DNA from: Treponema sp.
GTDB taxonomy: Bacteria; Spirochaetota; Spirochaetia; Treponematales; Treponemataceae
Length of the DNA: 64,000 nt
Assembly (NCBI GenBank): GCA_017449285.1
Contig: JAFSJX010000105.1
Coordinates: 112,687 to 176,686, forward strand
Direction: 5' to 3'
Below, in pieces: positions 1-64,000 of the stretch. The notes beneath the pieces are model-generated. The model saw only the letters and a list, made by a program, of their open reading frames with translations. It ran no database searches and had not been told where the DNA came from. Positions within the stretch are counted from its first letter, which is position 1, and the number at the start of each line of letters is the position of its first letter. The position numbers were made by a program, and so were the translations under genes.

Positions 1-25
1 TACTGCCTCGCTGTCCTCAAGTCGC

Positions 26-397
26 TCATGTCTCCGCCCCCAGCTGAACCACAAGGAAGATGCGCATGAAGCCCACCGTGGTGTCAGGCTCCGCGAACGA
101 GACGAACATTCGCTGCGCCTTGCCGTGAATGTCCGTCCAACTGAGCCGCCAGCCGCGCCGTGGGGTAAGGATGTTTCCGTCGTCGTCCGCCACGCGGTCT
201 GACACATAAGTTGCGTAGCAGGTGCGCCCCGCTATCGCGTTCCCCTCGGTGTCAGTCTGGAAGCCGACATCGTACAGAATCATCTTCACTTCCCAGCTTC
301 TGCCGCCCCCGTCCGTGAGCGTGCAGAGTGTGTTTCCCGCCTGCTCGCCCTCAATCGTGAGCGCGGCATCCCTCTTGGCAAGAAGCCGCAGGTTCAC
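26..397 (-). CDS. Hypothetical phage protein, 123 aa (head-tail region by position)
   Basis: ORF starts 3 nt after the stop of the upstream 400..753 gene in the late operon. I recognise no motif. Confidence 0.5.
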   Translation of the reverse strand: MNLRLLAKRDAALTIEGEQAGNTLCTLTDGGGRSWEVKMILYDVGFQTDTEGNAIAGRTCYATYVSDRVADDDGNILTPRRGWRLSWTDIHGKAQRMFVSFAEPDTTVGFMRIFLVVQLGAET

Positions 398-399
398 TG

Positions 400-753
400 C
401 TACTTGTCCTCGGTCTTTTTGCCGTCGTCAGCTTTTTTGCCGTCGTCAACTTTTTTGCCGTCGTCAACCTTTTTGCCGTCGTCAGCGTTTTTGCCGTCGT
501 CAGCTTTTTTGCCGTCGTCAGCGTTTTTGCCGTCGTCAACTTTTTTGCCGTCGTCAGCTTTCTTACCGTCATCAGACTTGGCAGATTCGTCTGCGGGTTT
601 ACCCGCGTCCTCCACAATCTTATTTGCCGAAACAAGCGTTTTGATTACGTCCGTTTCAAGCGCGTTTTCGGGGATAGCCTCGCCCGCACCAAGCACCACG
701 CCCTTAACAGTCAGCGCAACGCCGTCACAAACCTTATATTTCTTGTTAGCCAT
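400..753 (-). CDS. Small phage protein with C-terminal DDGKK[A/V/N] hexapeptide repeats
   Basis: ATG at 753 (MANKKYKV) is preceded by GAGGAG. An N-terminal ~60-aa non-repeat domain is followed by about 9.5 hexapeptide repeats encoded by the 18-bp tandem repeat. Confidence 0.6.
   Translation of the reverse strand: MANKKYKVCDGVALTVKGVVLGAGEAIPENALETDVIKTLVSANKIVEDAGKPADESAKSDDGKKADDGKKVDDGKNADDGKKADDGKNADDGKKVDDGKKVDDGKKADDGKKTEDK
414..575. repeat. 18-bp tandem repeat (about 9 copies), in-frame coding
   Basis: Unit ttttttgccgtcgtcaRc is repeated contiguously with point variants. It stays open in several frames, which explains the artefactual ORFs 222..644, 351..635 and 404..820. Confidence 0.9.
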
Positions 754-778
754 AATAATCTCCTCAAACGAAAACTTT

Positions 779-1888
779 TTATACAACCTGTGTCTTCAGA
801 CAGCCATAGCGGTCAATTGACACAGGAATTGAAAGCGGTCTACATTTCGCCTCTGCCGTGTAAGTGTCCTGAGACTCATCCTCAAAGACGCGGTTGTTCA
901 CGCGGATAAAGCCCGTGCCCTCCCCGCTGTTACCGAATGTGACAACAGACGGCACAACCTGCGTAAACGGCTCTTTCATGCCCAGAGACGGAATGCCGCC
1001 GTACACCGTGCGGAAGTCCAAATCTTCGGGACGAGCCGTAACGATAGCCGCATCCTTGTCCAAGAACCGCTGCGGGGTGGAATTGGCGAGCGTCTTGTAA
1101 GTGCCGCTGAAAGTCCAGATTTCAAGCGTATGGCTGCCAAAGTCAGCCATGCCGTGATACACGCCGCCACGAGTGCGCAAGCCCGGCTGCAAAGTGCCAA
1201 GCCCCAGCCCGTCCTTCTTCACGAATTCCTTAAAGATGTCGTCTTTCAGAAGATTCTTCCAAGCGTCATCGCCAAGAATGAGCAGGGCGGGTTCAGTCTG
1301 ACCGTCCGCCGCCACCACATCGGCAAGCGCGGCAACATCCTCAACCGGCGTTGCGTTCGCGTTTCCCCAACCCACCGCCGCCGTCGGAAAGTGCGTCACA
1401 GCCGCGCCAAAGTCAAGGTCAAAACTCGTGTTGTCCTTGTCGTCCTTCAGCGTCACTCTGCCCGTCTGCATAATCTGAGCCGCCTGCAAGTCCACCTGCA
1501 AGCCAATCATGCGGTGGAACTTCGAGAGCGCGCGCACGATTTTCGCCGCAAGCCGTCCAAACCAACTTCCCACGCGCTCCGCGTCGTCGCTCTCGCCCGG
1601 CATACGCTCCAAAAGGCTCATCAGGTCAATCGGCTCTTTCAGCCCGATATACGGCGGGCGGAACTTGTGCTCTTTCCAGCTGTCGCTTTTCACGATGACA
1701 GCACCCGTGCGCGAGTCGCGCAAAGTGGGAGCAACAGTGTTAGTCGTGCGCTCCACATCCAATTCCACATACTCGGCGTTGGTGTAATCCTCTTCCGTAG
1801 TCTTGAAAAAAAACGAAAAGAAGCCGCGCTCCACATTGCGCCGCCCGTCCGTAAACATTCTAAGAACTTTCTTCAAAAATTCAGGCAT
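779..1888 (-). CDS. Phage major capsid protein, lambda gpE-like family
   Basis: 369 aa, located directly after a gpD-like gene and a protease gene. Overall sequence is like the major capsid protein E family. Confidence 0.8.
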   Translation of the reverse strand: MPEFLKKVLRMFTDGRRNVERGFFSFFFKTTEEDYTNAEYVELDVERTTNTVAPTLRDSRTGAVIVKSDSWKEHKFRPPYIGLKEPIDLMSLLERMPGESDDAERVGSWFGRLAAKIVRALSKFHRMIGLQVDLQAAQIMQTGRVTLKDDKDNTSFDLDFGAAVTHFPTAAVGWGNANATPVEDVAALADVVAADGQTEPALLILGDDAWKNLLKDDIFKEFVKKDGLGLGTLQPGLRTRGGVYHGMADFGSHTLEIWTFSGTYKTLANSTPQRFLDKDAAIVTARPEDLDFRTVYGGIPSLGMKEPFTQVVPSVVTFGNSGEGTGFIRVNNRVFEDESQDTYTAEAKCRPLSIPVSIDRYGCLKTQVV

Positions 1889-1901
1889 TTCCGTCTCCTA
1901 C

Positions 1902-2291
1902 TTAAACCTCGCGCACAGGAAGCGCAAGAATATTGTTTTTGCGCAAAGCGTCCGCCTGCGCATCCGTCAGGGCATTGCCGCCCATATTCACAAGGTTTCT
2001 GTTCACCTTGCCGCTGATGCACACGCGCACCGCATAGTCGCCCGCCTCGGTAATCGGGGCTTCCACGCGGTCAACAAGAATAAACAGCGCACCGTCCGTG
2101 TCCGCCGCCACCTCGTACTTTCCGTCACCGTTTCTGGTGAGCACCGTGCCATCCGTAATGTTGATGGTCTGACCGCTTCCAGCGGCCGCCACCGTCAAAA
2201 CGCCCGTCTCAAACTCGTTGTCGCCAAAGAGCAATGTCTTAGGCTCAATCGAGCGCGTCTCATGGATTCCGTTAATCGTCCCCATCGTCAT
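1902..2291 (-). CDS. Head decoration protein, lambda gpD-like
   Basis: 129 aa, between protease/scaffold and capsid as in lambda. Sequence is gpD-like (GVLTVAAAGSGQTI..., AVRVCISGKVN). Confidence 0.7.
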   Translation of the reverse strand: MTMGTINGIHETRSIEPKTLLFGDNEFETGVLTVAAAGSGQTINITDGTVLTRNGDGKYEVAADTDGALFILVDRVEAPITEAGDYAVRVCISGKVNRNLVNMGGNALTDAQADALRKNNILALPVREV

Positions 2292-2643
2292 ATCCTCCCG
2301 ACTTCAATGCACTGTCAAACGCCGCGCACATCGCCTTACTGTCCGCATTCTTGTCATTCTTCGGCGGGTTCACGTCAGGAATGCTCTTCTCATCCTCAGC
2401 CTGTGCCGCCAAAGCCTGCGCAGCCTTCCCCTTGTCAAAGAAAGCGTCCACAACCTTTTCGTCTGCGGGGTCAGCCCCGTTTCTGATACATTCAAGAGCA
2501 TAGTCAGTGCATCCCGCTCGCTCGCCCATAGCCAAAAGGCGATTGACACGGGCCTGCTCTTTGCACACCCCAGCCTTTTCGCCGTCTGCCATCACCGTGT
2601 TAAACACATCGGGATGAGCCTTTTTAAGTTCCTCAGCTGTCAT
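2272..2643 (-). CDS. Putative nested scaffold protein (Nu3-like) from an internal in-frame start
   Basis: In-frame ATG at 2643 (MTAEELKK) is preceded by AAGGGGG with a 5-nt spacer and lies just downstream of the hairpin at 2692..2709. Lambda C/Nu3 has the same nested arrangement. Confidence 0.4.
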   Translation of the reverse strand: MTAEELKKAHPDVFNTVMADGEKAGVCKEQARVNRLLAMGERAGCTDYALECIRNGADPADEKVVDAFFDKGKAAQALAAQAEDEKSIPDVNPPKNDKNADSKAMCAAFDSALKSGGYDDGDD

Positions 2644-3444
2644 CGCAGCCCCCTTTTCGTTTCCGGCACCCGCCGTTTTTTCCGTATTGCTACTACTCAC
2701 GAGAGTAGTGAATCCCCAAGCCTTGGCCGCCGCCGCATAATCACGATGCGGCGCATCCTTTCCCCGCTTTGCCTGAACAGACCGCATCAACTCGCACGAC
2801 TTGTCAAAAGTCGCCTTCGCACTATGAATGCAGCAATCCTTTCCCGCATTGACGACAAGCCCCTTGTCAATGTCCGCCTGATATTCCGGCTGAATGATTG
2901 CGTCAGCAAAACCGCCGTCAAGGATTTCATTTCCCCAAAGCCATGTCTCCGCGTCCATCATCGCGCGGATCTCGACATCGCTTTTGCCCGTCTTGCGCAC
3001 ATACACCGCGCGAAGCATGTCATCAACCTTGCCGAACCACTCCGCACCCTCGCGCATATCGTTCGCGTTCCCAACGACAATCCCCCAAGCGTTGTGAATC
3101 ATGTAAACGGAATTATCCTCGGCAACAACAACATTCTTCTCAGGGTTCACGCTGTTCGCCGCAAGCGCAATCACGCTCGCCATGCTCGCAGCCATCCCCT
3201 GAATATACGTATTGATTGTCACATCCGGATGATTCCGCGCGAAGTCGCGGATAAGATTGAAAATCGTGATTCCCTCAAACACATCACCGCCGGGAGAATC
3301 AATCACAATCCGCACCTCAGATTCGCCCGCAGGAAAAGCGGCAAGCACCTCGCGTACATGACGCGCCGAAATCTCCTCCGACACGCCCGTGTACTGCTCC
3401 CACCAGTCCTCGCCGATAACCTTGTCTATCAACAATTCATACAT
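2272..3444 (-). CDS. ClpP/S49-type prohead protease fused in frame to a scaffold-like C-terminal domain (lambda gpC-like)
   Basis: Motifs IDSPGGDV and GMAASMAS are typical of ClpP/SppA-type phage proteases. I prefer the start MYELLIDK at 3444, which lies 7 nt after a TAAAAA box, over the track start at 3477. Confidence 0.8.
   Translation of the reverse strand: MYELLIDKVIGEDWWEQYTGVSEEISARHVREVLAAFPAGESEVRIVIDSPGGDVFEGITIFNLIRDFARNHPDVTINTYIQGMAASMASVIALAANSVNPEKNVVVAEDNSVYMIHNAWGIVVGNANDMREGAEWFGKVDDMLRAVYVRKTGKSDVEIRAMMDAETWLWGNEILDGGFADAIIQPEYQADIDKGLVVNAGKDCCIHSAKATFDKSCELMRSVQAKRGKDAPHRDYAAAAKAWGFTTLVSSSNTEKTAGAGNEKGAAMTAEELKKAHPDVFNTVMADGEKAGVCKEQARVNRLLAMGERAGCTDYALECIRNGADPADEKVVDAFFDKGKAAQALAAQAEDEKSIPDVNPPKNDKNADSKAMCAAFDSALKSGGYDDGDD
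2692..2709. repeat. ACTACT-N6-AGTAGT hairpin, copy inside the protease/scaffold ORF
   Basis: actact cacgag agtagt, at the junction of the protease and scaffold domains. Confidence 0.8.
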
Positions 3445-3527
3445 AAATCTATTTTTAACGAGAAAAAATAAAAACACTATTCCCTAAACACTTTTTTTTA
3501 ATTTTTTTTATCTCCACGCAAAAAAAA

Positions 3528-3553
3528 GCCGACTACTCTCAAAAGTAGTCGGC
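3528..3553 (-). terminator. Rho-independent terminator; member of the ACTACT/AGTAGT hairpin family
   Basis: gccgactact ctcaaa agtagtcggc. On the minus strand it is followed by a run of 8 T (3520-3527), ending the 3560..4055 peptide operon. Confidence 0.75.
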
Positions 3554-3559
3554 CAAATC

Positions 3560-3793
3560 CTACGCCATGCCCTCCAAGCCCAGCACCTGCTCCAGCTCGC
3601 CCGCCCAGTTTTCCACCTCAACGCTTGCCGCAAGCGCCGTCCCTGGCCGCAGATGGATTTCTCTCTTGTCCATGTTCCTGAGCAAATCCGCGAACATGCG
3701 CATCGTGTTCAGCTTGTCAATCACCAGCGTTTCCACGTCATCAGGCAAATACACCTCTTCATGCTCCAGCCTTATTGCCGCAACAGAACCCAT
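3560..3793 (-). CDS. Hypothetical 77-aa soluble protein, third gene of cassette 1 peptide operon
   Basis: ATG at 3793 lies 7 nt after the stop of the 25-aa peptide gene. The track start at 3799 is a GTG two codons upstream. Confidence 0.45.
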   Translation of the reverse strand: MGSVAAIRLEHEEVYLPDDVETLVIDKLNTMRMFADLLRNMDKREIHLRPGTALAASVEVENWAGELEQVLGLEGMA

Positions 3794-3799
3794 ACACAC

Positions 3800-3877
3800 C
3801 TACCTTAGCACGTTTATCACGATAAACGCGCCGAACACCACGACAAACGCCGCAAGATAAAAATACGTCCTTTTCAT
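3800..3877 (-). CDS. Mini membrane peptide B1, 25 aa (MKRTYFYLAAFVVVFGAFIVINVLR)
   Basis: Read manually; too short for the ORF track. SD-like AAGGGG lies upstream of the ATG, and the peptide has one hydrophobic helix. Position matches B2 and B3. Confidence 0.4.
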   Translation of the reverse strand: MKRTYFYLAAFVVVFGAFIVINVLR

Positions 3878-3916
3878 TTGACACCCCTTGTCAGTTTGAT
3901 TTATAATAAGCGCTAA

Positions 3917-3937
3917 GAGCGGTTGTTCAGACCGCCC
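3917..3937. repeat. Conserved intercistronic hairpin between A and B peptide genes (copy 1)
   Basis: gagcggt tgttcag accgccc. The 24-mer gagcggttgttcagaccgccctt is identical at 5268-5291. Confidence 0.8.
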
Positions 3938-3950
3938 TTGCGGATTGGTA

Positions 3951-4055
3951 CTACCTAAGCACCAGACTGAGTATTGTTGCGATTGCGGTTATCAGGGTTG
4001 CAATCGCAACAATCCAATCCGTTACCTTCGGCTTGTCTTCATTTTCCCTTTCCAT
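3951..4055 (-). CDS. Mini membrane peptide A1, 34 aa (MERENEDKPKVTDWIVAIATLITAIATILSLVLR)
   Basis: Read manually. AAGGAGG lies 8 nt upstream of the ATG. Charged N-terminus followed by one C-terminal TM helix. Confidence 0.45.
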   Translation of the reverse strand: MERENEDKPKVTDWIVAIATLITAIATILSLVLR

Positions 4056-4098
4056 GTCATTCACCTCCTTATCAAGGCTCTTTGCTCTTGATGTTTAC

Positions 4099-4127
4099 AA
4101 TATACACTATTTTGTTTCTCTTGTCAA
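4099..4127 (-). promoter_or_regulatory. Sigma70-type promoter for cassette 1 peptide operon
   Basis: Minus strand reads TTGACA, 17 nt, TATATT. The downstream 5'UTR carries the conserved 31-mer that includes the SD. Confidence 0.5.
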
Positions 4128-4169
4128 TAATCAAAAGAAACTTTTTTGTTATTTTTGCACATTTTTGCA

Positions 4170-4198
4170 TTGTCTTTGTATCTGTTTTTGTGTATAAT
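4170..4198 (+). promoter_or_regulatory. Promoter of HTH1, predicted to give a leaderless mRNA
   Basis: TTGTCT, 17 nt, TGTGTATAAT. The ATG at 4205 is 6 nt after the -10 box and there is no SD. Confidence 0.5.
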
Positions 4199-4204
4199 CA
4201 GCGT

Positions 4205-4423
4205 ATGAACAGTACAGAATACATCAGACTTTGCCTAGTCAAGCGGAACAACATGTCAGTTGCAGAGCTTGCCGAAAAAACAGGTCAGACACGGCAAAAC
4301 CTTTCCAACAAAATGCAGCGCAACGAATGGAAGCAGGCCGAACTTGAAAAAATCGCCGCCGCCTTGGATGCCGACCTCGACATCCGCTTCATCGACCACG
4401 CCACCGACGAGCCGATAATCTAG
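4205..4423 (+). CDS. Small Xre-type HTH protein, cassette 1 (72 aa)
   Basis: MSVAELAEKTGQTRQNLSNKMQRN is a helix-turn-helix of the Xre/Cro type. Paralogous to 4891..5106 and 5563..5787. Confidence 0.75.
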   Translation: MNSTEYIRLCLVKRNNMSVAELAEKTGQTRQNLSNKMQRNEWKQAELEKIAAALDADLDIRFIDHATDEPII

Positions 4424-4426
4424 CAT

Positions 4427-4456
4427 TTTCCCGCCGCCCAAAAGAGCGGCAGGAAA
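4427..4456. terminator. Bidirectional hairpin between HTH1 and cassette 2 peptides
   Basis: tttcccgccgc ccaaaaga gcggcaggaaa. The same element, with a perfect stem, recurs at 5110..5139. Confidence 0.6.
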
Positions 4457-4470
4457 GCGCTATGTATCCG

Positions 4471-4560
4471 TTACTGCTGCTTTCTGGAAAGAACCCGCAC
4501 CAAAATGCGGCATACAACCGCAATACCCAGACAAACCAGAATCGCAATTTTCAAAGCCAT
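4471..4560 (-). CDS. Mini membrane peptide B2, 29 aa (MALKIAILVCLGIAVVCRILVRVLSRKQQ)
   Basis: Read manually. TAAGGAGG lies 6 nt upstream of the ATG. TM helix followed by a basic tail. Confidence 0.45.
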   Translation of the reverse strand: MALKIAILVCLGIAVVCRILVRVLSRKQQ

Positions 4561-4652
4561 GTTGACCTCCTTAAAAAAATCAGTGTAGTATCTATGTAAA
4601 CCCCGCCCGTGGAGCAGTCCGAAGCGGGGGCAATTTCATTCAAGGTCAGCCG

Positions 4653-4742
4653 TTAGACGAACAGCAGAATGACCATCAGAATGAAGCTGGCAATCGTTAC
4701 GACGTCTGCAACGGTTGCCAGCACTTTTCTAAGCTTGCTCAC
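4653..4742 (-). CDS. Mini membrane peptide A2, 29 aa, GTG start (VSKLRKVLATVADVVTIASFILMVILLFV)
   Basis: Read manually. AGGAGG lies upstream, and the GTG sits inside a 2-codon ATG-AAG-TGA mini-ORF. C-terminal TM helix. Confidence 0.35.
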   Translation of the reverse strand: MSKLRKVLATVADVVTIASFILMVILLFV

Positions 4743-4854
4743 TTCATATTCACCTCCTTATCAAGGCTCTTTGCTCTTGACAGTTATAATAATAACGAAA
4801 TAGTTATAATTTGTCAATAAAAATATTTCCTTTTTCGTTATTATTTTCATTAAA

Positions 4855-4883
4855 TTGACATTTTTTTTTATTTATAATAATAT
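4855..4883 (+). promoter_or_regulatory. Promoter of HTH2, predicted leaderless
   Basis: TTGACA, 17 nt, TAATAT. The ATG at 4891 is 7 nt downstream and there is no SD. Confidence 0.5.
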
Positions 4884-4890
4884 TTTTCAC

Positions 4891-5106
4891 ATGGATTTAG
4901 CAGAAAACATAAAAATTATTTGCATAAAACGCAAAATATCAATGACAGAACTCGCCGAAAAAACAGGTCAGAGTCAGCCAAATCTTGCAAACAAGTTGAA
5001 ACGCAATGATTTCAAAAACTCTGAACTTGAAAAAATCGCCGCCGCTCTGGACTCTCACCTAGAAATTAAATTTATCGACAACGCAACCAACCAACCGATA
5101 ATCTAG
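4891..5106 (+). CDS. Small Xre-type HTH protein, cassette 2 (71 aa)
   Basis: MTELAEKTGQSQPNLANKLKRN...ELEKIAAALDSHLEIKFIDNATNQPII; paralogue of HTH1 and HTH3. Confidence 0.75.
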   Translation: MDLAENIKIICIKRKISMTELAEKTGQSQPNLANKLKRNDFKNSELEKIAAALDSHLEIKFIDNATNQPII

Positions 5107-5109
5107 CAT

Positions 5110-5139
5110 TTTCCTGCCGCCCAAAAGAGCGGCAGGAAA
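5110..5139. terminator. Bidirectional hairpin after HTH2 (copy of 4427..4456)
   Basis: tttcctgccgc ccaaaaga gcggcaggaaa, a perfect 11-bp stem. Confidence 0.6.
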
Positions 5140-5142
5140 GCG

Positions 5143-5226
5143 CTACAACAGCACAGCCATAGCGACCATGCACGCGCCCATAACGCACAGGCACACCGCA
5201 ATCAAAATCTTTGTTTTCTTAGCCAT
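5143..5226 (-). CDS. Mini membrane peptide B3, 27 aa (MAKKTKILIAVCLCVMGACMVAMAVLL)
   Basis: Read manually. GGGGG SD-like sequence upstream; basic N-terminus plus TM helix. Confidence 0.4.
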   Translation of the reverse strand: MAKKTKILIAVCLCVMGACMVAMAVLL

Positions 5227-5267
5227 ATTGACCCCCATTGAAATAAAATCTATATTTTCCAGTAAAG

Positions 5268-5288
5268 GAGCGGTTGTTCAGACCGCCC
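5268..5288. repeat. Conserved intercistronic hairpin between A and B peptide genes (copy 2)
   Basis: Same sequence as 3917..3937, again between an A-type stop and a B-type start. Confidence 0.8.
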
Positions 5289-5296
5289 TTTACTGG

Positions 5297-5413
5297 TTAT
5301 TTAACCAGTGCTACAACCAGCCCTGCAACGCTTGCCGCTGTTCCGACCAGCGCAAGCAGCTTCCAGAACCAGTCTTCGGGAAGCTTGCAGGGCTTCTTTT
5401 TTTGCTCATCCAC
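5297..5413 (-). CDS. Mini membrane peptide A3, 38 aa, GTG start (VDEQKKKPCKLPEDWFWKLLALVGTAASVAGLVVALVK)
   Basis: Read manually. AAGGAGG lies upstream and the GTG overlaps a 3-codon mini-ORF, ATG AGT GGA TGA. N-terminus is homologous to A4 (DEQKKK vs NEQKKW). Confidence 0.4.
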   Translation of the reverse strand: MDEQKKKPCKLPEDWFWKLLALVGTAASVAGLVVALVK

Positions 5414-5562
5414 TCATAATCACCTCCTTACCAGTGCCGTTGCGCTCTTGATGTTTATATAATAAACCTTTTTACTTATTTCGTCAACAGTAAATATAAA
5501 CTTTTTTGCTTTTTTTTATACTTTTTGTTGCTAAAATCATCTTTTTTGTTTATTATAAAAAT

Positions 5563-5787
5563 ATGGCTATAGATATTTCAGAATACATCGATTTATGTTT
5601 GGTAAAAAGAGGCAAAATGTCTCATGCAGAACTTGCCCGACTTACAGAACAGTCGCCGCAAGTCATCTTTAAGAAATTCAAGAACGGGACATTTAAAATT
5701 TCCGAGCTGGAAAAAATCGCCGCCGCGCTCGACAGCCGCCTTGACATTCGTTTCCTCGACAACGCAACCGGCGAGCCGATAATTTGA
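5563..5787 (+). CDS. Small Xre-type HTH protein, cassette 3 (74 aa)
   Basis: MSHAELARLTEQSPQVIFKKFKNG...ELEKIAAALDSRLDIRFLDNATGEPII. The ATG directly follows an AT-rich -10-like box (tattataaaaat) with no SD. Confidence 0.7.
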   Translation: MAIDISEYIDLCLVKRGKMSHAELARLTEQSPQVIFKKFKNGTFKISELEKIAAALDSRLDIRFLDNATGEPII

Positions 5788-5818
5788 CCGCCGCAAAAAA
5801 AGGCAGTATCATAGCACC

Positions 5819-6265
5819 ATGACCTACGAAGAAGAACTAAATCTGTACAACTGGACAAAAGAAACCTGTGATTTTCTCGATGAGGAAAGGCTTTACCAGC
5901 AGCACAGCTTTGATGAATGGCTCTTGAAAATCTGCGCGGGGGTTTTCGGCGTGTCGTTCGCCTTTATCGAGAAACTCATTGACTTTTCGGTAGCCGTCTG
6001 GAAGCCGCTTCTTTCCGCGAGCTGGTTCTTGTTCGCGCTCTGCCTTGTCGCCGAAATCTTTAACTTTATGAACTCCGAAAAACTTTACCGCTTGGACATA
6101 ATCAGCCGACAGAATGATTACGACAATCAGGCTCACGGCAAGAATCTTCCCACTGATTTGGTAAGAAAAACGGCGTTCATTGGTAAGTACATGAATTATG
6201 TGTCATTTGTTTTGTTCTTGGCGGGAGTTATATGTTTGGTTTCATTCATAGCAAAAAATATATAG
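5819..6265 (+). CDS. Hypothetical 148-aa membrane protein (about 3 TM) co-oriented with HTH3
   Basis: Starts 31 nt after the HTH3 stop with no intervening terminator. Hydrophobic segments include GVFGVSFAFI, SWFLFALCLVAEIF and VSFVLFLAGVICLVSFI. I recognise no family. Confidence 0.55.
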   Translation: MTYEEELNLYNWTKETCDFLDEERLYQQHSFDEWLLKICAGVFGVSFAFIEKLIDFSVAVWKPLLSASWFLFALCLVAEIFNFMNSEKLYRLDIISRQNDYDNQAHGKNLPTDLVRKTAFIGKYMNYVSFVLFLAGVICLVSFIAKNI

Positions 6266-6326
6266 ACCCTAGGGATATTCCGCAAAACCCGCGCCCCATG
6301 CCCAATCCCCCGCCAACGCCGACACA

Positions 6327-6377
6327 GAAATAAAATTCATCGACAACGCAAAACAATCAGCCGATTATTTGAACTGA
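6327..6377 (+). pseudogene. 3'-terminal fragment of a cassette HTH gene
   Basis: Encodes EIKFIDNAKQSADYLN, matching the C-terminus LEIKFIDNATNQPII of HTH2. There is no upstream coding part. Confidence 0.5.
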
Positions 6378-6384
6378 ATGTTTT

Positions 6385-6426
6385 GCATGATTAAACATCA
6401 TCATTTTTTGATAACTTTGTCAAATA
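6385..6426 (-). repeat. Duplicate of the higB-like promoter plus start codon (copy of 7712..7753)
   Basis: gcatgattaaacatcatcattttttgataactttgtcaaata versus gcatgattaaacattatcattttttgataatattgtcaatat, about 90% identical. This copy drives only a 7-codon stub, MQNIQFK. Confidence 0.7.
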
Positions 6427-6460
6427 GAAATAACGGCCGCCATAAGCGACCGCTGTAATC

Positions 6461-6658
6461 TTAAATAATCATTATTGCAGGGGCTTTCCCGGAAGAAATC
6501 AATTTCAAGGCTGCTTGAATTCGTTTCTGTGAATCCTGATTCAGATTTTCAGATTCTTCCTTGTATTTTCTGTATTCTTGCAGAGCGTATCCCCATTTGA
6601 TGGCGTTTTCCCTGTCTCTGCGCCTCCGCTCCCATTCTTTAATGCGCTCCGTATCCAT
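6461..6658 (-). CDS. Hypothetical 65-aa highly charged protein (cassette 4)
   Basis: AAGGGAGGG lies 8 nt upstream of the ATG, and the gene follows the A4 peptide gene by 32 nt. Confidence 0.45.
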   Translation of the reverse strand: MDTERIKEWERRRRDRENAIKWGYALQEYRKYKEESENLNQDSQKRIQAALKLISSGKAPAIMII

Positions 6659-6690
6659 AATCTTCGCCCTCCCTTATTTTGCAAAAATTG

Positions 6691-6840
6691 TTATGAGCGT
6701 TGCCACCGTAAGAACGATAGACACTCCCTGCAAAGCGATAAACGCGAGGTAATGGCGGTCAAGGTTGTCTGAATCGCCGTAATCACTATTGCGACTAGTG
6801 CCAGCTTTTCAGCCCTTGACCATTTTTTTTGCTCATTCAC
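6691..6840 (-). CDS. Mini membrane peptide A4, 49 aa, GTG start (VNEQKKWSRAEKLALVAIVITAIQTTLTAI...)
   Basis: Read manually. AAGGGGG lies upstream and the GTG overlaps the mini-ORF ATG AGT GAA TGA, the same architecture as A3. Confidence 0.35.
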   Translation of the reverse strand: MNEQKKWSRAEKLALVAIVITAIQTTLTAITSRLSLCRECLSFLRWQRS

Positions 6841-6858
6841 TCATAGTCACCCCCTTAT

Positions 6859-7020
6859 GCAGAACTCTCAAGAAGAGCAGGACTTACACCGCAAAATTTA
6901 AATAGCAAATATACTGGCAACAAATTTAGCAACCATGATTTGGAAAAAATCGCCGAGGCTCTGAACTGTGAGCTTAAAATCTCTTTCATCGACAAAGACA
7001 CAAAAGAGCCGTTGATTTAA
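6859..7020 (+). pseudogene. 5'-truncated cassette HTH gene (cassette 4)
   Basis: Encodes AELSRRAGLTPQNLNSKYTGNKFSNHDLEKIAEALNCELKISFIDKDTKEPLI without the first ~17 codons or a start codon. An in-frame TAG lies 5 codons upstream, and the divergent promoter region is missing. Confidence 0.6.
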
Positions 7021-7036
7021 CTACTTACGTAAGTAG
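7021..7036. repeat. Hairpin of the ACTACT/AGTAGT family (variant CTACTT acgt AAGTAG)
   Basis: Perfect palindrome immediately after the stop of the truncated HTH gene. Confidence 0.7.
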
Positions 7037-7060
7037 TCGCCACAGCGAGTAGAAAAAAAA

Positions 7061-7086
7061 GGCAACTACTCACGTGAGTAGTTGCC
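7061..7086 (-). terminator. Rho-independent terminator of the HigBA-like operon; ACTACT/AGTAGT family
   Basis: ggcaactact cacgtg agtagttgcc. On the minus strand it is followed by T8 (7053-7060). Confidence 0.75.
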
Positions 7087-7108
7087 GCCTGTTCTTATTC
7101 CGTTTCTG

Positions 7109-7480
7109 CTACAAATACATAAAAAAATCAGCCGCATCGCAATCAAGTGCTTCTGCAAGTTTCTTTGCGTTCACCTTGCCGATTTTACGGCTTCCGTTTT
7201 CCATCTGCGAGATGTTGGGAACTGCGATTCCTGTCACCTCTGAAAGCTGCTTCTGCGTGATTCCCTTGTTTTCGCGCCGGATGGAAAGAACGTCAGCCGC
7301 CGTCATTTTTGATTCAATATCTTTCAGCACGGAACTTTCTTTTGAGCTTACAAAATCTTCGTCCGCATTTTCCTTAAACTGAATGTCGGGAAAAGTTCTT
7401 AAAAGGGCACTCTTCACCATTTCAAGCCCGTGCCCGTACATCGTAAAATCAATATGGTGCTTTCTCTCTACTACCTGCAT
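7109..7480 (-). CDS. Xre-HTH antitoxin (HigA-like)
   Basis: C-terminal HTH (GITQKQLSEVTGIAVPNISQMENG). GGAGGT lies 6 nt before the ATG at 7480. Overlaps the upstream toxin gene by 32 nt. Confidence 0.7.
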   Translation of the reverse strand: MQVVERKHHIDFTMYGHGLEMVKSALLRTFPDIQFKENADEDFVSSKESSVLKDIESKMTAADVLSIRRENKGITQKQLSEVTGIAVPNISQMENGSRKIGKVNAKKLAEALDCDAADFFMYL

Positions 7481-7715
7481 AAGTTACCTCCACAACGATA
7501 GAATTTTTCTCGCAATACCAGCAAGCTACCCAGTGATAGGAAAGATGACAATGATATTTGTCCTTTCCCAAATCGGAAAAGTTGCGCCAGCCTTTCTGTA
7601 TCGGGCCTTTTTTCTCCAGGTCCTTCACAAGCAGTGCGAACTTCTTTTGCTCCGCTTCGGGCATTTGCTCAACCTGCTTGTCAATCTTTCTTTTCCAAAT
7701 CACTTCGTACTGCAT
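7449..7715 (-). CDS. RelE/ParE-superfamily toxin (HigB-like; toxin gene first)
   Basis: 88 aa, small and basic, with RelE-like features (KKFALLVKDLEK, YHCHLSYHWVACW). Toxin precedes antitoxin, as in HigBA. Confidence 0.65.
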   Translation of the reverse strand: MQYEVIWKRKIDKQVEQMPEAEQKKFALLVKDLEKKGPIQKGWRNFSDLGKDKYHCHLSYHWVACWYCEKNSIVVEVTYAGSREKAPY

Positions 7716-7721
7716 GATTAA

Positions 7722-7750
7722 ACATTATCATTTTTTGATAATATTGTCAA
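7722..7750 (-). promoter_or_regulatory. Promoter of the HigB-like gene, predicted leaderless
   Basis: Minus strand reads TTGACA, 17 nt, TAATGT, 6 nt, ATG (7715). Confidence 0.55.
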
Positions 7751-7767
7751 TATCAAGGTATGTTCAC

Positions 7768-7797
7768 TTTACAAATTACCACTCATGCCCCCATAAT
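7768..7797 (+). promoter_or_regulatory. Promoter of 7804..8478, predicted leaderless
   Basis: TTTACA, 18 nt, CATAAT, 6 nt, ATG (7804). Confidence 0.45.
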
Positions 7798-7803
7798 GTC
7801 CGT

Positions 7804-8478
7804 ATGGCAACAAAAATAGTTCCGTCTTTTTCCGCAGCCCTCGCGGACACAAAAAAGAACATGCTCAAAGCAGGCATAGCCACCGTAAACATCGTGGCCG
7901 CAAACGCCCGCCGCTTCGCACAGGAAAACATAAAGCGCAACTTCACCACCCGCAACAGCTTCACCGTCAACTCCGTCCGCTTCACCCAGTGCCCCAAAAG
8001 CGCAAAACACTTCTCCGACATCAAAAGCGAGACAGGCATCACCGAAAAAGCCGGCTACATGGTCCGTCAGGAAACCGGCGGAATAAAGCGCAACCCCAAC
8101 GGCAAGAACCTGATTATCCCGAACACCCGCGCCCGCGGCGGCTCAAACAAAAACAAAGTTCAGAAACGCTATCATTACAATTCCATCATCAGAAATACAG
8201 TCAGCTGGACTTCACGCGGCGGAAGCCGAAAATCAAGACTTGTCGCAACCGCATTCATCGCATCAAGGCAGAAAAAATTTATTCGCATGAACAACGCATT
8301 TTTTCAAGTCACCAATTTCCGCAAAGGAAAAAGCAAAGTATCATTCAAACTCAAAGAAATCCTGAACTTGAAGTACCATACCACAGAAACCCCGCAGAAT
8401 CAGTGGCTTGAGCCGGCATCAGAAGCAGCCGCCAAAGATATGCAGTCAATTTTCAATTCACAGATGGACAAACTCTAA
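7804..8478 (+). CDS. Phage structural/morphogenesis-like protein, 224 aa (possibly HK97 gp10-like; uncertain)
   Basis: Basic protein with a phage neck/tail-completion character. It is on the opposite strand to all other late genes. The track start at 7558 was rejected in favour of MATKIVPS. Confidence 0.4.
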   Translation: MATKIVPSFSAALADTKKNMLKAGIATVNIVAANARRFAQENIKRNFTTRNSFTVNSVRFTQCPKSAKHFSDIKSETGITEKAGYMVRQETGGIKRNPNGKNLIIPNTRARGGSNKNKVQKRYHYNSIIRNTVSWTSRGGSRKSRLVATAFIASRQKKFIRMNNAFFQVTNFRKGKSKVSFKLKEILNLKYHTTETPQNQWLEPASEAAAKDMQSIFNSQMDKL

Positions 8479-8495
8479 CTACTCACGAAAGTAGT
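8478..8495. repeat. ACTACT-N6-AGTAGT hairpin
   Basis: actact cacgaa agtagt, overlapping the stop codon of 7804..8478 and ending 11 nt before the stop of hicB (8507..8509). Confidence 0.8.
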
Positions 8496-8506
8496 AGCCG
8501 CCAGTT

Positions 8507-8920
8507 TTACGCAATTCCCAATTCCCGCTTTAATGCCCCCTGTGTTATTGCGGAAACATTCAGTTTTGCGGCCGTTGCCATATCATCAAGCCATTGCGGA
8601 AGGGTAATATTTCTGCGAACGCTCTTCGACTTTTCCCTTAATCTGAAAGCCGCCAAATCCACATCAACAAGGGAAACAAAAGATTTCCCGTCCTCAAAAA
8701 ACGGACTGGACTTCAAATCAATATCATCAATTCTTTTTGCTGCAGGTATTTCAGAATCGGGAACATCAAAAAGAATATTGCCGATACAATCCTTTGCCAT
8801 TTCTATAGCATCAATAACCCCATATCCCTCTGTTGACCTATCAAGGTCGGGAATATGAACGAGAACAACATCTTTTTCGTCTTTAGTTTCTGTAAAAATA
8901 ACTGGATAAATAACCTTCAT
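8507..8920 (-). CDS. hicB: HicB-family antitoxin
   Basis: HicB-like N-terminal fold (MKVIYPVIFTE...VHIPDL) with a C-terminal RHH-like DNA-binding tail. Lies downstream of hicA. Confidence 0.8.
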   Translation of the reverse strand: MKVIYPVIFTETKDEKDVVLVHIPDLDRSTEGYGVIDAIEMAKDCIGNILFDVPDSEIPAAKRIDDIDLKSSPFFEDGKSFVSLVDVDLAAFRLREKSKSVRRNITLPQWLDDMATAAKLNVSAITQGALKRELGIA

Positions 8921-8966
8921 AAAACGCTCCTTACAAAAAGATTTGTCCGCCCTTTCGGCGGGCGGC

Positions 8967-9137
8967 TTACAGTTTCCATCTCCTTATGATGTCCTTTGCA
9001 AGGCTTTCTTTTATTTCTGAATGTCTTGGTACTGTCTCGCTGTCTTTTCCCCTTTTGTAGACATCGTGATTTCCCCCATGCCGTTCAAAAACAAAACCTG
9101 CTTTTTCAAGCCGTTTAATCAAATCTTTTCGTTTCAT
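8967..9137 (-). CDS. hicA: HicA-family mRNA interferase toxin
   Basis: MKRKDLIKRLEKAGFVFERHGGNHDVYKR is a classic HicA sequence. Start set at 9137, 6 nt after a TATAAT box. Confidence 0.8.
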   Translation of the reverse strand: MKRKDLIKRLEKAGFVFERHGGNHDVYKRGKDSETVPRHSEIKESLAKDIIRRWKL

Positions 9138-9143
9138 AATTCT

Positions 9144-9171
9144 ATTATACACATTATATACACATTGTCAA
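9144..9171 (-). promoter_or_regulatory. hicAB promoter, predicted leaderless
   Basis: Minus strand reads TTGACA, 16 nt, TATAAT, 6 nt, ATG (9137). Confidence 0.6.
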
Positions 9172-9196
9172 GCGTTATTTTAATTCCGTTTTGCAA

Positions 9197-9214
9197 ACTA
9201 CTTACGAAAGTAGT
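9197..9214. repeat. ACTACT-N6-AGTAGT hairpin
   Basis: actact tacgaa agtagt, between the TerL stop and the hicA promoter. Confidence 0.8.
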
Positions 9215-9217
9215 AAA

Positions 9218-11206
9218 TCACTCCGTATAGAACGCCCGCGTCTGCTTTGCGTATGCCCAGAACGCAGCCCAGTCCAATGAACGAAAACCCAGCTCGTGCC
9301 GGCAGATGTCATCGGCGAAAATCTCCAGCGCACCCTTGTTGTACACCCGCGTGTCAAAGGCATGGTTGTCTGCGCCGAATTTCTGCCGCCAGATAGTTTT
9401 CAGATATTTCCCCGTCCACTTATCGACAACCTCAACCTTTTCCTCAGCCTCGTACATCTTAAAATAATCATCGCCAAAGTCCTCCGGGAAATTAGGATAC
9501 CATGCCGGCTGCACCTGCCCGTCATTCCAAAAAAGCCGGTTCATCTCGTTCGCAATCCTGTCTTTCAGTGCGCCCGTGTTTATGTGGTAAGCAAGCGGAA
9601 GCCCGATTTGTTTGAGCGTCGCCGGCGCAAAAAGCTGATAAACCTGCCCGTCCTTGATCCACTCCTGACCCTTGCAGGCATACACGCCCGCCCTGAACTG
9701 TGCCACAAACGCATAGACCCAGCTCGTGTAATGCCCGGAGTCCACAAGCATAATCATAATCTTGTACTCCCTGCCCTCCTCATCAAAAAAAACACCGTTC
9801 GAGAAGATGTCAGAAAGCACATTCCACGGGCCGCCGAACTGCTCCGTAGCCCCCTCAATCCACTTAAAATCAATGCTGAAATTACAGCCACGCTCCGTAT
9901 AGCCCACGATGTCAAGATACAGCCCATTTTTCTGGACGTCCACGCTCGCCACAAGAATAAGAACGGGAGAGCCGCAGTCACGCTCCGCCATACGGTTAGG
10001 CACAAAACCACGCGCAAACCCAAACCGCCGGTAGCGCAACGCTCGCTCATACTTGACCGTCTCATGCTGCTCCTGAAACGGCAGCCCCTGCTTCAAGTTC
10101 CTGAACGCGCGGTATTTTTCTATGTCCTTCACGCGGTTATTTTTAATGTCCCATGCGAGCGACCACTGCTCCACATAGTCTTCCCAGCCGAACATACCCG
10201 GCGGATTGTATAAGGCCGTTATGTGGTAACTGACCGCACCAGACCGCGCAGGTCTGTCGTTTTCCGCCCGCCATTCGCCGTGCTGGATAATGTTCACCTT
10301 GTCATAATTTTTCATTATGCCGCCGCAAAAACGACACTTGTAGCCAACAGTCGCCAAAATAGGCATAAAGTGCTCGTCATTCTGCCAGACTATGCCTCCA
10401 ATCTGCTTACTCTTGTCATGCTCATCCCATACAGCCCATTCAAGCTTCTGCATCTTGCCGCAATACTTGCACGGCACATAATAATACCGTTCGTCTCCCT
10501 CATGGAACAGACGATTAATAAGCGACGTGCTTTCTTCTTTTGGCGTAGAGCCAATCACCAGCTTACTGTGATGCGGGTATGCGTCCTGACGCGCACTGAG
10601 CAGCGTGAACAAATCACCCTCGCCCTTAATCTTCGTCAGAAGCGCGTCCGCCTCATCCGCAAAAATAATCTTGTATGAGAAATTACGGAAACGGTTGCCA
10701 GACCCGCCGCCAAAAATACGAAGTGAGCCGCCCGGATATTGTTTGTGCATAGCCGTGTCGCCGGAGTCTCTAGCGGACTTTGCTTTTTTGTTCTGGCTTG
10801 CAAGCATAGGACGCAGCCCGCAGTTATCTATGCAGCTTTCAAGTTTTGTCTTCACGTAATCCCGCGACATCGTACCGTCCGGAAGCACCAAAGCCTGTTC
10901 CTCTGCGTCCGCACCCATAAAGTACATGAGCCCTGGTTCAAGCACCCCCGTCGTATAGCCGCACTGATTGCCTTTCATAACGAACACATACTTTGTCGGG
11001 TCTTGCGGGCTGAGCCTGTCCACAATCTCTTTGAAATACGGAAACTTCTCATAACTGAACTTTCCCGGAAAAGGAGACAGAGACTTGTCTATGTAGCGTA
11101 CCCGCTGTATGTACTCGCTCGGAAGCTGATACTCTTTTTTCTCTGTCAGCTTATCAAACTGCCCCATGAGAAAATCAACGTCACTCCCCTTGACCACCAC
11201 TTCCAC
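9218..11206 (-). CDS. terL: Terminase large subunit, GpA (lambda A) family
   Basis: 662 aa. The N-terminal ATPase region (MKGNQCGYTT) and overall sequence are typical of Terminase_GpA. GTG start with GAGAGG upstream. Confidence 0.85.
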   Translation of the reverse strand: MEVVVKGSDVDFLMGQFDKLTEKKEYQLPSEYIQRVRYIDKSLSPFPGKFSYEKFPYFKEIVDRLSPQDPTKYVFVMKGNQCGYTTGVLEPGLMYFMGADAEEQALVLPDGTMSRDYVKTKLESCIDNCGLRPMLASQNKKAKSARDSGDTAMHKQYPGGSLRIFGGGSGNRFRNFSYKIIFADEADALLTKIKGEGDLFTLLSARQDAYPHHSKLVIGSTPKEESTSLINRLFHEGDERYYYVPCKYCGKMQKLEWAVWDEHDKSKQIGGIVWQNDEHFMPILATVGYKCRFCGGIMKNYDKVNIIQHGEWRAENDRPARSGAVSYHITALYNPPGMFGWEDYVEQWSLAWDIKNNRVKDIEKYRAFRNLKQGLPFQEQHETVKYERALRYRRFGFARGFVPNRMAERDCGSPVLILVASVDVQKNGLYLDIVGYTERGCNFSIDFKWIEGATEQFGGPWNVLSDIFSNGVFFDEEGREYKIMIMLVDSGHYTSWVYAFVAQFRAGVYACKGQEWIKDGQVYQLFAPATLKQIGLPLAYHINTGALKDRIANEMNRLFWNDGQVQPAWYPNFPEDFGDDYFKMYEAEEKVEVVDKWTGKYLKTIWRQKFGADNHAFDTRVYNKGALEIFADDICRHELGFRSLDWAAFWAYAKQTRAFYTE

Positions 11207-11216
11207 AAAAACCTCT

Positions 11217-11236
11217 CACTACTCTCGTAAGTAGTG
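11217..11236. repeat. ACTACT-N6-AGTAGT hairpin between TerS-like and TerL genes
   Basis: cactact ctcgta agtagtg, with no T-run on either side. Confidence 0.8.
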
Positions 11237-11238
11237 CA

Positions 11239-12060
11239 TCACCTTCCGTCCTGCAAAACCTGTTCCACCATATCGCCCAAAGCATCATCATTCTTCTCCA
11301 GCATCTCGTATTTTCCCCGCAGAGAATTCAACTCGCTGGCAATATGTTCCTTTGCTCCCGCAATGCATTTTGTCAGGTTGTCGGAAAGCAAGTGTATAAC
11401 GCCACTACGCGCCCCTTCTCCATCAGCAACAACCATGGCAATGAGCGCATCACAAATACTTTCAGGCACGTCAAGCAACTGCCTCATCAGCGTGTCGATA
11501 TACCCGAACATACGCTGCGTCACAAAATCTTTCGGTATCTGCACCAACCGCCGCTCTTGTAATTTCTGCTCACGCTCATCCGCCGCAGACAAATCCCGCA
11601 GAATCTTACTGTATTTTTCCACATTATCCAAAGTTCCATGCCGCATTATCAACTGCCGGATAGTCATATTCAGCATTGCCCCAGCCGCACCAACAGCAGC
11701 CTGTTGATTTGCATTTACATTCCGTCGGCCACCATCGAGAAAAAAATCTTTTTCCCCGCTTCTGCTCTGGAGAGCGTCCGAAAAAACTGCGTTACCGCAT
11801 GACGCTCCATTCATTGAAGCGTCGCTGGAAAGCTGCGCAGAGGCGTTGTTCTCATTTGCCACCGCTGTTTCCATTTCGCGCAAAGACAATTTTTCTTTCA
11901 TTGCCGATTGTTTGCGCTCCATGTACGCTCTGTTCACCGGATTATCCGTGTCCAATTTCCGCCCGCTGTTGCGAATCAGCGTTCCGTTTTTTATTTTTTT
12001 AGACACCGCCATCGGCGAAACACCAGCCATCCGCGCAAATTCGGACGCAGATACTTCCAT
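11239..12060 (-). CDS. terS: Terminase small subunit-like DNA-binding protein
   Basis: N-terminal HTH (SEFARMAGVSPMAVSKKIKNG), positioned immediately upstream of TerL. ATG lies 6 nt after TAAAAT. Confidence 0.55.
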   Translation of the reverse strand: MEVSASEFARMAGVSPMAVSKKIKNGTLIRNSGRKLDTDNPVNRAYMERKQSAMKEKLSLREMETAVANENNASAQLSSDASMNGASCGNAVFSDALQSRSGEKDFFLDGGRRNVNANQQAAVGAAGAMLNMTIRQLIMRHGTLDNVEKYSKILRDLSAADEREQKLQERRLVQIPKDFVTQRMFGYIDTLMRQLLDVPESICDALIAMVVADGEGARSGVIHLLSDNLTKCIAGAKEHIASELNSLRGKYEMLEKNDDALGDMVEQVLQDGR

Positions 12061-12471
12061 ACAGCAATTTTAAACTAAGTTTTTAAACTTTACTATTCCC
12101 TATAAAACATTTTTTAAACTTGAATTTAAACATGGCACGCAATTTTACAAGAGCACCCGCCGCCGAATAATTGCGCATGGGTATACCCCTCTGGCAGTAC
12201 CTTTTGCAAAAAAAAAACTGTAATAGCATATAACATGAAAAACGTAACTTTGTAACATAAAAACATGCAAAAATCGTTTGTATTTACATATAAAAAATTT
12301 TTTAAATCAAAAAAATAAGAAAAAAAACAAATATAAAATTTTTTTTTCGTATAAACTAACCTATTATTAAAATATTTATGTTACAAAGTTACAAGTTAAA
12401 TATATATAATATAAAGATTTAGTATTTTAACCCCTAAAAAAACGCAAAAATAGAACAAGTTTAAAAAAAAA
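12061..12471. promoter_or_regulatory. Very AT-rich non-coding region; candidate cos/packaging and late-promoter region
   Basis: Long A/T homopolymer runs; a 15-bp perfect inverted repeat (GTAACTTTGTAACAT at 12244-12258 and 12378-12392); TTTAAAC repeated at least 5 times. Lies directly upstream of the TerS-like gene. Confidence 0.4.
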
Positions 12472-12499
12472 ACGGGACAACTTTAAACTGTCATCCCGT
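12472..12499 (-). terminator. Terminator of the integrase gene (bidirectional shape)
   Basis: acggga, 16 nt, tcccgt, flanked by A10 and T8 runs. Confidence 0.6.
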
Positions 12500-12523
12500 T
12501 TTTTTTAATTTTTTTTAAAATTT

Positions 12524-13666
12524 TCAGTCAAACAGGTTTTCGACCGCTTCTTTAGTTCCTAAAATACCCGCAAGACCGTCTTCCAGCGAAGCCCTCGTAT
12601 AGTAATCGGTCATTTTGTCGTCCGTATGCCCCACCAACTTGCGCACCGTTTCTATTGGAAGCGTCCGACGCATCTTTGTAACATAGGTGTATCTCAATGA
12701 GTGAGGGCTTAGTTTTCGCCCGTCCATGTCTATGCCCGCCTTTTTTATGGCAGATTTGAAGATTGAGCCTAAATATTCCTTTCGCAAGGGTTTATTTTCA
12801 TGTGTGAAAAGAAAATCCTCGGCGTTCTTATGCCACCGTGCGGCATAATCATGAATTTTTGCCATTACCTGCTCTGGAATCAACACAATTCGCGTCTTTT
12901 TGTCCGTCACAGAGCCTTTTTTGTTGAAATCCGTGCGTATTTCGCCCTCACGAAGAAAGCCGTCAATGACAAGCGCGTTCTTTTCCTGCAAAAACTGCTT
13001 CAAACGTATAGCACGGGCTTCACCAATGCGCAGACCCGCAACCGCAGAAACAAGAAAAAGCAAGTAGACCGTTTCCGCATCGACCGCTTTTCCGCTGAAA
13101 TTCTCGACATTGAAAAGTTTTTTAAGTTCTTCTGATGAAAAAATGTCCGTGTTTCCCTGTTTGCAGACAAAATGCGGAAATCGCGGGCGCAAAACCTGCA
13201 CTCCAAGCCATGCTGCCTCGTCAAAAATCTCATAAAAAATAGTGATATAACGTTTTTTCCAGCTACCAGAACGTTTCAAGCCGAAAAGATACGTGCCGAC
13301 ATCAGCCACCTTTATCTGCGTTATGTCGATTTCACCCCATTTTGCAATTATTTGTTCAACATAGCCACGCGCATCCCGCATAGTTTGTTCCGTAAGCGGT
13401 TTTCCGACCGCCTCACGCCTTTTCATGTGATCGCTTCCCGGCAAAAACATATTTCTGGCAATCTGATAGACACTCTTTGTTACCGCGTTTTCCGTGCTTT
13501 GTGACGGCAACTTTGACACAAAAGCCATAGCCTCAGCTTTTGTGGAGCAGTTTTTGCACACAATTTGCCTTTGAATACCGTTGTCAACATACCAACAATA
13601 CCATCTTTTTACTTTTTTTCCTTTTTTTCCGATAACGCTTTTCTGAAAGATATTATAATTCATCAT
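12524..13666 (-). CDS. int: Tyrosine recombinase / phage integrase
   Basis: C-terminal catalytic signature (HSLRYTYVTKM, VGHTDDKMTDYY). AAGGAG lies upstream of the ATG. Confidence 0.9.
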   Translation of the reverse strand: MMNYNIFQKSVIGKKGKKVKRWYCWYVDNGIQRQIVCKNCSTKAEAMAFVSKLPSQSTENAVTKSVYQIARNMFLPGSDHMKRREAVGKPLTEQTMRDARGYVEQIIAKWGEIDITQIKVADVGTYLFGLKRSGSWKKRYITIFYEIFDEAAWLGVQVLRPRFPHFVCKQGNTDIFSSEELKKLFNVENFSGKAVDAETVYLLFLVSAVAGLRIGEARAIRLKQFLQEKNALVIDGFLREGEIRTDFNKKGSVTDKKTRIVLIPEQVMAKIHDYAARWHKNAEDFLFTHENKPLRKEYLGSIFKSAIKKAGIDMDGRKLSPHSLRYTYVTKMRRTLPIETVRKLVGHTDDKMTDYYTRASLEDGLAGILGTKEAVENLFD

Positions 13667-13717
13667 GTCTCCTTAACATTTCATTAACATTAAAAAAATG
13701 CGTAGAAGAACAAAAAA

Positions 13718-13746
13718 AATAACTCCTTGCATAGCAAAGAGTTATT
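13718..13746 (-). terminator. Hairpin with T-run downstream of tRNA-Pro
   Basis: aataactc, 13 nt, gagttatt. On the minus strand it is followed by T8. Lies at the prophage/chromosome junction. Confidence 0.55.
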
Positions 13747-13748
13747 TG

Positions 13749-13822
13749 TCGGGCTAGCCGAATTCGAATCGGCGACCCCTTGCCCCCCAGACAAGTACGC
13801 TAACCAGCTGCGCTATAGCCCG
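13749..13822 (-). tRNA. tRNA-Pro (anticodon GGG)
   Basis: Manual cloverleaf fold: acceptor CGGGCUA/UAGCCCG, D-loop AGCUGGUUA, anticodon stem CUUGU/GCAAG, loop CUGGGGG, T-arm GCCGA-UUCGAAU-UCGGC. CCA is not encoded. Confidence 0.85.
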
Positions 13823-13936
13823 AAATGTATATGTACTATATAGAAAATCCTTATTTCTGTCAATGATAAAAAACACTTACATAAAGTCAAGAAATTCCGA
13901 TAATCAAAAAGAAGCCTTTATTCTTTGGGAGTCAAT

Positions 13937-16735
13937 ATGAAAAAGAATTCTTTTAAGATTATGCTGGTTTGTACGCTGATGCCGCTCTTGTTCGGTTGTC
14001 TCAGCACTGGCAAACGAGATGAGTCGATTCAAAGCCTGATAAAACAGGGACGCTATGATGAGGCAAAAGAGCGTTTCGGCACAAAAGAAAATATCAATGC
14101 GCAGGATGAGGACGGAAATACGGCGCTCCATGTTGCGGCACGTATGAACGAGTCGGAACTATGCAGTTTCCTCATCATAAAGGGTGCGAATACCGAAATC
14201 GTAAATATGTCGGGAGACACTGCGCTGCTTGTGGCGGTAAAAAATGAATGCAAGACTGCCGCACACGCATTGACCAAACTGAGCGCCAATATTTTCGCAA
14301 AAGACGCGGAAGACAATTCTGCGATTGAACTTGCCCTTGCAAAGGAAGAACCGTGGTATGACGTAATGATAAATGCGCAGACTGGAAAAATCCGCAGCGT
14401 AGACGGAGAAACCATCGTCCACTATTTTGTGAAGACGCGCGATGAAAAAGCAATCGGTATGTGCATCCGTTCGGAACTTCCTATATCAGAAAAAGATAAC
14501 GAGGGCATAACTCCGCTTGCGCTCGCATTTCAGTCGCCAAAAGATTCTGCGGCAATCCGCATTGCAGTTCAGCTTATTCTCGGTGGCTCAGAATTGGTAC
14601 GCGGCGACTTCGATTATTTTGAAGATTCAATCAAAACCCACAATGTTCTGCTTCGTTTCACTGACGGCCAGACTCCGCTCCATCTTGCAACAATTCTTGG
14701 TCATACAGGAGTAGTTGACTATCTTCTGAAGAACAACGGCTCTATTCGCGTACAGGATATGATGCAAGCCCAGGACATCGGTGGCGCGACCCCCCTGCAT
14801 GAGGCTGTCCGTTATGGTCGTGACGACATCGTAAAACTACTTCTCGCAAAGGGAGCAAACGTAAACGCCCTTGATGCGATGGGGAAGACTCCCTTCCTGC
14901 TGATTATTCCCGTAAACGCCCAACTTCCGATTTATACGATGCTTATAAAAGCGGGCGCAAAGGTAGACCAAAAAGATATGTATGGCGACACGGTTCTGCA
15001 TATCGTCACTATGGGGGCGACAACGAACGAAGTGCTTAAACTGCTGGTTTCAAAAGGTGCGCCCATCAACGAACGGAATAAGCAAGGCGTAACGCCGCTC
15101 CAACTTGCGGTGGAAAAAAATCTTGGGGCGCACGTGCTGTTCTACGCGAATTCGGGCGCGGACATCAATGCAGAGGATAAGGAAGCAAATACGCCGCTCA
15201 CTCTTGCCTTGCACAAAAAAGACATTGAGATGATTCAGACACTGATTACCAAAAAGAATGTAACGGCAAAAGATTCCGCAGGAAACACTCCCCTGCACAC
15301 GGCTATCCTGCACGATGCTCCGTTTGAATACATTCAGTACATCGTGAACACCGGAGCAGACGTGAATGCACGCAACAAGGACGGAGATTCAGTTCTCTAT
15401 CTTGCCACGCAGAAAAATATGAAAAACGTGGGTGAACTGCTCATCGACAAGGGCGCGGATATTTTTGCCACCAATATGCAGAATTATTCTCCGCTCAGAC
15501 TGGCTCTTGAAGCAGGTGGTGACGTGCAGAGTTGGCTGATTACTTCCCGCACGATGAATATGACCGACGGAAGCGGAAACACTCCCCTGCACTATGCGTC
15601 TGAATGGACCCTGAACAAGGCAGTTCTTTCGTTGATTGAAAAAGGAGCGCAAATCAATGCGGTCAATTCAAACGGTGAGACAGCGTTGTTCTCTGCGGTA
15701 AAGGCAGACAGTCCTTCAACGATTAATGTGCTTGCAGAAAACGGAATCGTCACCGATGCCCGCAGCAATCTGACCCGCGACCATTTGGGCAATACACCGC
15801 TCCATGCCGCAGGAAGATGGAACGCACTCCACGCCGCACAGACGCTTCTGACATTCGGAATGGACGTAAACGCACAGAACCTAAGCGGAAAAACGCCGTT
15901 AAGTGATTGCTGCCGTTCGGGAAAAACTGAGATGGCACAACTTCTAATCATGAACGGAGCGAACGTAAACGCAACGGATGCGGCAGGTCGTTCGATTCTG
16001 ATTGACGCGGTTCAGGCTCGGAATGAAAGCATGGTTTCGTTGCTTTTGCAGTATGGCGCAAATCCGCAGATTCAGGAGATGTCAGGACGTAATGCATATC
16101 ATGAAGCGGCTTTGAATGGAAACACAAACATCATCACTATGCTACGAAATGCAGGAGGAAATCCGCTTAGCCGCGACAGTTATGGTGAAACGCCGTTCTC
16201 TCTTGTCCTGCGCTCAAATGACGAGAATCTGATTCACACGGTACTCGGCGCAAACACAATGATAGTTGACTCTGATGGAAACACGCCGATACACATCGCC
16301 GTTGAAAGACAGGCATCCGCAAAAATGCTGAATATGTTGCTGAACATGGGGTATCCGATAAATCAGCGCAACGGAAAAGGCATCACCCCGCTCTATCAGG
16401 CGGTTATCTCAAATCAAAAGACGCTGGTAGAAGCGCTTCTGGAAAGAGGGGCAGACCCATTCGTTGCGACAACTTCGGGCGACAGCGCGCTTCTGAACAC
16501 TATTACCGCGAAAAACTACGGTCTGCTTGACATCATTGCAAAGTATTGTGCTACAGGAACGGATATGCAGGGCGACACCATCATGCACTATGCGGCGCGC
16601 GCTGCTGACACGGAAACGGTTCAGCGTCTGCTTCAGATGAATCTTGACCGTAAGGTACGAAATATTTCCGGCGAGACTCCCGCTGATATGGCTGCCCGCT
16701 GGGGACGCGGAGACATCGCAATGCTGCTTCGCTAA
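13937..16735 (+). CDS. Ankyrin-repeat lipoprotein (about 25 ANK repeats)
   Basis: Signal peptide with lipobox (LLFGC). Reiterated G-TPLH-A...G....V..LL..GA motifs throughout. Confidence 0.85.
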   Translation: MKKNSFKIMLVCTLMPLLFGCLSTGKRDESIQSLIKQGRYDEAKERFGTKENINAQDEDGNTALHVAARMNESELCSFLIIKGANTEIVNMSGDTALLVAVKNECKTAAHALTKLSANIFAKDAEDNSAIELALAKEEPWYDVMINAQTGKIRSVDGETIVHYFVKTRDEKAIGMCIRSELPISEKDNEGITPLALAFQSPKDSAAIRIAVQLILGGSELVRGDFDYFEDSIKTHNVLLRFTDGQTPLHLATILGHTGVVDYLLKNNGSIRVQDMMQAQDIGGATPLHEAVRYGRDDIVKLLLAKGANVNALDAMGKTPFLLIIPVNAQLPIYTMLIKAGAKVDQKDMYGDTVLHIVTMGATTNEVLKLLVSKGAPINERNKQGVTPLQLAVEKNLGAHVLFYANSGADINAEDKEANTPLTLALHKKDIEMIQTLITKKNVTAKDSAGNTPLHTAILHDAPFEYIQYIVNTGADVNARNKDGDSVLYLATQKNMKNVGELLIDKGADIFATNMQNYSPLRLALEAGGDVQSWLITSRTMNMTDGSGNTPLHYASEWTLNKAVLSLIEKGAQINAVNSNGETALFSAVKADSPSTINVLAENGIVTDARSNLTRDHLGNTPLHAAGRWNALHAAQTLLTFGMDVNAQNLSGKTPLSDCCRSGKTEMAQLLIMNGANVNATDAAGRSILIDAVQARNESMVSLLLQYGANPQIQEMSGRNAYHEAALNGNTNIITMLRNAGGNPLSRDSYGETPFSLVLRSNDENLIHTVLGANTMIVDSDGNTPIHIAVERQASAKMLNMLLNMGYPINQRNGKGITPLYQAVISNQKTLVEALLERGADPFVATTSGDSALLNTITAKNYGLLDIIAKYCATGTDMQGDTIMHYAARAADTETVQRLLQMNLDRKVRNISGETPADMAARWGRGDIAMLLR

Positions 16736-16755
16736 GCATATAGACGAGGAGAAAA

Positions 16756-16776
16756 AGGGACGTAATTCGCGTCCCT
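16756..16776. terminator. Bidirectional terminator between the ankyrin and TrpR-like genes
   Basis: agggacg taattcg cgtccct, followed by a T-run at 16779-16786. Confidence 0.65.
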
Positions 16777-17087
16777 TATTTTTTTGTCAAATCAAGGAGA
16801 CGGCGGAACGCACTGTCAGGCTTTTTCAGTTCACGCGAGCCACGAGTAATCTTACACAGACTCATTCCGTATTTGCGGGCAATCTCCCGCTGGGTAGTAC
16901 CAGCATCAAGTTCACGCACCAAAAGCCAGCGCATGGCAAAGTCTTTCAGTTCCGCCGGCGTAAAAAGACAGCCAAAAAAATCATATATAAACTGCGGGTC
17001 GTGATTATCTGAAAGCAGCTGGCAGATTTCCCGCATAGCCGCTTCCAGTTTTTCGTCCCGCTCCGTTGTATCTGCGTTCTGTTCCAT
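16776..17087 (-). CDS. TrpR-like regulator (YerC/YecD family)
   Basis: LFTPAELKDFAMRW...TQREIARKYGMSLCKITRGSRELKK matches the Trp-repressor fold signature. Start MEQNAD at 17087. Confidence 0.75.
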   Translation of the reverse strand: MEQNADTTERDEKLEAAMREICQLLSDNHDPQFIYDFFGCLFTPAELKDFAMRWLLVRELDAGTTQREIARKYGMSLCKITRGSRELKKPDSAFRRLLDLTKK

Positions 17088-17093
17088 AGAAAC

Positions 17094-17104
17094 AGTATAG
17101 CACA
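17094..17104 (-). promoter_or_regulatory. Extended -10 box TGTGCTATACT, 6 nt upstream of the ATG (leaderless)
   Basis: The same 11-mer recurs at 32610..32620 and 36244..36254, and TGTGCTATAAT occurs at 40738..40748. Confidence 0.5.
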
Positions 17105-17150
17105 AATTAGTTTTTTTGTCACACGGATAATTCGTTCCGCGTTACAACAC

Positions 17151-18662
17151 TTATTTATCGAATTTCTGCTTTGCTACGACCAGTGCCAGGAACAAAAGAA
17201 TCGCACCGACAATCCATGAGATGATGCCGCTGACAACGATGCCTAATTCCTGCGTAAAGCCTGCAATGATGTAGGTAAGGAACGAAATGGCAGCCACGGT
17301 AAGCGCATACGGCAACTGTGTCGAGACATGGTTCACATGGTCACACTGCGCGCCAGCACTCGCCATAATCGTTGTGTCGGAAATCGGGGAGCAGTGGTCG
17401 CCGCAGACAGCACCCGCCATACAGGCAGAGATGGAGATGATGCGCAATGGGTCGCCAGCACCAGGAAAGACGGCGATACAAATCGGAATCAAAATGCCGA
17501 ATGTACCCCAACTCGTTCCCGTGGCGAATGCAAGCAAGGCAGCAATCACAAAGATAATCGCGGGCAGGAAATTCTTGAATCCCTGCGCACTACTTTCCAC
17601 AAGACCCGCTACATATTTTGGCGCATCCAGAGAATCGGTTATCGCTTTGAGCGTCCATGCCAAGGTCAGAATAAGGATTGCAGGAACCATCGCCTTGAAG
17701 CCGTCGGGAATACAGGACATGCACTCTTTGAACGAAAGCACTTTGCGAATCAAATAGACCGCAATGGTCAGAATCATGGCGGCAAATGAGCCGAGTACAA
17801 GTCCTACCGAAGCGTCACTGTTTGCAAATGCGTCCACAAAACCCTTGTGGTCTTCCCCGCTCGCAAAAAATCCACCCGTGTAAATCATGCCCAACGTGCA
17901 GAGCAGAATCAGGCTCGCAATCGGGAACACAAGGTCGAACACGGTACCGTGGGAAGACGTTTTTTTCTCCTCTTCATCATCAAGCAGACTTTTTCGGCTG
18001 TTCTCAAACTTTGCCATCGGGCCGAATTCAAAATTCATAAAAACCAGAAGGAACATCATGCCAATCGTAAAGAATGCATAGAAATTGAACGGAATCGCCT
18101 TGCAGAAAAGCGCAAGTCCGTTTTCCCCCTCGCTCACAAAGCCCGCAACAGCCGCCGCCCAAGAAGAAATCGGCGCGATGATGCAGACAGGAGCCGCTGT
18201 CGCATCAATCAGGTATGCCAGTTTTTCGTGGGAAATTTTGTATTCTTTGGTAATCGGGCGCATAACAGTGCCAACCGTAAGACAGTTAAAATAGTCGTCG
18301 ATAAAAATCAGAACGCCAAGGCAGATTGTGGCAACCTGCGCGCCCGCTTTTGTCTTGATGTGCTTTTTTGCCCATTCGCCAAAGGCCGCAGAGCCGCCCG
18401 CACGATTCATCAGCGCGACCATCGTTCCCAGCACGACCAGGAACACCAGAATGCCCACGTTCCAACTGTCAGAAAGCTGCTTTATCATGCCTTCGTTAAA
18501 GACGTGGGTGAAAAAACCCGTAAATCCGCTTCCTGCGTCAATCGCAAAGAATGCGCCGCCAATCAAAATACCAACAAAAAGAGAAGAATACACTTCCTTT
18601 GTGATAAGTGCCAGCGCAATCGCGACAATCGGCGGCACAAGAGACCAAAACGTTCCTACCAT
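17151..18662 (-). CDS. nhaC: Na+/H+ antiporter NhaC family
   Basis: 503 aa polytopic membrane protein with NhaC-like sequence (DDYFNCLTVG, SPISDTTI). Confidence 0.8.
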   Translation of the reverse strand: MVGTFWSLVPPIVAIALALITKEVYSSLFVGILIGGAFFAIDAGSGFTGFFTHVFNEGMIKQLSDSWNVGILVFLVVLGTMVALMNRAGGSAAFGEWAKKHIKTKAGAQVATICLGVLIFIDDYFNCLTVGTVMRPITKEYKISHEKLAYLIDATAAPVCIIAPISSWAAAVAGFVSEGENGLALFCKAIPFNFYAFFTIGMMFLLVFMNFEFGPMAKFENSRKSLLDDEEEKKTSSHGTVFDLVFPIASLILLCTLGMIYTGGFFASGEDHKGFVDAFANSDASVGLVLGSFAAMILTIAVYLIRKVLSFKECMSCIPDGFKAMVPAILILTLAWTLKAITDSLDAPKYVAGLVESSAQGFKNFLPAIIFVIAALLAFATGTSWGTFGILIPICIAVFPGAGDPLRIISISACMAGAVCGDHCSPISDTTIMASAGAQCDHVNHVSTQLPYALTVAAISFLTYIIAGFTQELGIVVSGIISWIVGAILLFLALVVAKQKFDK

Positions 18663-18665
18663 TTT

Positions 18666-18836
18666 TTACTTTCCTTCCTTTGAAAGAGATTTAAAATCAG
18701 TTTTCAGCGGATTTTTAACGCCGTCGTTTTCCAGTTTTTCGATGATTGCAATCGCGTAGTTCAGTTTGTCCAGCAAATCTGCCGCGCAATAGGTTTTGAT
18801 TTTTTGGAGCGCGTCCAAAACTTCGGTATTTGTCAT
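18666..18836 (-). CDS. Hypothetical 56-aa protein upstream of nhaC
   Basis: Read manually (MTNTEVLDALQKIKTYCAADLLDKL...). AAGGAGGAAC lies upstream and the stop is 3 nt before the nhaC ATG. Confidence 0.4.
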   Translation of the reverse strand: MTNTEVLDALQKIKTYCAADLLDKLNYAIAIIEKLENDGVKNPLKTDFKSLSKEGK

Positions 18837-18876
18837 AGTTCCTCCTTATAGTCCTATGTTCTATCTTCTTATGAAT

Positions 18877-19854
18877 TCATTCTAAAACACATCTTACTTT
18901 GTGTCTATCTCCGATTTCTTTCCACTCAGGAATTTCCGAGCGGCATTTTTCGCTTGCATGGGAACAGCGGTAGGCGAACGGACAGCCACGCAGAGTTTCC
19001 AGCGTTGTCTTGACCTCGCCGTTTGTCGCCGCATGAGTTCCGTTGCTTCCCGCAAAGAGCAGTTTGGTGTACGGATGTGCGGCAGATTTGTACAAATCGG
19101 CGGCGGGGGCTTCCTCAACCAAAAGACCGCTGTACATCACGCCAATGGTGTCACAAAAATAGCAGGAGACCCGCAAATCATGGGCGATGAACAAAAATGA
19201 GATGCCGCGCTTTTCACGAATCTCCTGCAGGAGATTGAGAATCTGGCTCTGCACGGAAACGTCGAGCGCACTCACAACCTCGTCGCAGAACATCACTTCC
19301 GGCTTCATAATGAGCGCGCGCGCAATGGAAATACGTTGCCGCTGTCCGCCTGAAAATTCGCTGGGTCTGCGCTCCAAATCGCTGGGGTCAAGCCCTACTT
19401 CTTCCATAATATGCGCCGCCTCGTCATACGCGACTTTTTTTCCCGGCCAGATTGACGAATACTTGTAACTTGCCGTAAGGATATTAAACACCGTGAGCCG
19501 CGGATTGAGTGAGCGTGACGGGTCTTGGAACACGTACTTAATTTTTTCGCGGTAGCGGCGCAATTCGGCGCGGTTGTAAAGGAGAATATTCTGGGGGTCG
19601 CCGTCGCTCGCCCTGCTTTCTTTTGGCGTATACCAGATTGAGCCTCCATCGGCTTTGTACATTCTGACAAGCATTCTTGCCGTCGTTGTTTTTCCGCAGC
19701 CACTTTCGCCCACAAGGCCATAGGTTTTTCCGCGCTCAATGCCGAATGAAACGTCGTTCACCGCGTAGACAAATCGGTCGTTTTTGGCGAAAAATCCTGC
19801 ATCCAGCGTAAACTTTTTGGTCAGGTGGTCGGCTTGAATAATATAATCGCTCAT
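18877..19854 (-). CDS. oppF: Oligopeptide/dipeptide ABC transporter ATP-binding protein (OppF/DppF type)
   Basis: Walker A GESGCGKTT, signature LSGGQRQR, and a C-terminal oligopeptide-transporter domain (HPYTKLL, CPFAYRC). Confidence 0.85.
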   Translation of the reverse strand: MSDYIIQADHLTKKFTLDAGFFAKNDRFVYAVNDVSFGIERGKTYGLVGESGCGKTTTARMLVRMYKADGGSIWYTPKESRASDGDPQNILLYNRAELRRYREKIKYVFQDPSRSLNPRLTVFNILTASYKYSSIWPGKKVAYDEAAHIMEEVGLDPSDLERRPSEFSGGQRQRISIARALIMKPEVMFCDEVVSALDVSVQSQILNLLQEIREKRGISFLFIAHDLRVSCYFCDTIGVMYSGLLVEEAPAADLYKSAAHPYTKLLFAGSNGTHAATNGEVKTTLETLRGCPFAYRCSHASEKCRSEIPEWKEIGDRHKVRCVLE

Positions 19855-19857
19855 ATC

Positions 19858-21708
19858 TCACTTCGTAACGAACGCAATCGCGCCATCCCAGTTTTTAGGT
19901 GGGTTCTTGATAAATTCCGCACAACGGGAAAACATCAGTTTTGCAGCCTTGTCTCCTGGTAAGGCGGAAAGTGCCTTCTCAAAATAATCTCGTGCCAAGT
20001 TCCAAATGCCCTGTTTGTACAAATCCATTCCCTTGATGTACGAATCCTTGTATGCGAACGGAAATTCATCTTCGCTGCGGTCAACGGCATAAATGGAGAC
20101 TGCATCTTTTTTGCCTTTTACGCGAACGTCATCAAGATGGCGGAAACAGAACGAATCTTCGCCCGCATCTTCCAGTACGCTCTGGCTGACCAGAATCTGC
20201 GTACCGTATGTCTTGGTCAGTCCCTCAAGGCGGCTTGCAAGATTTACGTTGTCGCCGATAACGGAATAGTCGGTCTTGTCTTTTGAGCCGATTGAGCCAA
20301 CGATTATATCGCCGTAGTGAATGCCGATGCCAATGTTGAACTTCATCCCTTCTGGCAGAACCAAGTCGCCCAGTTCCACGGTGGGAAGAGCCGCCCGCAT
20401 CTCACAGGCTGCGGCAACCGCACGACGGCAATTGTCCTTGTAACTGACGGGAGTGCCGAATTCCGCCATAATCGCGTCTCCGATGAATTTGTCGATTGTG
20501 CCGCCATGTTTTTTGATGATTTCGACCATCGTGGAAAAATAGCGGTTCAAAAAGGCAACCAGCACGTCCGCCTTGTTCTTTTCGCTGATGTTCGTAAACG
20601 CACGGATGTCGCTGAAAAGTATTGCCACCGCCCTTGTTTCGCCAACGCTGATTTTTTCATTTTTTTCGTCGGACTGCATAACCAGACTGTCGATAATTTC
20701 TTCCGGCACAAAACGGCTGAATGCGCGGCGGATTCGCTTTTCAAAAAAGATTTTTTCTTTGACAATCAGTGCCTTGTCAAAAACAGGGGCGGCGTTTTTT
20801 ACGCAGAAGAGGAAGAGATTTCTTTTTTCCCGCGTGATGTTGCCTTCGCTTACGATATGCACCGTGCCGAACCGTTTGCTGCCCGAAATTGTCTTAAAGG
20901 TTTCGCTCTCATAACTTGAAAGCTGGACGGTTTCGCTGAAAAATCGGTCAAGTTCAGGATTGATACCCAGCCGCTTGGGAACGATTTTAACCGCATCGTA
21001 ATTTTTCTGCACGCTTCCAAAATCAGCCACGCATACGTTCAGGAAATCTGCAATCTCTTTTTTGCCAATATTGCCGGAACTAACAAAATAGCCGTGCGGG
21101 CCGTCATTTTCTACGACATACAGGGCAGCAATCGGCACTTCGCAGACTTCGGCGATAAAAAGCAAAAATGACTTTACGATTTCTTCAAGGCTTTCAAGAC
21201 TGTCTATCAGATTCAGCAGTTTTTCGAGCATCGCGTTTTTGCGGGATTCCCAGTGCAACAGTTCCGCCGTTTTTTGAAAAAGAAACGTGTCGTCAAACTT
21301 GCCCTGCTTTTGCGCCATAAACGAATTGTCCAGCTCAGGCACGGAAAGTTCGGCAAGCACCGCCACTTTCTGCACAAATGAATCGCGGTCAAGCCTAATA
21401 AAAGAAGTTACCCCACATTCCAGGGCAAAAACTTCGTCAAGCGGGGTTGGGAAATTGGCGTACATACCGATTGCCAAATCCTCAAAACAGTCCATTGACC
21501 GCAGAATTCTGACGATTTCAAAACTGCGTGGGCTCTGAATGTCAAAATTCAGCAGGAACAAGTCCGGGGGAAATTCAAAAAGATAATAGAGGGCTTTTCT
21601 TCCGTCAGTCACAAATTCAAGCGTGTACTGCTCTTTGTCCAGCGTTTCGGTGAAAATTTTTTGCAATGTCGCGGAAGTTTCAAGGATAAGAATCGTTTTC
21701 GCCATCAT
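19858..21708 (-). CDS. Receiver-like domain / central sensory domain / class III adenylate-guanylate cyclase / TPR-like tail
   Basis: Cyclase motifs AILFSDIRAFT, FIGDAIMAEFG, GIHYGDIIVGSIGS, VIGDNVNLASRLE. The N-terminus is REC-like (LILETS...LFLLNFDIQSP). The start overlaps the cheA stop (ATGA). Confidence 0.8.
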   Translation of the reverse strand: MMAKTILILETSATLQKIFTETLDKEQYTLEFVTDGRKALYYLFEFPPDLFLLNFDIQSPRSFEIVRILRSMDCFEDLAIGMYANFPTPLDEVFALECGVTSFIRLDRDSFVQKVAVLAELSVPELDNSFMAQKQGKFDDTFLFQKTAELLHWESRKNAMLEKLLNLIDSLESLEEIVKSFLLFIAEVCEVPIAALYVVENDGPHGYFVSSGNIGKKEIADFLNVCVADFGSVQKNYDAVKIVPKRLGINPELDRFFSETVQLSSYESETFKTISGSKRFGTVHIVSEGNITREKRNLFLFCVKNAAPVFDKALIVKEKIFFEKRIRRAFSRFVPEEIIDSLVMQSDEKNEKISVGETRAVAILFSDIRAFTNISEKNKADVLVAFLNRYFSTMVEIIKKHGGTIDKFIGDAIMAEFGTPVSYKDNCRRAVAAACEMRAALPTVELGDLVLPEGMKFNIGIGIHYGDIIVGSIGSKDKTDYSVIGDNVNLASRLEGLTKTYGTQILVSQSVLEDAGEDSFCFRHLDDVRVKGKKDAVSIYAVDRSEDEFPFAYKDSYIKGMDLYKQGIWNLARDYFEKALSALPGDKAAKLMFSRCAEFIKNPPKNWDGAIAFVTK

Positions 21709-23810
21709 GCCTCTCCTACAAGTTCTTTTATCGTGCTGATAAGTTTTCCGCGTTCAAAACCGCCCTTTGAAATAATCGCGCTCGCCCGCAAGCGGTCAAA
21801 TTCACGCTGCACCTCATCGCTTTGGTCTGCGGAAACGATGACGACCGGCGCATTTTTGTACTGCTCCATGCGGCGCAAATTGTCCAAAAGCACCAGCCCT
21901 GTCATACGTGGCATATCTTTGTCGCTCAAAATCAGGTCATACTGCTTTTCGCGCGCCTTTTCAAGGCCATCCAGCCCATCAAACGCCGTATCCACGACAA
22001 ATCCCGCGCCTTCAAGAATCGTCTTTTCAATCTGCCGCGTCGTGTCAGAATCATCGACTACAAGAATCCGCACCGTCCGTTTTTTGGTCGCCGCCTCGTA
22101 CTTTTTGATGTCATAGCTACGGAGCGACTTAAATTTTTTAAGGATGTCCGGCACGTGGAGAATCGGCACAATGTCATAATGCTCGTCAAAAACGATGCCC
22201 TGCAGAATCGAAAAATTCTTAAACGCCTTTGGAAGCGGTTTTACCACGAGCGAAACATACTGCTGCACTTCCTCCACAATAATGCCGATTCGCTGTTCCA
22301 TATATTCGGCGATGAGAATGGAATCTGCTTCCTGATTATAGATTCCTTTCCGCTCATCAAACAGCGTGGAAAGCGAAAAGCACGGGATAAGTTGCCCCTC
22401 AACTTTGATGTAACTCTGGTTGTGCAGGGTGATATATTCGCTTTTCTTTCTATATATAATGTCAACAATGTGTTGCGCGGGAATAAGATATTTGTCCTTG
22501 TTTGAGAAAACGAACAGCCCCTGCAAGGTTGAAAGCGAAAGCGGAAAGTGCAAAATGAAAGACGTGCCTTTTCCCGCCTCGCTTTCAATTTTGATTCTGC
22601 CCTTGATTTTTTCAACGTTTGCCCAGACGACATCAAGACCCACGCCTCGACCCGAAAGTTCCGTAACGGTGTCTTTGGTGGAAAAGCCTGACTGGAACAA
22701 AAACTGGGAAAGTTCCTTGTCGCTCATCTTTTTGATTTCGTCCGCCCGTTCAGGATACAGGCTGTTCGCTTTGGCACGAATTTTGTCGTAGTCAAGACCA
22801 CGCCCGTCATCGCTGATTTTCAACTCAATATGCTTTGTCGCCCGCACACAGGTTATGCTGACCGTTCCAATCTCCGGTTTCCCCGCCGCCTTTCGCTCTT
22901 TGGGAGTTTCAAGTCCGTGGTCAAGGGCGTTCCGCACCAAATGCATAAGAATGTCGCCCAGTTCTTCCAAAATCACTTTGTCAATCGCAATGTCGGTCTC
23001 TGGAATCACGCACTTTACTTTTTTGCCCAGATTCATTGCCTCCAGCGCAATCGTGTTTTCCAGCGGGCGAAGGACGATGCTGATGGGAAGCATGCGGAGG
23101 TCAAACACCTGCTCCTGAACGCTGAAAATCGTGGTCTCCAGCGCGTAAATGTCCGACTCAAACTGCTTGCGGATTTTTGAGAGCGCGTGGCTGCCCGTTT
23201 TTTCCTCAATTTTCTGCAATTCACCAAGTTGGTGCTTCAGGTGGAATTCGCGCGTAATCATCGAATCAAACGCGGTGATAATCTCGTTCACGCGGGAAAG
23301 TTTGATGCGGATTGACTGGATTTCACTTACATTCTCGTTAAAATCATCCTCATCATCGTCAGCAACAAACTCGCCTTTTTCCCTGCGGATTTCGTCAAGG
23401 AAAGCGTCAACATCAATCAATTCGCCCGCCGCAAGTTTGTCGCAATACTGGAGATACCGCTCAATGTTCTGCTCATCCGTGCCCTTTTTTGCGATTGCTG
23501 AAGCGCACTCGGCGATTTTGTCCGCGGCGGCAAACACGAATTTCACGAGCCGCTCTGAATTCTTAATCTGCCCGTCCTTAACGCTCTTGTAAATATCCTC
23601 AACCGCATGCGACAATTTTTCAATCGTGGGAAAGCCGAGCATACGGGAATTTCCCTTTATCGTGTGCAGATTTCTGAGCAGACGGGTCATAATGTCAGAA
23701 TCATTCTGCGTCAGTTTTAAATCTATGATGTCTTTTCTGGAAGATTCAAGGAGTTCCTTTACTTCGCTGACAAAACTTTCGGTAATATCGGCTGAAACAA
23801 CGGCCATCAC
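21705..23810 (-). CDS. cheA: Chemotaxis histidine kinase CheA with fused C-terminal receiver
   Basis: Hpt (HTIKGNSRMLGF), HATPase (GRGVGLD), a CheW-like domain, and a canonical REC (VVDDSD, LILSDKDMP, AIISKG). Confidence 0.9.
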   Translation of the reverse strand: MMAVVSADITESFVSEVKELLESSRKDIIDLKLTQNDSDIMTRLLRNLHTIKGNSRMLGFPTIEKLSHAVEDIYKSVKDGQIKNSERLVKFVFAAADKIAECASAIAKKGTDEQNIERYLQYCDKLAAGELIDVDAFLDEIRREKGEFVADDDEDDFNENVSEIQSIRIKLSRVNEIITAFDSMITREFHLKHQLGELQKIEEKTGSHALSKIRKQFESDIYALETTIFSVQEQVFDLRMLPISIVLRPLENTIALEAMNLGKKVKCVIPETDIAIDKVILEELGDILMHLVRNALDHGLETPKERKAAGKPEIGTVSITCVRATKHIELKISDDGRGLDYDKIRAKANSLYPERADEIKKMSDKELSQFLFQSGFSTKDTVTELSGRGVGLDVVWANVEKIKGRIKIESEAGKGTSFILHFPLSLSTLQGLFVFSNKDKYLIPAQHIVDIIYRKKSEYITLHNQSYIKVEGQLIPCFSLSTLFDERKGIYNQEADSILIAEYMEQRIGIIVEEVQQYVSLVVKPLPKAFKNFSILQGIVFDEHYDIVPILHVPDILKKFKSLRSYDIKKYEAATKKRTVRILVVDDSDTTRQIEKTILEGAGFVVDTAFDGLDGLEKAREKQYDLILSDKDMPRMTGLVLLDNLRRMEQYKNAPVVIVSADQSDEVQREFDRLRASAIISKGGFERGKLISTIKELVGEA

Positions 23811-24664
23811 CGTACCTCCTTTTTATGAAAATAGAATACCGTTCCGTCAAAGACTTTTTCCAGCGACGACGGCATAATATCGGTGTCAATCTGGGCAATT
23901 TCGCTCATCGACACGAACAGAATTCCGTCAGGCGCAAGGCAACTTTCGGCGATAATGCGGAGAATCTTTGCGCGGAGTTCCTGATTGAAGTAGATAAACA
24001 CGTTACGCAAGAAAATGATGTTCTGATTTTTGGGCAGGAGCATTTTGCATGAAGGCACATCGATTACCGAAAGATTGATTTTTTGCGTTCTGATGCAGTC
24101 TTTTATCTCATCGGGGAAGACAATCTTTTTGTCATCTTTCCGATATGGCGCGAGCAAGCCCTGAAAAGCAACGCCGTCCACAGAGCGGATTGACGAATCC
24201 AAGAACACGCCGCTTTTGCAATGCTCCAGGACGATGGAATTGATGTCGCTCGCCGTCACCGAAACATTCAGCCCGCACGATTTTGCAAGCAACGCAAGGG
24301 AATAGGCTTCCTCACCGTAAGAACAGGCCGCGCTCCAAATCTTGATTCTCATGCTTCCGAACATCGCTTTCCACTGCGGGAAAATCGTATTTTTTAGGAC
24401 GGTAAACTGCTTTTCCTCGCGGAAAAAATAAGTTTCGTTCACCGTGCTTTCGTTCACGAATTCGGTAAAAAATACGTCGTCAGAAAGAAGCGCGTCCTTG
24501 CACTGCTCCACCGAAAGATTCTTTTCCTTGATTCTGCGCTCAATGTATGATTTGATGCCACCACGATGACTTGCCCGCGGAACGATTCCTGTCCGACTCT
24601 GTAAGATTGCGAGAATTGATTCAAATGCTTCTTCCGTAATGGTCACCAACTTGTCCTGAATCAT
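23807..24664 (-). CDS. cheR: Chemotaxis methyltransferase CheR
   Basis: NETYFFREEKQF and IWSAACSYGEEAYSLA motifs. 4-nt overlaps with both neighbours. Confidence 0.9.
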   Translation of the reverse strand: MIQDKLVTITEEAFESILAILQSRTGIVPRASHRGGIKSYIERRIKEKNLSVEQCKDALLSDDVFFTEFVNESTVNETYFFREEKQFTVLKNTIFPQWKAMFGSMRIKIWSAACSYGEEAYSLALLAKSCGLNVSVTASDINSIVLEHCKSGVFLDSSIRSVDGVAFQGLLAPYRKDDKKIVFPDEIKDCIRTQKINLSVIDVPSCKMLLPKNQNIIFLRNVFIYFNQELRAKILRIIAESCLAPDGILFVSMSEIAQIDTDIMPSSLEKVFDGTVFYFHKKEVR

Positions 24665-25644
24665 TTGCCCACCAATTCCAAAATTCGTCTGGAAATCTCA
24701 GGACGGGGCAATACCTCTTTTGCTCCTCCCAATGAAATCGCCGCCGCAGGCATTCCAAACACCGCGCACGTTGATTCGTCTTCTGCGATTGTCCAGCCAC
24801 CACGCTCACAAATTTCCTTACAGCCTTCCGCCCCGTCCGCACCCATTCCCGTAAGCAGAACGGCAAGACACGCATTCTTGTAGAATTTTGCCGCGCTTCT
24901 GAACAGTTTGTTCACTGCGGGGCGCAAGAACCGCTCCGGGTCATCATTTGAAAGTCTGAGGACGGGATTTCCGTTCGGGCGCACATAGTCAATCACCAGA
25001 TGCTTGTCAGCAGGCGCCATGTATACAACACCGGCTCTCGCTTCCTCGCCGTTCTCGGCAAGTTTAATCTGAACATTGTGACACACGCCCGAAAACCAAT
25101 GCGCCATATTTTTGTCCGCACCAATTTCAAGATGCTGGATGTACAAAATCGGAAGCGGGAAATGGTCGCCCAACGAGGAAAGCACCTGCGAAACGGCAGA
25201 AGGTCCGCCCGTAGAAGCTCCGATGCACACAATTTTGAAAGAACCGTTCCCGTCCGCGCATGTAGAGCGTTTTTCCGAAGACGCGGAGATTTTTCCTAGT
25301 TCCTTCACCAGCACATCAAAAAATTCTTTGGTGTAGGAATTAAGCCGTGGTTTTTCCAGCGTCTCCACAATGCCCTGATACTGCACGCCAGAAATTTTAG
25401 AATCAGACAGAAGGACAACAGGAAGCCGTAGTTCATCGGTTATAATATGCAGACTTTCTCTTCCAGCCGGATCGTGAATGTCAAAGCCACAGATAAGCGC
25501 GTCAGGGCGTTCATTTTGTGCGGAAAGAATGACTTTTTTTCCGTTCGACACGGAGGCGATGATTTCAATTTCTGCGTATTTTCTTAAATTCTGTTCGATG
25601 ATAGCACGGACTACAGCAGAACCGTCCGCGATGATGAGTTTCAT
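24661..25644 (-). CDS. cheB: Chemotaxis methylesterase CheB (REC + esterase)
   Basis: Motifs GASTGGP, HLEIG, GMGADGAEG and FGMP. Confidence 0.9.
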   Translation of the reverse strand: MKLIIADGSAVVRAIIEQNLRKYAEIEIIASVSNGKKVILSAQNERPDALICGFDIHDPAGRESLHIITDELRLPVVLLSDSKISGVQYQGIVETLEKPRLNSYTKEFFDVLVKELGKISASSEKRSTCADGNGSFKIVCIGASTGGPSAVSQVLSSLGDHFPLPILYIQHLEIGADKNMAHWFSGVCHNVQIKLAENGEEARAGVVYMAPADKHLVIDYVRPNGNPVLRLSNDDPERFLRPAVNKLFRSAAKFYKNACLAVLLTGMGADGAEGCKEICERGGWTIAEDESTCAVFGMPAAAISLGGAKEVLPRPEISRRILELVGK

Positions 25645-26177
25645 TTTTTCTCTCCCCGATTTTTATTTATAAGCCCCGCAGAAAAAAATGTCCGCAGAAG
25701 ATTGTCTAGCGACAGAAGAATCTGCTTCCGCGTAAGACGATTGTCCTTTTCGTCCGCAAGAAAACCTATCGCCGCCACGCCACATTTTGTCTGTGCAGTG
25801 CGGATGCTTTTGGGAATCAGCCGAAGCGAAGAAATGTCAACCTGTCTGCTCGAAATCGCGCTGTTCACCGAAATCGCAAAATTTCCGCTTGCAGGGAACG
25901 GTGTCTGCGTATACGTCGCAATCAACGTCCGCACGTCTTTCGCAAAATCACGCATCCGCATCACCAGAATCACGCCACAGTTTTCCTTTGACTTGCACGA
26001 AAATTCTTTTTCCAAAAGCGCGCCAATATGAATGTGCGGCAAAATTTCCTCGTTAAATGCAATGTTCCGTACATTTTTCGCAACATCAAGGTACATTCCG
26101 AAGACCATATACTTGCTCTGAATGAGAAAATCCACGCTGTCGTAGGCGATGCAGGTAAAATATTCAGTCGCTTCCAA
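25641..26177 (-). CDS. Divergent CheW-like coupling protein (uncertain)
   Basis: 178 aa. The pattern of hydrophobic strands resembles a CheW domain (ISVNSAISSRQVDISSLRLIP, GVAAIGFL...ILLSLDNLL) but is weak. Embedded in the che operon with 4-nt and 14-nt overlaps. Confidence 0.45.
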   Translation of the reverse strand: MEATEYFTCIAYDSVDFLIQSKYMVFGMYLDVAKNVRNIAFNEEILPHIHIGALLEKEFSCKSKENCGVILVMRMRDFAKDVRTLIATYTQTPFPASGNFAISVNSAISSRQVDISSLRLIPKSIRTAQTKCGVAAIGFLADEKDNRLTRKQILLSLDNLLRTFFSAGLINKNRGEKK

Positions 26178-26670
26178 GGTCTTTCCTTATGAGCAGTTCA
26201 AATGCGTTCGGATTCAAGACGGGAATTTCCTCGCCGTTATAGCCGAGCGTTCCTAAGAAAAATGCTTCCTCATCGTTCCCAGGAATAAGGTTCAGTTCAT
26301 TTTCGTCCATTTCGGCAAAAAACAGGATGTCGGAGATATGAAGCGAAAGTTGGTCGTCATCGCGCTTCAAAATCAAAAAGAGCGGTTCTTCAGGCGGGAC
26401 TGTCTCTTTTTCGCCAAGCAGAAGACGTGGATTTATGACGGTAAACGGATCGCCGCGCCGGTTCAGCACGCCCTCAATATAATTCGGCATAAACGGCAGT
26501 CGGTACACAGCGACATCACGGATAATTTCAAGGACATCGCCTGATTTTACGGCATATTTTTTGCCCGCAATGGAAAAAAACAGCCACGTTATCATGCGTT
26601 TTTCTTCAACGACCTCATCTTCCGTCTTATTCTTCAGCGCAATCTGCTCGATTATCTCTTCGTTCATCAA
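26164..26670 (-). CDS. cheW: CheW
   Basis: FFSIAGKKYAVKSGDVLEIIRDVAVYRLPFMPNYIEGVLNRRGDPFTVINP is a typical CheW sequence. Confidence 0.85.
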   Translation of the reverse strand: MMNEEIIEQIALKNKTEDEVVEEKRMITWLFFSIAGKKYAVKSGDVLEIIRDVAVYRLPFMPNYIEGVLNRRGDPFTVINPRLLLGEKETVPPEEPLFLILKRDDDQLSLHISDILFFAEMDENELNLIPGNDEEAFFLGTLGYNGEEIPVLNPNAFELLIRKDLGSD

Positions 26671-26685
26671 AACTCCTTTGCCGTG

Positions 26686-28485
26686 TCATTCCGAACGTGA
26701 TTCAGAATTTTTTTTGTCGCCCAATTCTTCGGCAATTGACTTTAAATTCTGTGAGGTCTGCGAGATATGCTCGGTCGCCGACGTAAAATTTTCAACGCCA
26801 GAGGCAATTTGTTTGAGCGTGATAAGAATCTGCTCGCTCGCCGCTGCCTGCTGCTGGATAATCGTGGTGATTTTTCCCGCGCTGTCCGCCGTGCTTTCGG
26901 AGGCATTTTTGATGCTTGTAAAGCGTTCCTCCAGATTCTTCGCGTTCTCAACGCCCTCTTGGATTTTTTCAGTTCCATTTTCGCTCGCAAGGATAAGGCT
27001 GTCGGAACTCTGCTGGATTTCGGTAATCCGCTCCTTGATTTCCTTAGTGCCGTCAATAATTCCATCCGCAAGCCGCCGAATTTCCGTTGCGACGATGTGG
27101 AAATTGCGCCCCGCCTCGCCCGCACTGCTCGCTTCCAGTTCCGCATTGAACGCGATGATTTTTGCCTGGTCTGCGACCGAATTAATCAGCGTAACGATGT
27201 CCCAGATGTTCTCAATCTTGTCGCCCAGCGATTTGATTCCAGAAATCGTGTTCAGGTTCGTGGCGGCAATTTCTTGCAGTTGCTTTACATTCTCTTCAAG
27301 GTAGGCAACTCCGTCCGAAACATCGCCGCTCGTCTTGGTGGCAGCCCCAGAAACATCCTTGATTTTCTGAGAGATGTCCTCAGAAAGCGCGGTATTGTCT
27401 TCCATCGTGGCGACGATTTCCTTGACCGCTGCGCTCTGATCCTGCGCTGTAACCGCCGTTTCTTTTGAGGAGACCGCAAGATTCTGAATCTCCTCCAAAA
27501 TGCTGATTCCCACTTTTTTCTCATTTGAATGAAGCAGATGCAATCTGAGGAACACAAAGAACACCAAAAAGATGAACACAAGCACCACAAGGCAGAGCGA
27601 AGCCGGAACGATTGCCCCCGCGATAAATGCCGGCACCGTGTAATTTTTTGTCACAACGATATTCCAGCAGATTTCCCCCAGCGGCTCAAAGGCATACACG
27701 GTGTTTTCCTCCGCGATAAAAGTCTCGCCGATTTCAGCCAACTCATCCTCACGCCCGCGGAAATCGGGAATAATCTCCGTGATAGGCGTTTTATTTTCCA
27801 GATGCTGCAAATCCATTGAGCCGGTCGTTTCCAGCGCGTCGTTGTAAATGTACATCGCATAATTTTCGGGCAAATCCGAATACAGCGAATTGACGAATTC
27901 TGAAATCGGGATGCCCGTGCCAATCAGCCCCAAAAAGTCATTGTTCTGATTGCGGACAATGCAGTTGACCCACATAAACGTCTGTTTTAGCCCGATGTCA
28001 TAGTTGACGTTGAATTCATAGGATTTGTCCGAATTCATCAGGCTGACATACCATTCGCTTGAAGGCTCGCGCTTATTCATCGTGTACAGATATTTGTTGT
28101 TGGAATAATAGCGCAGGTCAGCGTCACTAATCATAAAAGAAAGTTTGCTCAAAAATGAATTCTGATAGGCAAGCACCTCGTCAAACGCATCCGTCCGCAG
28201 CGCGTCATCAGAGGGATGCTCAAAATACTTGACGATGAGCGGAGATTTTGCCATCTGCAAGGCAAGCACGAGCTGCTCATTCAAGCCAAGGTCAAATTTG
28301 AGTTTCATATTCTTTACAAACTGGGAAAGTTCCTTGTGGCTCGCTCTCTCAAAATTGGCGCGTGCGCTTTTGGCGATGAAAAAGAAACTTCCCGCAAGAA
28401 TAGCGACAAGAACCACCGCAAAAACCAATGCCAGAAGCGGGAACGGCAGCCGTTTTGATTCATTTTTGACTTTAAGTAAGCTCAT
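26686..28485 (-). CDS. Methyl-accepting chemotaxis protein (Cache-like sensor)
   Basis: Two TM segments flank a ~270-aa periplasmic domain. The highly conserved signalling hairpin IIAFNAELEASSAGEAGRNF is present. Confidence 0.9.
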   Translation of the reverse strand: MSLLKVKNESKRLPFPLLALVFAVVLVAILAGSFFFIAKSARANFERASHKELSQFVKNMKLKFDLGLNEQLVLALQMAKSPLIVKYFEHPSDDALRTDAFDEVLAYQNSFLSKLSFMISDADLRYYSNNKYLYTMNKREPSSEWYVSLMNSDKSYEFNVNYDIGLKQTFMWVNCIVRNQNNDFLGLIGTGIPISEFVNSLYSDLPENYAMYIYNDALETTGSMDLQHLENKTPITEIIPDFRGREDELAEIGETFIAEENTVYAFEPLGEICWNIVVTKNYTVPAFIAGAIVPASLCLVVLVFIFLVFFVFLRLHLLHSNEKKVGISILEEIQNLAVSSKETAVTAQDQSAAVKEIVATMEDNTALSEDISQKIKDVSGAATKTSGDVSDGVAYLEENVKQLQEIAATNLNTISGIKSLGDKIENIWDIVTLINSVADQAKIIAFNAELEASSAGEAGRNFHIVATEIRRLADGIIDGTKEIKERITEIQQSSDSLILASENGTEKIQEGVENAKNLEERFTSIKNASESTADSAGKITTIIQQQAAASEQILITLKQIASGVENFTSATEHISQTSQNLKSIAEELGDKKNSESRSE

Positions 28486-28512
28486 AGGGTCTCCTGTTTT
28501 TCTCTGCTTATT

Positions 28513-30240
28513 TTATTTACGCAGTTCTTCTGCAATCACCTGCAATTTCTGGGAGGCTTCCGATACATTTTCCGTTGCGCCCCTGAACCGGTCTACGCCG
28601 GAAGAAATTTGTTTGAGCGTCAGCAAAATCTGCTCGCTTGCCACCGCCTGCTGCTGGATAATCGTGGTGATGTCGCCCGCGCTGTCTGCCGTGATTTCGG
28701 AGGCATTTTTGATGCTCGTAAACCGTTCCTCCAGATTTTTCGCATTTGAAACACCCTCGCGGATTTTTTCCGTTCCACTTTCAGAAGCAAGGATGAGCGT
28801 GTCGGAACTCTGCTGAATCTCCGTAATTTTCGCCTTGATTTCCTTTGTGCCGTTGATGATTCCGTCCGCAAGCCGCCTGATTTCCGTTGCGACGATGTGG
28901 AAATTCTTTCCCGCCTCGCCCGCGCTGCCCGCTTCCAGCTCCGCATTGAACGCGATGATTTTTGCCTGGTCTGCGACCGAATTAATCAGCGTAACGATGT
29001 CCCAGATGTTCTCAATTTTGTCGCCCAGCAGTTTGATTCCCTCAATGGTGTTCTGGTTTGCAAGCGCAATCTCCCGGAGTTGCTTGACGTTCTGCTCCAA
29101 GTATGAGACACCTTCGGCAACGTCATCGCTCGTCTTTGACGCGACATCCGAAACATCCTTGATTTTTTTGGAGATGTCCTCGGAAAGCGCGGTGTTGTCT
29201 TCCATCGTCGTGACAATTTCTTTGACCGCCGCGCTCTGATCCTGCGCCGTATTCGCGTTCTCCCTGGAAGAAAGCGCAAGTTTATGCGTTTCGTCAATCA
29301 GGTGGTTGCTCGCCCGCTCTTCCTTCCGCCTCATTCGGCTGATAATGAACGCCGTAATCGCCATGATGACGATAAAAAGAATGGTGAACGCGGCAGTCAG
29401 CAGAATCTTTGTTGCCGTGGAAAATGCGTTTACGTCCTTTATGCTTTTTCCCAGCACATAGAACCACCCCGTCATCGGAATCTGCGCGACACGGAACACA
29501 TATTTTATGCCATCAACCTTGCCGAACACAAAATCATCGCCAACCTCAAGCATTTTTTCGCCCAGTTTGCGGTATTTGCCGTTCTCAATCGTAAGGATGT
29601 TGTCGTCTGCCGTGTATATCTCATGCATAAAAAAATCGCCGCGCGGAGAAAGAATGAACGATTTGTCAAGCAAATCCGTCTTTACCTCTCCGACAAACAT
29701 CTGCAAATCTTCCAGCGGAAAGTCAAAGGCGATAACACCGTCAAGTTCCTCATTCTTATACACTGCAATCGAAAACGTCATCACAAGTGCGTTAGTCAGG
29801 TCGCTCACATACACATCGGAATAATACATCTCGCCCGCATTTTCGACCGCCCCGGAATACCATGCGCAGTCCGTGGGAACATACCCGTCAGGAACGTCAA
29901 TATTCGGTCCCTTGAACATCGTTCCGTCCGCACGGCAACCATAAAACCCGGGGAAATCAGGATATGCAAGCGACATCTTCTCAAAAACGGCATTTGTCTC
30001 GTCATCATCGTCAAAAAAACCGTCCTTAAAAAGCCATGCGATTGCCTCCGTCATCTTTGAAGGCGCGGTCAGCGTATCCTCAAAATTCAGCACACATTCC
30101 CGCATATTGGAATACATCAATCGGTACGCCTGCTCTTCGGTGAAATTGGAGACAAGATTTGCCACAATAATCGTCGTGAGAATAAAGAACGCCGCAACAG
30201 ACACGCCAATCAGCAACAACGCCCTCTTTACAAAAGCCAT
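28513..30240 (-). CDS. Methyl-accepting chemotaxis protein (Cache-like sensor), paralogue of 26686..28485
   Basis: The signalling domain is about 85% identical to its neighbour, while the sensor domain is unrelated (YSDVYVSDLTNALVMTFS is Cache-like). Confidence 0.9.
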   Translation of the reverse strand: MAFVKRALLLIGVSVAAFFILTTIIVANLVSNFTEEQAYRLMYSNMRECVLNFEDTLTAPSKMTEAIAWLFKDGFFDDDDETNAVFEKMSLAYPDFPGFYGCRADGTMFKGPNIDVPDGYVPTDCAWYSGAVENAGEMYYSDVYVSDLTNALVMTFSIAVYKNEELDGVIAFDFPLEDLQMFVGEVKTDLLDKSFILSPRGDFFMHEIYTADDNILTIENGKYRKLGEKMLEVGDDFVFGKVDGIKYVFRVAQIPMTGWFYVLGKSIKDVNAFSTATKILLTAAFTILFIVIMAITAFIISRMRRKEERASNHLIDETHKLALSSRENANTAQDQSAAVKEIVTTMEDNTALSEDISKKIKDVSDVASKTSDDVAEGVSYLEQNVKQLREIALANQNTIEGIKLLGDKIENIWDIVTLINSVADQAKIIAFNAELEAGSAGEAGKNFHIVATEIRRLADGIINGTKEIKAKITEIQQSSDTLILASESGTEKIREGVSNAKNLEERFTSIKNASEITADSAGDITTIIQQQAVASEQILLTLKQISSGVDRFRGATENVSEASQKLQVIAEELRK

Positions 30241-30258
30241 TTTTTACTCCTATGCGCA

Positions 30259-30267
30259 ATTATATCA
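30259..30267 (-). promoter_or_regulatory. Extended -10 (TGATATAAT) upstream of the first MCP gene
   Basis: Minus strand reads TGATATAAT, 18 nt containing AGGAG, then ATG (30240). Confidence 0.45.
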
Positions 30268-30315
30268 CGATTCTGCAAAATATAAAAATCAAAATTACAA
30301 TTTTTATTCATTTTT

Positions 30316-30402
30316 GGGCGCACGGCTACGCCGCCGGGCTATCCGCCCTTCGCTCACGCTCATTGCCGCAAGCGGCAACTTCGGGGCTACTATCCCTTGC
30401 GC
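30316..30402 (+). repeat. GC-rich dispersed repeat, copy a (inverted relative to b and c)
   Basis: Contains cgctcacgctcattgccgcaagcggcaa...ggggctactatcccttgcgc, which aligns with the reverse complement of copies b and c. It overlaps the last codons and double stop of the OppCD gene. Confidence 0.65.
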
Positions 30403-32594
30403 TCCGCTTTCCAGCACACCGTTCCCACCTGCTTACATCCATCTTTCGCATAGGCACACCGCGGTGCGAACGGACAACCCGGCTCCGGGTGCGCGGGGTC
30501 AGTCACACGGCCAGGAATGGAGACCAGTTTTTCGGTCGTGTAGTGTGTGCCGAATTTCGGGCTGGAAGCGAGCAACGCCTGCGTGTACGGGTGGCGGGCG
30601 TGGCTCATAATCTGCTCACTCGTTCCTCTCTCCATAATCAGACCGCCGTACATAACGATGATGTTGTCGCACAATCCCGCCACCAAATCAATGTTGTGGC
30701 TGATGAATATAATGGAAAGTTTCCGTGTCTTTCGTAAATCGGCGAGCAGGGAAACAATCTGCGCCTGAATCGTCACGTCAAGCGCGGTGGTCGGCTCGTC
30801 AGCGATCAACAGTTCGCACCCCTGCGCCAAAGAAAGTGCGATTCCGATTCGCTGTAACTGCCCGCCCGAAAACTGGTGCGGATAGTTTTTCAGGCGGCTT
30901 TCGGGGTCGGGTAAGCCCACTTCGCTTAAAAGCGCGACCGCCTTTTTGTCAGATTCAGCGCGCGGCATTTCCGGGAATGAATTTCTGAATGTCTCAAAAA
31001 ACACCGCGCCGATATTCTGCAAGGGGTCAAAACTGCGTCCCGGCTCCTGAAAAATCAGCCCGATTTTCTTTCCACGGTAAGCGCGCATTTCTTTTTGGCT
31101 GAGCGCGGTAAGTTCAACACCATCGAAGAAGATTTTTCCTTCAACGGTCGCGTTTGACGGATGCAAGGCAGGAATTGCAGTTGTGGTGACGGATTTTCCG
31201 CTTCCAGACTCGCCCACGATACCAAGGATTTCCCCGCGCTCCATGCTGAACGAAACGCCCCGCACGGACTGAATGGTGGTATACGAAGAGCCGCGCAGCA
31301 CGGAAAACGACACGCGAAGATTTTGCACGGAAAGCCAAGCCGCAGGCACTGCGTTAGGGATAGTAGGGGCGGCGCAAGCCGTTGCGGAATGAGCCTGCGA
31401 ATGGAGCAATGGAGCGTCAGCGGAATCCCGAATAGCCCGACCGCGAAGCGGGAACGCCCTAAAAACCTGCGCTAATCTGCGTCCACCTGCGTTTTTTTTC
31501 TTTCGCCATGTGGGAAAAATCACATGATATGGGTCAAAATAGTCGCGGAGCGCGTCGCCCAAGAAATTGAACGCAAGCGTAACGGCAAGCAACAGCCACA
31601 CCGGGGTGAGAAGCCACGGAAAATTCTTGAGGTTTGAAAGCGTTGAGATGTCGCGGTTTATCAGGCTTCCCCAACTCACCGCCGGGTCTGCAATGCCCAA
31701 GCCAAGATAGGACAAGGTGGTTTCGCTCATAATAAAGCCCGGAATGGCAAGCGTTGTGCTGACGATAAGAAGGCTCGTAATCTGCGGAATGATGTGCGCA
31801 AAAATAATCACCGTGGACGGAATGCCTTCCAACGCCGCGTCCTGCACAAATTCCTCGCGCTTGATTGCGTGAACCATGCCCCGAAGCGTGCGCGCGCTCC
31901 CCGGCCAGCCCACCAGCGACAAAATCACCGTGATTATCATGTAGGACGTGCCAGAATCCATCTTGCTGTTCAAAAGCGAGCGCAAAAACAGAATTAAGTA
32001 CAAGCCCGGAATGAGCATAAAAAATTCGGAGAAGCGCATAATCGCCCAGTCCGTTTTGCCGCCGTAATAGCCCGCAAGCCCGCCAAGCAGAATTGCCAGC
32101 ACCAGCGAAATCGCGCTCGCCACAAAACCAATCGTAAGCGAAATGCGGCTTCCGTAGACGATGCGGCTAAAAAGGTCGCGTCCCAGATTGTCCGAGCCGA
32201 GCAAAAACACGGGATAGGTTTCGCCGGTAACGGGGTCTGGCACTACACCGAACAAGTGGCGGCTCGTCTGGAACAGCCCGAACAGGCGGTACGGCTCACC
32301 TTTGACAAAAAATGAAATCTTGTGGCGGAATTCCGCGCCTTTGACTTTCGCATATCGCCACGTAATCGGATTTAAGACGCGATACTCGCAGGCGACAATG
32401 CCTTTTGCGCCGTTTGCCCCGCCAAAAGAAAACTCGATGTTTCCGGGATGGAACGTGTCTTCCTCAAAAATGCGCGTAGGCGTGTACGGCGCGATGAACG
32501 GGGCAAAAATCATCATCAGGTACAGCGCAATCAGCACGATGACGGAGATGATGGCAAGAGGACGTGTCTTTAGATAATTGAAAAGTCGTGTCAT
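30390..32594 (-). CDS. Fused oligopeptide ABC permease (OppC-like) and ATPase (OppD-like)
   Basis: The N-terminal half is a 6-TM BPD permease ending ...LGDALRDYFDPYHV. A ~65-aa low-complexity linker follows, then an ATPase (GESGSGKS, FSGGQLQR, HPYTQALL, CPFAPRC). Start MTRLFNYLK at 32594. Confidence 0.75.
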   Translation of the reverse strand: MTRLFNYLKTRPLAIISVIVLIALYLMMIFAPFIAPYTPTRIFEEDTFHPGNIEFSFGGANGAKGIVACEYRVLNPITWRYAKVKGAEFRHKISFFVKGEPYRLFGLFQTSRHLFGVVPDPVTGETYPVFLLGSDNLGRDLFSRIVYGSRISLTIGFVASAISLVLAILLGGLAGYYGGKTDWAIMRFSEFFMLIPGLYLILFLRSLLNSKMDSGTSYMIITVILSLVGWPGSARTLRGMVHAIKREEFVQDAALEGIPSTVIIFAHIIPQITSLLIVSTTLAIPGFIMSETTLSYLGLGIADPAVSWGSLINRDISTLSNLKNFPWLLTPVWLLLAVTLAFNFLGDALRDYFDPYHVIFPTWRKKKNAGGRRLAQVFRAFPLRGRAIRDSADAPLLHSQAHSATACAAPTIPNAVPAAWLSVQNLRVSFSVLRGSSYTTIQSVRGVSFSMERGEILGIVGESGSGKSVTTTAIPALHPSNATVEGKIFFDGVELTALSQKEMRAYRGKKIGLIFQEPGRSFDPLQNIGAVFFETFRNSFPEMPRAESDKKAVALLSEVGLPDPESRLKNYPHQFSGGQLQRIGIALSLAQGCELLIADEPTTALDVTIQAQIVSLLADLRKTRKLSIIFISHNIDLVAGLCDNIIVMYGGLIMERGTSEQIMSHARHPYTQALLASSPKFGTHYTTEKLVSIPGRVTDPAHPEPGCPFAPRCAYAKDGCKQVGTVCWKAERKG
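31351..31459 (-). repeat. GC-rich dispersed repeat, copy b, translated as the OppC-OppD linker
   Basis: Shares agggatagtag, gccgttgcggaatgagc, atagcccg and cgccc blocks with copies a and c. Confidence 0.65.
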
Positions 32595-32609
32595 AAAAAC
32601 CTTACTGCA

Positions 32610-32620
32610 AGTATAGCACA
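32610..32620 (-). promoter_or_regulatory. Extended -10 box TGTGCTATACT upstream of the OppCD gene
   Basis: 15 nt (containing AAGG) separate it from the ATG at 32594. Confidence 0.45.
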
Positions 32621-32774
32621 ATACGTAAAAAAAATCAGCAGGATTGGAAAAATCGACTTTTCATCTATATTCATACGAATGGCTTTGGGAAAGGGTAAAA
32701 ATTTGATTTTTTTTCTTTCTCTTTTTAATGGCTTTTTTTAATTTCTCAACATATAATTAGTATGGAGATTTGTT

Positions 32775-35051
32775 ATGAAAAAACACACTGCCAAAATACT
32801 CGTATGTGGTATATTGCTCATTTTTACATTATTTGCCTGTAAAGAGGCCGACACAGAATACATCTACAGAAACACATTCACGGTCTCATTCGATGCCAAC
32901 GGCGGTTCCGGGAAAATGGAATCGCAGACCTTCGAGCAGGAAAAAAGCCAGAACCTCAGCAAGAACAATTTTACTTCGCCTCAAAGCGGAAAGGTTTTCG
33001 CCGGCTGGGTCAAGGACACTGACTCAAAAACCGCCGACTACACGGACGGACAATCCATCACGGTCGGGAAAAACCTTACGCTGTACGCCCTGTGGCTTGC
33101 AAAAGAAGGTGACGGCACCGCAAGCGAAACAAAAGGCTGGTGGGGAAAAAGCGACACATTTGAAGGCTACGGCTTTAACACCTACCGAGATACTAGGACA
33201 AAGCCCGGCGATGACTTTTATACGTATTCACTTGGCTCTTGGCTAGACGACCCTAATGGCGTTGGCGTATGGAAAAAAACTGATATCGGTAAAGCCACCA
33301 ATAAAGACGATGGTGGTGCCATATTCAATCAAGATACAGTCTGCACGAAGATTAAAGATGATTTTCTGGCTGGTGAAGCGACCATGCCTTTTAACCTTAA
33401 AAATTTCTTGTCAGAGGCTCAAACTGAACAAATCAATCGAAAAGAAACGCTCAAAACTCATTTTGAAAAAATTGGTGCAATAACGACGCGCGATGATTTC
33501 TTTGACACCTTTGCGGAATACTTTCTGACTGATGCGCTTGCCCTTTATGTATCGGCAGATTATAAACGCAGGACAAAGGAACATGTACTTACTTGCGCTG
33601 GCATAAACAAATTTACTTACGCTTTAAGAACAATGAAACTGTATAGTTTCCGAAGTGATATACTGAGCTTTGAAATCATTGTCAAATTATATGAAGAATT
33701 TGCGGATTGCACGGAAAAAATCGAAGTCTTAAAAGATATTATTGGCGAAGAGAATACCGATGCATACGCAAGAGCTTTTATTGAAATCTGCAAGGAACTG
33801 GATGCTTTTCCTGATGACGTCGCAAATTCCGGCAATGATGACTTTGGGCAGAAACTTTTGGAAAAGGTAAATGAATTAACAGCACAGAGTTTCAGCGGAT
33901 TCACCAATTATGAGCATACATTCTTCAATCTTCTGTTCAACGACACCAGTTCCGTCTTCTCGGGCGAAAATTCAAAAAGATTTTTTCAGATGCTGTTCCT
34001 GCTCGCCGCGTATGATGTCTACCAAAAAGACTCATTAAAAAGCATGTTGCTCTACCGCCCTGCCTTGCTGAAATATTTTGTTGACACCTACGATAGCGAC
34101 GGCAAAAACAAAAAATATGTCAGCGACATGTGTGAGGAATTCCGTAATAAATTCATTGAGCGAATCGAAAAAAACACCTGGATGAGCGTAAGTTCAAAAA
34201 AAGCCGCACAAACAAAGGCCGAGAAAATGCTTTTTATATGTGGTTATCCTGCAAAAATTCCTGACACTTCAAATATTTCCTCTACAAAAACAGATTTTCT
34301 TGACAAATACATTGACTTATACAAGCAGGTCTTTGTGACGATTATTAATGCTTTTTTTGACACACAAGAAGAAGTTGAAAAGATTACCTATGTCCAAATG
34401 CTAGATCGGGATATTTTGGACTCAAATGCACTCTACCGTCCTGAAACAAATACGGTAACGATTCTCCCATCAAACCTTATTGACCCCATCTGCAACACAG
34501 ATTATGCCGATGCATACAACTATTCTGGCATCGGCGCGGCAACAATCGGTCATGAACTGTGCCATGCCTTTGACGCGGAAGGCTCGAAGCGCGATGAATA
34601 TGGAAACAAACGGAATTGGTGGACGGTATCTGACAAATTGCACTATGATGATAAAAAACATGAGATGACAGTTCTTTTCAATATGTTCACGACCCCTGAA
34701 TCTGCAACAAGCATAAATGGAGAGGTAACGCTCGCCGAAAACATGGCTGACTATGGCGGACTTGCCGTTGCCTATGATTTGTTTGTCGAAAAGAAAATCA
34801 AAGAAGGCTTTGGCGGCGAAAAGCTGCGCGAGCAAAAAAAGATGTTCTTTCAGTCATTTGCAATCGCATGGTCAGAAACGTCCACAGATACAGATATGGT
34901 AAACCTGATTAAAAGCGGAGATGAGCATGCACCACCATACTTCCGCGTAAACGGAACTGTCTGCCAGTTTGACGAATGGTATGATTTGTACAATGTCCAA
35001 AGAGGAGACCGCTACTACCTTGAACCAGGGCAGCGTATAATTCTGTGGTAA
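32775..35051 (+). CDS. M13-family zinc metallopeptidase lipoprotein (PepO/neprilysin-like) with N-terminal Listeria-Bacteroides repeat
   Basis: Lipobox LFAC, repeat FTVSFDANGGSG...FAGW, zinc motif HELCHAF, and ENMADYGG (M13 ENxADxGG). Confidence 0.85.
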   Translation: MKKHTAKILVCGILLIFTLFACKEADTEYIYRNTFTVSFDANGGSGKMESQTFEQEKSQNLSKNNFTSPQSGKVFAGWVKDTDSKTADYTDGQSITVGKNLTLYALWLAKEGDGTASETKGWWGKSDTFEGYGFNTYRDTRTKPGDDFYTYSLGSWLDDPNGVGVWKKTDIGKATNKDDGGAIFNQDTVCTKIKDDFLAGEATMPFNLKNFLSEAQTEQINRKETLKTHFEKIGAITTRDDFFDTFAEYFLTDALALYVSADYKRRTKEHVLTCAGINKFTYALRTMKLYSFRSDILSFEIIVKLYEEFADCTEKIEVLKDIIGEENTDAYARAFIEICKELDAFPDDVANSGNDDFGQKLLEKVNELTAQSFSGFTNYEHTFFNLLFNDTSSVFSGENSKRFFQMLFLLAAYDVYQKDSLKSMLLYRPALLKYFVDTYDSDGKNKKYVSDMCEEFRNKFIERIEKNTWMSVSSKKAAQTKAEKMLFICGYPAKIPDTSNISSTKTDFLDKYIDLYKQVFVTIINAFFDTQEEVEKITYVQMLDRDILDSNALYRPETNTVTILPSNLIDPICNTDYADAYNYSGIGAATIGHELCHAFDAEGSKRDEYGNKRNWWTVSDKLHYDDKKHEMTVLFNMFTTPESATSINGEVTLAENMADYGGLAVAYDLFVEKKIKEGFGGEKLREQKKMFFQSFAIAWSETSTDTDMVNLIKSGDEHAPPYFRVNGTVCQFDEWYDLYNVQRGDRYYLEPGQRIILW

Positions 35052-35064
35052 AGCGAGCAGAAAA

Positions 35065-36237
35065 CTATCCTTCTTTTCCGTAGCGGATGCGCGGGTCTAC
35101 GATGGCAAGCAGAATGTCAGAAATTGCCATGCCCGCAAGGACGAGCGCGCTGATGAACATATTGTTCGCAAGGACAAGGTTTACGTCCTGCTGCATGACC
35201 GCATCGTACATAAGGCGTCCGATTCCGGGATAGGCGAAGATGATTTCCAGCACGAGCGAGCCGGAGAACAGGCTTGCCAAAAGGTTCGCGCTCCCGGTGA
35301 TGTAGGGATTTAAGGTGTTGCGGAAGGCGTGGTTCAGGTAGACGCGGCGTTCCGAGATGCCCCGCGCACGGAGAGCCATGATGTAAGGCATCCCCATCTG
35401 GTCAAGCATGGTAGAACGAATCATGCGCATGGTACCGCCGATGCCGCCCAGAAAAGATGCGAGAAGTGGCAAAAACACGTGGTAAGAATAACTGAACACA
35501 AAGCGCGCGGGGGCTTCGCCAATCGGGAAGTCGGGATAGGCGGTGACGGGAAACAAGCCCGAACCAGACGCGAACAATTGCAGCAAAATCAAAAGCAGGA
35601 TGCCAGGGAATGCGTGGAAAAAGAGCGCGAAAAAAGTCGCCGCCACGTCCAGCCGCGTACCTGCCTTGCTTGAAAAATACACGCCGAGCAAAAACGAAAA
35701 AATGGTGATAAAAATGAGCGAAATGACGTTCAGCACGAGGGAATTGACGATGCGCGAACGGATAAGAAAACTGACCGGGGCTTTGCTGATAAGCGACACG
35801 CCCAAATCGTGGTGGACAAGCACGCGGTTGAGCCATTTAAAATACTGAATCGTAAACGGCTGGTCGAGTCCCATTTCGGCGCGCATCTTTGCCAGTTGCT
35901 CTTCGCTGAACACATCGTTGCGGTTTCCGCTGCCGCCTGTATGCGCATTGCCCGTCTGCGTGAGCAACTGCTGCTGCATCATCTGGTCTACGATGTCGCC
36001 GGGGGCGAGTGCCATAAGACCGAACAATGCCCAGCCCAAAATGAACAGGATGACCGTCATGGTGAGGATACGCCCCGTAATGAATGAGCCAAGAGGAAAT
36101 TTATTTTTGAAGATGCGCCAGGGCATGGAACACCGCCGCAAGGCGTTCTGGAGCGAGCGCAAGAGAGCGGAAGAATGAGCGTTAGCGAAGTGTGAAACGC
36201 CCGACCCTGCAAGGGTGGCGCCCGAATTTTCGTTCAT
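35065..36237 (-). CDS. Oligopeptide ABC permease (OppB-like)
   Basis: BPD-transporter permease sequence. The ATG at 36237 is 6 nt after TGTGCTATACT. An alternative start at 36126 (MPWRIFKNKF) would exclude the repeat-derived N-terminal 37 aa. Confidence 0.75.
   Translation of the reverse strand: MNENSGATLAGSGVSHFANAHSSALLRSLQNALRRCSMPWRIFKNKFPLGSFITGRILTMTVILFILGWALFGLMALAPGDIVDQMMQQQLLTQTGNAHTGGSGNRNDVFSEEQLAKMRAEMGLDQPFTIQYFKWLNRVLVHHDLGVSLISKAPVSFLIRSRIVNSLVLNVISLIFITIFSFLLGVYFSSKAGTRLDVAATFFALFFHAFPGILLLILLQLFASGSGLFPVTAYPDFPIGEAPARFVFSYSYHVFLPLLASFLGGIGGTMRMIRSTMLDQMGMPYIMALRARGISERRVYLNHAFRNTLNPYITGSANLLASLFSGSLVLEIIFAYPGIGRLMYDAVMQQDVNLVLANNMFISALVLAGMAISDILLAIVDPRIRYGKEG
36157..36223 (-). 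repeat. GC-rich dispersed repeat, copy c (within the 5' end or leader of OppB)
   Basis: aatgagcgttagcgaag matches aatgagcgtgagcgaag of copy a (reverse complement) at 16/17. It also shares the gcgcaag and cgccc blocks. Confidence 0.6.
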
Positions 36238-36243
36238 AGGAAA

Positions 36244-36254
36244 AGTATAGCACA
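36244..36254 (-). promoter_or_regulatory. Extended -10 box TGTGCTATACT upstream of OppB
   Basis: Identical 11-mer to those at 17094 and 32610. Confidence 0.45.
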
Positions 36255-36317
36255 AAAGAGTTGCGGGTCAAGCACAATAATGACAGATTCGCCGTTGAGT
36301 TTTTCGGGAAACCGCTT

Positions 36318-36323
36318 TATAAT
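36318..36323 (+). promoter_or_regulatory. -10 box TATAAT, 6 nt upstream of the sensor-cyclase ATG
   Basis: ctttataat agaaga ATG (36330), with no SD. Confidence 0.45.
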
Positions 36324-36329
36324 AGAAGA

Positions 36330-39300
36330 ATGAAAAAAATTGCTCTGTTTTTGGCGGGTTTGATTTGGGCGCAGATGGCGGTCGCGCAGGAGTCTTTTTT
36401 TGACAACTATGTGTACCAAATGTGGAATTCGTTTGGAAGCCTGAGCGGAACAACGGCAACGGATATTCTTCAGACAAAAGATGGCTACATCAACATCGGT
36501 ACGTATGAGGGACTGGTAAAATTTGACGGCGTTGCGTTCAATGCATTCAAGCGGACAAAAGACAATGATTTGAAATTTGTTTCTGTGCGCGCAATTCTGG
36601 AAGATTCACGGGGCAATCTTTGGGTCGGCTCAAATGACGAAGGCGTTCAGAAAATTTCGCTGGATGACAATAACAAGCATTATTCGACGCAAAACGGTCT
36701 TCCAAACAATTCGGTGCGCGCGCTTGCGGAGGACAAAAAAGGAAATATCTGGATTGGCACTGCGGCTGGCGTGGTCTACTTGACTCCCGAAGGACGTATG
36801 ATTACGCCGCAGTTTGAGGCGGGAACGGTTTCCAAGGGAATTATTGCGACTCATCTGTACTGCGATACTGCGGGAAGAATCTGGCTTTTGACGGCGAATG
36901 AGCGCGGGCTGTTTTTGTTTAACGACGGAATTTTCCGCACACGACCTGAACTTGACCAATTCGGCACTTATTTTGCGACCTCAATTTGTCAGGACTTGCG
37001 GGGAAGATATTGGATTGGTCTGGGGGACATGGGAATTGTCCGCGTCTACAACGGAGTGGTCGAAAAACTCACTTCCGGCACGGTGATGGATTTTGTTCCC
37101 ACAACGGCAAGTCACCTCGACCCCAATGGCACGCTCTGGTTCGGTACGGAACGGGGGCTTGTCGTTTACAACAACGGAAAATTCTACGAATACAAAGGCG
37201 CATCGCTTGCCATCGCAAACATCAACAAAATCATCTGCGACCGCGAAGGAAACATGTGGTTTGCCACGGACAGAAGCGGCATCGGAAAACTGACCAACAG
37301 CAAGTTCAAGATGATTAAGATGGTATCTTCCGTAAACAGCATTACCGAAGACCGAAGCGGAAAAATCTGGGTGGGAACGGACAAAGGCGTTCGGTGCTAC
37401 CAGAATGACAAGGAGATAACCAACCCGCTGACCGAATACACCAAGGGCATCCGCATCAGGGACGTGCAGGCGACGAAGAACGGCGATGTGCTGGTAAGCT
37501 GCTACACAAAGCCAGGACAACTGCGGTATTCTCGGAGCGGAATCAAAAATTGGACGACTGACAACGGACTTGCGGGAAACAAAGTGCGTGTGGCGATTGA
37601 GACAAAACCAGGCGAACTATACGTAGGAACAACGACGGGACTAAGCATCATCCATGCGGACGGAAGCATAAAAAATTTCAAGCAAGCTGACGGTCTGATA
37701 AACGAATATGTGATGGCTCTGTATCAGGACACGAATGACATCATCTGGATTGGCACGGACGGTGACGGCATTTATCTGATGCAGGACGAGCAGATTCTTT
37801 CGCACATCACTTCGGAAAACGGACTTGCGGGAAACGTCATATTCAAAATCACGCAGGATATGGACGGCGCATTCTGGATTTGCAGTGGCTCAGGCATAAC
37901 CCGTTGCTCCGGATTCAACAGCAAGACGGGCATTCCCACGGTGTTTGAGAACATTGATTCGGAGCAGGGAATCGGCACGGACTCCGTCTTTCAAATTCTT
38001 GCGGACAACGGAAACAATCTGTGGATGATAAGCAATCATGGCATCTCATCTTCTCCGTTCAAGGAAGTGCTGGATGCGGCGGGCGGAAAAATCGACACGA
38101 TAAACGTCAAATATTACAACAAGAACGACGGACTTGATTCTGACGGGCCGACTTCCACGGCAAAAAGCATTACCGACAAATACGGCAGATTGTGGTTCAC
38201 CATGGTTGACGGCATCGCAATCTACGACCCTGTGCGCGTATTTGAGAATCCCGTTATGCCGCTGGTTCACATTGAAAAAGTGACGGTGGACAACAAACTG
38301 TATACCAACACGACAAAAGCCATCACGCTGAAGCCGGGAACAAAACGCGTGGAGATTAAATTTACCGGACTAAGTTTTGACGCGCCGGAGCGGATTCAGT
38401 TTACGCACAAGATGACCAACTTTGAGGATGAATTCAGCGCGCCAAGTTCTGAGCGGACGCTTTCTTACACGAACCTGAATCCAGGGAAGCATACGTTTCT
38501 GGTCAATGCGATTAACGGAGACGGTTTTTATTCGGAGCAGGCGGAGGCAATGCTGTTCGTGCAGAAGCCCTACTTCTATCAGATGCCGCTTTTTTGGATT
38601 GTCAGCATTCTTCTGGGGCTTAGCGGTATTTTTGCTGTGTTCTATCTGAAACAGCGGGCAATGCGCATGGAGAACATTCGTCTGGAAAATATGGTGCAGC
38701 AGCGGACAAGTGAACTTGCGCAGGAAAAAGATAAGGCTGACCGTCTGGTGCGTGCTATTCTGCCAGATAAAATTGTGGACGAACTAAAAGGCGAAATTCA
38801 TTCCATCGGCGAGAATTTTGACGATGTTACCCTGCTCTTTTCCGACATCGTTGGTTTTACAAAAACTTCAAGCGGTCACACGGCGGCGGAAATTGTCGGT
38901 GCGCTCAACGATTTGTTCAGCCGTTTTGATGAACGGGCAAAGCGGATGGGCGTGGAAAAAATCAAGACGATTGGTGACGCATACATGGCTGCCTGCGGAA
39001 TTCCTACGCCGAACAAAAATCATGCGCAAATAATGGTAGATTTCGCAAAAGGTATGTATGAGGATTTGACAGAATACAATAAAAAGGCGACAATTACATT
39101 CAAGCTGAGAATCGGTCTGAACTGCGGTCCGGTTACGGCGGGTGTTATCGGAAAAACAAAATTCATCTACGATGTGTGGGGAAACACCGTAAATGTGGCA
39201 AGCCGTATGGAGACAGCCTGTACGGTAGGCAGAATTCGTGTTTCGGAGGCGGTGCGACAGCATCTGCTTGAAAGTGACGTGAAATTCAGCGAGCCAATCG

Positions 39301-39350
39301 AATGTGACGTAAAAGGAAAAGGTCTGATGACCACCTATGATATTTTGTAA
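36330..39350 (+). CDS. Periplasmic beta-propeller (Reg_prop/Y_Y_Y-type) sensor fused to a class III adenylate/guanylate cyclase
   Basis: Signal peptide MKKIALFLAGLIWAQ. Repeated GLPNN.V..L..D..G.IWIGT propeller blades, one TM segment, and a cyclase domain (VTLLFSDIVGFT, KTIGDAYMAA, DVWGNTVNVASRME). Confidence 0.85.
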   Translation: MKKIALFLAGLIWAQMAVAQESFFDNYVYQMWNSFGSLSGTTATDILQTKDGYINIGTYEGLVKFDGVAFNAFKRTKDNDLKFVSVRAILEDSRGNLWVGSNDEGVQKISLDDNNKHYSTQNGLPNNSVRALAEDKKGNIWIGTAAGVVYLTPEGRMITPQFEAGTVSKGIIATHLYCDTAGRIWLLTANERGLFLFNDGIFRTRPELDQFGTYFATSICQDLRGRYWIGLGDMGIVRVYNGVVEKLTSGTVMDFVPTTASHLDPNGTLWFGTERGLVVYNNGKFYEYKGASLAIANINKIICDREGNMWFATDRSGIGKLTNSKFKMIKMVSSVNSITEDRSGKIWVGTDKGVRCYQNDKEITNPLTEYTKGIRIRDVQATKNGDVLVSCYTKPGQLRYSRSGIKNWTTDNGLAGNKVRVAIETKPGELYVGTTTGLSIIHADGSIKNFKQADGLINEYVMALYQDTNDIIWIGTDGDGIYLMQDEQILSHITSENGLAGNVIFKITQDMDGAFWICSGSGITRCSGFNSKTGIPTVFENIDSEQGIGTDSVFQILADNGNNLWMISNHGISSSPFKEVLDAAGGKIDTINVKYYNKNDGLDSDGPTSTAKSITDKYGRLWFTMVDGIAIYDPVRVFENPVMPLVHIEKVTVDNKLYTNTTKAITLKPGTKRVEIKFTGLSFDAPERIQFTHKMTNFEDEFSAPSSERTLSYTNLNPGKHTFLVNAINGDGFYSEQAEAMLFVQKPYFYQMPLFWIVSILLGLSGIFAVFYLKQRAMRMENIRLENMVQQRTSELAQEKDKADRLVRAILPDKIVDELKGEIHSIGENFDDVTLLFSDIVGFTKTSSGHTAAEIVGALNDLFSRFDERAKRMGVEKIKTIGDAYMAACGIPTPNKNHAQIMVDFAKGMYEDLTEYNKKATITFKLRIGLNCGPVTAGVIGKTKFIYDVWGNTVNVASRMETACTVGRIRVSEAVRQHLLESDVKFSEPIECDVKGKGLMTTYDIL

Positions 39351-39361
39351 GGGGATAAAAA

Positions 39362-40552
39362 ATGAAAAAATCTGTAATTGGATGTATGGCGGCTGGCGCA
39401 ATCGCAGTCTTGCTGTGTGCGTGTGGCGGAAAAAAAGATGCGAACACCGTAAAAGTTGGCATTCTCCATTCGCTGACGGGAACAATGGCAATAAGCGAAT
39501 CTTCCGTACGCGACTCGGAACTGCTTGCGATAAAAGAAATCAATGAGGCTGGCGGTGTTTTGGGCAAACAGATTAAGGTTGTGGAAGAGGATGGCGAAAG
39601 TGACCCTGCGACCTTTGCAGAAAAAGCCCGGAAACTCCTGCAGGACGACAAAGTGGTTACGGTATTCGGCTGTTGGACTTCTGCCTCGCGCAAAGCGGTC
39701 AAACCTGTGTTTGAAGAATTGTACGGTCTTTTGTGGTATCCCGTGCAGTATGAAGGCATGGAAGCAAGCCCGAACATCATGTACATGGGGGCGTCTCCAA
39801 ATCAGCAGGTCGTTCCGGCGGTAGATTACTGCGCGGAGCATTTTGGGAAAAAAATGTATCTGCTTGGAAGCGATTACGTATTCCCGCGAACAGCAAACAG
39901 AATCGTCAAGGCGCAACTTGCGCAATTGGGTGGCGAATGTGTCAGTGAAAGATATGTTCCGATGGGACATCAGGATTTTTCTACCATCATCGAGGACATA
40001 AAAACGGAAAAGCCGTCGGTCATTCTTAACACACTCAACGGAGATTCAAACATCGCATTCTTCCAGCAACTGACAAAAGCCGGAATCACCTCAAAGCAAA
40101 TTCCAGTGATGAGTTTTTCCATCGCAGAGGAAGAGGCAAACATTATCGGCGCAAAAAATTTGGCGGGTCATCTGGTGGCATGGAATTATTACGAGACCAC
40201 GGAAACTGACCGCAACGAAAAATTTGTCGCCGACTACAAGAAAACGTATGGTTCAGACCGTTTTACCGGCGACCCGATTGAAGCAGGCTATATCGCCGTG
40301 TATATGTGGGCGGCTGCCTGCGAAAAGGCCGGAAGTTTTGACGTAGAGGATGTGCGCGTCGCCGCAAAGGGAATCAGTTTTACCGCGCCCGAAGGAACCG
40401 TTACCATTGACGGCGGAAACCAGCATCTGTACAAGCAGGTACGCATCGGAAAAATCAACGAAAACGGACTGATTGACGAAATTTGGGCGACTTCTGGTGC
40501 GGTTAAGCCAGATCCCTATTTGAGTACCTACGCATGGGCGCGGGGACTGTAA
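39362..40552 (+). CDS. UrtA/AmiC-type (urea/short amide) periplasmic binding lipoprotein, orphan
   Basis: Lipobox LLCAC. Blocks [51 protein letters not shown] and AWNYYE are as I recall for UrtA. No permease or ATPase genes are adjacent. Confidence 0.75.
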
Positions 40553-40665
40553 CAATCTGATTCTGCAAAAAAAAAAGGCTGCCTAAAAATTAGACAGCCC
40601 TTGCAGAAGAATCCTGCCACTCTCCAACGCCAGCATGATAATTCATCTTAATACAATAAATTATA

Positions 40666-40675
40666 CCCCCCCCCC
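40666..40675 (+). repeat. Poly-C tract (10 C)
   Basis: Homopolymer about 45 nt upstream of the predicted -35 of the LuxR-type gene. Confidence 0.9.
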
Positions 40676-40720
40676 TCTAAAAAGTACACTCCCCAATCGG
40701 GTAGTTTTTTCAAGAAAATT

Positions 40721-40748
40721 TTACAAACAAAGCGAGCTGTGCTATAAT
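40721..40748 (+). promoter_or_regulatory. Promoter of the MalT/LuxR-type regulator
   Basis: TTACAA, 16 nt, TGTGCTATAAT. Confidence 0.45.
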
Positions 40749-40779
40749 AGAGTTCAGTCTTTTTAGACGTAAAAAAGTG

Positions 40780-43152
40780 ATGGTTTCAACTGATTATATA
40801 AAACCGCAAAACGCATGGAATCTGCTCGCAGAAGCAAAACGGCAGAATAATCCTGTCTACATCTATGGTATGTCGCTGTACGGAAAAACGGAATTGATTC
40901 GGCAATTTTTTAAGAATAAGACGTACCTGTATTTTTCTTCGGATATTGACAGCAAGAACATTCAGCCGCTCAATGAAAAATTCGCCCGAAAGACTCCCCT
41001 GCCCGTTGTGTTCGATGACCTGCAATTTGTTACCGACATTGAAAAACAAAATATGATTCTTCGGATTGCAGACAGGAATGACGTTCAGCCGATTTTTATT
41101 TCCCGTGCGCCGATATTGGGCTGGCTCATACCCAAATACACCCGGCAGAATACGACGTTCATCTCCGAAAGAGACCTTTCCCTGACCAATGAGCAGATAC
41201 AACGCTATCTTTCCGACAAGGGCATTCACGCTACTATGGATCAGATTGAGCAACATAATGAAATCGTGCAGGGAAATGCCTATGCCGTCAAACTGATTGC
41301 AGGACGGCTTCAGACAGACCCCGACAGGTACGCGCTTCATTCCTATCTGTACGAAATCATTACGTACAATACGTTGCACCACGTCATGCGCCAATGGCCA
41401 GAAGAACTGAAAAATTTTGTCATCGTGATGAGCATTCCCGATTCTTTTTCGCTGGAACTGGCGGAATATCTTACGGAAAATCCGTTTTCCTCTGCCCTTA
41501 TCGAGAGGCTTCTGAGCATCGACAATTTTATGGAAAAAGACGGCGGTGAATATACGTTCCGCTTTGTCGTGCGCAACTCATTTCGTTATCAGGCACAAAT
41601 TTCGTTTGGAAGCGAAAAATTCCGTCAGATTGCATTTCGGGCGGCTCAGTGGTATGAAGGTCACAGCGAACTGGAAAAAGCGATGACGTTGTACCAGAAA
41701 ACAGGAAACCGAAACCACATCAAGCGGGTGCTGATTCAGAATTCGATGCAAAACCCGAGCAACGGACATTATTTTGGGCTTGCGCACTACTATTTTAATC
41801 TGTCGGAAGAAGAAATTGAGCAGGACATTTTTCTGATGAGCGGCATGAGCATGATGTGTTCACTTTCCGTCAAACAGGAGCAGAGCGAATACTGGTACGA
41901 AAAACTAAAATCGCGTATGCAGACGCTCAAAGGCACGGAAAAATCCGAGGCAGAACGACAACTTGCCTATCTTGACATCGCCCTTCCCCACCGTGGCAAT
42001 AAGGATTTTCTCGCCATCATAAAAAACATGGAAAATTCGCTGGTTGCGCGGGATATGGAACTGCCCGAATTCAGCGTGACCAACAACCAGCCTTCAATCA
42101 TAAATGGCGGCAAAGATTTCTGTGAATGGACATTGCACGATAGGGAGATTGCCTCCAAATACGGCGACCTTATCTCTCTTGCGATGGGAAAACACGGAAG
42201 ACCGCTGGTAAACCTTGTTCTTGCGGAAAGTCTTTTTGAAAAAGCGGACGATTACGTGGAAACGCTTTCCTTGCTCAGCCGTGGTCAACTTGAGACAGAA
42301 CTGAATGAAGACCTTGAGATGGGATTTGTCGCCACAGGGCTTTTGGTTCGTTTTTACCTTGCCCTTGGCCAGACAGAAACAGCCTTGCTGCAATATGCGT
42401 CTTTTGAAAAACGATGCGCCGAAAAGAACTGCACAAAACTGCTGCCGAACATGAGGGCACTTCACTGTCAGATTGATTTGTACCTTGGCGACCATACGGC
42501 AGTCGATGTGTGGCTCAAAAAATATGCCCCCGATGAAAACAAAGAGATTTTCACTTTGTTCCGATTTCAATACATGACCAAAATTCAGTGCTACATCAGC
42601 GAGGGGAAGAATTCCCTTGCATTTGCCCTAAACGAAAAAATGAAATGGTATGCGGAGCAATATCATCGTGTGTACATCGGACTTCAATGCGCTATTTTTT
42701 CTGCGATTCTTGCATACCGCAGGGCAGACGACAGCTGGAAAACAATATTGTGCGACGTGCTGAAAAAAAGCGAGGCATATCATTTTGTGACGATATTCAG
42801 CGGCGAAGGAGCCGTACTGCTTCCTCTTTTGCAAAAACTGAAAGGGAAAATTGCGGACAGCGCAGGAATTGACGACGCATACTTTACGAAAGTATTTGAA
42901 CACACGGAGCGGATGACATCGCTGTATCCAAAATATTGTCTTCCAAAAGTCACAACGCGCACCGATTTTTCCAAAAGCGCACGAACCATTCTCCGATTTC
43001 AAACGCAAGGTTTTTCTGTTACTGAAATCGCAGAGCGACTGGCAATGAAAACAGAGACCGTGCGCTACCACATCAAGCAGAACTACAAAAAATTAGGCGT
43101 AAGCTCCAAAAGCGAAGCCATTATCGCCGCACGAGAACTCTACCTGATTTAG
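40780..43152 (+). CDS. Large ATP-binding LuxR-family regulator (MalT-like)
   Basis: Walker A GMSLYGKT near the N-terminus, a long helical middle region, and a C-terminal LuxR HTH (GFSVTEIAERLAMKTETVRYHIKQNYKKLGV). Confidence 0.7.
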   Translation: MVSTDYIKPQNAWNLLAEAKRQNNPVYIYGMSLYGKTELIRQFFKNKTYLYFSSDIDSKNIQPLNEKFARKTPLPVVFDDLQFVTDIEKQNMILRIADRNDVQPIFISRAPILGWLIPKYTRQNTTFISERDLSLTNEQIQRYLSDKGIHATMDQIEQHNEIVQGNAYAVKLIAGRLQTDPDRYALHSYLYEIITYNTLHHVMRQWPEELKNFVIVMSIPDSFSLELAEYLTENPFSSALIERLLSIDNFMEKDGGEYTFRFVVRNSFRYQAQISFGSEKFRQIAFRAAQWYEGHSELEKAMTLYQKTGNRNHIKRVLIQNSMQNPSNGHYFGLAHYYFNLSEEEIEQDIFLMSGMSMMCSLSVKQEQSEYWYEKLKSRMQTLKGTEKSEAERQLAYLDIALPHRGNKDFLAIIKNMENSLVARDMELPEFSVTNNQPSIINGGKDFCEWTLHDREIASKYGDLISLAMGKHGRPLVNLVLAESLFEKADDYVETLSLLSRGQLETELNEDLEMGFVATGLLVRFYLALGQTETALLQYASFEKRCAEKNCTKLLPNMRALHCQIDLYLGDHTAVDVWLKKYAPDENKEIFTLFRFQYMTKIQCYISEGKNSLAFALNEKMKWYAEQYHRVYIGLQCAIFSAILAYRRADDSWKTILCDVLKKSEAYHFVTIFSGEGAVLLPLLQKLKGKIADSAGIDDAYFTKVFEHTERMTSLYPKYCLPKVTTRTDFSKSARTILRFQTQGFSVTEIAERLAMKTETVRYHIKQNYKKLGVSSKSEAIIAARELYLI

Positions 43153-43509
43153 CGCAAAAGACAGGGCAAACGCATTTAAATGCGTATGTCCTGCACTGAA
43201 AGGAGGGAAAATTAATTCTTTATCAGCGCGAATAAATCTGCAAATCTTGGCGAATGATTCAAAAAGAGGCGGGAAGCGCGGTTCTGGCGCAAAATTCGCT
43301 TTGAGCGGGCGAGCGAATGCGAGACCAATACCTTATACGCTCAACCGTGAGTTATGCGACAGGTTCGCGCTGGTAGCCTGTTTTTGCATAAGCGAACTAA
43401 TTTGCACACTTTTTGCGTCAATTTGTTTTTGGTGTATAAATGGTTGTAATGCGTTTGCCCTGGCTCAAAAGGGCTTGCCGATTTCCTCTGATTTTAGTAT
43501 CTTTTTTAT

Positions 43510-44187
43510 ATGAGTGAACGGCTGGCACATATTCTTATTGATTCATTCTGGAAGATTCTGATTCCGGGACTGACGATGACCATTCCGCTAACGGTGATTT
43601 CGTTCGCGTGTGCGCTTATCATTGCTATTGTCGTCGCGCTCATTCAATTCGCAAAAATCAAATACCTAAAAGACATCGCACGGTTTTACATTTGGATTAT
43701 GCGCGGAACGCCGCTTCTGGTTCAGTTGTATGTGATTTTTTACGGGCTTCCAAATCTTGGCGTACTGATTAACCCGTTTCCCGCCGCCGTGCTAGTTTTC
43801 GCGCTGAACGAAGGCGCATACACCGCAGAAACAATGCGCTCAGCCCTTGAATCCGTACCGTCGGGTCAGATTGAAGCGGGATTCTGCGTGGGAATGAGTT
43901 ATCTGCAAATCATGCGGCGGATTGTGCTTCCTCAGGCGTTCAAAACGGCTTTTCCTCCGCTTTCCAATTCGCTGATTGCGATGACAAAAGATACGTCTCT
44001 TGCGGCAAACATCACGGTAACGGAAATGTTTATGGCAACCCAGCGGATTGTTGCCCGTACCTACGAGCCGCTAGCACTGTACATCGAAGTCGCATTCATC
44101 TATCTTTTGTTCTCTACCGTGCTGACAAAACTGCAACGCCTTGGCGAAAAACGCATGAACAGACTGTACGAAGAGGCGGGACGGTAA
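43510..44187 (+). CDS. Polar amino-acid ABC transporter permease (His/Glu/Gln/Arg/cystine family)
   Basis: The conserved EAA-loop region and overall sequence are typical of HisM/TcyB-type permeases. Confidence 0.85.
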   Translation: MSERLAHILIDSFWKILIPGLTMTIPLTVISFACALIIAIVVALIQFAKIKYLKDIARFYIWIMRGTPLLVQLYVIFYGLPNLGVLINPFPAAVLVFALNEGAYTAETMRSALESVPSGQIEAGFCVGMSYLQIMRRIVLPQAFKTAFPPLSNSLIAMTKDTSLAANITVTEMFMATQRIVARTYEPLALYIEVAFIYLLFSTVLTKLQRLGEKRMNRLYEEAGR

Positions 44188-44188
44188 T

Positions 44189-44929
44189 ATGGCAATGCTC
44201 GCAGTAAAAGAATTGAAAAAACAACTGGGAAACACGCAGGTACTTGACGGCATCGATTTAAGCATTGAAAAAGGTGACGTTGTTGCCGTACTTGGACCGA
44301 GTGGCGCCGGAAAAACGACCTTGCTTCGCTGCCTGAATTTTTTGGAAAAGGCAGACTCTGGTACGCTTACTTTTGATGAAGAAACATTCAATCTTCACAG
44401 CATACACAAAAAAGACATCATCCGCCTACGAAAGAAAACGGGATTCGTGTTCCAGAATTACAATCTGTTCCGCAACAAAACCGCGCTGCAAAACGTCACC
44501 GAAGGACTGATTGTTGCACGAAAAATGAAAAAATCCGAGGCAGAATCTGTCGCGCTCAGCATGCTGGAAAAAGTGGGGCTGGCAGATAAAAAAGACCGCT
44601 ACCCGCATCAGTTGAGCGGCGGTCAGCAACAGCGCGTTGCCATTGCGCGGTCTCTTGCGACAAATCCTGAAATCATCTACTTTGATGAGCCGACCAGCGC
44701 GCTTGATCCCGAACTAATTGGTGAAGTGCTTTCCGTAATGAAACGCCTTGCTGAAGAAGGAATGACCATGATTGTGGTGACCCATGAACTGTACTTCGCA
44801 CAAAATGTGGCGACCAAAGTGGTTTTTATTGACGGCGGAAAAATTATCGAATCCGCAAGCGCAAAAGACTTTTTCAAGTCGCCCAAAGAGCCACGTACAA
44901 AAGATTTTCTGCGCACGATAACGCATTAG
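44189..44929 (+). CDS. Polar amino-acid ABC transporter ATP-binding protein
   Basis: Motifs GPSGAGKTT, LSGGQQQRVAIARSL and IYFDEPTSALDPE. Confidence 0.9.
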   Translation: MAMLAVKELKKQLGNTQVLDGIDLSIEKGDVVAVLGPSGAGKTTLLRCLNFLEKADSGTLTFDEETFNLHSIHKKDIIRLRKKTGFVFQNYNLFRNKTALQNVTEGLIVARKMKKSEAESVALSMLEKVGLADKKDRYPHQLSGGQQQRVAIARSLATNPEIIYFDEPTSALDPELIGEVLSVMKRLAEEGMTMIVVTHELYFAQNVATKVVFIDGGKIIESASAKDFFKSPKEPRTKDFLRTITH

Positions 44930-44986
44930 AACGAAATAAAACGGTCATTGAGCAAAGTCAAAATGACCAAAAAGGAGTTTATGTAT

Positions 44987-45766
44987 ATGAAAAAATTATT
45001 GTTTGTAGCATTGGCTGCCGTACTCGCACTGAGCGGCTGTAAAAAGAATGCGTCCGGCGACCTGCTTTCGCGCATCAAGGAAAAAGGCGAAATCGTTGTA
45101 GCAACCGAAGGCACCTGGGCACCGTGGACATTCCATGACGAAAGCAACAAACTGGTCGGCTTTGACGTGGAAGTGGCGCAGGCAATCGCGGAAAAACTGG
45201 GCGTAAAGGCGGTTTTCGCAGAAACCGAATGGGACGGCATTTTCGCAGGAATCGACAGTCGCCGCTACGACATCACCTGTAATGGCGTGGAAATCACCGA
45301 TGAGCGCACACAAAAATACGACTTTTCTGCGCCCTACGGCTACATCCATACCGCACTCATCGTCCGAAACGATACCACAGACATCAACGATTTTGCGGAT
45401 TTGAAAGGAAAAACCACGGCAAATTCTTTGGGAAGCACTTACGCAATGCAGGCAGAAAGTTACGGCGCAAAAGTGCAGACGATTGATACGCTGGAAGAGA
45501 CCTTACAACTGGTTGAACACCGCCGCGTGGATGCAACGCTCAACGCCGATGTAAGTTTCTACGACTATATGAAAGTCCACCCCGAAAAGCCGTTCAAAAT
45601 CATCGCGCTCACAAAAGATGCGTCGCAAGTGGCAATTCCTTTGCGAAAAGGCGAGGAAACGGCATCGCTACGGAAAGCAATTGACAAGGCAATCGCCGAC
45701 CTTTCCGCAGACGGCACATTAAGCGCAATTTCCGTAAAATATTTCGGAAGCGACATTACTCGGTAG
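44987..45766 (+). CDS. Polar amino-acid ABC transporter substrate-binding lipoprotein
   Basis: Lipobox LALSGC, SBP_bac_3-type sequence, AAAGGAG upstream. Confidence 0.85.
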   Translation: MKKLLFVALAAVLALSGCKKNASGDLLSRIKEKGEIVVATEGTWAPWTFHDESNKLVGFDVEVAQAIAEKLGVKAVFAETEWDGIFAGIDSRRYDITCNGVEITDERTQKYDFSAPYGYIHTALIVRNDTTDINDFADLKGKTTANSLGSTYAMQAESYGAKVQTIDTLEETLQLVEHRRVDATLNADVSFYDYMKVHPEKPFKIIALTKDASQVAIPLRKGEETASLRKAIDKAIADLSADGTLSAISVKYFGSDITR

Positions 45767-45785
45767 ACATTTCTTCCGCGCACAC

Positions 45786-46328
45786 CTACAGCGTATACAC
45801 CTCAATCTGGTCATCGGCGAGTTCTTCCTGAGTGCAGGTCATATATTTGTAGCCGTCCTGCAAATCCACTTCCTTGAAACGCCAGCCAGAATTGAACGGC
45901 GATTTTTGGTTCATCAGCATGGAAAGCGGCTCGTCGGTTGCCTTTGCGTAACTTTCAAGCCGTGTCCACATATCGGTGTCGCGGTCAAGGGAAATTTGCT
46001 CCACGTCACAGCCAATCGGCTCATCGGAGACAGCGCACATCGCCCGCTCCTGAGAATGAGACAGGCTGAAGTGAAAATCCAAATCATTCTTAAAATATGG
46101 CTTTCCGCTTTCGCTGTAGGCAATTTTCAGTTCATCCTCAGAAAAGCCCGCCGCTTCAATCGCATGAGAAAACACCACGCCCGTGCCTAGACAGAGCCGC
46201 TTTTCCGCATCCGTCTGATAGGCATCGATTTTTTTCCGGCGATATTCCGGCATCTTCCGATACATCTCATCAAAAATCTTTTTGTCTCTCAGCACTTTCG
46301 TGTCAAAAATATACACCATCGTCTTCAT
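45786..46328 (-). CDS. 4'-phosphopantetheinyl transferase (Sfp type)
   Basis: FHFSLSHSQERAMCAVSDEPIGCDVE matches the PPTase core motifs. Confidence 0.75.
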   Translation of the reverse strand: MKTMVYIFDTKVLRDKKIFDEMYRKMPEYRRKKIDAYQTDAEKRLCLGTGVVFSHAIEAAGFSEDELKIAYSESGKPYFKNDLDFHFSLSHSQERAMCAVSDEPIGCDVEQISLDRDTDMWTRLESYAKATDEPLSMLMNQKSPFNSGWRFKEVDLQDGYKYMTCTQEELADDQIEVYTL

Positions 46329-46440
46329 CGGCAGCCTCCTTTATGTGTTCTCTCCTCTAGCATAACCCCTGATTGCAAATTCGGCAAGATTTTTTTTCTA
46401 TGATATATTATACCGTCTACTTACAAAATTCAAAAAAGGC

Positions 46441-46449
46441 TGGTATAAT
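46441..46449 (+). promoter_or_regulatory. Extended -10 (TGGTATAAT), 6 nt upstream of the histidine kinase ATG
   Basis: tggtataat aacgat ATG (46456), with no SD. Confidence 0.5.
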
Positions 46450-46455
46450 AACGAT

Positions 46456-49008
46456 ATGACGGCAATGGATTTTTATTTGTACACACGCTTGCAACAAGGC
46501 TGCCTGGCAATTCTTATTTACATTGCCTACAGTTTTTTTTCTGTCAAACGGCGAAAAACTTACGTACATAAACTCTTTTCCGTCATCATCATCTGCTCCC
46601 TTTTCAACCTGATATTCGACATAATAACGGTCTACATGGTCAATCATCTGGAGTCTGTCCCACTGATAGTCAACCGTCTGTTCCACACGCTCTTTGTAGG
46701 GAGCATTGCGACCGTCATATTCTGCACCTATCTCTATGTCCGCTCGCTCGTGTACACCGATGTAAGACATCCTTTGGGAAGACCGCTTGCCATCATTCCG
46801 TTTGTCCTTGCGCTGGCAAGCATTATTTTTCTTCCCATTGAATACAACGAGAATCCGCACACCAATTATTCAGGCGGTCCTGCGGTCTTTGCGGCATACA
46901 TCTGCATCGCATTTTATTTTGTCAGAAGTTTTATGCTGCTCATCTTGTTCCGACGTATCATCAATCGAAAAAAAATGAAAGGAATCGTCACGGCACTGAT
47001 TTCAATTCTGAGCATCACTTCGTTACAGGCTGTCATTCATGAATCGCTTGTTTCCAGCATGGGAATCGCCCTTTTGAACCTTGCCTTCTTTTTTACTGTG
47101 GAAAATCCTGACGCCACATTGATTGAGGAACTTGAATTCGCCAGAAGAAAAGCGGACGAAGCAAACAAAGCAAAATCCGCATTTCTTGCAAATATGAGCC
47201 ACGAAATCCGAACGCCGCTTAACGCAGTGCTGGGCATGGACGAAATCATCCTGCATGAAAGCAATGAGCCTTCAATCGTCACCTATGCGGAAAATATCCA
47301 GAACGCGGGGCAAACATTGCTCTCTATCATCAACGATATTCTTGACTTTTCCAAAGTTGAGGAAGGAAAGATGGAGATTCTTCCCACGCAGTATGAATTA
47401 AGTACCGTTATCGCCGACATACTGAACATGATTCGTACCCGCGCAGAACGGAAGGGGCTGGAACTTGAGATTGCGGTCAACGAGGACATTCCCTATCTGC
47501 TGTTCGGTGATGATATCCGCATCAAGCAGTGTATTCTGAACATTCTGACCAATTCCGTAAAATACACGGAGCGTGGTTCAGTCAAACTTTCCGTTGATTT
47601 TGAGAAAAAAGATAAGGAACACATTCTTCTGCAAATCCATGTTTCTGACACAGGAATCGGCATTAAAGAAGATGACCTTGCAAAATTGTTCGCACCTTTC
47701 CAGCGCATCGAAGAAAACAGGAACAGGACGATTGAGGGCGCGGGACTGGGCATTACGATTACGCAACAACTTTTGCAGCTTATGGGCTCGGAACTGAAAG
47801 TGCAGAGCATATACGGACGCGGCTCGGACTTTATGTTCACGCTGGAGCAACGGGTAATCCGCTGGGAGCCGCTCGGCGATTTTGTTCATCATTACGCAAA
47901 TCTTCGCGAGCAGCAGAAAAAATATCACGAGAGTTTCCACGCGCCCAAGGCATTAATTTTAGTGGTTGACGACAACGTGGTGAATCTGACGGTCTTTAAT
48001 GGGCTGCTCAAAAAGACAAAAATCAAGATTGACACTGCCACAAGCGGAAAACAGGGGCTTTCTATGCTGGCAGAAAAAAAATATGACATCGTGTTTATGG
48101 ATCATCTGATGCCAGAAATGGACGGCATCGAAACGATGCATAAAGTACAGGAAATTTCTACGCCAAACGCAGACACACCTTTTATCGCGCTGACGGCAAA
48201 CGCAATTTCCGGCGCACGGGAAATGTTTATCAGCGAAGGCTTTGCCGACTATCTTTCAAAACCAGTTAAAGGAAGCGAACTGGAATCTATGATTGTGCGC
48301 CATCTGCCAAAAGAAAAAGTCATCCTCGAAAGCAACCCCGACTTTGTTCCCGACCCACTTGTGTCCTTAAAGCAATCGGAAAAGTCAGACTTTGCGCCGC
48401 AACTTTTGCAGAACATGAACAACATCGGTCAAAAAGCCTTTGGCATTCAGTTTATCGATGCGATTGCCAACTGCGGCGGCTACGAATTTTTCTACGATGT
48501 TATCCGCGATTTCCACCATGAGATTCAGCACAAGGCAAATCTTATCGAGCGATATGCCCGTGAAGAAGACTTCAAGAATTATACGATTCAAGTTCACTCG
48601 CTCAAAAGTTCGGCAAGAATCATCGGCGCAATGCAACTGCACGAGGCGGCAAAATATCTGGAATCCTGCGGAAATGCGGAAAACAAGGATGAGATTGTCA
48701 AAAAGACACCCGATTTGCTCAGACAGTACCGCTCCTATGCCCAGCTTCTGATTCCATTGCTGACCATACAGGGCGCGGGGAATGAAAAAAAATCAATCAG
48801 CGAAGAGGAATTGAAAAATGCCTTTGACAGCATACGCGAACTTGTTCAGGCAAAAGATTTTTCCGGAGCGCAGAATGTTATCGAAATGCTGGAAGAATAC
48901 GACATCTCCGCGGACGAAAAAAACACCTTCCAACTGATAAAAGAAAAATTGCAGACAAAAGATGCGAAAGGAGTCATTACGCTGTTGAACTATCACCCCT
49001 TCTGGTAA
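46456..49008 (+). CDS. Hybrid sensor histidine kinase (multi-TM sensor, HisKA, HATPase, REC, Hpt)
   Basis: H-box ANMSHEIRTPLN, G-boxes GIGI/GAGLGI, REC (LVVDDN, FMDHLMPEMDG), and a C-terminal Hpt (VHSLKSSARIIGA). Confidence 0.85.
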   Translation: MTAMDFYLYTRLQQGCLAILIYIAYSFFSVKRRKTYVHKLFSVIIICSLFNLIFDIITVYMVNHLESVPLIVNRLFHTLFVGSIATVIFCTYLYVRSLVYTDVRHPLGRPLAIIPFVLALASIIFLPIEYNENPHTNYSGGPAVFAAYICIAFYFVRSFMLLILFRRIINRKKMKGIVTALISILSITSLQAVIHESLVSSMGIALLNLAFFFTVENPDATLIEELEFARRKADEANKAKSAFLANMSHEIRTPLNAVLGMDEIILHESNEPSIVTYAENIQNAGQTLLSIINDILDFSKVEEGKMEILPTQYELSTVIADILNMIRTRAERKGLELEIAVNEDIPYLLFGDDIRIKQCILNILTNSVKYTERGSVKLSVDFEKKDKEHILLQIHVSDTGIGIKEDDLAKLFAPFQRIEENRNRTIEGAGLGITITQQLLQLMGSELKVQSIYGRGSDFMFTLEQRVIRWEPLGDFVHHYANLREQQKKYHESFHAPKALILVVDDNVVNLTVFNGLLKKTKIKIDTATSGKQGLSMLAEKKYDIVFMDHLMPEMDGIETMHKVQEISTPNADTPFIALTANAISGAREMFISEGFADYLSKPVKGSELESMIVRHLPKEKVILESNPDFVPDPLVSLKQSEKSDFAPQLLQNMNNIGQKAFGIQFIDAIANCGGYEFFYDVIRDFHHEIQHKANLIERYAREEDFKNYTIQVHSLKSSARIIGAMQLHEAAKYLESCGNAENKDEIVKKTPDLLRQYRSYAQLLIPLLTIQGAGNEKKSISEEELKNAFDSIRELVQAKDFSGAQNVIEMLEEYDISADEKNTFQLIKEKLQTKDAKGVITLLNYHPFW

Positions 49009-49022
49009 TTTTCGCTCTCAGG

Positions 49023-49871
49023 CTAGGAAAACGCCCGAACAAACTCCTGATAATTGGCAGTCTCCAGATACGGTGGGCAGAACACCGCGAATTCAATCTG
49101 TCTGAATGCCTTCTCGTATTTTTTCGCCAGTTTTGCCATCACTTTTGCGACCACCTGCGGATTGTTTCTGAATGCGCCGCACCCAAATGCGCCCAAAATC
49201 AGCACATCAACCTTGTGCTGCACGGCAACGTCAAAAATCCGCAAATCACGTTTCTCATGCAGGGAAGCAAGTTCATCATCGCTAAGGGAAAGTCTCTCTT
49301 CTCCGTCGCCGGGATTGTACCGATTGCTTGGACGCTCGTGCAGATTCGGCGCGGCACAGGTAATCACGTCAACCGTGTACCAGTCGCTTTCGTCCATTCT
49401 ACGAGGGCTGTCCGTATCCGTTTTGACCACAGTGATGCCCGGCGAATACAGAATATCATCGTTGTGCAACGGATTGTGATTTATGCGATGCGGATTGTAA
49501 AATCGATTCCAATTTTCATCGGTATTCAGCGTAAAATACAAAGTCGAGCAGCGGCACAAACTTTCTTCCTGTGCGCGCGAGCCATGCACCACTCCCCCGC
49601 CGGGATTTGTTGAAGACGCGAAATTCAGCACAGCAATTTTGTCGCCGCACGCCGTGTATGTCTTCGCCGCCTCAAAGGTACGTTTTTTTGAGACAAGAAT
49701 TTTTGCGGGCGTGTCAAAGCGTTTTTTTTCACTGCCGTCGGGAAGAAAATCTTTTTCTGCGATAAACTGCTGCTTCTCAATGCTCGCGCGAATCTGCTCC
49801 TGCAAGCGCGGATTCTTTTGGCAAAGGTCAACGGTATCTTCAAAAATAGCGATATTGTCAAAATGCGACAT
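49023..49871 (-). CDS. TIGR02452-family protein (macro/PARG-like fold, function unknown)
   Basis: LNFASSTNPGGGVVHGSRAQEESLCR and LGAFGCGAF blocks, as I recall for this family. Confidence 0.6.
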   Translation of the reverse strand: MSHFDNIAIFEDTVDLCQKNPRLQEQIRASIEKQQFIAEKDFLPDGSEKKRFDTPAKILVSKKRTFEAAKTYTACGDKIAVLNFASSTNPGGGVVHGSRAQEESLCRCSTLYFTLNTDENWNRFYNPHRINHNPLHNDDILYSPGITVVKTDTDSPRRMDESDWYTVDVITCAAPNLHERPSNRYNPGDGEERLSLSDDELASLHEKRDLRIFDVAVQHKVDVLILGAFGCGAFRNNPQVVAKVMAKLAKKYEKAFRQIEFAVFCPPYLETANYQEFVRAFS

Positions 49872-49956
49872 AGCGGTTTCCTTTTTTTCTTCTTCCTATA
49901 CTATAAGGTGAAAACCGCAAATCGTCAAACGTAAAAAAAAGTGATTCCACCGCAAC

Positions 49957-49985
49957 TTGCATATCGCCCTAAAACTCATTACAAT
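49957..49985 (+). promoter_or_regulatory. asnS promoter, predicted leaderless
   Basis: TTGCAT, 17 nt, TACAAT, 8 nt, ATG (49994). The track ATG at 49988 is only 2 nt after the -10 box. Confidence 0.5.
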
Positions 49986-49993
49986 GTATGATT

Positions 49994-51445
49994 ATGAAAA
50001 CAGAACTTATCAAAGATATTTTGACTTCACAGCCAGATGGACGGACGGTAACTGTCTGCGGCTGGGTGCGCACGATGCGCGATTCTAAAAATCTTGTTTT
50101 TATTCAGGTGAACGATGGCTCCTGCTTTGCGTCCATACAATTGACTTTTGACCGCACTAATCCTGCGGCAAAAGCAGACGCAAAAGTTATAGACGCAACT
50201 CTTGCCGATGTGACGACTGGTGCGAGCATTTGCGCAACGGGCAAACTGATTGCATCTCCCGCAAGCGGTCAGTCTGTTGAGGTGACCTTGGAAACGCTGG
50301 TCGTCCTAGGAAAATGCCCCACGGATTCCTATCCGCTCCAGAAAAAAGCCACCTCTATGGAATTTCTGCGTGAGAACGCGCATCTTCGCCCACGGACGAA
50401 CACCTTTGGCGCAGTTTTCAGAATGAGAAGCCAGATGGCGTATGCGCTGCACACGTTCTTTCAGGAGCGCGGATTCTTCTATATCAATACGCCCGAAATC
50501 ACTTGTTCCGATGCTGAAGGCGCGGGAGAAATGTTTCAGGTCACTACGCTCAGCATGGAGAAAATTGCCGAAATGGGTGTAAAAGCTGGTAACGGCGGAA
50601 TGAAAGTTGAGGACGCGGCAAAAGTAGTGAATTACAGCAAGGACTTTTTCGGCAAGAAAGCAAGCCTTACGGTGTCAGGTCAGTTGGAGGCGGAAACGCT
50701 GGCAACCGCACTTGGCAGGGTCTACACATTCGGACCAACCTTCCGCGCAGAAAATTCAAACACCACGCGCCACTTGTCCGAATTCTGGATGTGCGAGCCA
50801 GAGATGGCGTTTTTCGATTTGGAAGATGACATGAATATTCAGGAAGAATTCATAAAATATCTTCTGAACTGGGCTTTGACAAAATGCCCCGCGGATATGG
50901 AATTCTTCAACAAGCGTATTCAGCCAGGAGTGATTGACACGCTCCGCCATGTGGTTGAAACGCCCTTTAAGCGCGTCAGCTACACCGAAGCGATTGCCGA
51001 ACTGGAAAAACATGCGGACGATTTTGAATACAAGCCCTACTGGGGTTGCGATTTGCAGACTGAGCATGAACGCTATCTGACCGAAAAAATCTTCAAATGC
51101 CCGGTGATGGTCTACAACTACCCCAAGGAAATCAAGGCGTTCTACATGAAACTGAACGATGACGGAAAGACCGTTAAAGCAGTGGACGTACTTGTTCCAG
51201 GGCTGGGAGAAATCATCGGCGGAAGCGAGCGCGAAAATGACTACGACAAATTGCTCGGCAGAATCAAGGAGTTGGGCTTAAAGCCAGAAGATTACGACTG
51301 GTATCTGGATTTGCGAAAATTCGGAAGCGTTCCTCACGCGGGATTCGGACTGGGATTTGAGCGGCTTTTGCTGTACGTTACCGGCATGGCAAATATCCGC
51401 GACGTCATTCCGTTCCCCAGGGCACCGAAACTTGCCGATTTCTAA
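49994..51445 (+). CDS. asnS: Asparagine--tRNA ligase
   Basis: Class IIb synthetase with AsnRS-type motifs (FRAENSNTTRHLSEFWM, GLGFERLLLYVTG). Confidence 0.9.
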   Translation: MKTELIKDILTSQPDGRTVTVCGWVRTMRDSKNLVFIQVNDGSCFASIQLTFDRTNPAAKADAKVIDATLADVTTGASICATGKLIASPASGQSVEVTLETLVVLGKCPTDSYPLQKKATSMEFLRENAHLRPRTNTFGAVFRMRSQMAYALHTFFQERGFFYINTPEITCSDAEGAGEMFQVTTLSMEKIAEMGVKAGNGGMKVEDAAKVVNYSKDFFGKKASLTVSGQLEAETLATALGRVYTFGPTFRAENSNTTRHLSEFWMCEPEMAFFDLEDDMNIQEEFIKYLLNWALTKCPADMEFFNKRIQPGVIDTLRHVVETPFKRVSYTEAIAELEKHADDFEYKPYWGCDLQTEHERYLTEKIFKCPVMVYNYPKEIKAFYMKLNDDGKTVKAVDVLVPGLGEIIGGSERENDYDKLLGRIKELGLKPEDYDWYLDLRKFGSVPHAGFGLGFERLLLYVTGMANIRDVIPFPRAPKLADF

Positions 51446-51480
51446 TCGGCAAGTTTCAACAAGTTTGTAGGACAAACTTG
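51431..51480. terminator. Two hairpins between the convergent asnS and alpha-2-macroglobulin genes
   Basis: cttgccgat ttcta atcggcaag, and caagtttgt agg acaaacttg. Confidence 0.6.
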
Positions 51481-51577
51481 CAAGTTAGCGGATTTTTAAT
51501 CGCAAGGAGGGGAAAATTTTCCCCGCGACTTTTGCGTAGCAAAATGTCGGTAAGCATATTTATGTGCGACCAATACC

Positions 51578-54500
51578 CTACTCTATTTTCCACACCGCTC
51601 CGTTTGTTCTGCCAAAAATTTCTTCCTCGTACATACATTCGGCAGTGGCGCAGGGGGTGTGGTAGATGCCTTTGTGTGTGGCGCGGAACTGGAATTCTAC
51701 CGTCTGGCTACCACAGGGAAAGTAATTCCAAAAGAACTGCACCTCGCTATCATACGCGCCTTTATAACTCAGCCCACGATTGGGATTGCACCACCAACGG
51801 AACGGCATAATGTTTTCATTTTTCTCCGTTTTTTCAGGGTCAGGAGAAAGCGTACCAGTGGTGACAAATGCAGTGTTCATAATTTCCGCACCCGCAGGAA
51901 TCGGCGCACGGACGGCAACATATTCTGCGTCAATCGTAGAAGAAATAAACACTTTTTCACGGTAGATGTTGCCCGCAATCAGTTTGTCCGCAGTCACCCG
52001 CTCGCCTGTCTTTGCGTCAGTAATTTCCGTGTAGATGCACAATCCTTCATCGCGGGCAACTTGTTTTTCCGGCGGAATCGCATATTTCATGCTTGCCGTG
52101 TAGAACAGCGTTCCCGTGCCGTCCTTACTGAACACAAGCGGGATTTCCTTGTCCTTTGGCTGAGAAGCGAGCGCGGCAAAATTGATTTCCTTTTCTTCGG
52201 CTTCTGCGGCTACTTCCTTAAAGCGACCATCCAGCAATTTCGTTCCGTTCAGCAGGGCTTCCGCCGTAAAATCAAGGTTTTCCAATTTGTTCGTCTTGAT
52301 GTAGTCGTTCAGCGCAATCAAGATGCGGCTGGTCACAGCGGTTGACTGCCAGTAGCCGCGCCCCGATTTTTGCATTTTTAGAAGTTCATACACCAGCCGC
52401 TGATTCACGTCGCTTTCGGTGCGCAGACGGGTGAACAACTGTAGATAGAGCGCGTATTTTTCACAGTCCGCGTTGAAGAAGCACCAGTAATGCCGACCAT
52501 GTTTTTCGGTGATGTCGATGCCCCGATTCGTCTTTCGGGTAAACGTCAGCAGTTTGTCCGCAATTTTTTCCGCCTTTGCTTTTTCACCCTTGTTCAAATA
52601 GGTGAGTGCGACCAACGCAAGGGCTTCCACATCGGCATTGTCAGCGGCGGCGATTTTTTCCAGATTGCTTTCCGCGACCGTTCCTCCCAAAAGATGCGCC
52701 GCGTAATAGCCATACGCCGCCGTGTACAGACTCCATCCCGCATCAGTATGTTCTTTCAAAATGCCGTCACTTTCTTTTATCAAATACGAAGCCAGTTTCG
52801 CCTCATTGATTCCGCTTGAATCAATCACCCCATTTTGTTTTGCAAGCGCAAGAATTTCCGCAATCCGCATGGAGACATAGGGGCTGCTGTCCTTGAAAAA
52901 TCCGTCTGGCCAGTACGGAAATCCGCCATCACGATTCTGCACGTCCACCCATGACTTGATTTCTTTTTTCGCCACGGAAGCGGGGTTTTTGACTTCGCTG
53001 TTCAGCCCGAAAATCTTGATGTATTTGCCGAATGCCACCAGAGGGAGTACCGCCGCCGAACGCTGCTCCATACAGCCATACGGATAATGGAACACATAAT
53101 TGACCGCTTCCCTCAAAACGCCAAGACGCGTGGGGTCAAGTTGCACATACAGGCTTCCGCGTCCGTCCTCTGCATTTCCGGGAAGCACAATCAGTTCGGT
53201 CTCGCTTACGTTTCCATCGCCCCTCACTTCACCAATTGTCGTGACCGCCTCAAAAATATATGGCTTTTCAATTTCAAGCGGAACAAGAATCTGCTCATTT
53301 ACCACATCGCTCCGCACCGTAAATTCCAGCGTAATCCAGCCTTGTCGCTTTGCGTTCACCATGAACATCAGCGGCTCGGTTGATTTGGGGCGCAGGGAGA
53401 TTTTTTTCATGCTTGTTCCGCTCACGCTCGCCGCACCGGGTAATTTCTGCACGCTGTCATCGGTCTGTGCCTCGCCCGTTTTTTCAATGCCATCATACAA
53501 GGCAAGGCTGACCGAAACTTCATGCGATTTGTCATCAAGATTAGTCAGCGTTACGCCCGTTTCGCCCATGTCATCAAGCCGCAATTTTCGGGGAAGAATA
53601 TGGCGCACGGAAACAGGCTCTGCAACCAAAAGTTCACCCTCGGTCTTAGCAAAACTATGTTCTTTAATGCCGATTACCGTAAGACGATACGACGTAAGGG
53701 AATCAGGCAACGTGAACTCACAGGTGACGTTTCCATTCGCATCGGTCTTCAAATCAGGCAGAAACAGAGCCAAACTCGCAAAATTGCGCCTGATTTTCAT
53801 CTGAACTGCGCCGCCTTCGCCCGCATCCATCTCGGCTTCCGCAAAATCATCGGACATATATGCGGCATTCGCAGACAGTGCCATCGTCTTCATCATACGC
53901 GGCCCTGCCCCCATTGTCATCATATCCATCGCCGCTTCCTCAACAACAGATTCTTCGGCTTCCTGCGCGACCAAAAGATTCCGCGAATCCCCACCAGCGG
54001 CACGATTCGGGAACAGATGACGGGCATAGAAAAAGTCAACGGGGTCTTCCACATGATAATCAATCAAATCAAGTACGCCACGGTCAACCGCCATCACCGT
54101 GATTTCCGCATTCTGAATGGTTCTGCCATTTTTTTCCGCATGAAGCGTGATTTTTGCCTTCTCGCCCGCACGATAGGTCGCCTTGTCGGTGGTCAGTTTG
54201 ACATCAAAACGCTTGCTTTTCGTGCTTACGTTTATCGCCGTCACACCAAAATAACTTTTCGGTTTGTCCTCGTCCTTTCCGCTGGCATTCATCAACTGCT
54301 TTCCCGCGGCATTTTCCGAACGCACCGAATATGAAGAAAGGCTTACGTACACCACGGGAACATACCCCGCCTCAATAGGAACGGACACCATCGAAGTGGG
54401 AGCGTCCAGACGCAAAAGTTTCTGGGAGATAATGCCCTCGCGTTCCACGGTCATCAGATACGTTCCTTTTGGGAGCGCACTCTGCACCATCAGCTGGGCT

Positions 54501-57500
54501 GTCTCGCCGACCTCGTATTCGTCTTTGTCCGCCGTAATGCCGATTTCCTGCGCGTCATTTTCGCTGTGCCAAAACCAATCGCTACTGGTCACATAGAATC
54601 TGCGCTCAGCAATAATTTTGTTTCCGTCCGCATCCATCGTGGAAAGCCGAAGATAATACACGCCGCCCTTTTCTGGCTTTACGTTGCACTCCGTTTTTTC
54701 GCTTTTGCCCGAAAGGGAAATTTCTTTTGTCTGCTCGGTGATAATTTCGCGGTGGTAGTCGTTCGTCACCAGTCCGTTCGGCTGTACAATCTGCCTCTGT
54801 TTCCATTCCTCGCGGCGCAGCTCAAGCAGCAATTGCTTATTCTTGGGTAAATCGTTTTTTGACGGGGCGGACTCATCTGGCGCAATGCAGACATACTCAA
54901 ACGTAAGCGTGTCGCCTTTTTTTGCAAAGCCTTTCAGATTTTTTGCGCCGCTCACGCCAAGATAAAATTTTGCGGGGTGAACCAATGCCGTCGCGCTCGT
55001 AGCAATCGCCTGATTTGAACTGTCAACAACGCGGGCTTCCATGCGGTATCGGTATGGGAGCGCGACAATATCCTCATCGCCTGTTTTCTGACTGACACTG
55101 GCAGTTCCGTCTCCCGCCAATCTTCCTGATGATTCCTTGTAAAAATGCCGTTCTCCGTCATGGTCAACCGGGGCAAAACTCATACCACGGAACTGCTCGC
55201 TTTTCGGAGAAAAATCTGCAATCGTCCTTGTCCAGTTCGCATGATAAGTACACTCGTCCAGCGCGCCGCCTCCCAGATACGATGCCGAAAGAGAAGCGGA
55301 AAGCGTGTCACCACGGAAATAAATTTCGTCCGCAATCGATGCATGGGCTTCAAAGCGCAGTTTCTCAAAGAATTGCACCTGAACACGGCAAGTCTGTTCC
55401 GTCTCGCGCCCGTTACATTCACGCTGATAACGAAGCGTGTAATCTCCCGGCTTGATGTCGGCAGGAAGCGCGATTTTTCCCCATGTCGTGCCGTTTTCGG
55501 TCAGCGTTCCCGCCGTAGAAAAATAGGATTTTCGGTTTCGCCATGCGTTGTCGGTCAGTTCAATCTTGAATTCCGCCTGTTTTCCGCTTACCGTGCTGTA
55601 TTCGCCTTTATACAGATTTCGGTCAACAATGCGGTAAGTCACCGTTTCTCCCGGCTTATACAATCCTCGGTCAGTAAACATCAGCGTGACCATTCGTTCA
55701 TTCTGTATGCCCGCAATGCCGTCGGAATGGACGCCCGCCCGCCAAATCCGCGTATCCTCAGGACTGAACATTACACGGTCATCTTTCGTTTTCGCCTCGA
55801 TGAACAAACGGCTGTCTTTTTCCATCGTGCGCGCAAAATCACCCGAAAGCGGAATTTCTGCAAGACCATCGGTATTCGTTTTGGCAGAGGCAAACACGGC
55901 ATATTTTTTAGTCAGAATGACTGATTTATCATCAGCAGTGCGCCACACATCTTTGTGCGGAATAAAAAGCATATTCACTTCGGCATTAGGAACAGGTTTT
56001 CCGCTGGCAAGGCTCGTCACCAGCACAACCGCCTTATTGTACGCATACCGCGCCGTCACACCCAAATCCGTCACCTGAATAATCTGCTCATTTTTTGCAA
56101 CGGATTTTTCTCGGCGGATTTTTTTGGAACGCCATTCGCGCCACTGATACTCATAATTCACTTCCGCCGTAAACCGAACCGCCCCGCGCCATTGAGTGCC
56201 GACCTGCTCTAAAAACGGACGTAAATCCACTGTCTCGGTAATGCGCTTGTTCTGCTCGATTTTCGCGGGGTCAAGTTTTGTCGTTACGCTTCGGACATTA
56301 TTTTTTGTGCCGTCCGCCAACGTCAGCGGTTCAAGCGTATATTTTGAGGGAGATTTTATGTTCTGATAATAGAAAACGATTTTTGGTGAAAACTGACTTT
56401 CCAGCACTTGCAGACCGCTGTTTTTGAATGTCACGTAACTTCGCGCCAGAGGAACTTCAATTTTCTCGTCAAACGGCTTTCCGAGCGTGCGCCCATATAC
56501 GTCAAAAAATCTTGCGTCCAGATACAGATGATAGGTCGATTCATACGTAATCGGGAGTCCGTGAACAACGAGCGTGCGCCCCTGCACTTTCAGATTTTCC
56601 GCCGTTACAGCGTGTCCTAAATCCGTGCTGACATATTTCGCCAGTTCCGTCTCCGAATCCTGCTTCAGAAGCGAAGAAAATGTGATTCTGACGGGATTGG
56701 TCAAGTCAGCATCGTAATAATTGGCAAGGGGATTGCAGTCCGTCACCGAAAATGCAATCAGCGTATGGAAACTGCGGCTTGCATCTTTTGCCGTGGGATA
56801 GCAGTCTTTGTCCGCCATCGCGCCTTTTTTGAGCGTGACCGTGATAACCGTGTCTTCGGCAGGAGTATCGTTAAGAGAGAGCGTGACGCAATTTTTTTCC
56901 GCCTGTTTTGCGCTAAACGAAAATTTTTTACCCGCTCCGTCAGAAACGGCGACAAATTCTTTTACGACATTCGCATTCACGGGCGCATTAAAAAAGAGTG
57001 CAATATCTTTGGCAAGTTCAGGCGGAACACTTCCCTGGTCAACCGATTTGCCATTTTTCACCTCGCCATAGCCCGCCGTCAGACCTGTCAGTTTTAGTTC
57101 CTCGGTGTGAAACGTATATTCCAGTTGTCCGCTGATTTTTGCGCCTTTCAGGCTGGTCAGATTCGGGTTGATTTTTATCGTGTAGACTTTCTGCGGAATC
57201 GCCTCGTCCTCAGCGTCAAAACTGATTAGGCTTGTTCCCCGCCAGCGAAAAACGCCGTTCAACTTTGGTTCAATCGTAAATACATCGGAAGTTTTAACCG
57301 GCTCTCCCAATGATTTGAGCGCGACCACCGCTTCGCTGAACTGCACCTGAATCGCGGGATACGCCACTTGACTAGGCAGTTCCCCCTGCGGAGTTACCGA
57401 AATGACCGAAAAAGATTCGTTTTCCTGCACTGCAACCGTTTTTGCAGGAGCCGCATTCGCTCTGTCCGTATTGCATCCGCCCATAACCGCCGCAACCATC

Positions 57501-57538
57501 ATGCCAATCACTCCGCCCATAACACTTATCCGCGCCAT
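51578..57538 (-). CDS. Alpha-2-macroglobulin family lipoprotein (1986 aa) with thioester motif
   Basis: Lipobox VMGGC. Bacterial A2M architecture with a thioester CxEQ motif (YPYGCMEQ). AAGGAG upstream. Confidence 0.9.
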   Translation of the reverse strand: MARISVMGGVIGMMVAAVMGGCNTDRANAAPAKTVAVQENESFSVISVTPQGELPSQVAYPAIQVQFSEAVVALKSLGEPVKTSDVFTIEPKLNGVFRWRGTSLISFDAEDEAIPQKVYTIKINPNLTSLKGAKISGQLEYTFHTEELKLTGLTAGYGEVKNGKSVDQGSVPPELAKDIALFFNAPVNANVVKEFVAVSDGAGKKFSFSAKQAEKNCVTLSLNDTPAEDTVITVTLKKGAMADKDCYPTAKDASRSFHTLIAFSVTDCNPLANYYDADLTNPVRITFSSLLKQDSETELAKYVSTDLGHAVTAENLKVQGRTLVVHGLPITYESTYHLYLDARFFDVYGRTLGKPFDEKIEVPLARSYVTFKNSGLQVLESQFSPKIVFYYQNIKSPSKYTLEPLTLADGTKNNVRSVTTKLDPAKIEQNKRITETVDLRPFLEQVGTQWRGAVRFTAEVNYEYQWREWRSKKIRREKSVAKNEQIIQVTDLGVTARYAYNKAVVLVTSLASGKPVPNAEVNMLFIPHKDVWRTADDKSVILTKKYAVFASAKTNTDGLAEIPLSGDFARTMEKDSRLFIEAKTKDDRVMFSPEDTRIWRAGVHSDGIAGIQNERMVTLMFTDRGLYKPGETVTYRIVDRNLYKGEYSTVSGKQAEFKIELTDNAWRNRKSYFSTAGTLTENGTTWGKIALPADIKPGDYTLRYQRECNGRETEQTCRVQVQFFEKLRFEAHASIADEIYFRGDTLSASLSASYLGGGALDECTYHANWTRTIADFSPKSEQFRGMSFAPVDHDGERHFYKESSGRLAGDGTASVSQKTGDEDIVALPYRYRMEARVVDSSNQAIATSATALVHPAKFYLGVSGAKNLKGFAKKGDTLTFEYVCIAPDESAPSKNDLPKNKQLLLELRREEWKQRQIVQPNGLVTNDYHREIITEQTKEISLSGKSEKTECNVKPEKGGVYYLRLSTMDADGNKIIAERRFYVTSSDWFWHSENDAQEIGITADKDEYEVGETAQLMVQSALPKGTYLMTVEREGIISQKLLRLDAPTSMVSVPIEAGYVPVVYVSLSSYSVRSENAAGKQLMNASGKDEDKPKSYFGVTAINVSTKSKRFDVKLTTDKATYRAGEKAKITLHAEKNGRTIQNAEITVMAVDRGVLDLIDYHVEDPVDFFYARHLFPNRAAGGDSRNLLVAQEAEESVVEEAAMDMMTMGAGPRMMKTMALSANAAYMSDDFAEAEMDAGEGGAVQMKIRRNFASLALFLPDLKTDANGNVTCEFTLPDSLTSYRLTVIGIKEHSFAKTEGELLVAEPVSVRHILPRKLRLDDMGETGVTLTNLDDKSHEVSVSLALYDGIEKTGEAQTDDSVQKLPGAASVSGTSMKKISLRPKSTEPLMFMVNAKRQGWITLEFTVRSDVVNEQILVPLEIEKPYIFEAVTTIGEVRGDGNVSETELIVLPGNAEDGRGSLYVQLDPTRLGVLREAVNYVFHYPYGCMEQRSAAVLPLVAFGKYIKIFGLNSEVKNPASVAKKEIKSWVDVQNRDGGFPYWPDGFFKDSSPYVSMRIAEILALAKQNGVIDSSGINEAKLASYLIKESDGILKEHTDAGWSLYTAAYGYYAAHLLGGTVAESNLEKIAAADNADVEALALVALTYLNKGEKAKAEKIADKLLTFTRKTNRGIDITEKHGRHYWCFFNADCEKYALYLQLFTRLRTESDVNQRLVYELLKMQKSGRGYWQSTAVTSRILIALNDYIKTNKLENLDFTAEALLNGTKLLDGRFKEVAAEAEEKEINFAALASQPKDKEIPLVFSKDGTGTLFYTASMKYAIPPEKQVARDEGLCIYTEITDAKTGERVTADKLIAGNIYREKVFISSTIDAEYVAVRAPIPAGAEIMNTAFVTTGTLSPDPEKTEKNENIMPFRWWCNPNRGLSYKGAYDSEVQFFWNYFPCGSQTVEFQFRATHKGIYHTPCATAECMYEEEIFGRTNGAVWKIE

Positions 57539-57610
57539 ACACGCTCCTTCTTCACTTTATATAAAGGGAGCGATTTGAACAAGGTTACAGACCGCCGATT
57601 GCACAAAAAA

Positions 57611-57632
57611 ATCCCCCGCAAAAACGGAGGAT
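57611..57632 (-). terminator. Rho-independent terminator of gap
   Basis: Minus strand reads atcctccg ttttt gcgggggat followed by T7. Confidence 0.7.
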
Positions 57633-57659
57633 TTTTCCTACTCAAACTACATTGTAATG

Positions 57660-57759
57660 TTAGCAGTTCGCCGTCCGCTTACGCGGACTTCAGCGAGAAC
57701 TTAGCAGTTCGCCGTCCGCCTACGCGGACTTAACGAGAACTTAGCAGTTCTCGCTGAAG
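57660..57759 (-). repeat. Tandem 41/40-nt duplications of the gap 3' end, each with an internal hairpin
   Basis: ttagcagttcgccgtccgcttacgcggacttcagcgagaac / ttagcagttcgccgtccgcctacgcggacttaacgagaac / ttagcagttctcgctgaag. The last unit is the real gap stop and final codons. Confidence 0.85.
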
Positions 57760-58814
57760 TATTTGATTGTGCGAACCATCTGTGAGGTGTAGCTGTTCTC
57801 ATTATCATACCAAGAAACAACCTGCACCTGATAGGTGTTGTCATCAATCTTAGAAACCATTGTCTGAGTTGCGTCGAACAATGAGCCATAGGTCATGCCG
57901 ATAACATCAGAAGAAACGATTTCGTCCTCGTTGTAGCCGTAAGATTCAGTTGCGGCTGCTTTCATCGCGGCATTGATTCCTTCTTTTGTAATGTCCTTGC
58001 CCTTTACGACAGCGATAAGAATCGTGGTTGAGCCAGTCGGTGTAGGAACGCGCTGTGCAGAACCAATCAGCTTGCCGTTCAGCTCGGGAATAACAAGACC
58101 GATAGCCTTTGCAGCACCCGTTGAGTTCGGAACGATGTTCTGTGCGCCAGCACGTGAGCGGCGGAGATCGCCCTTGCGCTGCGGACCGTCAAGAATCATC
58201 TGGTCGCCAGTGTAAGCGTGGATTGTAGACATAATGCCGCTCTGAATCGGTGCGTACTTGTTGAGTGCGTCAGCCATCGGAGCCAAGCAGTTTGTGGTAC
58301 AAGAAGCCGCAGAAATGATGTTGTCATTCTTGGTCAGAGTCTTGTGGTTTACGTTGTAAACGATTGTGGGCAGGTCATTTCCAGCAGGTGCTGAAATAAC
58401 AACCTTGCGTGCGCCAGCGTCAATATGAGCCTGAGCCTTTGCTTTTGATGTATAGAAACCAGTACATTCCAGCACAACATCAACTTTGAGGTCTTTCCAA
58501 GGCAATTCTGCCGCATTCGGCTTTGCATAAATTGTGATTTCTTTTCCGTCAACGATGATTGCGCCCGGAACTTTTACGGTCTTTCCATCGTCTGCAAGAA
58601 CTGCATCTTTGTAAGAAACTGTGTGCTTGCCTTCGCCGAACTTGCCAGCATAGCCGCCCTGAGCAGTGTCATACTTCAAAAGATGAGCGAGCATTTTGGG
58701 GCTTGTGAGGTCGTTGATTGCGACAACTTCGTATCCCTTTGCACCAAACATCTGGCGGAAAGCCAGACGACCGATACGGCCAAAACCGTTGATAGCTACT
58801 TTAACATCAGCCAT
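57741..58814 (-). CDS. gap: Glyceraldehyde-3-phosphate dehydrogenase (type I)
   Basis: [17 protein letters not shown] and WYDNE motifs. GAGGAG upstream. Confidence 0.95.
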
Positions 58815-58928
58815 TCTATAACTCCTCTAAACCGTCCTCAGACGGCAGTTTTACAAAAAGTTTTTCTATAAAATAAGATAACGAATTTACAGGGTTTAGA
58901 CAATAGCAAATTCACGGCATAACCGCAA

Positions 58929-59549
58929 TTACTTTTCGGCTTCCGCCTGTTTTTTTCGGTCAAAATAACCGTTGTCCACAAGCACCTGACGGCGGGTCAT
59001 CACAAGGCTTATCAACTCCTGATACATATTGTAGTCCACTTCCAACGCAATCGGAAAGATAAAGTATTCGGTTTCGTCGCAGTAGCGTTCGATGAATTTC
59101 TCGTCGGTCACAAAACCAAGGCTAATCATGTTGCTGATTCTGTCGGCACACTTCAGGACTTTTGCCTTGTGGCTTCCCGTCTCGATAATTCTGCGCAAAA
59201 AATCATTTTTCTGCTCGCCATCGCGCTTGGTCACTTCCAGAACCAAGTCCAGCACTTCGTTTCCGTCCTCATCGCACGTTTTTATGATGTTGTGGTCAAA
59301 ACCGGGGATATCTTCAACTACGTCATGAATGACGCTCGCCTTCAACAAAATACCATCGATGTAGCCGTAGTCAATCAGGATGGTCATCGTGTCAAGTTGG
59401 TGGCGGAACATATTGCCTCCCGCGCGACGACCTTTTCCAATCAGCGCAGTAGCAATCTGCATGTAAGGCGCAAGAAAAATATTCTTCAGCTGCAACATGT
59501 GCTGCTGATCCATGGTGTCGGGTTTATCGACTTTCATTTCATATTTCAT
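58929..59549 (-). CDS. HD-domain hydrolase, RelA/SpoT-hydrolase-like (possible small alarmone hydrolase)
   Basis: RHQLDTMTIL...ASVIHDVVEDIP resembles the SpoT HD motif. Start MKYEMK at 59549 follows GAGGAGG; the track GTG start at 59576 was rejected. Confidence 0.55.
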   Translation of the reverse strand: MKYEMKVDKPDTMDQQHMLQLKNIFLAPYMQIATALIGKGRRAGGNMFRHQLDTMTILIDYGYIDGILLKASVIHDVVEDIPGFDHNIIKTCDEDGNEVLDLVLEVTKRDGEQKNDFLRRIIETGSHKAKVLKCADRISNMISLGFVTDEKFIERYCDETEYFIFPIALEVDYNMYQELISLVMTRRQVLVDNGYFDRKKQAEAEK

Positions 59550-59633
59550 ACGCACCTCCTCTATTAAATTTCTCACAGAGCGAAAGAGGGCACAGAGAAA
59601 AACGCTGTGATTTCTGTGTTCTCCGTGAGGAAT

Positions 59634-62363
59634 TTATTTCAATGTTGCAATATACTCCGTTACCTTTTCAATCCGCCGTTTCAGTTCTTCCAGTTTGTCG
59701 CGCTCGGCCTGAACCACGTCTGCGGGCGCGTGCTGGGCAAAACTGCCGCCCAATTTTGCTTCCGTGCGTTTTGCCTCCGCCTCAGATTTTTCCACATCTT
59801 TTTTGAAGCGCGCCAAAAGCTGGTCTTTGTTGATGCTTTCGTCAATCAGAATGAACGCCTCAAAACCCGTTCCGACCGCACCGATTGACTGGGCAGGCTT
59901 TGCGTCCACAAAGTCAATTTTTGCCACGCCCGCCAAAAGCGAAATCATCTCCACTTTCTCGCGGCAGACTTCGGCGTGGCTTCCCTGAACGATTTGCAGC
60001 GCGATGTGCAGTTTTGTCGCGGGGTCAATGCCACACTCATTCCTAAGCCCGCGCACCGCACGAATCAAATCTTGCAGGACTGCAAAACGATTGGTCACTG
60101 TCTCGTTCACGCGACCGTCTGTAGGTGCGGGGAACGGCGCGGCAACCAATTTACCCTTATAGTCGCTGTTCGGGAGAATATTCTGCGCGCCCGCTTTCGC
60201 ACGGTTCTCAATGATTTCAGCAAGCGGCAGTTTTGAGTAAATCTCTTCGGTCACAAACGGAATGAACGGGTGCAGCATGCGCAGACTTTCTTCCATTACG
60301 TTCAGCAGGACGGAAACGGCGCGGTCTTTCTCGTGGTCATCGCCATTCTTGAACGAAAGTTTTGTCGCCTCAACATACCAGTCGCAGAAATAATTCCAGA
60401 AGAATTCGTACACGGTGCTTGCCGCCTCGTTGTAGCGGTAGCCGTCCAAAGCAGAACGCTCATCGCGCACCGCCTTGTCCATCGCCGCATAAATCCAGCG
60501 GTCAAGTTCGGTCAAGTCGGCATCCGTCACGGGAATCAGCGTGCGTCCTTCAAGATTGCCCAGAATGTAGCGGCTTGCGTTCCACACTTTGTTGCAGAAG
60601 CGGCTTCCCATCTTAAAGCTTTCGTTGTCAATCAAGATGTCCTGCCCCTGCGCGCAGAGGAACGACAGCGTGAATTTGAGCGCGTCTGAGCCATATTGTT
60701 CTATTATATCCAGCGGGTCAATGCCGTTTCCAAGCGATTTTGACATTTTGCGCCCCTGCTTGTCGCGCACAAGACCATGAATGTAGATGTCGTGGAACGG
60801 TGCTTTTCCCGTAAACTCCAGTCCTGCCATAATCATGCGGCTCACCCAGAAGAAGATGATGTCGTAGGCGGTCACCAATGCGCTTGTCGGATAGAAATTC
60901 GCCACGTCAGCAGTCTTTTCCGGCCAGCCGAGCGTACTGAACGGCCACAGCCATGAACTGAACCAAGTGTCAAGCACGTCGGGGTCTTGCTGAAGCCTGT
61001 CGGCTTTTACGCCGCACTTGGGGCAAACGGTCGGGTCGGTGCGGCTTACGATGGTCTCCCCGCAGTCCTGACAATACCACACGGGAATGCGATGTCCCCA
61101 CCACAATTGGCGGCTGATGCACCAGTCGCGGATGTTTTCCATCCAGTTGCGGTAGGTGTTCTCCCATTTGCGCGGGAAGAATTCAATCTCACCGTCTTTC
61201 CATGCCTTCAACGCTTTGTCGGCGAGCGGGCGCATCTTTACAAACCACTGGAACGACAGGTACGGCTCAACCACGGTCTTGCAGCGGTAGCAGTGTCCGA
61301 CAGAGTGCGTCATCGGCTCCTCGCACTTGAACAAACCCGCCTCGGTCAAATCTTCAATGACGAGTTTTCGCGCTTCCTCGCACTTCAATCCACGATATTT
61401 TTCAGGCACATTCTCATTCAGCGTACCGTCGGGATTCAGCAAATTGATGATTTCAAGATTATGGCGTTTTCCCACTTCCCAATCGTTGGGGTCGTGCGCG
61501 GGCGTAATCTTCACCATGCCCGTACCAAATTCCTTGTCAACGTAGCTGTCAGCAATAATCGGAATTTCCTTTCCCGTGAGCGGGAGTTTAAGCATTTTTC
61601 CCACAAGCGACTTGTAGCGGTCATCATCGGGATTTACGGCGACAGCAGTATCTCCAAAGAATGTTTCCGGGCGCGTGGTGGCAACCTCAATTTTTCCGCT
61701 TCCGTCAGCGTATTCGTAGAACAGATGGTACATCGCGCCCTTGGTGTCGATATGGTCAACCTCATCGTCAGCCAATGCCGTGCCACAGCGCGGACACCAG
61801 TTCACAAGATACTGACCTTTATAAATCAGTCCGCGCTCATACAGCGTGACAAACACTTCGCGCACCGCCTTGGAAAGACCCTCGTCCATCGTAAAGCGTT
61901 CGCGTGTCCAATCCGTACTGTTTCCTAATTTTTTCTGCTGCTTGACAATCGTCGCATGGTGGTCTTCTTTTACCGCCCAGGTACGCTCCAAAAATTTCTC
62001 GCGTCCAATCATCTTGCGGCTCAAGCCTTCTTTTTTAAGCTGGCGTTCCACCACGTTCTGCGTGGCGATTCCCGCATGGTCAGTACCAGGAATCCACAGG
62101 GTATCGTCGCCACGCATACGGTGATAGCGCACCACCACGTCCTGCAAGGTATTGTTGAGCGCGTGCCCCATGTGCAAAACGCCCGTTACGTTCGGCGGCG
62201 GAATCACGACCGTATATTTGATGTTCGTATTGTTCTTCTGCCCATGAACCGGAGAATCCTTGTCGGAATGCGGACGGAAATATCCTTTTTCCACCCACTC
62301 CGCGTAGATGCGGTCTTCAAAATCCTTGGGATTATACGCTTTTTCCAGTTCAATTGCCTTCAT
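59634..62363 (-). CDS. valS: Valine--tRNA ligase
   Basis: HMGHALN (HIGH) and KMSKS motifs, with a C-terminal coiled coil. Confidence 0.95.
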   Translation of the reverse strand: MKAIELEKAYNPKDFEDRIYAEWVEKGYFRPHSDKDSPVHGQKNNTNIKYTVVIPPPNVTGVLHMGHALNNTLQDVVVRYHRMRGDDTLWIPGTDHAGIATQNVVERQLKKEGLSRKMIGREKFLERTWAVKEDHHATIVKQQKKLGNSTDWTRERFTMDEGLSKAVREVFVTLYERGLIYKGQYLVNWCPRCGTALADDEVDHIDTKGAMYHLFYEYADGSGKIEVATTRPETFFGDTAVAVNPDDDRYKSLVGKMLKLPLTGKEIPIIADSYVDKEFGTGMVKITPAHDPNDWEVGKRHNLEIINLLNPDGTLNENVPEKYRGLKCEEARKLVIEDLTEAGLFKCEEPMTHSVGHCYRCKTVVEPYLSFQWFVKMRPLADKALKAWKDGEIEFFPRKWENTYRNWMENIRDWCISRQLWWGHRIPVWYCQDCGETIVSRTDPTVCPKCGVKADRLQQDPDVLDTWFSSWLWPFSTLGWPEKTADVANFYPTSALVTAYDIIFFWVSRMIMAGLEFTGKAPFHDIYIHGLVRDKQGRKMSKSLGNGIDPLDIIEQYGSDALKFTLSFLCAQGQDILIDNESFKMGSRFCNKVWNASRYILGNLEGRTLIPVTDADLTELDRWIYAAMDKAVRDERSALDGYRYNEAASTVYEFFWNYFCDWYVEATKLSFKNGDDHEKDRAVSVLLNVMEESLRMLHPFIPFVTEEIYSKLPLAEIIENRAKAGAQNILPNSDYKGKLVAAPFPAPTDGRVNETVTNRFAVLQDLIRAVRGLRNECGIDPATKLHIALQIVQGSHAEVCREKVEMISLLAGVAKIDFVDAKPAQSIGAVGTGFEAFILIDESINKDQLLARFKKDVEKSEAEAKRTEAKLGGSFAQHAPADVVQAERDKLEELKRRIEKVTEYIATLK

Positions 62364-62533
62364 ATTCTTACTCCAAATCTCTTGCTCAATTTACTGCATT
62401 ATATTGAGATGATTTTTTTATTATAGCGAATTCGCCCAATATGTTCAATTTTTTTCAGGATTTTTTGTCATTTTTGTACTGATATTCAATCAGCGATATT
62501 TCAAGATTTTATAAATGGGAAAAAGAATAGCAC

Positions 62534-63730
62534 TTACACAGTACCGATTACACCGCGTTCGTTGGTAAACATAATCAGCGAAAACGAATACGCTCCGTTC
62601 ACGCGGCGGGCGACATGCTTTTTCGCCGCATCCATAAGCGTTTGCATCGTTTTTTCCGTGAGCGCAATTTCGTCCAGAACCGTAAGCGCGGCATCCACCG
62701 TGGCACAGTCCATTATCCGTACCAGAATCGGCTTTTCTGCCCCGCACAAGGCCGCGTACGCTGAAATCAGTTCCATGCGGCAGTCCGCAACGCGCGAATG
62801 GGTATTCATGATGCCGCCCGCAAGCTTGACGAATTTGCCTGCGTGTCCTACCAGCGTCACATGCGTAAAACCATAGGCAGCGGCAAGGTCAAGCGCGTTT
62901 CCGATAAAATTGGCGCATTTTAGCACCGGGATTTTTTCCAGTTCAGGATAACGAGTGACAAAATCCTTGCCGTAGTTCCCCGGCGTAATCACCAGTGGGC
63001 GGGAAGTTTTTTCCGCATACGAAGCGGCAATCACGCGAATTTCTGCTTCAAGTGCATCGAGAAGAGCCTGCTCGCTCATCGGCTCCACCACACCGCTCGT
63101 TCCGATGACGGAAATGCCGCCCTCAATGCCCAACTGCGGGTTAAAGGTCTGGTTTGCAAGTCGCTCGCCTTCGGGAATGTCAATCGTAATGCGCGCCTCG
63201 CCTAAAAAGCCGTACATTTCACACACGTCGCGCACGGCGGCGGCTATCATCTGCCGGGGAACACGGTTTATCGCAGCCTCGCCAATTGGCTGGTCAAGTC
63301 CCGCCTTGGTCACGCGTCCCACGCCTTTTCCGCCGTCAATCGTCACGCAAACGCCCGCCGCATCGGGAGTGTCTGTAGCCGTAGTAACAGCCGCACCCAC
63401 GTCAATCCGTTCGGCGGGAATCAGTTCCGCCGTGGCAAACACATGGCAACCGTCCGTCACGTCGGGGTCATCACCCGCGTCTTTTTGAATGCCACAGCGA
63501 AATACACCTCCATTCTGCGCAGGGGGAACACCATTTTCCGCAATGACCTTTGCCCGCACAAGCCAGCCTTTTGGCGTACGGAGCGAAACGGTCTTTGGCA
63601 TATACCCCGAAAGAAGCGACTCCACGGCTGCCTGACTTGCTAACGCCGCACATGTTCCCGTCGTAAAACCACAGCGCAGTTTTTTTGTGCCAGAGAAAAT
63701 GTACTGTTCGTTCGCAAGTGTTTCAGCCAT
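62534..63730 (-). CDS. cbiD: Cobalt-precorrin-5B C1-methyltransferase
   Basis: CbiD-like blocks (LRCGFTTGTCAA, GGISVIGTSGVVEPMS). The start overlaps the cbiK stop (TAATG). Confidence 0.8.
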   Translation of the reverse strand: MAETLANEQYIFSGTKKLRCGFTTGTCAALASQAAVESLLSGYMPKTVSLRTPKGWLVRAKVIAENGVPPAQNGGVFRCGIQKDAGDDPDVTDGCHVFATAELIPAERIDVGAAVTTATDTPDAAGVCVTIDGGKGVGRVTKAGLDQPIGEAAINRVPRQMIAAAVRDVCEMYGFLGEARITIDIPEGERLANQTFNPQLGIEGGISVIGTSGVVEPMSEQALLDALEAEIRVIAASYAEKTSRPLVITPGNYGKDFVTRYPELEKIPVLKCANFIGNALDLAAAYGFTHVTLVGHAGKFVKLAGGIMNTHSRVADCRMELISAYAALCGAEKPILVRIMDCATVDAALTVLDEIALTEKTMQTLMDAAKKHVARRVNGAYSFSLIMFTNERGVIGTV

Positions 63731-64000
63731 TATTTCGGGTCATGAACCTCTTTTTTTTCTACGCCCAGTGCTTTTGCCACGTGCTGAACATACAGGGCAC
63801 GGATTGCAGGATATTCGCCCAAGCCCTTGATGTTCGTGGTCACCTTAAAGCCGGCTTTGGTGAACTGGGTTTTCCAGCTGTCGTCATCATCGCCCGCCAT
63901 ATCGTTGTTCGCATGGTCACCGGCAACCAGCATGAGCGGAGAAAGCACCACGCTCTTGAATTTTCCCGCCTTGACCAGTTTAATCACGTCCTCACACGCA
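63730..64000 (-). CDS. cbiK: Sirohydrochlorin cobaltochelatase CbiK, C-terminal part (gene continues beyond the window)
   Basis: LMLVAGDHANNDMAGD...GLGEYPAIRALYVQHV is CbiK-like. The frame is open to the window edge. Confidence 0.7.
   Translation of the reverse strand, partial: ACEDVIKLVKAGKFKSVVLSPLMLVAGDHANNDMAGDDDDSWKTQFTKAGFKVTTNIKGLGEYPAIRALYVQHVAKALGVEKKEVHDPK

Follow-up and report, generated by a model that had tools for sequence, protein, structure and literature searches.

A small gene cassette is repeated within the window, the 64-kb stretch of Treponema DNA analyzed here as a whole, and our results support its being a real, repeated functional unit. Three intact head-to-tail cassettes of about 685 bp each span positions 3800-5787. 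Each contains two minus-strand genes, A and then B, both encoding a tiny single-helix membrane peptide, and a divergent gene for a 71-74-aa Xre/Cro-type HTH protein. All open reading frames listed in the original prediction were found in place; of the four copies it had counted, however, the last (6691-7020) is a decayed relic. Tentatively, and with a probability that we put somewhat short of even, the sequence suggests that the cassette may be a repressor-controlled membrane-toxin-like accessory (moron) unit of a Treponema prophage.

The array occupies the variable region of the prophage that lies between the genes for head protease and terminase. As had been claimed, it is flanked by a ClpP-type protease gene (2272-3477, PF00574 match) on one side and by an HTH_3 antitoxin-like gene (7109-7480, profile match) with its partner on the other; this 88-aa partner showed only a weak YafQ-type match (E 0.033). 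Toxin-antitoxin pairs, namely HicAB and a HigBA-like pair, are found in the neighbourhood of the array, and anti-restriction genes are present in the equivalent region of relatives.

Peptide A1 (34 aa, MERENEDKPKVTDWIVAIATLITAIATILSLVLR, 3951-4055, minus strand) has a charged N-terminus and a C-terminal transmembrane helix; A2 (29 aa, MSKLRKVLATVADVVTIASFILMVILLFV) and A3 (38 aa, MDEQKKKPCKLPEDWFWKLLALVGTAASVAGLVVALVK) are encoded on the same strand at 4653-4742 and 5297-5413. B1 (25 aa, MKRTYFYLAAFVVVFGAFIVINVLR, 3800-3877, minus strand) is a single transmembrane helix, and the genes of B2 (29 aa, MALKIAILVCLGIAVVCRILVRVLSRKQQ) and B3 (27 aa, MAKKTKILIAVCLCVMGACMVAMAVLL) are located at 4471-4560 and 5143-5226, again on the minus strand. 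The A1 gene carries AAGGAGG 8 nt upstream of its ATG. SD sequences of this type had been proposed for all seven peptide genes; strong ones were indeed present throughout, but those of B1 (GGGGT) and B3 (GGGGG) are weaker.

Both strands of the whole window were scanned for open reading frames of 18-80 aa that encode a hydrophobic stretch of 17 residues and are preceded, at 3-12 nt, by a strong SD sequence; only the seven peptides and the decayed fourth A were returned. Orthologues were found for A1 (P0122, P0134, P0137-P0142), A2 (P0124, P0126-P0129, P0131) and A3 (P0125, P0133). B1 is identical in contigs L009, L010 and L013, a B3 orthologue, MAKNTKIFIAVCLALMGICSFVAAMLV, is present in L074/L075, and L010 encodes an A1 variant with an in-frame 6-nt deletion. 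Among B2 orthologues (L021, L022, L036, L050), pN/pS was 0.24 in the coding frame as compared to at least 0.43 in all others, with variable columns distributed over the codon positions as 8/4/18; the corresponding values for A2 were 0.46 and 18/10/24. Change in orthologues from other prophages is thus biased towards synonymous positions (pN/pS 0.24-0.46), showing conservation of and selection on the reading frames. Public assemblies have gene calls for 22 related peptide clusters, and gene callers predict such peptides in many metagenomes. The pN/pS values and the gene calls identify the peptide genes as coding and conserved, with products in the size range of type I toxins, as had been proposed, and together with the scan exclude chance open reading frames.

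The accompanying proposal of a simple duplication followed by divergence did not hold. The cognate pairing of A2 with B2, A3 with B3 and A4 with B4 recurs in independent contigs, and the A3 orthologue of L074 likewise faces a divergent HTH_26 gene. In L022, peptides of the A2/B2 type are combined with a regulator of the HTH1 type (83% identical) and an intergenic region that appears cassette-1-like by eye; this combination suggests that the regulator gene moves together with its intergenic region. The array is a mosaic produced by module shuffling. Orthologous peptides and cassettes were found in other contigs upon the search of related prophages that had been advised. Peptide pairs also occur without an HTH_26-type regulator, and a small RHH protein then mostly follows them. 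Pairs accompanied by small DNA-binding proteins of other kinds (RHH, Xre, AbrB-like) were found in spirochaete-type prophage contigs and in gut Firmicutes phages, and look-alike modules are present in many gut phages.

The regulators HTH1 (72 aa, 4205-4423), HTH2 (71 aa, 4891-5106) and HTH3 (74 aa, 5563-5787), all encoded on the plus strand, scored above the Pfam cut-off for HTH_26 (E 3.7e-7, 2.6e-9 and 7.2e-5, respectively). Their pairwise identity is 58%, and comparison of the proteins confirmed the common C-terminus ELEKIAAALD..L.I.F.D.AT..PII. P0001, named 'helix-turn-helix transcriptional regulator [Treponema sp.]' at NCBI, is identical to HTH1. An AlphaFold2 model of HTH1 (pLDDT 94) showed a confident Xre fold, with SinR, the restriction-modification controller C.BclI, HipB and 434 Cro as the closest folds. 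The HTH proteins are not dedicated partners of the peptides: close homologues are divergent from an ArdC anti-restriction gene in related prophages and from soluble open reading frames in C. difficile. Since the family regulates such unrelated cargo, presence of an HTH gene gives little information on toxicity.

Divergent promoter-like sites matching 9-11 of 12 consensus positions were found in all three cassettes, and the region contains 23 promoter-like sites as compared to 7.6 expected. The peptide operons are preceded on the minus strand by TTGACA-17-TATATT (4099-4127, 11/12) in cassette 1, TTGACA-17-TATTAT (4789-4817, 11/12) in cassette 2 and TTGACG-17-TATTAT (5459-5487) in cassette 3. 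On the plus strand, TTGTCT-17-TATAAT (4170-4198), TTGACA-17-TAATAT (4855-4883) and TTGCTA-17-TATTAT (5528-5556) precede HTH1, HTH2 and HTH3, their -10 boxes ending 6, 7 and 6 nt before the ATG. Because of this distance of 6-7 nt and the lack of an SD sequence in all three cases, the HTH mRNAs are predicted to be leaderless, in agreement with the original prediction. The same short gap without SD sequence was observed in most Treponema-type HTH homologues checked, whereas homologues at other loci, apparently of the Firmicutes type, have a leader with SD sequence. The comparison with lambda cI that had been suggested is an analogy only: a C-terminal domain for cleavage or oligomerisation is missing from the cassette HTH protein.

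The claimed 31-mer, now seen as part of repeat family D7 (4059-4102 vs 4748-4791, 91% identical), forms a conserved 5' untranslated region with SD sequence in the A1 (4061-4091) and A2 (4750-4780) mRNAs, both on the minus strand. Imperfect palindromes overlap the -10 box of the peptide promoter in cassette 1 (4097-4115, a candidate operator) and cassette 3 (5451-5469), and the promoter-like element of the cassette-2 peptide operon is flanked by the arms of an inverted repeat (13-16 bp; 4788-4803 and 4830-4845, I2). The candidate operators are no more than imperfect palindromes within AT-rich DNA, which counts against a reading as repression sites.

The A-B spacers contain a further, antisense promoter-like element on the plus strand: TTGACA-18-TATAAT in cassette 1 (3878-3907, 12/12), TTGACC-18-TAGTAT in cassette 2 (4562-4591; TTGACC-17-TAGAAT in orthologous loci) and TTGACC-17-TATATT in cassette 3 (5228-5256). 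In cassette 1 its -35 box lies immediately next to the B1 start codon, transcription is predicted to start just before the spacer hairpin, and none of 300 shuffles reached the observed score. Across 15 diverged spirochaete-type cassettes the element matched on average 10.2 of 12 positions as compared to 7.0 for both the sense strand and shuffles, and in 14 of them the -35 box and the region where B translation starts overlap, in two fixed registers. It was not enriched in analogous Firmicutes phage modules (mean 7.85 vs 7.56 for the sense strand). This element had been missed in the original prediction.

Hairpins are located at 3917-3937 (A1-B1, GC-rich), 4601-4629 (A2-B2, CCCCGC...GCGGGG) and 5258-5295 (A3-B3, extended, core 5268-5288). 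The repeat claimed for cassettes 1 and 3, with the core GCGGT...ACCGC, was recovered as family D12 (3917-3939 vs 5268-5290, 100% identical over 23 nt); fold energies are -20.8 kcal/mol for A1-B1 and -25.3 kcal/mol for A3-B3. The A2-B2 stem covaries among cassette-2 orthologues, two positions having changed from C-G to T-A in different lineages. All spacer hairpins of the window are poor terminators. Antisense promoter-like element followed by hairpin is a geometry resembling that of type I toxin-antitoxin loci of prophages, for example yonT-yoyJ/SR6 of SPbeta, whose single mRNA carries two small toxin genes, with the gene for an antisense RNA located between the two (PMC5848175). With the element conserved, a layer of control similar to type I toxin-antitoxin systems is plausible. 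The proposed HTH terminators, between convergent HTH1 and B2 (4427-4456, I1) and HTH2 and B3 (5110-5139, I6), are conserved hairpins (4421-4462 vs 5104-5145) but lack a T-run, the former on either side, and are not called terminators here.

The cassette would work from two back-to-back sigma-70-type promoters, both within the same intergenic stretch of about 150 bp. From one would come a leaderless mRNA for the 72-aa HTH protein, a dimeric DNA-binding protein of the Xre/Cro type; from the other, a short operon comprising peptide A, whose N-terminus is charged and cytoplasmic and whose C-terminal part is one membrane helix, the GC-rich hairpin, and peptide B, essentially one membrane helix. The HTH protein may bind cassette-specific sites overlapping the peptide promoter and so repress its own synthesis as well as that of the peptides. 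A and B might jointly act as a toxin-like, membrane-perturbing pair in the cytoplasmic membrane, released when repression fails or is not yet set up, i.e. upon prophage loss, entry into a new cell or a trigger. Spirochaete cassettes likely have a second, RNA-level brake: the conserved convergent spacer promoter would yield an antisense RNA that passes the hairpin and extends into A, in the manner of type I toxin-antitoxin loci. Against a toxin counts contig L076, in which an A1-type peptide gene lies directly 3' of the large terminase gene with no adjoining regulator, a site where a strongly toxic product is unexpected. As originally stated, the unit could not be assigned to a described family: the peptides matched no entry, including toxin, holin and defence families, in Pfam, NCBIfam, PADLOC or PHROGs, and the cassette region matched none in Rfam; these negative results likewise weigh against the toxin reading.

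The cassette-1 operon contains a third gene, orf77 (3560-3793, minus strand), which starts a few bases past the B1 stop codon and encodes a 77-aa acidic, soluble protein. Gene calls for a 77-aa counterpart exist in three syntenic contigs (L009, L010 and L013); Pfam (searched with a 79-aa form), PADLOC and PHROGs gave no match. The operon ends at an intrinsic terminator (3527-3554, minus strand), an ACTACT...AGTAGT hairpin with a 12-pair stem followed by a T-run, TTTTTTTG; hairpins of this type are repeated at cassette borders (families D9/D11).

In copy 4, a single deletion took both promoters and the HTH start, and the hairpin and the B4 gene were lost. The A4 pseudogene (6691-6840, minus strand; orthologues P0121, P0123, P0130, P0135, P0136) matches intact 36-38-aa orthologues over its first 30 residues and is then frameshifted. 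In the HTH4 remnant (6858-7020, plus strand) the A4 SD region runs, as a result of the deletion, straight into the middle of the HTH coding sequence, which remains open over its last 26 codons (6940-7020) only. Cassette 4 is intact in L014; in L049, A is broken and the adjoining HTH is matched over its full length. An orphan 3' fragment of an HTH gene (..EIKFIDNAKQ.., about 6326-6372, plus strand; family D6, 92% identical to 5061-5086) adds to the elements previously listed.

All ORFs named in the original prediction were recovered at their predicted positions: on the minus strand the genes of the tiny membrane peptides A1 (3951-4055), A2 (4653-4742), A3 (5297-5413), A4 (6691-6840), B1 (3800-3877), B2 (4471-4560) and B3 (5143-5226), and divergently on the plus strand the genes of three Xre/Cro-type regulators, HTH1 (4205-4423), HTH2 (4891-5106) and HTH3 (5563-5787). 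Both strands of the 64-kb window were scanned for mini-ORFs of 18-80 aa having a strong Shine-Dalgarno (SD) sequence 3-12 nt upstream and a 17-residue stretch with a mean hydropathy of ≥1.8. The only matches were A1, A2, A3, A4, B1, B2 and B3. All peptides are retained in a group of near-identical metagenome prophages (L009-L014), where one variant of A1 carries an in-frame 6-nt deletion, and A2 and B2 have orthologues in the more diverged loci L021, L022, L036 and L050. Substitutions in the diverged orthologues showed the predicted synonymous bias, with pN/pS values of 0.46 for the proposed frame of A2 and 0.24 for that of B2; all other frames of B2 gave ≥0.43, and one antisense frame ties with that of A2. 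Variable columns were distributed over the three codon positions as 18/10/24 in A2 and 8/4/18 in B2. Furthermore, an A-peptide profile retrieved 22 peptide clusters predicted by gene callers in public assemblies, and all four A subtypes were covered. We conclude from these sequence comparisons that the A and B peptides are real coding genes. The view that they are chance reading frames in repeated non-coding DNA could point to their very short length and to their absence from every family library, but it is already contradicted, and appears effectively excluded, by the enrichment of SD-plus-hydrophobic ORFs exclusively in this region, the frame-specific purifying selection, the orthologues in many assemblies and the in-frame indel in A1. 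Small membrane peptides routinely escape annotation; the class described here is conserved, under selection, always paired and always accompanied by a small regulator.

The array is located in a prophage of Treponema sp., and a protein named by NCBI from a Treponema MAG has the same sequence as HTH1. It is flanked on one side by a ClpP-type head-protease gene (2272-3477; PF00574) and a capsid gene assigned by synteny with L009, and on the other side by a HigBA-like pair (7109-7715), a HicAB pair and the large terminase gene. The stretch from the protease gene to the terminase gene, with its toxin-antitoxin and accessory genes, also contains a plus-strand gene of about 224 aa (7800-8478), whose L022 homologue hits a PHROG with the annotation minor tail protein (E 1.4e-29). 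Alignment of the copies revealed the common order B, hairpin, A, intergenic region, HTH, and a repeat finder gave a start-to-start spacing of about 683 bp. The same program recovered the conserved non-coding patches postulated earlier, namely a near-identical 31-mer comprising 5' UTR and SD, a 23-nt hairpin core and a hairpin following the HTH gene. The post-HTH hairpins had been taken for terminators; they lack T-runs and hence are not canonical terminators.

Four copies of the module had been proposed, of which three are live cassettes and the fourth is a relic with a frameshifted A4, deleted promoters and a truncated HTH gene. Intact A4 orthologues have 36-38 aa and end with ...TAISVILMLG or similar; the 49-aa ORF of the window departs from them after ...TAIT, which indicates a frameshift. 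An intact fourth cassette is present in L014, with A4 and B4 peptides of 32 aa and an HTH protein of 76 aa. Alignment with this locus showed that cassette 4 of the window has lost the spacer hairpin and B4 and carries an unrelated 65-aa ORF instead. Right after the SD of A4 the sequence continues at an internal position of the HTH gene; thus, a single deletion appears to have removed both promoters and the first ~17 HTH codons. An orphan 3' fragment of an HTH gene was additionally detected by the repeat finder at ~6326-6372, and with the relic cassette it marks the array as three live cassettes plus debris. The 65-aa ORF at the expected place of B4 (orf65, 6461-6658) has a good SD and encodes a highly charged protein. 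Another ORF of 77 aa (orf77, 3560-3793), conserved and acidic, starts a few bases past the stop codon of B1, so that cassette 1 would constitute a three-gene operon. HTH3 is followed by an ORF of 148 aa (orf148, 5819-6265) with several hydrophobic segments by eye, which is conserved in L009, L011 and L012. A promoter-like site (5784-5812, TTGACC-17-TATCAT) ends 6 nt before its ATG; orf148 is therefore also predicted to be leaderless.

HTH1, HTH2 and HTH3 match Pfam family HTH_26 (PF13443) with 30.7, 37.7 and 23.4 bits at a cut-off of 22, and they are 58% identical in pairwise comparison. An AlphaFold2 model (pLDDT 94) contains helices at residues 3-13, 19-26, 30-39 and 44-53. Top Foldseek matches of the model were SinR, C.BclI, C.Esp1396I, DdrO, ClgR, HipB and 434 Cro; the best PDB sequence match of the HTH profile was CylR2, a weak one (E 0.077). 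The protein shares its fold (Foldseek TM-score 0.55-0.67) and approximate size with 434 Cro, the DNA-binding domain of SinR, HipB, C.BclI and C.Esp1396I, and like small Xre/Cro repressors it is placed at a divergent promoter, for which we propose self-regulation. Unlike these repressors, it has no restriction-modification gene, kinase toxin or phage immunity region beside it. A restriction-modification controller is thus resembled in fold only, with neither a restriction nor a methylase gene found in the cassette. A lambda-type cI switch does not fit either: the 72-aa protein consists of an HTH only and lacks the C-terminal domain of lambda cI, and the divergent genes encode membrane peptides instead of cro. 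The antitoxin of a type II system would be expected to be co-transcribed with its toxin and to bear an extension that binds the toxin and varies along with it, whereas the HTH gene is divergent from the peptides. Furthermore, the C-terminal segment (ELEKIAAALD..L.I.F.D.AT..PII), which is particular to this HTH subfamily, is almost invariant and the least variable part across the three paralogues, while the A peptides vary and are only 14-31% identical to the A4 reference. This argues for a common role of the segment such as dimerisation, and not for contact with the very different A peptides.

A promoter scan returned 23 sigma-70-like sites as compared to 7.6 expected, with the same pattern repeating in each cassette. 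Peptide promoter-like elements, read from -35 to -10 on the minus strand, are located at 4127-4099, 4817-4789 and 5487-5459 and score 10-11 of 12. Those of the HTH genes lie on the plus strand at 4170-4198, 4855-4883 and 5528-5556; their -10 boxes end 6, 7 and 6 nt before the ATG, and no SD precedes any of the three genes. The prediction that the HTH genes are leaderless is therefore well supported at the sequence level. An SD is likewise lacking in most Treponema-type homologues checked; homologues of apparently Firmicutes type have a normal leader with AAGGAGG. The mRNAs of lambda cI and of some controller proteins are leaderless as well. Clear operator palindromes were sought in the window and not found; imperfect palindromes overlie the peptide promoters (4097-4115; 4788-4803 and 4830-4845; 5451-5469) and, given the AT-rich DNA, provide weak evidence for candidate operators. 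These differ among the cassettes, as by inspection does the predicted recognition helix. The window would thus offer a natural set of three diverged, predicted repressor/operator pairs together with predicted leaderless genes, of use for studies on regulator specificity and on leaderless translation in Treponema.

A third promoter-like element, absent from the original prediction, was found on the plus strand in each A-B spacer, antisense to the peptide genes (3878-3907 with a perfect TTGACA-18-TATAAT, 4562-4591 and 5228-5256). Its -35 box overlaps the interval from the B SD to the B start codon, and the predicted start lies a few bases ahead of the GC-rich hairpin that comes after the A stop codon. 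The element was surveyed in 15 diverged cassettes of the window and of other contigs resembling spirochaete prophages. The best antisense match reached a mean of 10.2 out of 12, as compared to 7.0 on the sense strand and 7.0 in composition-matched shuffles, and, measured from the B start, the -35 box took up either of two fixed registers in all cassettes but one (14/15). Among cassette-2 orthologues, the stretch with the antisense element is more conserved than the coding sequence, and in the stem of the spacer hairpin a C-G pair has been replaced by T-A through double changes on two independent occasions. Read in sense direction, a T-run comes after the hairpin in several loci, so that the hairpin may additionally dampen transcription that continues from A into B. 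A terminator-like site in cassette 3 (5378-5398) was the one candidate seen for a 3' end of the predicted antisense RNA, and an Rfam scan of 3300-7900 at E values up to 1 gave no match.

Scans of all peptides and of orf77, orf148 and orf65 against Pfam, NCBIfam, PADLOC and PHROG yielded nothing significant; matches of the cassette proteins to PADLOC defence models were all at noise level. Neither the cassettes nor a type I-like system of Treponema was found described in a literature search. The cassette therefore fits no described family, as had been stated in the original prediction. Type I toxin-antitoxin loci come closest in organization: the peptides are small (<60 aa), hydrophobic, membrane-type and equipped with their own ribosome-binding sites. 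Membership fails on homology, with no Pfam or NCBIfam match up to E 10 to Hok, Fst, Ldr, TisB, Ibs, BsrG, TxpA and other type I toxin families. Diverging copies in tandem are a usual trait of type I loci, and several of these loci, including txpA/RatA and bsrG/SR4, reside in prophages of Bacillus subtilis. The cassettes have in common with them the prophage location and small hydrophobic peptides behind strong SDs. The closest geometry to the A-B spacer is that of SPbeta yonT-yoyJ/SR6, where a single mRNA carries two small toxin genes and the gene of the antitoxin RNA occupies the space separating them, convergent to the first (PMC5848175). The cassettes likewise have two peptide genes on one predicted mRNA, with a convergent promoter-like element of the sigma-A/sigma-70 type in the corresponding place, whose predicted RNA would run over the end of the first gene on its 3' side. 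However, the antisense RNA of the cassettes is a prediction, its start lies upstream of the B ribosome-binding site, which SR6 overlaps, and no sequence similarity to a known toxin or antitoxin RNA was detected. The cassette peptides (25-38 aa) are also shorter than YonT (58 aa; PMC5848175), and each cassette, unlike type I loci, has a protein regulator of its own. By analogy, a cassette would work most like a prophage type I locus plus a protein regulator.

Related HTH genes and peptides were also found in other combinations. HTH homologues 60-63% identical to those of the cassettes are divergent from an ArdC-type anti-restriction gene in related prophages. In the Treponema prophages L001 (3005-4216) and L015-L020 (~4007-5219) the identity is ~61-63%, and a HicAB pair and the gene of a DNA methylase come next; in L001 the HTH gene is predicted to be leaderless. 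Homologues from Clostridioides difficile were considered as possible neighbours of known type I toxins, which was ruled out, as they face soluble ORFs of 140 aa and 66 aa. The polarity of the published C. difficile toxins is the opposite one, from a hydrophobic N-terminus to a tail rich in lysine (PMC7699646). With ArdC or soluble ORFs as partners the HTH protein is not tied to the peptides, and it looks like a general regulator of accessory genes in related Treponema phages.

Combinations of peptides and regulators vary as well. In L022, A2/B2-type peptides are joined to an HTH1-type gene (83% identity), and the intergenic region is by inspection nearer to that of cassette 1 than to that of cassette 2. 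Regulators and peptides therefore form modules in their own right, which makes the array a mosaic; the repeated functional unit proposed originally is supported, but the array was built by module shuffling and not by simple duplication and divergence. A second peptide pair of L022 heads an operon that continues with a 72-aa ribbon-helix-helix (RHH) protein with a weak NikA-like match and an ORF of 96 aa. Longer series occur on L071 and L079, apparently spirochaete-type prophage contigs: four tiny membrane peptides in a row and then an RHH gene in L071/L072 (L071, 2730-3279), and four to five peptide pairs one after another in L079 (2472-4430), where several pairs precede an RHH gene with weak similarity to NikA. 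L074, L075 and L079 combine several A-B(-RHH) units with one A3/B3 pair divergent from an HTH_26 gene. The regulator fold is thus exchangeable between peptide-pair loci, and A and B always co-occur as cognate types. An A1-type peptide directly follows the large terminase gene of L076 in the same orientation, without a dedicated regulator, and is itself followed by a hydrophobic protein of 56 aa, two-helix by eye. Searches of phage sequences gave one unannotated match for HTH1 by tblastn, nothing for A3- and A4-type peptides, and for the region as a whole (blastn) an uninformative 119-nt AT-rich match to a Leptospira phage.

The same architecture was encountered in phages of Firmicutes. In L044-L046 an HTH gene 61-64% identical to the family of the window is divergent from a 37-aa peptide that matches PHROG 38429 (E 3.2e-11); in L044 a 27-aa membrane-peptide ORF comes next. 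Members of this peptide family are present in C. difficile phages phiMMP01, phiCD24-1 and phiCDKH01 as well as in Dorea phage DO134P1. Behind the peptide, phiMMP01 and DO134P1 have a hairpin, another hydrophobic peptide and a small HTH. A profile search for the PHROG 38429 type returned at least 594 clusters at the 90% identity level in public data, all labelled hypothetical. Condensation of 80 IMG/VR loci to 27 non-redundant variants showed A, the hairpin and a 26-44-aa membrane peptide B in all 27. The next gene mostly encodes a protein of 58-72 aa; Xre-type, RHH-like and AbrB-like DNA binders were recognized by sequence inspection. Pfam checks on other loci gave HTH_59, HTH_3, weak NikA-like RHH and weak MazE-like matches; in L082, where RHH was called by inspection, Pfam found nothing. 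Promoters of the Firmicutes modules carry good spacer palindromes by inspection. In a very abundant version from gut Firmicutes prophages (L080-L084, ~2430-2970 of each locus), the promoter contains the perfect palindrome ATATACGTACGTATAT; a peptide of 37 aa, the hairpin and a membrane peptide of 30 aa come next, and then a 63-aa protein that looks RHH-like by sequence, with no Pfam match. The small terminase gene borders this version on one side, and variable defence-like genes (TIR, DUF4747, DUF6731) border it on the other.

Loci of the PHROG 38429 family thus share with the cassettes a peptide of 36-40 aa with a charged N-terminus and a hydrophobic C-terminus, the hairpin, the second membrane peptide and a small DNA-binding protein. 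They differ in that the regulator is usually co-directional and of another fold, and the antisense element is not enriched, with a mean of 7.85 as compared to 7.56 for the sense strand over the 27 modules (computed by hand from the per-locus values). An antisense element as a universal feature was hence ruled out. Homology between the A peptides of the window and PHROG 38429 was rejected too, no profile match being obtained and hhalign giving a probability of 2%. As the module is carried by cultivable systems (C. difficile phages phiMMP01 and phiCDKH01, and the Dorea phage), its function is directly testable there.

Each cassette would function autonomously as an accessory unit: a leaderless Xre repressor would control a membrane effector composed of two peptides, and the spirochaete lineage would add an antisense RNA layer resembling that of type I toxin-antitoxin loci. 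A toxin-like, membrane-perturbing function of the peptides is the reading we tentatively favour, at somewhat below an even chance. It is suggested by the size and polarity of the peptides, the antisense geometry, the tandem diverging copies, the toxin-antitoxin neighbours, the decay pattern of cassette 4 and L049, and the small DNA-binding proteins swapped among loci, which are reminiscent of antitoxin/regulator modules. Against it stand the generic use of the HTH protein with other cargo, the unregulated A1-type gene right after the terminase gene in L076, and the lack of homology to known toxins.

The A1-type gene of L076, and the HTH family facing ArdC, whose anti-restriction function is required at phage entry, would also be accommodated if the peptides were non-toxic membrane effectors that block superinfection or modulate a host membrane protein or defence, with HTH acting as a generic timer of accessory genes. 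They would then be expressed in a burst at phage DNA entry, while repressor is still scarce, or weakly in the lysogen. The methylase genes and toxin-antitoxin pairs in the accessory region of the cassettes and the defence-like genes beside the analogous Firmicutes module point in this direction. However, the peptides show no similarity to known exclusion proteins, which are mostly larger, and the antisense element and the diverging copies in tandem would rather be expected at small-toxin loci; we regard this explanation as unlikely. If the peptides are either toxins or exclusion factors, they would constitute in gut phages an addiction or defence module of a new and very compact kind, and in spirochaetes a candidate first type I-like system.

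A division of labour within the pair is another possibility, with A as membrane toxin, B as a membrane partner neutralising or tuning it by helix-helix contact, and the DNA binder as exchangeable regulator. Toxin-antitoxin systems of three components with a separate regulator are exemplified by omega-epsilon-zeta and paaR2-paaA2-parE2, which likewise combine a separate small DNA-binding regulator with two co-inherited partner genes; their partners are a soluble enzyme and its inhibitor, whereas those of the cassettes are two tiny membrane peptides, for which an action of B against A is a proposal. Such an arrangement would agree with the co-variation of A and B types as cognate pairs, with the invariable A-hairpin-B order of the 27 Firmicutes variants and, in most of them, the small putative DNA binder (Xre/RHH/AbrB-like by inspection) next to it, and with A-B-RHH as the common form in spirochaete-type contigs. 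B is located downstream of the hairpin and its SD is often weaker than that of A, which predicts less B than A and thus the wrong ratio for an antitoxin. We judge this arrangement less likely still.

Lysis timing by very small holin/antiholin-like or membrane-depolarising peptides appears improbable. Every peptide has one membrane helix with charged ends, L076 has its A1-type peptide and 56-aa hydrophobic protein just downstream of the large terminase gene, and one B peptide gave a faint PHROG holin match (E 0.44). No holin match was significant, though, no endolysin gene is adjacent or present within 2500-8500, known holins are well above the size of the cassette peptides, and three or four autonomous copies per prophage, each with its own repressor, misfit a single lysis clock. 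Even less probable are exported cytolytic or bacteriocin-like peptides of the leaderless multi-peptide type, with a repressor in the part that CylR2 has at the cytolysin operon of enterococci. Aureocin A70 is an example of a multi-peptide operon whose regulator resembles a phage repressor, but the match to CylR2 and that of a related peptide at another locus to phenol-soluble modulins (E 0.052) are far below significance, no transporter, immunity or modification gene is nearby, and the peptides resemble membrane anchors and not cationic amphipathic peptides.

The spirochaete and Firmicutes loci might belong to one widespread, undescribed class of phage modules, each with a cognate pair of membrane peptides of 25-40 residues (A as effector or toxin, B as its partner or antagonist embedded in the membrane), an exchangeable regulator of Xre HTH, RHH or AbrB-like type and, in spirochaetes, an antisense RNA. 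We consider this a speculative generalization, doubtful at present; if true, a three- or four-component membrane-peptide toxin-antitoxin or abortive-infection system would extend over Treponema, spirochaete-type prophage contigs and gut Firmicutes phages. The anatomy of the cassettes is unusually clean and conserved, their function is inferred, and analogous modules are testable in cultivable hosts.

Two further repeats were observed around the accessory modules. A 40-nt stretch occurs at 6384-6423 and 7711-7750 with 93% identity; one copy abuts the HigBA-like operon upstream and is presumably its promoter/operator region, and the other is located inside the cassette debris. The duplication looks like a trace of recombination between accessory modules. 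Additionally, hairpins of the form ACTACT-N6-AGTAGT, some with T-runs, mark borders of accessory modules in the window (3527-3554, 7020-7039 and 7061-7086) and in related prophages (L001 near 4225 and 4940; L022 near 4906, 5934 and 5968). They may serve as shared terminators and possibly as recombination junctions.

Follow-up and report, generated by a model that had tools for sequence, protein, structure and literature searches.

Chemosensory pathways that do not serve motility are common in genomes, and their main paradigms are Wsp, with c-di-GMP as its output, and Pil-Chp, which leads indirectly to cAMP; to our knowledge, few such pathways have a known output. Rumen and gut communities are rich in the treponemes considered in this study. 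Che-to-cAMP signalling is already known, but indirectly: in Pseudomonas aeruginosa, the class III cyclase CyaB is under Pil-Chp control (PMC13599512). A che cluster with a 'REC - CHD mononucleotidyl cyclase' regulator has also been catalogued (Table S2 of PMC3447774), the same source reporting the CheR-TPR form mainly in che clusters of alternative function, and in CyaC the cyclase activity is raised by phosphorylation of an adjacent receiver (summarised in PMC3009899). For Treponema or other spirochaetes, a literature search with thin coverage of subscription papers found no described Che/REC-cyclase pathway. An earlier note on the DNA analysed here had stated that no Che-to-class-III-cyclase pathway of this form was known, which stands for this spirochaete family but is too broad in view of Pil-Chp/CyaB and the catalogued cluster.

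We analysed a 64-kb stretch of Treponema DNA (the window), in which open reading frames (ORFs) and Pfam matches delineate a nine-gene unit on the minus strand: MCP, MCP, CheW, a CheW-fold protein, CheB, CheR, CheA-REC, a REC-like/GAF/class III cyclase and OppF (Table 1). In the reading that we consider probable, the unit is a chemosensory operon of alternative, non-motor function that belongs to an ancient spirochaete type and has as its dedicated output a REC-GAF-class IIIb adenylate cyclase, coupled by contact in the present lineage and carried by a cassette inserted into an opp operon. The pathway most likely ends in an enzyme that makes cAMP and is built into the operon, not in the flagellar motor.

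Table 1. Features of the che-cyclase operon and the flanking opp genes, in window coordinates.
Feature	Coordinates	Strand	Evidence and remarks
OppF-type ABC ATPase	18877..19854	-	ABC_tran + oligo_HPY; apparently displaced from the end of an oppB-oppCD-oppF operon
Predicted pseudo-receiver/GAF-like/class IIIb adenylate cyclase	19858..21708	-	Pfam, alignments, AF2 model, Foldseek
Hybrid CheA: Hpt, dimerisation/HATPase, CheW-like P5, C-terminal canonical receiver	21705..23810	-	Pfam, alignment
CheR methyltransferase, short form	23807..24664	-	Pfam; no C-terminal extension
CheB methylesterase, degenerate receiver	24661..25644	-	CheB_methylest 2.4e-54; Response_reg below cut-off
Protein X, predicted diverged CheW-fold, 178 aa, TTG start	25641..26177	-	Structure model + Foldseek
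CheW coupling protein	26164..26670	-	CheW 8.2e-15 (Pfam); likely start ATG at 26667
MCP2, chemoreceptor	26686..28485	-	MCPsignal 1.7e-25 (Pfam)
MCP1, chemoreceptor with periplasmic dCache_1 sensor	28513..30240	-	MCPsignal 1.2e-24, dCache_1, MCP-like_PDC_1 (Pfam)
Promoter-like site	30259..30286	-	TTTATA, 16 nt, TG-extended TATAAT (TTTATA-16-TGnTATAAT); upstream of first MCP; consensus match only
OppC-OppD fusion	30390..32621	-	Likely ATG start 32594; left flank of the putatively inserted che-cyclase cassette
M13 peptidase	32775-35051	+	Between oppB and oppCD
OppB permease	35065..36255	-	Separated from oppCD by the M13 peptidase gene

The gene order and overlaps put forward in the earlier note were confirmed by ORFs, Pfam matches and the junctions themselves. 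Read off the sequence, gaps of 27 nt and 15 nt separate MCP1 from MCP2 and MCP2 from CheW, after which the claimed tight junctions follow: a 14-nt overlap between CheW and protein X, 4-nt overlaps at X/CheB, CheB/CheR and CheR/CheA, an ATGA shared by CheA and the cyclase (21708-21705, minus strand) and an oppF ATG 3 nt after the cyclase stop. A second ATG lies directly after the ATGA, and database orthologues of the cyclase begin there. Shine-Dalgarno-like AGGAG motifs precede most starts in the unit, and its genes are presumably co-transcribed. Of the promoter that had been assigned to the unit, what stands is a consensus match, the best on the minus strand (10/12 positions, with the TG); such sites are not enriched over the whole region (18 found versus 14.8 expected), which makes this one a candidate. 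A terminator scan gave 18 matches, fewer than in shuffles (23.3), none of them convincing inside the unit or after oppF, and Rfam, without a match in the window, yields no candidate riboswitch or leader RNA.

The core Che unit is complete, with Pfam matches for MCP, CheW, CheA (Hpt, HATPase and P5), CheR and CheB encoded together. The signalling domain of MCP1 aligns to CtpM without a change in length, and the N-terminal sensor of MCP2 resembles that of SiaA (SiaA model, residues 18-203, E 2.2e-23, below the family cut-off). No P2 domain was detected in CheA, whose Hpt His sits in an LHTIKG motif and whose receiver residues are intact (DD/D/S/K). The CheR of environmental orthologues is longer, at 467-500 aa, with weak TPR matches. 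Protein X, which Pfam and NCBIfam left without a match, keeps its place in every orthologous operon; its AF2 model (pLDDT 86, pTM 0.81) retrieves CheW or CheA-P5 as all of its top 18 Foldseek PDB matches (E 4.5e-7 to 7e-3, TM about 0.5-0.68). The earlier 'CheW-like' label is thus supported at the level of fold, and the model predicts a second, strongly diverged protein of CheW fold.

The cyclase comprises a predicted pseudo-receiver (residues 1-118), a GAF-like domain (about 139-329), a class IIIb catalytic domain (about 345-545) and a TPR-like tail that ends in an NPPxNWDG motif. The catalytic domain (Pfam Guanylate_cyc, 1.3e-27) carries the motifs FSDIRAFT, IDKFIGDAI and DYSVIGDNVNLASRLE. 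Its alignment retains both metal Asp residues, the substrate Lys (IDKFIGD) and Ser/Thr (DYSVIGD), and the Asn and Arg; the aligned equivalents of the substrate residues are E/G in the GTP enzyme Cya2 and K/T in OaPAC. With metal, substrate and transition-state residues all present relative to Cya2/OaPAC, the assignment to class III is borne out, and the enzyme is predicted from these residues to be an adenylate cyclase with cAMP as its product. The closest solved structures are those of Cya2, OaPAC/bPAC and P. aeruginosa CyaB (3r5g, among the closest catalytic domains). Pfam found no GAF match in the window protein; the secondary-structure pattern of the middle domain in the AF2 model is GAF-like, and GAF_2 is precomputed for two distant homologues. 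Its top Foldseek matches are the REC-GAF dual-sensor kinases 6ob8, 6oap and 6oaq, over about 338 columns and with a TM of only 0.20/0.36 because the domain orientation differs. As the AF2 model is weak over the catalytic domain (pLDDT <50 in several segments), we draw no interdomain mechanism from the structure.

At the cyclase N-terminus, the fold appears to be clearly that of a receiver and the chemistry not, marking it as a predicted pseudo-receiver. The PF00072 match scores 22.8 bits against a cut-off of 30.2, while a search with the cyclase family profile recovers CheY and other receivers at about 1e-22. The receiver residues of the window cyclase are Glu9-Thr10, Asn53, Ala83 and Leu105. 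In alignments with canonical family members and CheY, Asn53 falls on the Asp57 position of CheY, and this phospho-acceptor position is invariably Asn in the orthologues (119/119), in which the acidic pair reads Glu-Thr/Ser. The equivalent of Lys109 is Leu105: positions 104-106 read R-L-D, and canonical members have K in the Leu105 column. Asp55, in an 'NFD' motif, was considered as a shifted acceptor, prompted by a similar 'GFD' in CheB, and was rejected because it is variable (D 57, N 48, E 5) and because strand beta3 of the AF2 model (residues 49-53) ends at residue 53. By alignment, the CheB receiver of the window and of its nearest relatives has likewise exchanged its acceptor Asp for Gly; the acceptor is Asp in L003, L010, L011 and L167-L169. 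The CheA-fused receiver therefore appears to be the only intact, phosphorylatable receiver left in this lineage. The pseudo-receiver is itself well conserved (57% mean identity, 15 invariant positions) next to a linker at 21% identity, which suggests that it is kept under constraint.

Genes around the cyclase were compared across 19 loci with an examined upstream gene, with cyclase identities between 100% and about 30% (about 23% for the N-terminal half). In all 19, a CheA-REC gene directly precedes the cyclase, including those of T. bryantii, other Treponema, L090 and L098, and those of Sediminispirochaeta and termite-gut Treponema with cyclase identities of 30-37%. Three environmental Spirochaetota loci retain the order MCP(s)-CheW-X-CheB-CheR-CheA_REC-cyclase, so the gene-order profiling proposed in the earlier note upholds the pairing across spirochaetes. 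A profile scan of contigs with the full-length cyclase alignment was dominated by generic cyclase motifs and gave at least 6 full-length relatives among the matches listed; at least 74 further loci among the matches listed resemble the cyclase only in the catalytic domain and TPR-like tail and were left out. In T. bryantii, another che cluster lies about 7 kb from the orthologous one. Of the partners outside the Che core, the cyclase alone is constant across the loci examined. As had been noted, the window contains neither a stand-alone CheY (tblastn with E. coli CheY matches the CheA receiver only) nor a flagellar gene among the ORFs scanned; CheY, CheX, CheZ, CheC/D and flagellar genes were absent from, and from beside, the cluster in every locus examined, and pilus genes from the cluster in the window and in the related loci examined. 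Together with the conserved non-motor output protein, these absences are indirect indicators of the alternative cellular function (ACF) class of Che systems. Gene neighbourhoods thus strongly support a Che-to-cyclase link, with the cyclase as the dedicated partner of this Che system.

A mechanism can be outlined on this basis. Two membrane chemoreceptors, CheW and the second CheW-fold protein would form an array that controls CheA autophosphorylation, with receptor methylation tuned by CheR and CheB, and the state of the array would set cAMP synthesis by the cyclase. In the ancestral or environmental form, canonical receivers on the cyclase and CheB would most likely be phosphorylated by CheA as in Wsp; in the gut and rumen Treponema lineage, the cyclase receiver has become an Asp-less pseudo-receiver (Asn53, Leu105) and the CheB acceptor a Gly. 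Given that only the CheA-fused receiver could still be phosphorylated, we infer that protein contact, and not phosphotransfer, conveys the signal to the cyclase. The conserved pseudo-receiver would touch CheA, either at its phosphorylated receiver or at its Hpt domain, and the signal would be relayed through the GAF-like domain and a long helix into the catalytic dimer. Contact between CheA and cyclase is the inferred form of the coupling; the fuller proposal, in which the array controls cAMP independently of phosphotransfer through an Asp-less docking or allosteric receiver that would have arisen in steps from a canonical Che-to-REC-cyclase phosphorelay such as free-living spirochaetes still have, we offer as a tentative possibility.

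The receiver fold of the N-terminal domain invites a Wsp-like phosphorelay, the model favoured in the earlier note, in which CheA would phosphorylate this domain and thereby switch the cyclase; REC-class IIIb cyclases activated in this way exist (for example CyaC, summarised in PMC3009899), and fully canonical receivers are found on distant orthologues of the cyclase from operons of this type (L013-L015 and L167-L169). In the present lineage, however, the invariant Asn at the acceptor, the unconserved neighbouring Asp55, the Leu in place of Lys109 and the Glu-Thr/Ser acidic pair speak against it. With the acceptor Asp (now Asn53) and the Lys of the cyclase lost, and the CheB acceptor Asp lost too, Wsp-style phosphotransfer to the cyclase is therefore unlikely here: we rate the relay as very improbable, the N-terminus cannot be read as an ordinary receiver output and the Wsp-like model probably applies to the ancestral form of the system. 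The loss of phosphorylation chemistry from both cyclase and CheB could also mean that the cyclase is uncoupled, either constitutive or controlled solely by a small ligand of the GAF-like domain, a possible separate input, with its place after cheA an inherited order. The receiver aspartates of Dictyostelium ACR are indeed largely dispensable for cyclase activity (PMC3009899), and gene order may outlast functional uncoupling for a time. Against this, the cheA/cyclase junction and the whole operon order persist in orthologues at 61 to 100% identity, all with Asn53, and 15 pseudo-receiver positions stay invariant while the linker drifts to 21% identity; we think uncoupling unlikely. Ordinary motility chemotaxis, with the cyclase as a side branch, could draw on a CheY or other output encoded outside the window, in the rest of the genome, as the nearby second che cluster of T. 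bryantii may illustrate, and CheA-REC hybrids occur in the flagellar classes F3 and F5 too (PMC10782961). The absence of motility genes at all loci examined, the cyclase as sole invariant non-core partner and the long environmental CheR with weak TPR matches, mainly a feature of alternative-function clusters (PMC3447774), leave this explanation with little probability.

The neighbouring genes raise the alternative that the Che-cyclase system and Opp form an integrated module, in which, for example, the dCache domain senses peptides and cAMP or the operon promoter sets OppF. ORFs and Pfam place the OppC-D fusion, the M13 peptidase and OppB upstream just as the earlier note described, and that note had taken peptide uptake and signalling to be genetically linked. 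The spacing between cyclase and oppF leaves no room for an oppF promoter, similarly tight spacing recurs in L006 and L007, and peptidase genes occur in the opp locus; that of L091 carries a C13 peptidase gene, that of the window an M13 one. The best NCBIfam models for OppF are DppF/OppF, below equivalog cut-offs. In about 40 related loci, however, oppB-oppCD-oppF or oppB-oppCD-prs-oppF is contiguous and free of che genes (oppCD-prs-oppF in L096, L099, L100, L115 and L132), the che-cyclase cassette of ~11.4 kb lies between oppCD and oppF in one subclade only, and sister lineages with 75-86% identical OppCD have oppCD-(prs)-oppF without che genes. Conversely, opp genes are absent from the vicinity of the orthologous che-cyclase operon in T. 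bryantii, L003/L004, L010 and the environmental spirochaetes. The cassette, moreover, lies on one side of prs in L006/L091/L094 and on the other in L008 (prs is absent from the window), which points to rearrangement rather than a selected order. A genetic link is thus not upheld, and we consider an integrated module improbable. In the preferred reading, the cassette would have entered a peptide/nickel-type ABC operon of one subclade by insertion between its oppCD and oppF genes, with co-transcription of oppF and cyclase as a by-product; the OppF adjacency appears to be a lineage-specific accident of that insertion. The case is a caution that tight gene junctions can come from recent insertion.

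A phylum-wide spirochaete operon with a hard-wired class III adenylate cyclase would provide a direct Che-to-cAMP route. Its receiver states form a natural series, from all canonical through a dead cyclase receiver to dead receivers on both cyclase and CheB, which makes it testable how a Che array signals without phosphorylating its effector. Among described systems, we found no Che operon in which a cyclase bears an Asp-less receiver.

The Wsp system of Pseudomonas (WspA-F and WspR) likewise combines MCP(s), two CheW-type proteins, CheR, CheB and a hybrid CheA-REC, and its last gene also encodes a second-messenger-producing nucleotide cyclase fused to a receiver (WspR, REC-GGDEF; structures 3i5a and 3bre are among the Foldseek matches of the cyclase model). 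Here, on the other hand, a predicted class III adenylate cyclase takes the place of GGDEF as the output, receiver and enzyme are separated by a GAF-like domain, and the receiver of this lineage lacks the acceptor Asp, so that the defining phosphorylation step of WspR could not occur as such. Pil-Chp of P. aeruginosa shares an array with two CheW-type adaptors and a cAMP output from a class IIIb cyclase (PMC13599512); CyaB, however, is membrane-bound, encoded elsewhere, free of a receiver and reached via the single-domain regulator PilG, and Pil-Chp is tied to type IV pili, whereas the cyclase described here is soluble, receiver-fused and operon-encoded. The cheR-TPR cluster of the delta proteobacterium NaphS2 also contains a receiver-class III cyclase (PMC3447774, Table S2), and its CheR-TPR recalls the long CheR with weak TPR matches of environmental spirochaete operons; compared by description only, it belongs to another phylum and is a survey table entry without pathway analysis. 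CyaC of Spirulina/Arthrospira (REC-GAF-GAF-HK-REC-class IIIb cyclase) similarly joins a class IIIb cyclase to receiver and GAF domains, but has its own histidine kinase, a phosphorylatable receiver and no chemoreceptor array. In Dictyostelium ACR, cyclase activity is independent of the receiver aspartates (PMC3009899). The pseudo-receiver of Myxococcus FrzS, whose structure (2i6f) is among the Foldseek matches of the cyclase model, is likewise a receiver fold without acceptor chemistry, used for protein contacts.

Nine open reading frames lie back-to-back on the minus strand, and ORF calling, Pfam and junctions read from the sequence bear out the tightly joined unit proposed in the earlier note. 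In gene order they encode an MCP with a dCache_1 sensor, a second MCP, CheW, a 178-aa protein without a Pfam match (X), CheB, CheR, a hybrid CheA (Hpt, HATPase_c, CheW-like P5 and C-terminal receiver), a protein with a strong class III cyclase domain and a weak match to receivers (22.8 bits, short of the cut-off), and an OppF-type ABC ATPase. Gaps of 27 and 15 nt at MCP1/MCP2 and MCP2/CheW are followed by a 14-nt overlap at CheW/X, 4-nt overlaps at X/CheB, CheB/CheR and CheR/CheA, an ATGA at CheA/cyclase and 3 nt between the cyclase stop and the oppF start, with AGGAG-like motifs 5′ of most starts. Promoter and terminator calls were consensus matches; the sole good promoter-like site on this strand (TTTATA-16-TG-TATAAT) came from a scan not enriched relative to shuffles. 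The OppC-D fusion, an M13 peptidase on the plus strand and OppB lie upstream. Outside the window, the genome may still encode a CheY or a different output. Names carried by the closest homologues point to an uncultured Treponema of the gut or rumen.

Roughly 60 relatives of X turned up, every one a Treponema 'hypothetical protein' lacking Pfam domains. In a Foldseek comparison with the PDB, the 18 best matches to a confident AlphaFold2 model of X (built on 45 of these relatives; pLDDT 86, pTM 0.81) were without exception CheW or CheA's CheW-like P5 domain. The label 'CheW-like' given earlier is thus correct by fold, and on this model the system has two CheW-type proteins.

A hybrid CheA-REC gene lies directly upstream of the cyclase in every locus whose upstream gene was checked. 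These include Treponema bryantii and other gut or rumen Treponema, two more metagenomic loci (L090 and L098) and, among the matches listed, a 49%-identical Treponema, Sediminispirochaeta (37%) and three termite-gut treponemes or Spirochaetaceae (30–33%). The pairing extends to three environmental Spirochaetota loci (L167–L169), whose cyclases belong to a group with ~23% identity to the N-terminal half of the window cyclase; here the full order MCP(s)-CheW-X-CheB-CheR-CheA_REC-cyclase is repeated and all three receivers are canonical. Their CheR proteins (467–500 aa) carry a 180–220-aa C-terminal extension with weak TPR matches that the 285-aa CheR of the window lacks; CheR–TPR fusions have been reported mainly from che clusters of alternative function (PMC3447774). 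This pairing of Che and cyclase is ancient and strict, and the family-wide operon is the solid part of the case. Separately, a further che cluster sits ~7 kb downstream of the che-cyclase operon in T. bryantii, which makes cross-talk between them possible.

The cyclase catalytic domain is nearest to Cya2, photoactivated cyclases and Pseudomonas aeruginosa CyaB. The two aspartates that bind metal are present (FSDIRAFT, GDAIMA), as are the Asn and Arg of the transition state (NLASRLE) and a substrate pair of Lys (IDKFIGD) and Ser/Thr (DYSVIGD), two positions occupied by Glu and Gly in the guanylate cyclase Cya2 and by Lys and Thr in the adenylate cyclase OaPAC. By established class III rules, these residues predict an adenylate cyclase of subclass IIIb. 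The AlphaFold2 model (m200b8c49c62f) places a confident receiver fold at residues 1–118 and a confident alpha/beta domain at 139–329, and then a long helix that runs into the catalytic domain. Its best Foldseek matches are REC-GAF modules of a dual-sensor histidine kinase (6ob8, 6oap, 6oaq) and GAF_2 is recorded in two distant family members, so the middle domain is modelled as GAF-like. A TPR-like stretch makes up the C-terminal 70 residues, which close with the conserved motif NPPxNWDG. Across much of the catalytic domain pLDDT is below 50 and the model unreliable, probably because an obligate dimer was treated as a single chain with a shallow alignment; this domain is the best conserved part of the protein, at 86% mean identity, and structures of close homologues have been solved.

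Aligned with canonical members of its family and Escherichia coli CheY, Asn53 of the cyclase falls exactly on Asp57, and beta3 ends at residue 53 in the model. Asn follows the beta3 strand (DLFLL-N) in all 119 full-length orthologues (61–100% identity), among which Asp55 varies (D in 57, N in 48, E in 5); the acidic pair is Glu9-Thr/Ser10, and the equivalents of Thr87 and Lys109 are Ser/Ala83 and Leu105. Judged by these residues, the domain is a pseudo-receiver. It is still constrained: mean identity is 57% and 15 positions never vary, compared with 21% identity in the linker after it. CheB has decayed in the same manner: in the window and its closest relatives Gly occupies the acceptor position, with Lys-Pro and Ser kept; the CheA-fused receiver retains all catalytic residues. 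Receiver states form a series across lineages: Asp in both cyclase and CheB in the environmental spirochaetes; Asp in the cyclase of termite-gut treponemes (L013–L015), where cheB was not found in the locus; Asn with a CheB Asp in L003, L010 and L011; and Asn with a CheB Gly in the window, T. bryantii, L006, L008, L090, L094 and L098.

We propose that two receptors sense periplasmic ligands, one through its dCache sensor and the other through a sensor resembling the SiaA N-terminal region, and together with CheW and X would control CheA, which would phosphorylate its own receiver. That CheA also phosphorylated the cyclase and CheB receivers in the ancestral system is suggested by the intact chemistry of these receivers there and by the examples of Wsp and CyaC. 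In this lineage transfer to either would be chemically excluded, and the Wsp-like output suggested in the earlier note probably describes the ancestral, Asp-bearing form. Coupling would most likely run through the conserved pseudo-receiver as a docking surface that passes the state of CheA, read perhaps from its phosphorylated receiver or Hpt domain, to the GAF-like domain and catalytic dimer. Receiver-cyclase fusions can work without a phosphorelay, as in Dictyostelium ACR, where the receiver aspartates are dispensable (PMC3009899). We consider it about equally probable that the cyclase no longer depends on the chemoreceptor array. Phosphotransfer-independent coupling through docking is the interesting, and unproven, part of the case.

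Among 77 loci retrieved by a scan with the OppC-D fusion and annotated by tblastn with the window's proteins, oppB-oppCD-oppF is contiguous on one strand in ~40 (55–75% identity), with oppA also upstream in one examined, whereas closer relatives (75–86%; L096, L099, L100, L115, L132) have oppB-oppCD-prs-oppF, then a Na+/H+ antiporter gene, and no che genes. The che-cyclase cassette separates oppCD from oppF in one subclade only: without prs in the window, L090 and L098, after prs in L006, L091 and L094, and before prs in L008. Orthologous cassettes lie far from opp in T. bryantii, L003/L004, L010 and environmental spirochaetes. These arrangements do not support the suggested link between peptide uptake and signalling; the tight cyclase/oppF junction is real but does not count as evidence for shared function, and the OppF link is ordinary. 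On the simplest reading, a cassette of ~11.4 kb that brought its own promoter region was inserted into an opp operon, and oppF would since have relied on read-through from the cyclase gene. Cargo in the oppB-oppCD gap varies among close relatives, and the gap may be a recombination hotspot collecting peptidases.

Coordinates of features in the window and in related loci
Feature	Locus	Position (strand)	Remarks
Nine-ORF unit	window	18877-30240 (-)	
Promoter-like site of unit	window	30286-30259 (-)	
Second MCP	window	26686-28485 (-)	periplasmic residues 18-203 without Pfam domain, matching N-terminal sensor region of NCBIfam SiaA biofilm phosphatase model (E 2.2e-23)
X	window	25641-26177 (-)	
Cyclase	window	19858-21708 (-)	
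Promoter-like site	window	18907-18879	TAGACA-17-TAGAAT
Spacer	window	18663-18876	214 nt, corresponds in position to small ORF of relatives
Small ORF, 56-57 codons, between oppF and Na+/H+ antiporter gene	L005	5616-5786	
Small ORF, as above	L006	13170-13340	
Small ORF, as above	L008	8984-9157	
oppB-oppCD gap	window	32775-35051 (+)	M13 peptidase with Listeria-Bacteroides repeat
oppB-oppCD gap	L091	4079-9978	C13 peptidase, two unknown proteins
oppB-oppCD gap	L090	1219-3564	unknown 781-aa protein
CheR	L167	5414-6829	
CheR	L168	5374-6777	
CheR	L169	5204-6706	
Second che cluster	L001 (T. bryantii)	18558-21821	MCP, CheW, CheB with canonical-looking receiver
Second class III cyclase	window	36261-39350 (+)	1029 aa, divergent from oppB, as in L091 (76% identity); Reg_prop beta-propeller repeats, Y_Y_Y, C-terminal Guanylate_cyc (E 2.2e-55)
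Probable prophage or remnant	window	9218-13822	
gpA-type large terminase	window	9218-11206	
Phage integrase	window	12524-13666	
tRNA-Pro(GGG)	window	13748-13822	beside probable prophage
Ankyrin-repeat protein	window	13925-16735 (+)	936 aa, almost entirely repeats
Further signalling and host-interaction genes	window	46456-57538	
Hybrid histidine kinase	window	46456-49008	receiver and Hpt
Microbial-type poly(ADP-ribose) glycohydrolase	window	49023-49871	
Bacterial alpha-2-macroglobulin	window	51578-57538	1986 aa

Elsewhere in the window, GC content falls to 0.39–0.44 in parts of the 4–14 kb region, and the ankyrin-repeat gene is conserved beside antiporter/TrpR genes in L006, L007 and L099 and beside oppF in L114, L118, L148 and L151.

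The earlier note knew of no described Che-to-class-III-cyclase pathway. Our literature search, of incomplete coverage, likewise found no account of the spirochaete che-cyclase family, nor of a pathway of this kind that uses Asp-less receivers; more broadly the statement needs qualifying, since a survey table lists one receiver-class III cyclase within a che cluster, in a deltaproteobacterium (PMC3447774). Among known systems, Wsp and Pil-Chp likewise have two CheW-type proteins. Wsp is similar in layout, but its defining phosphorylatable output receiver has no counterpart in the window system, while Pil-Chp/CyaB shares the product predicted here, although CyaB is a membrane cyclase and the window cyclase is not of that type.
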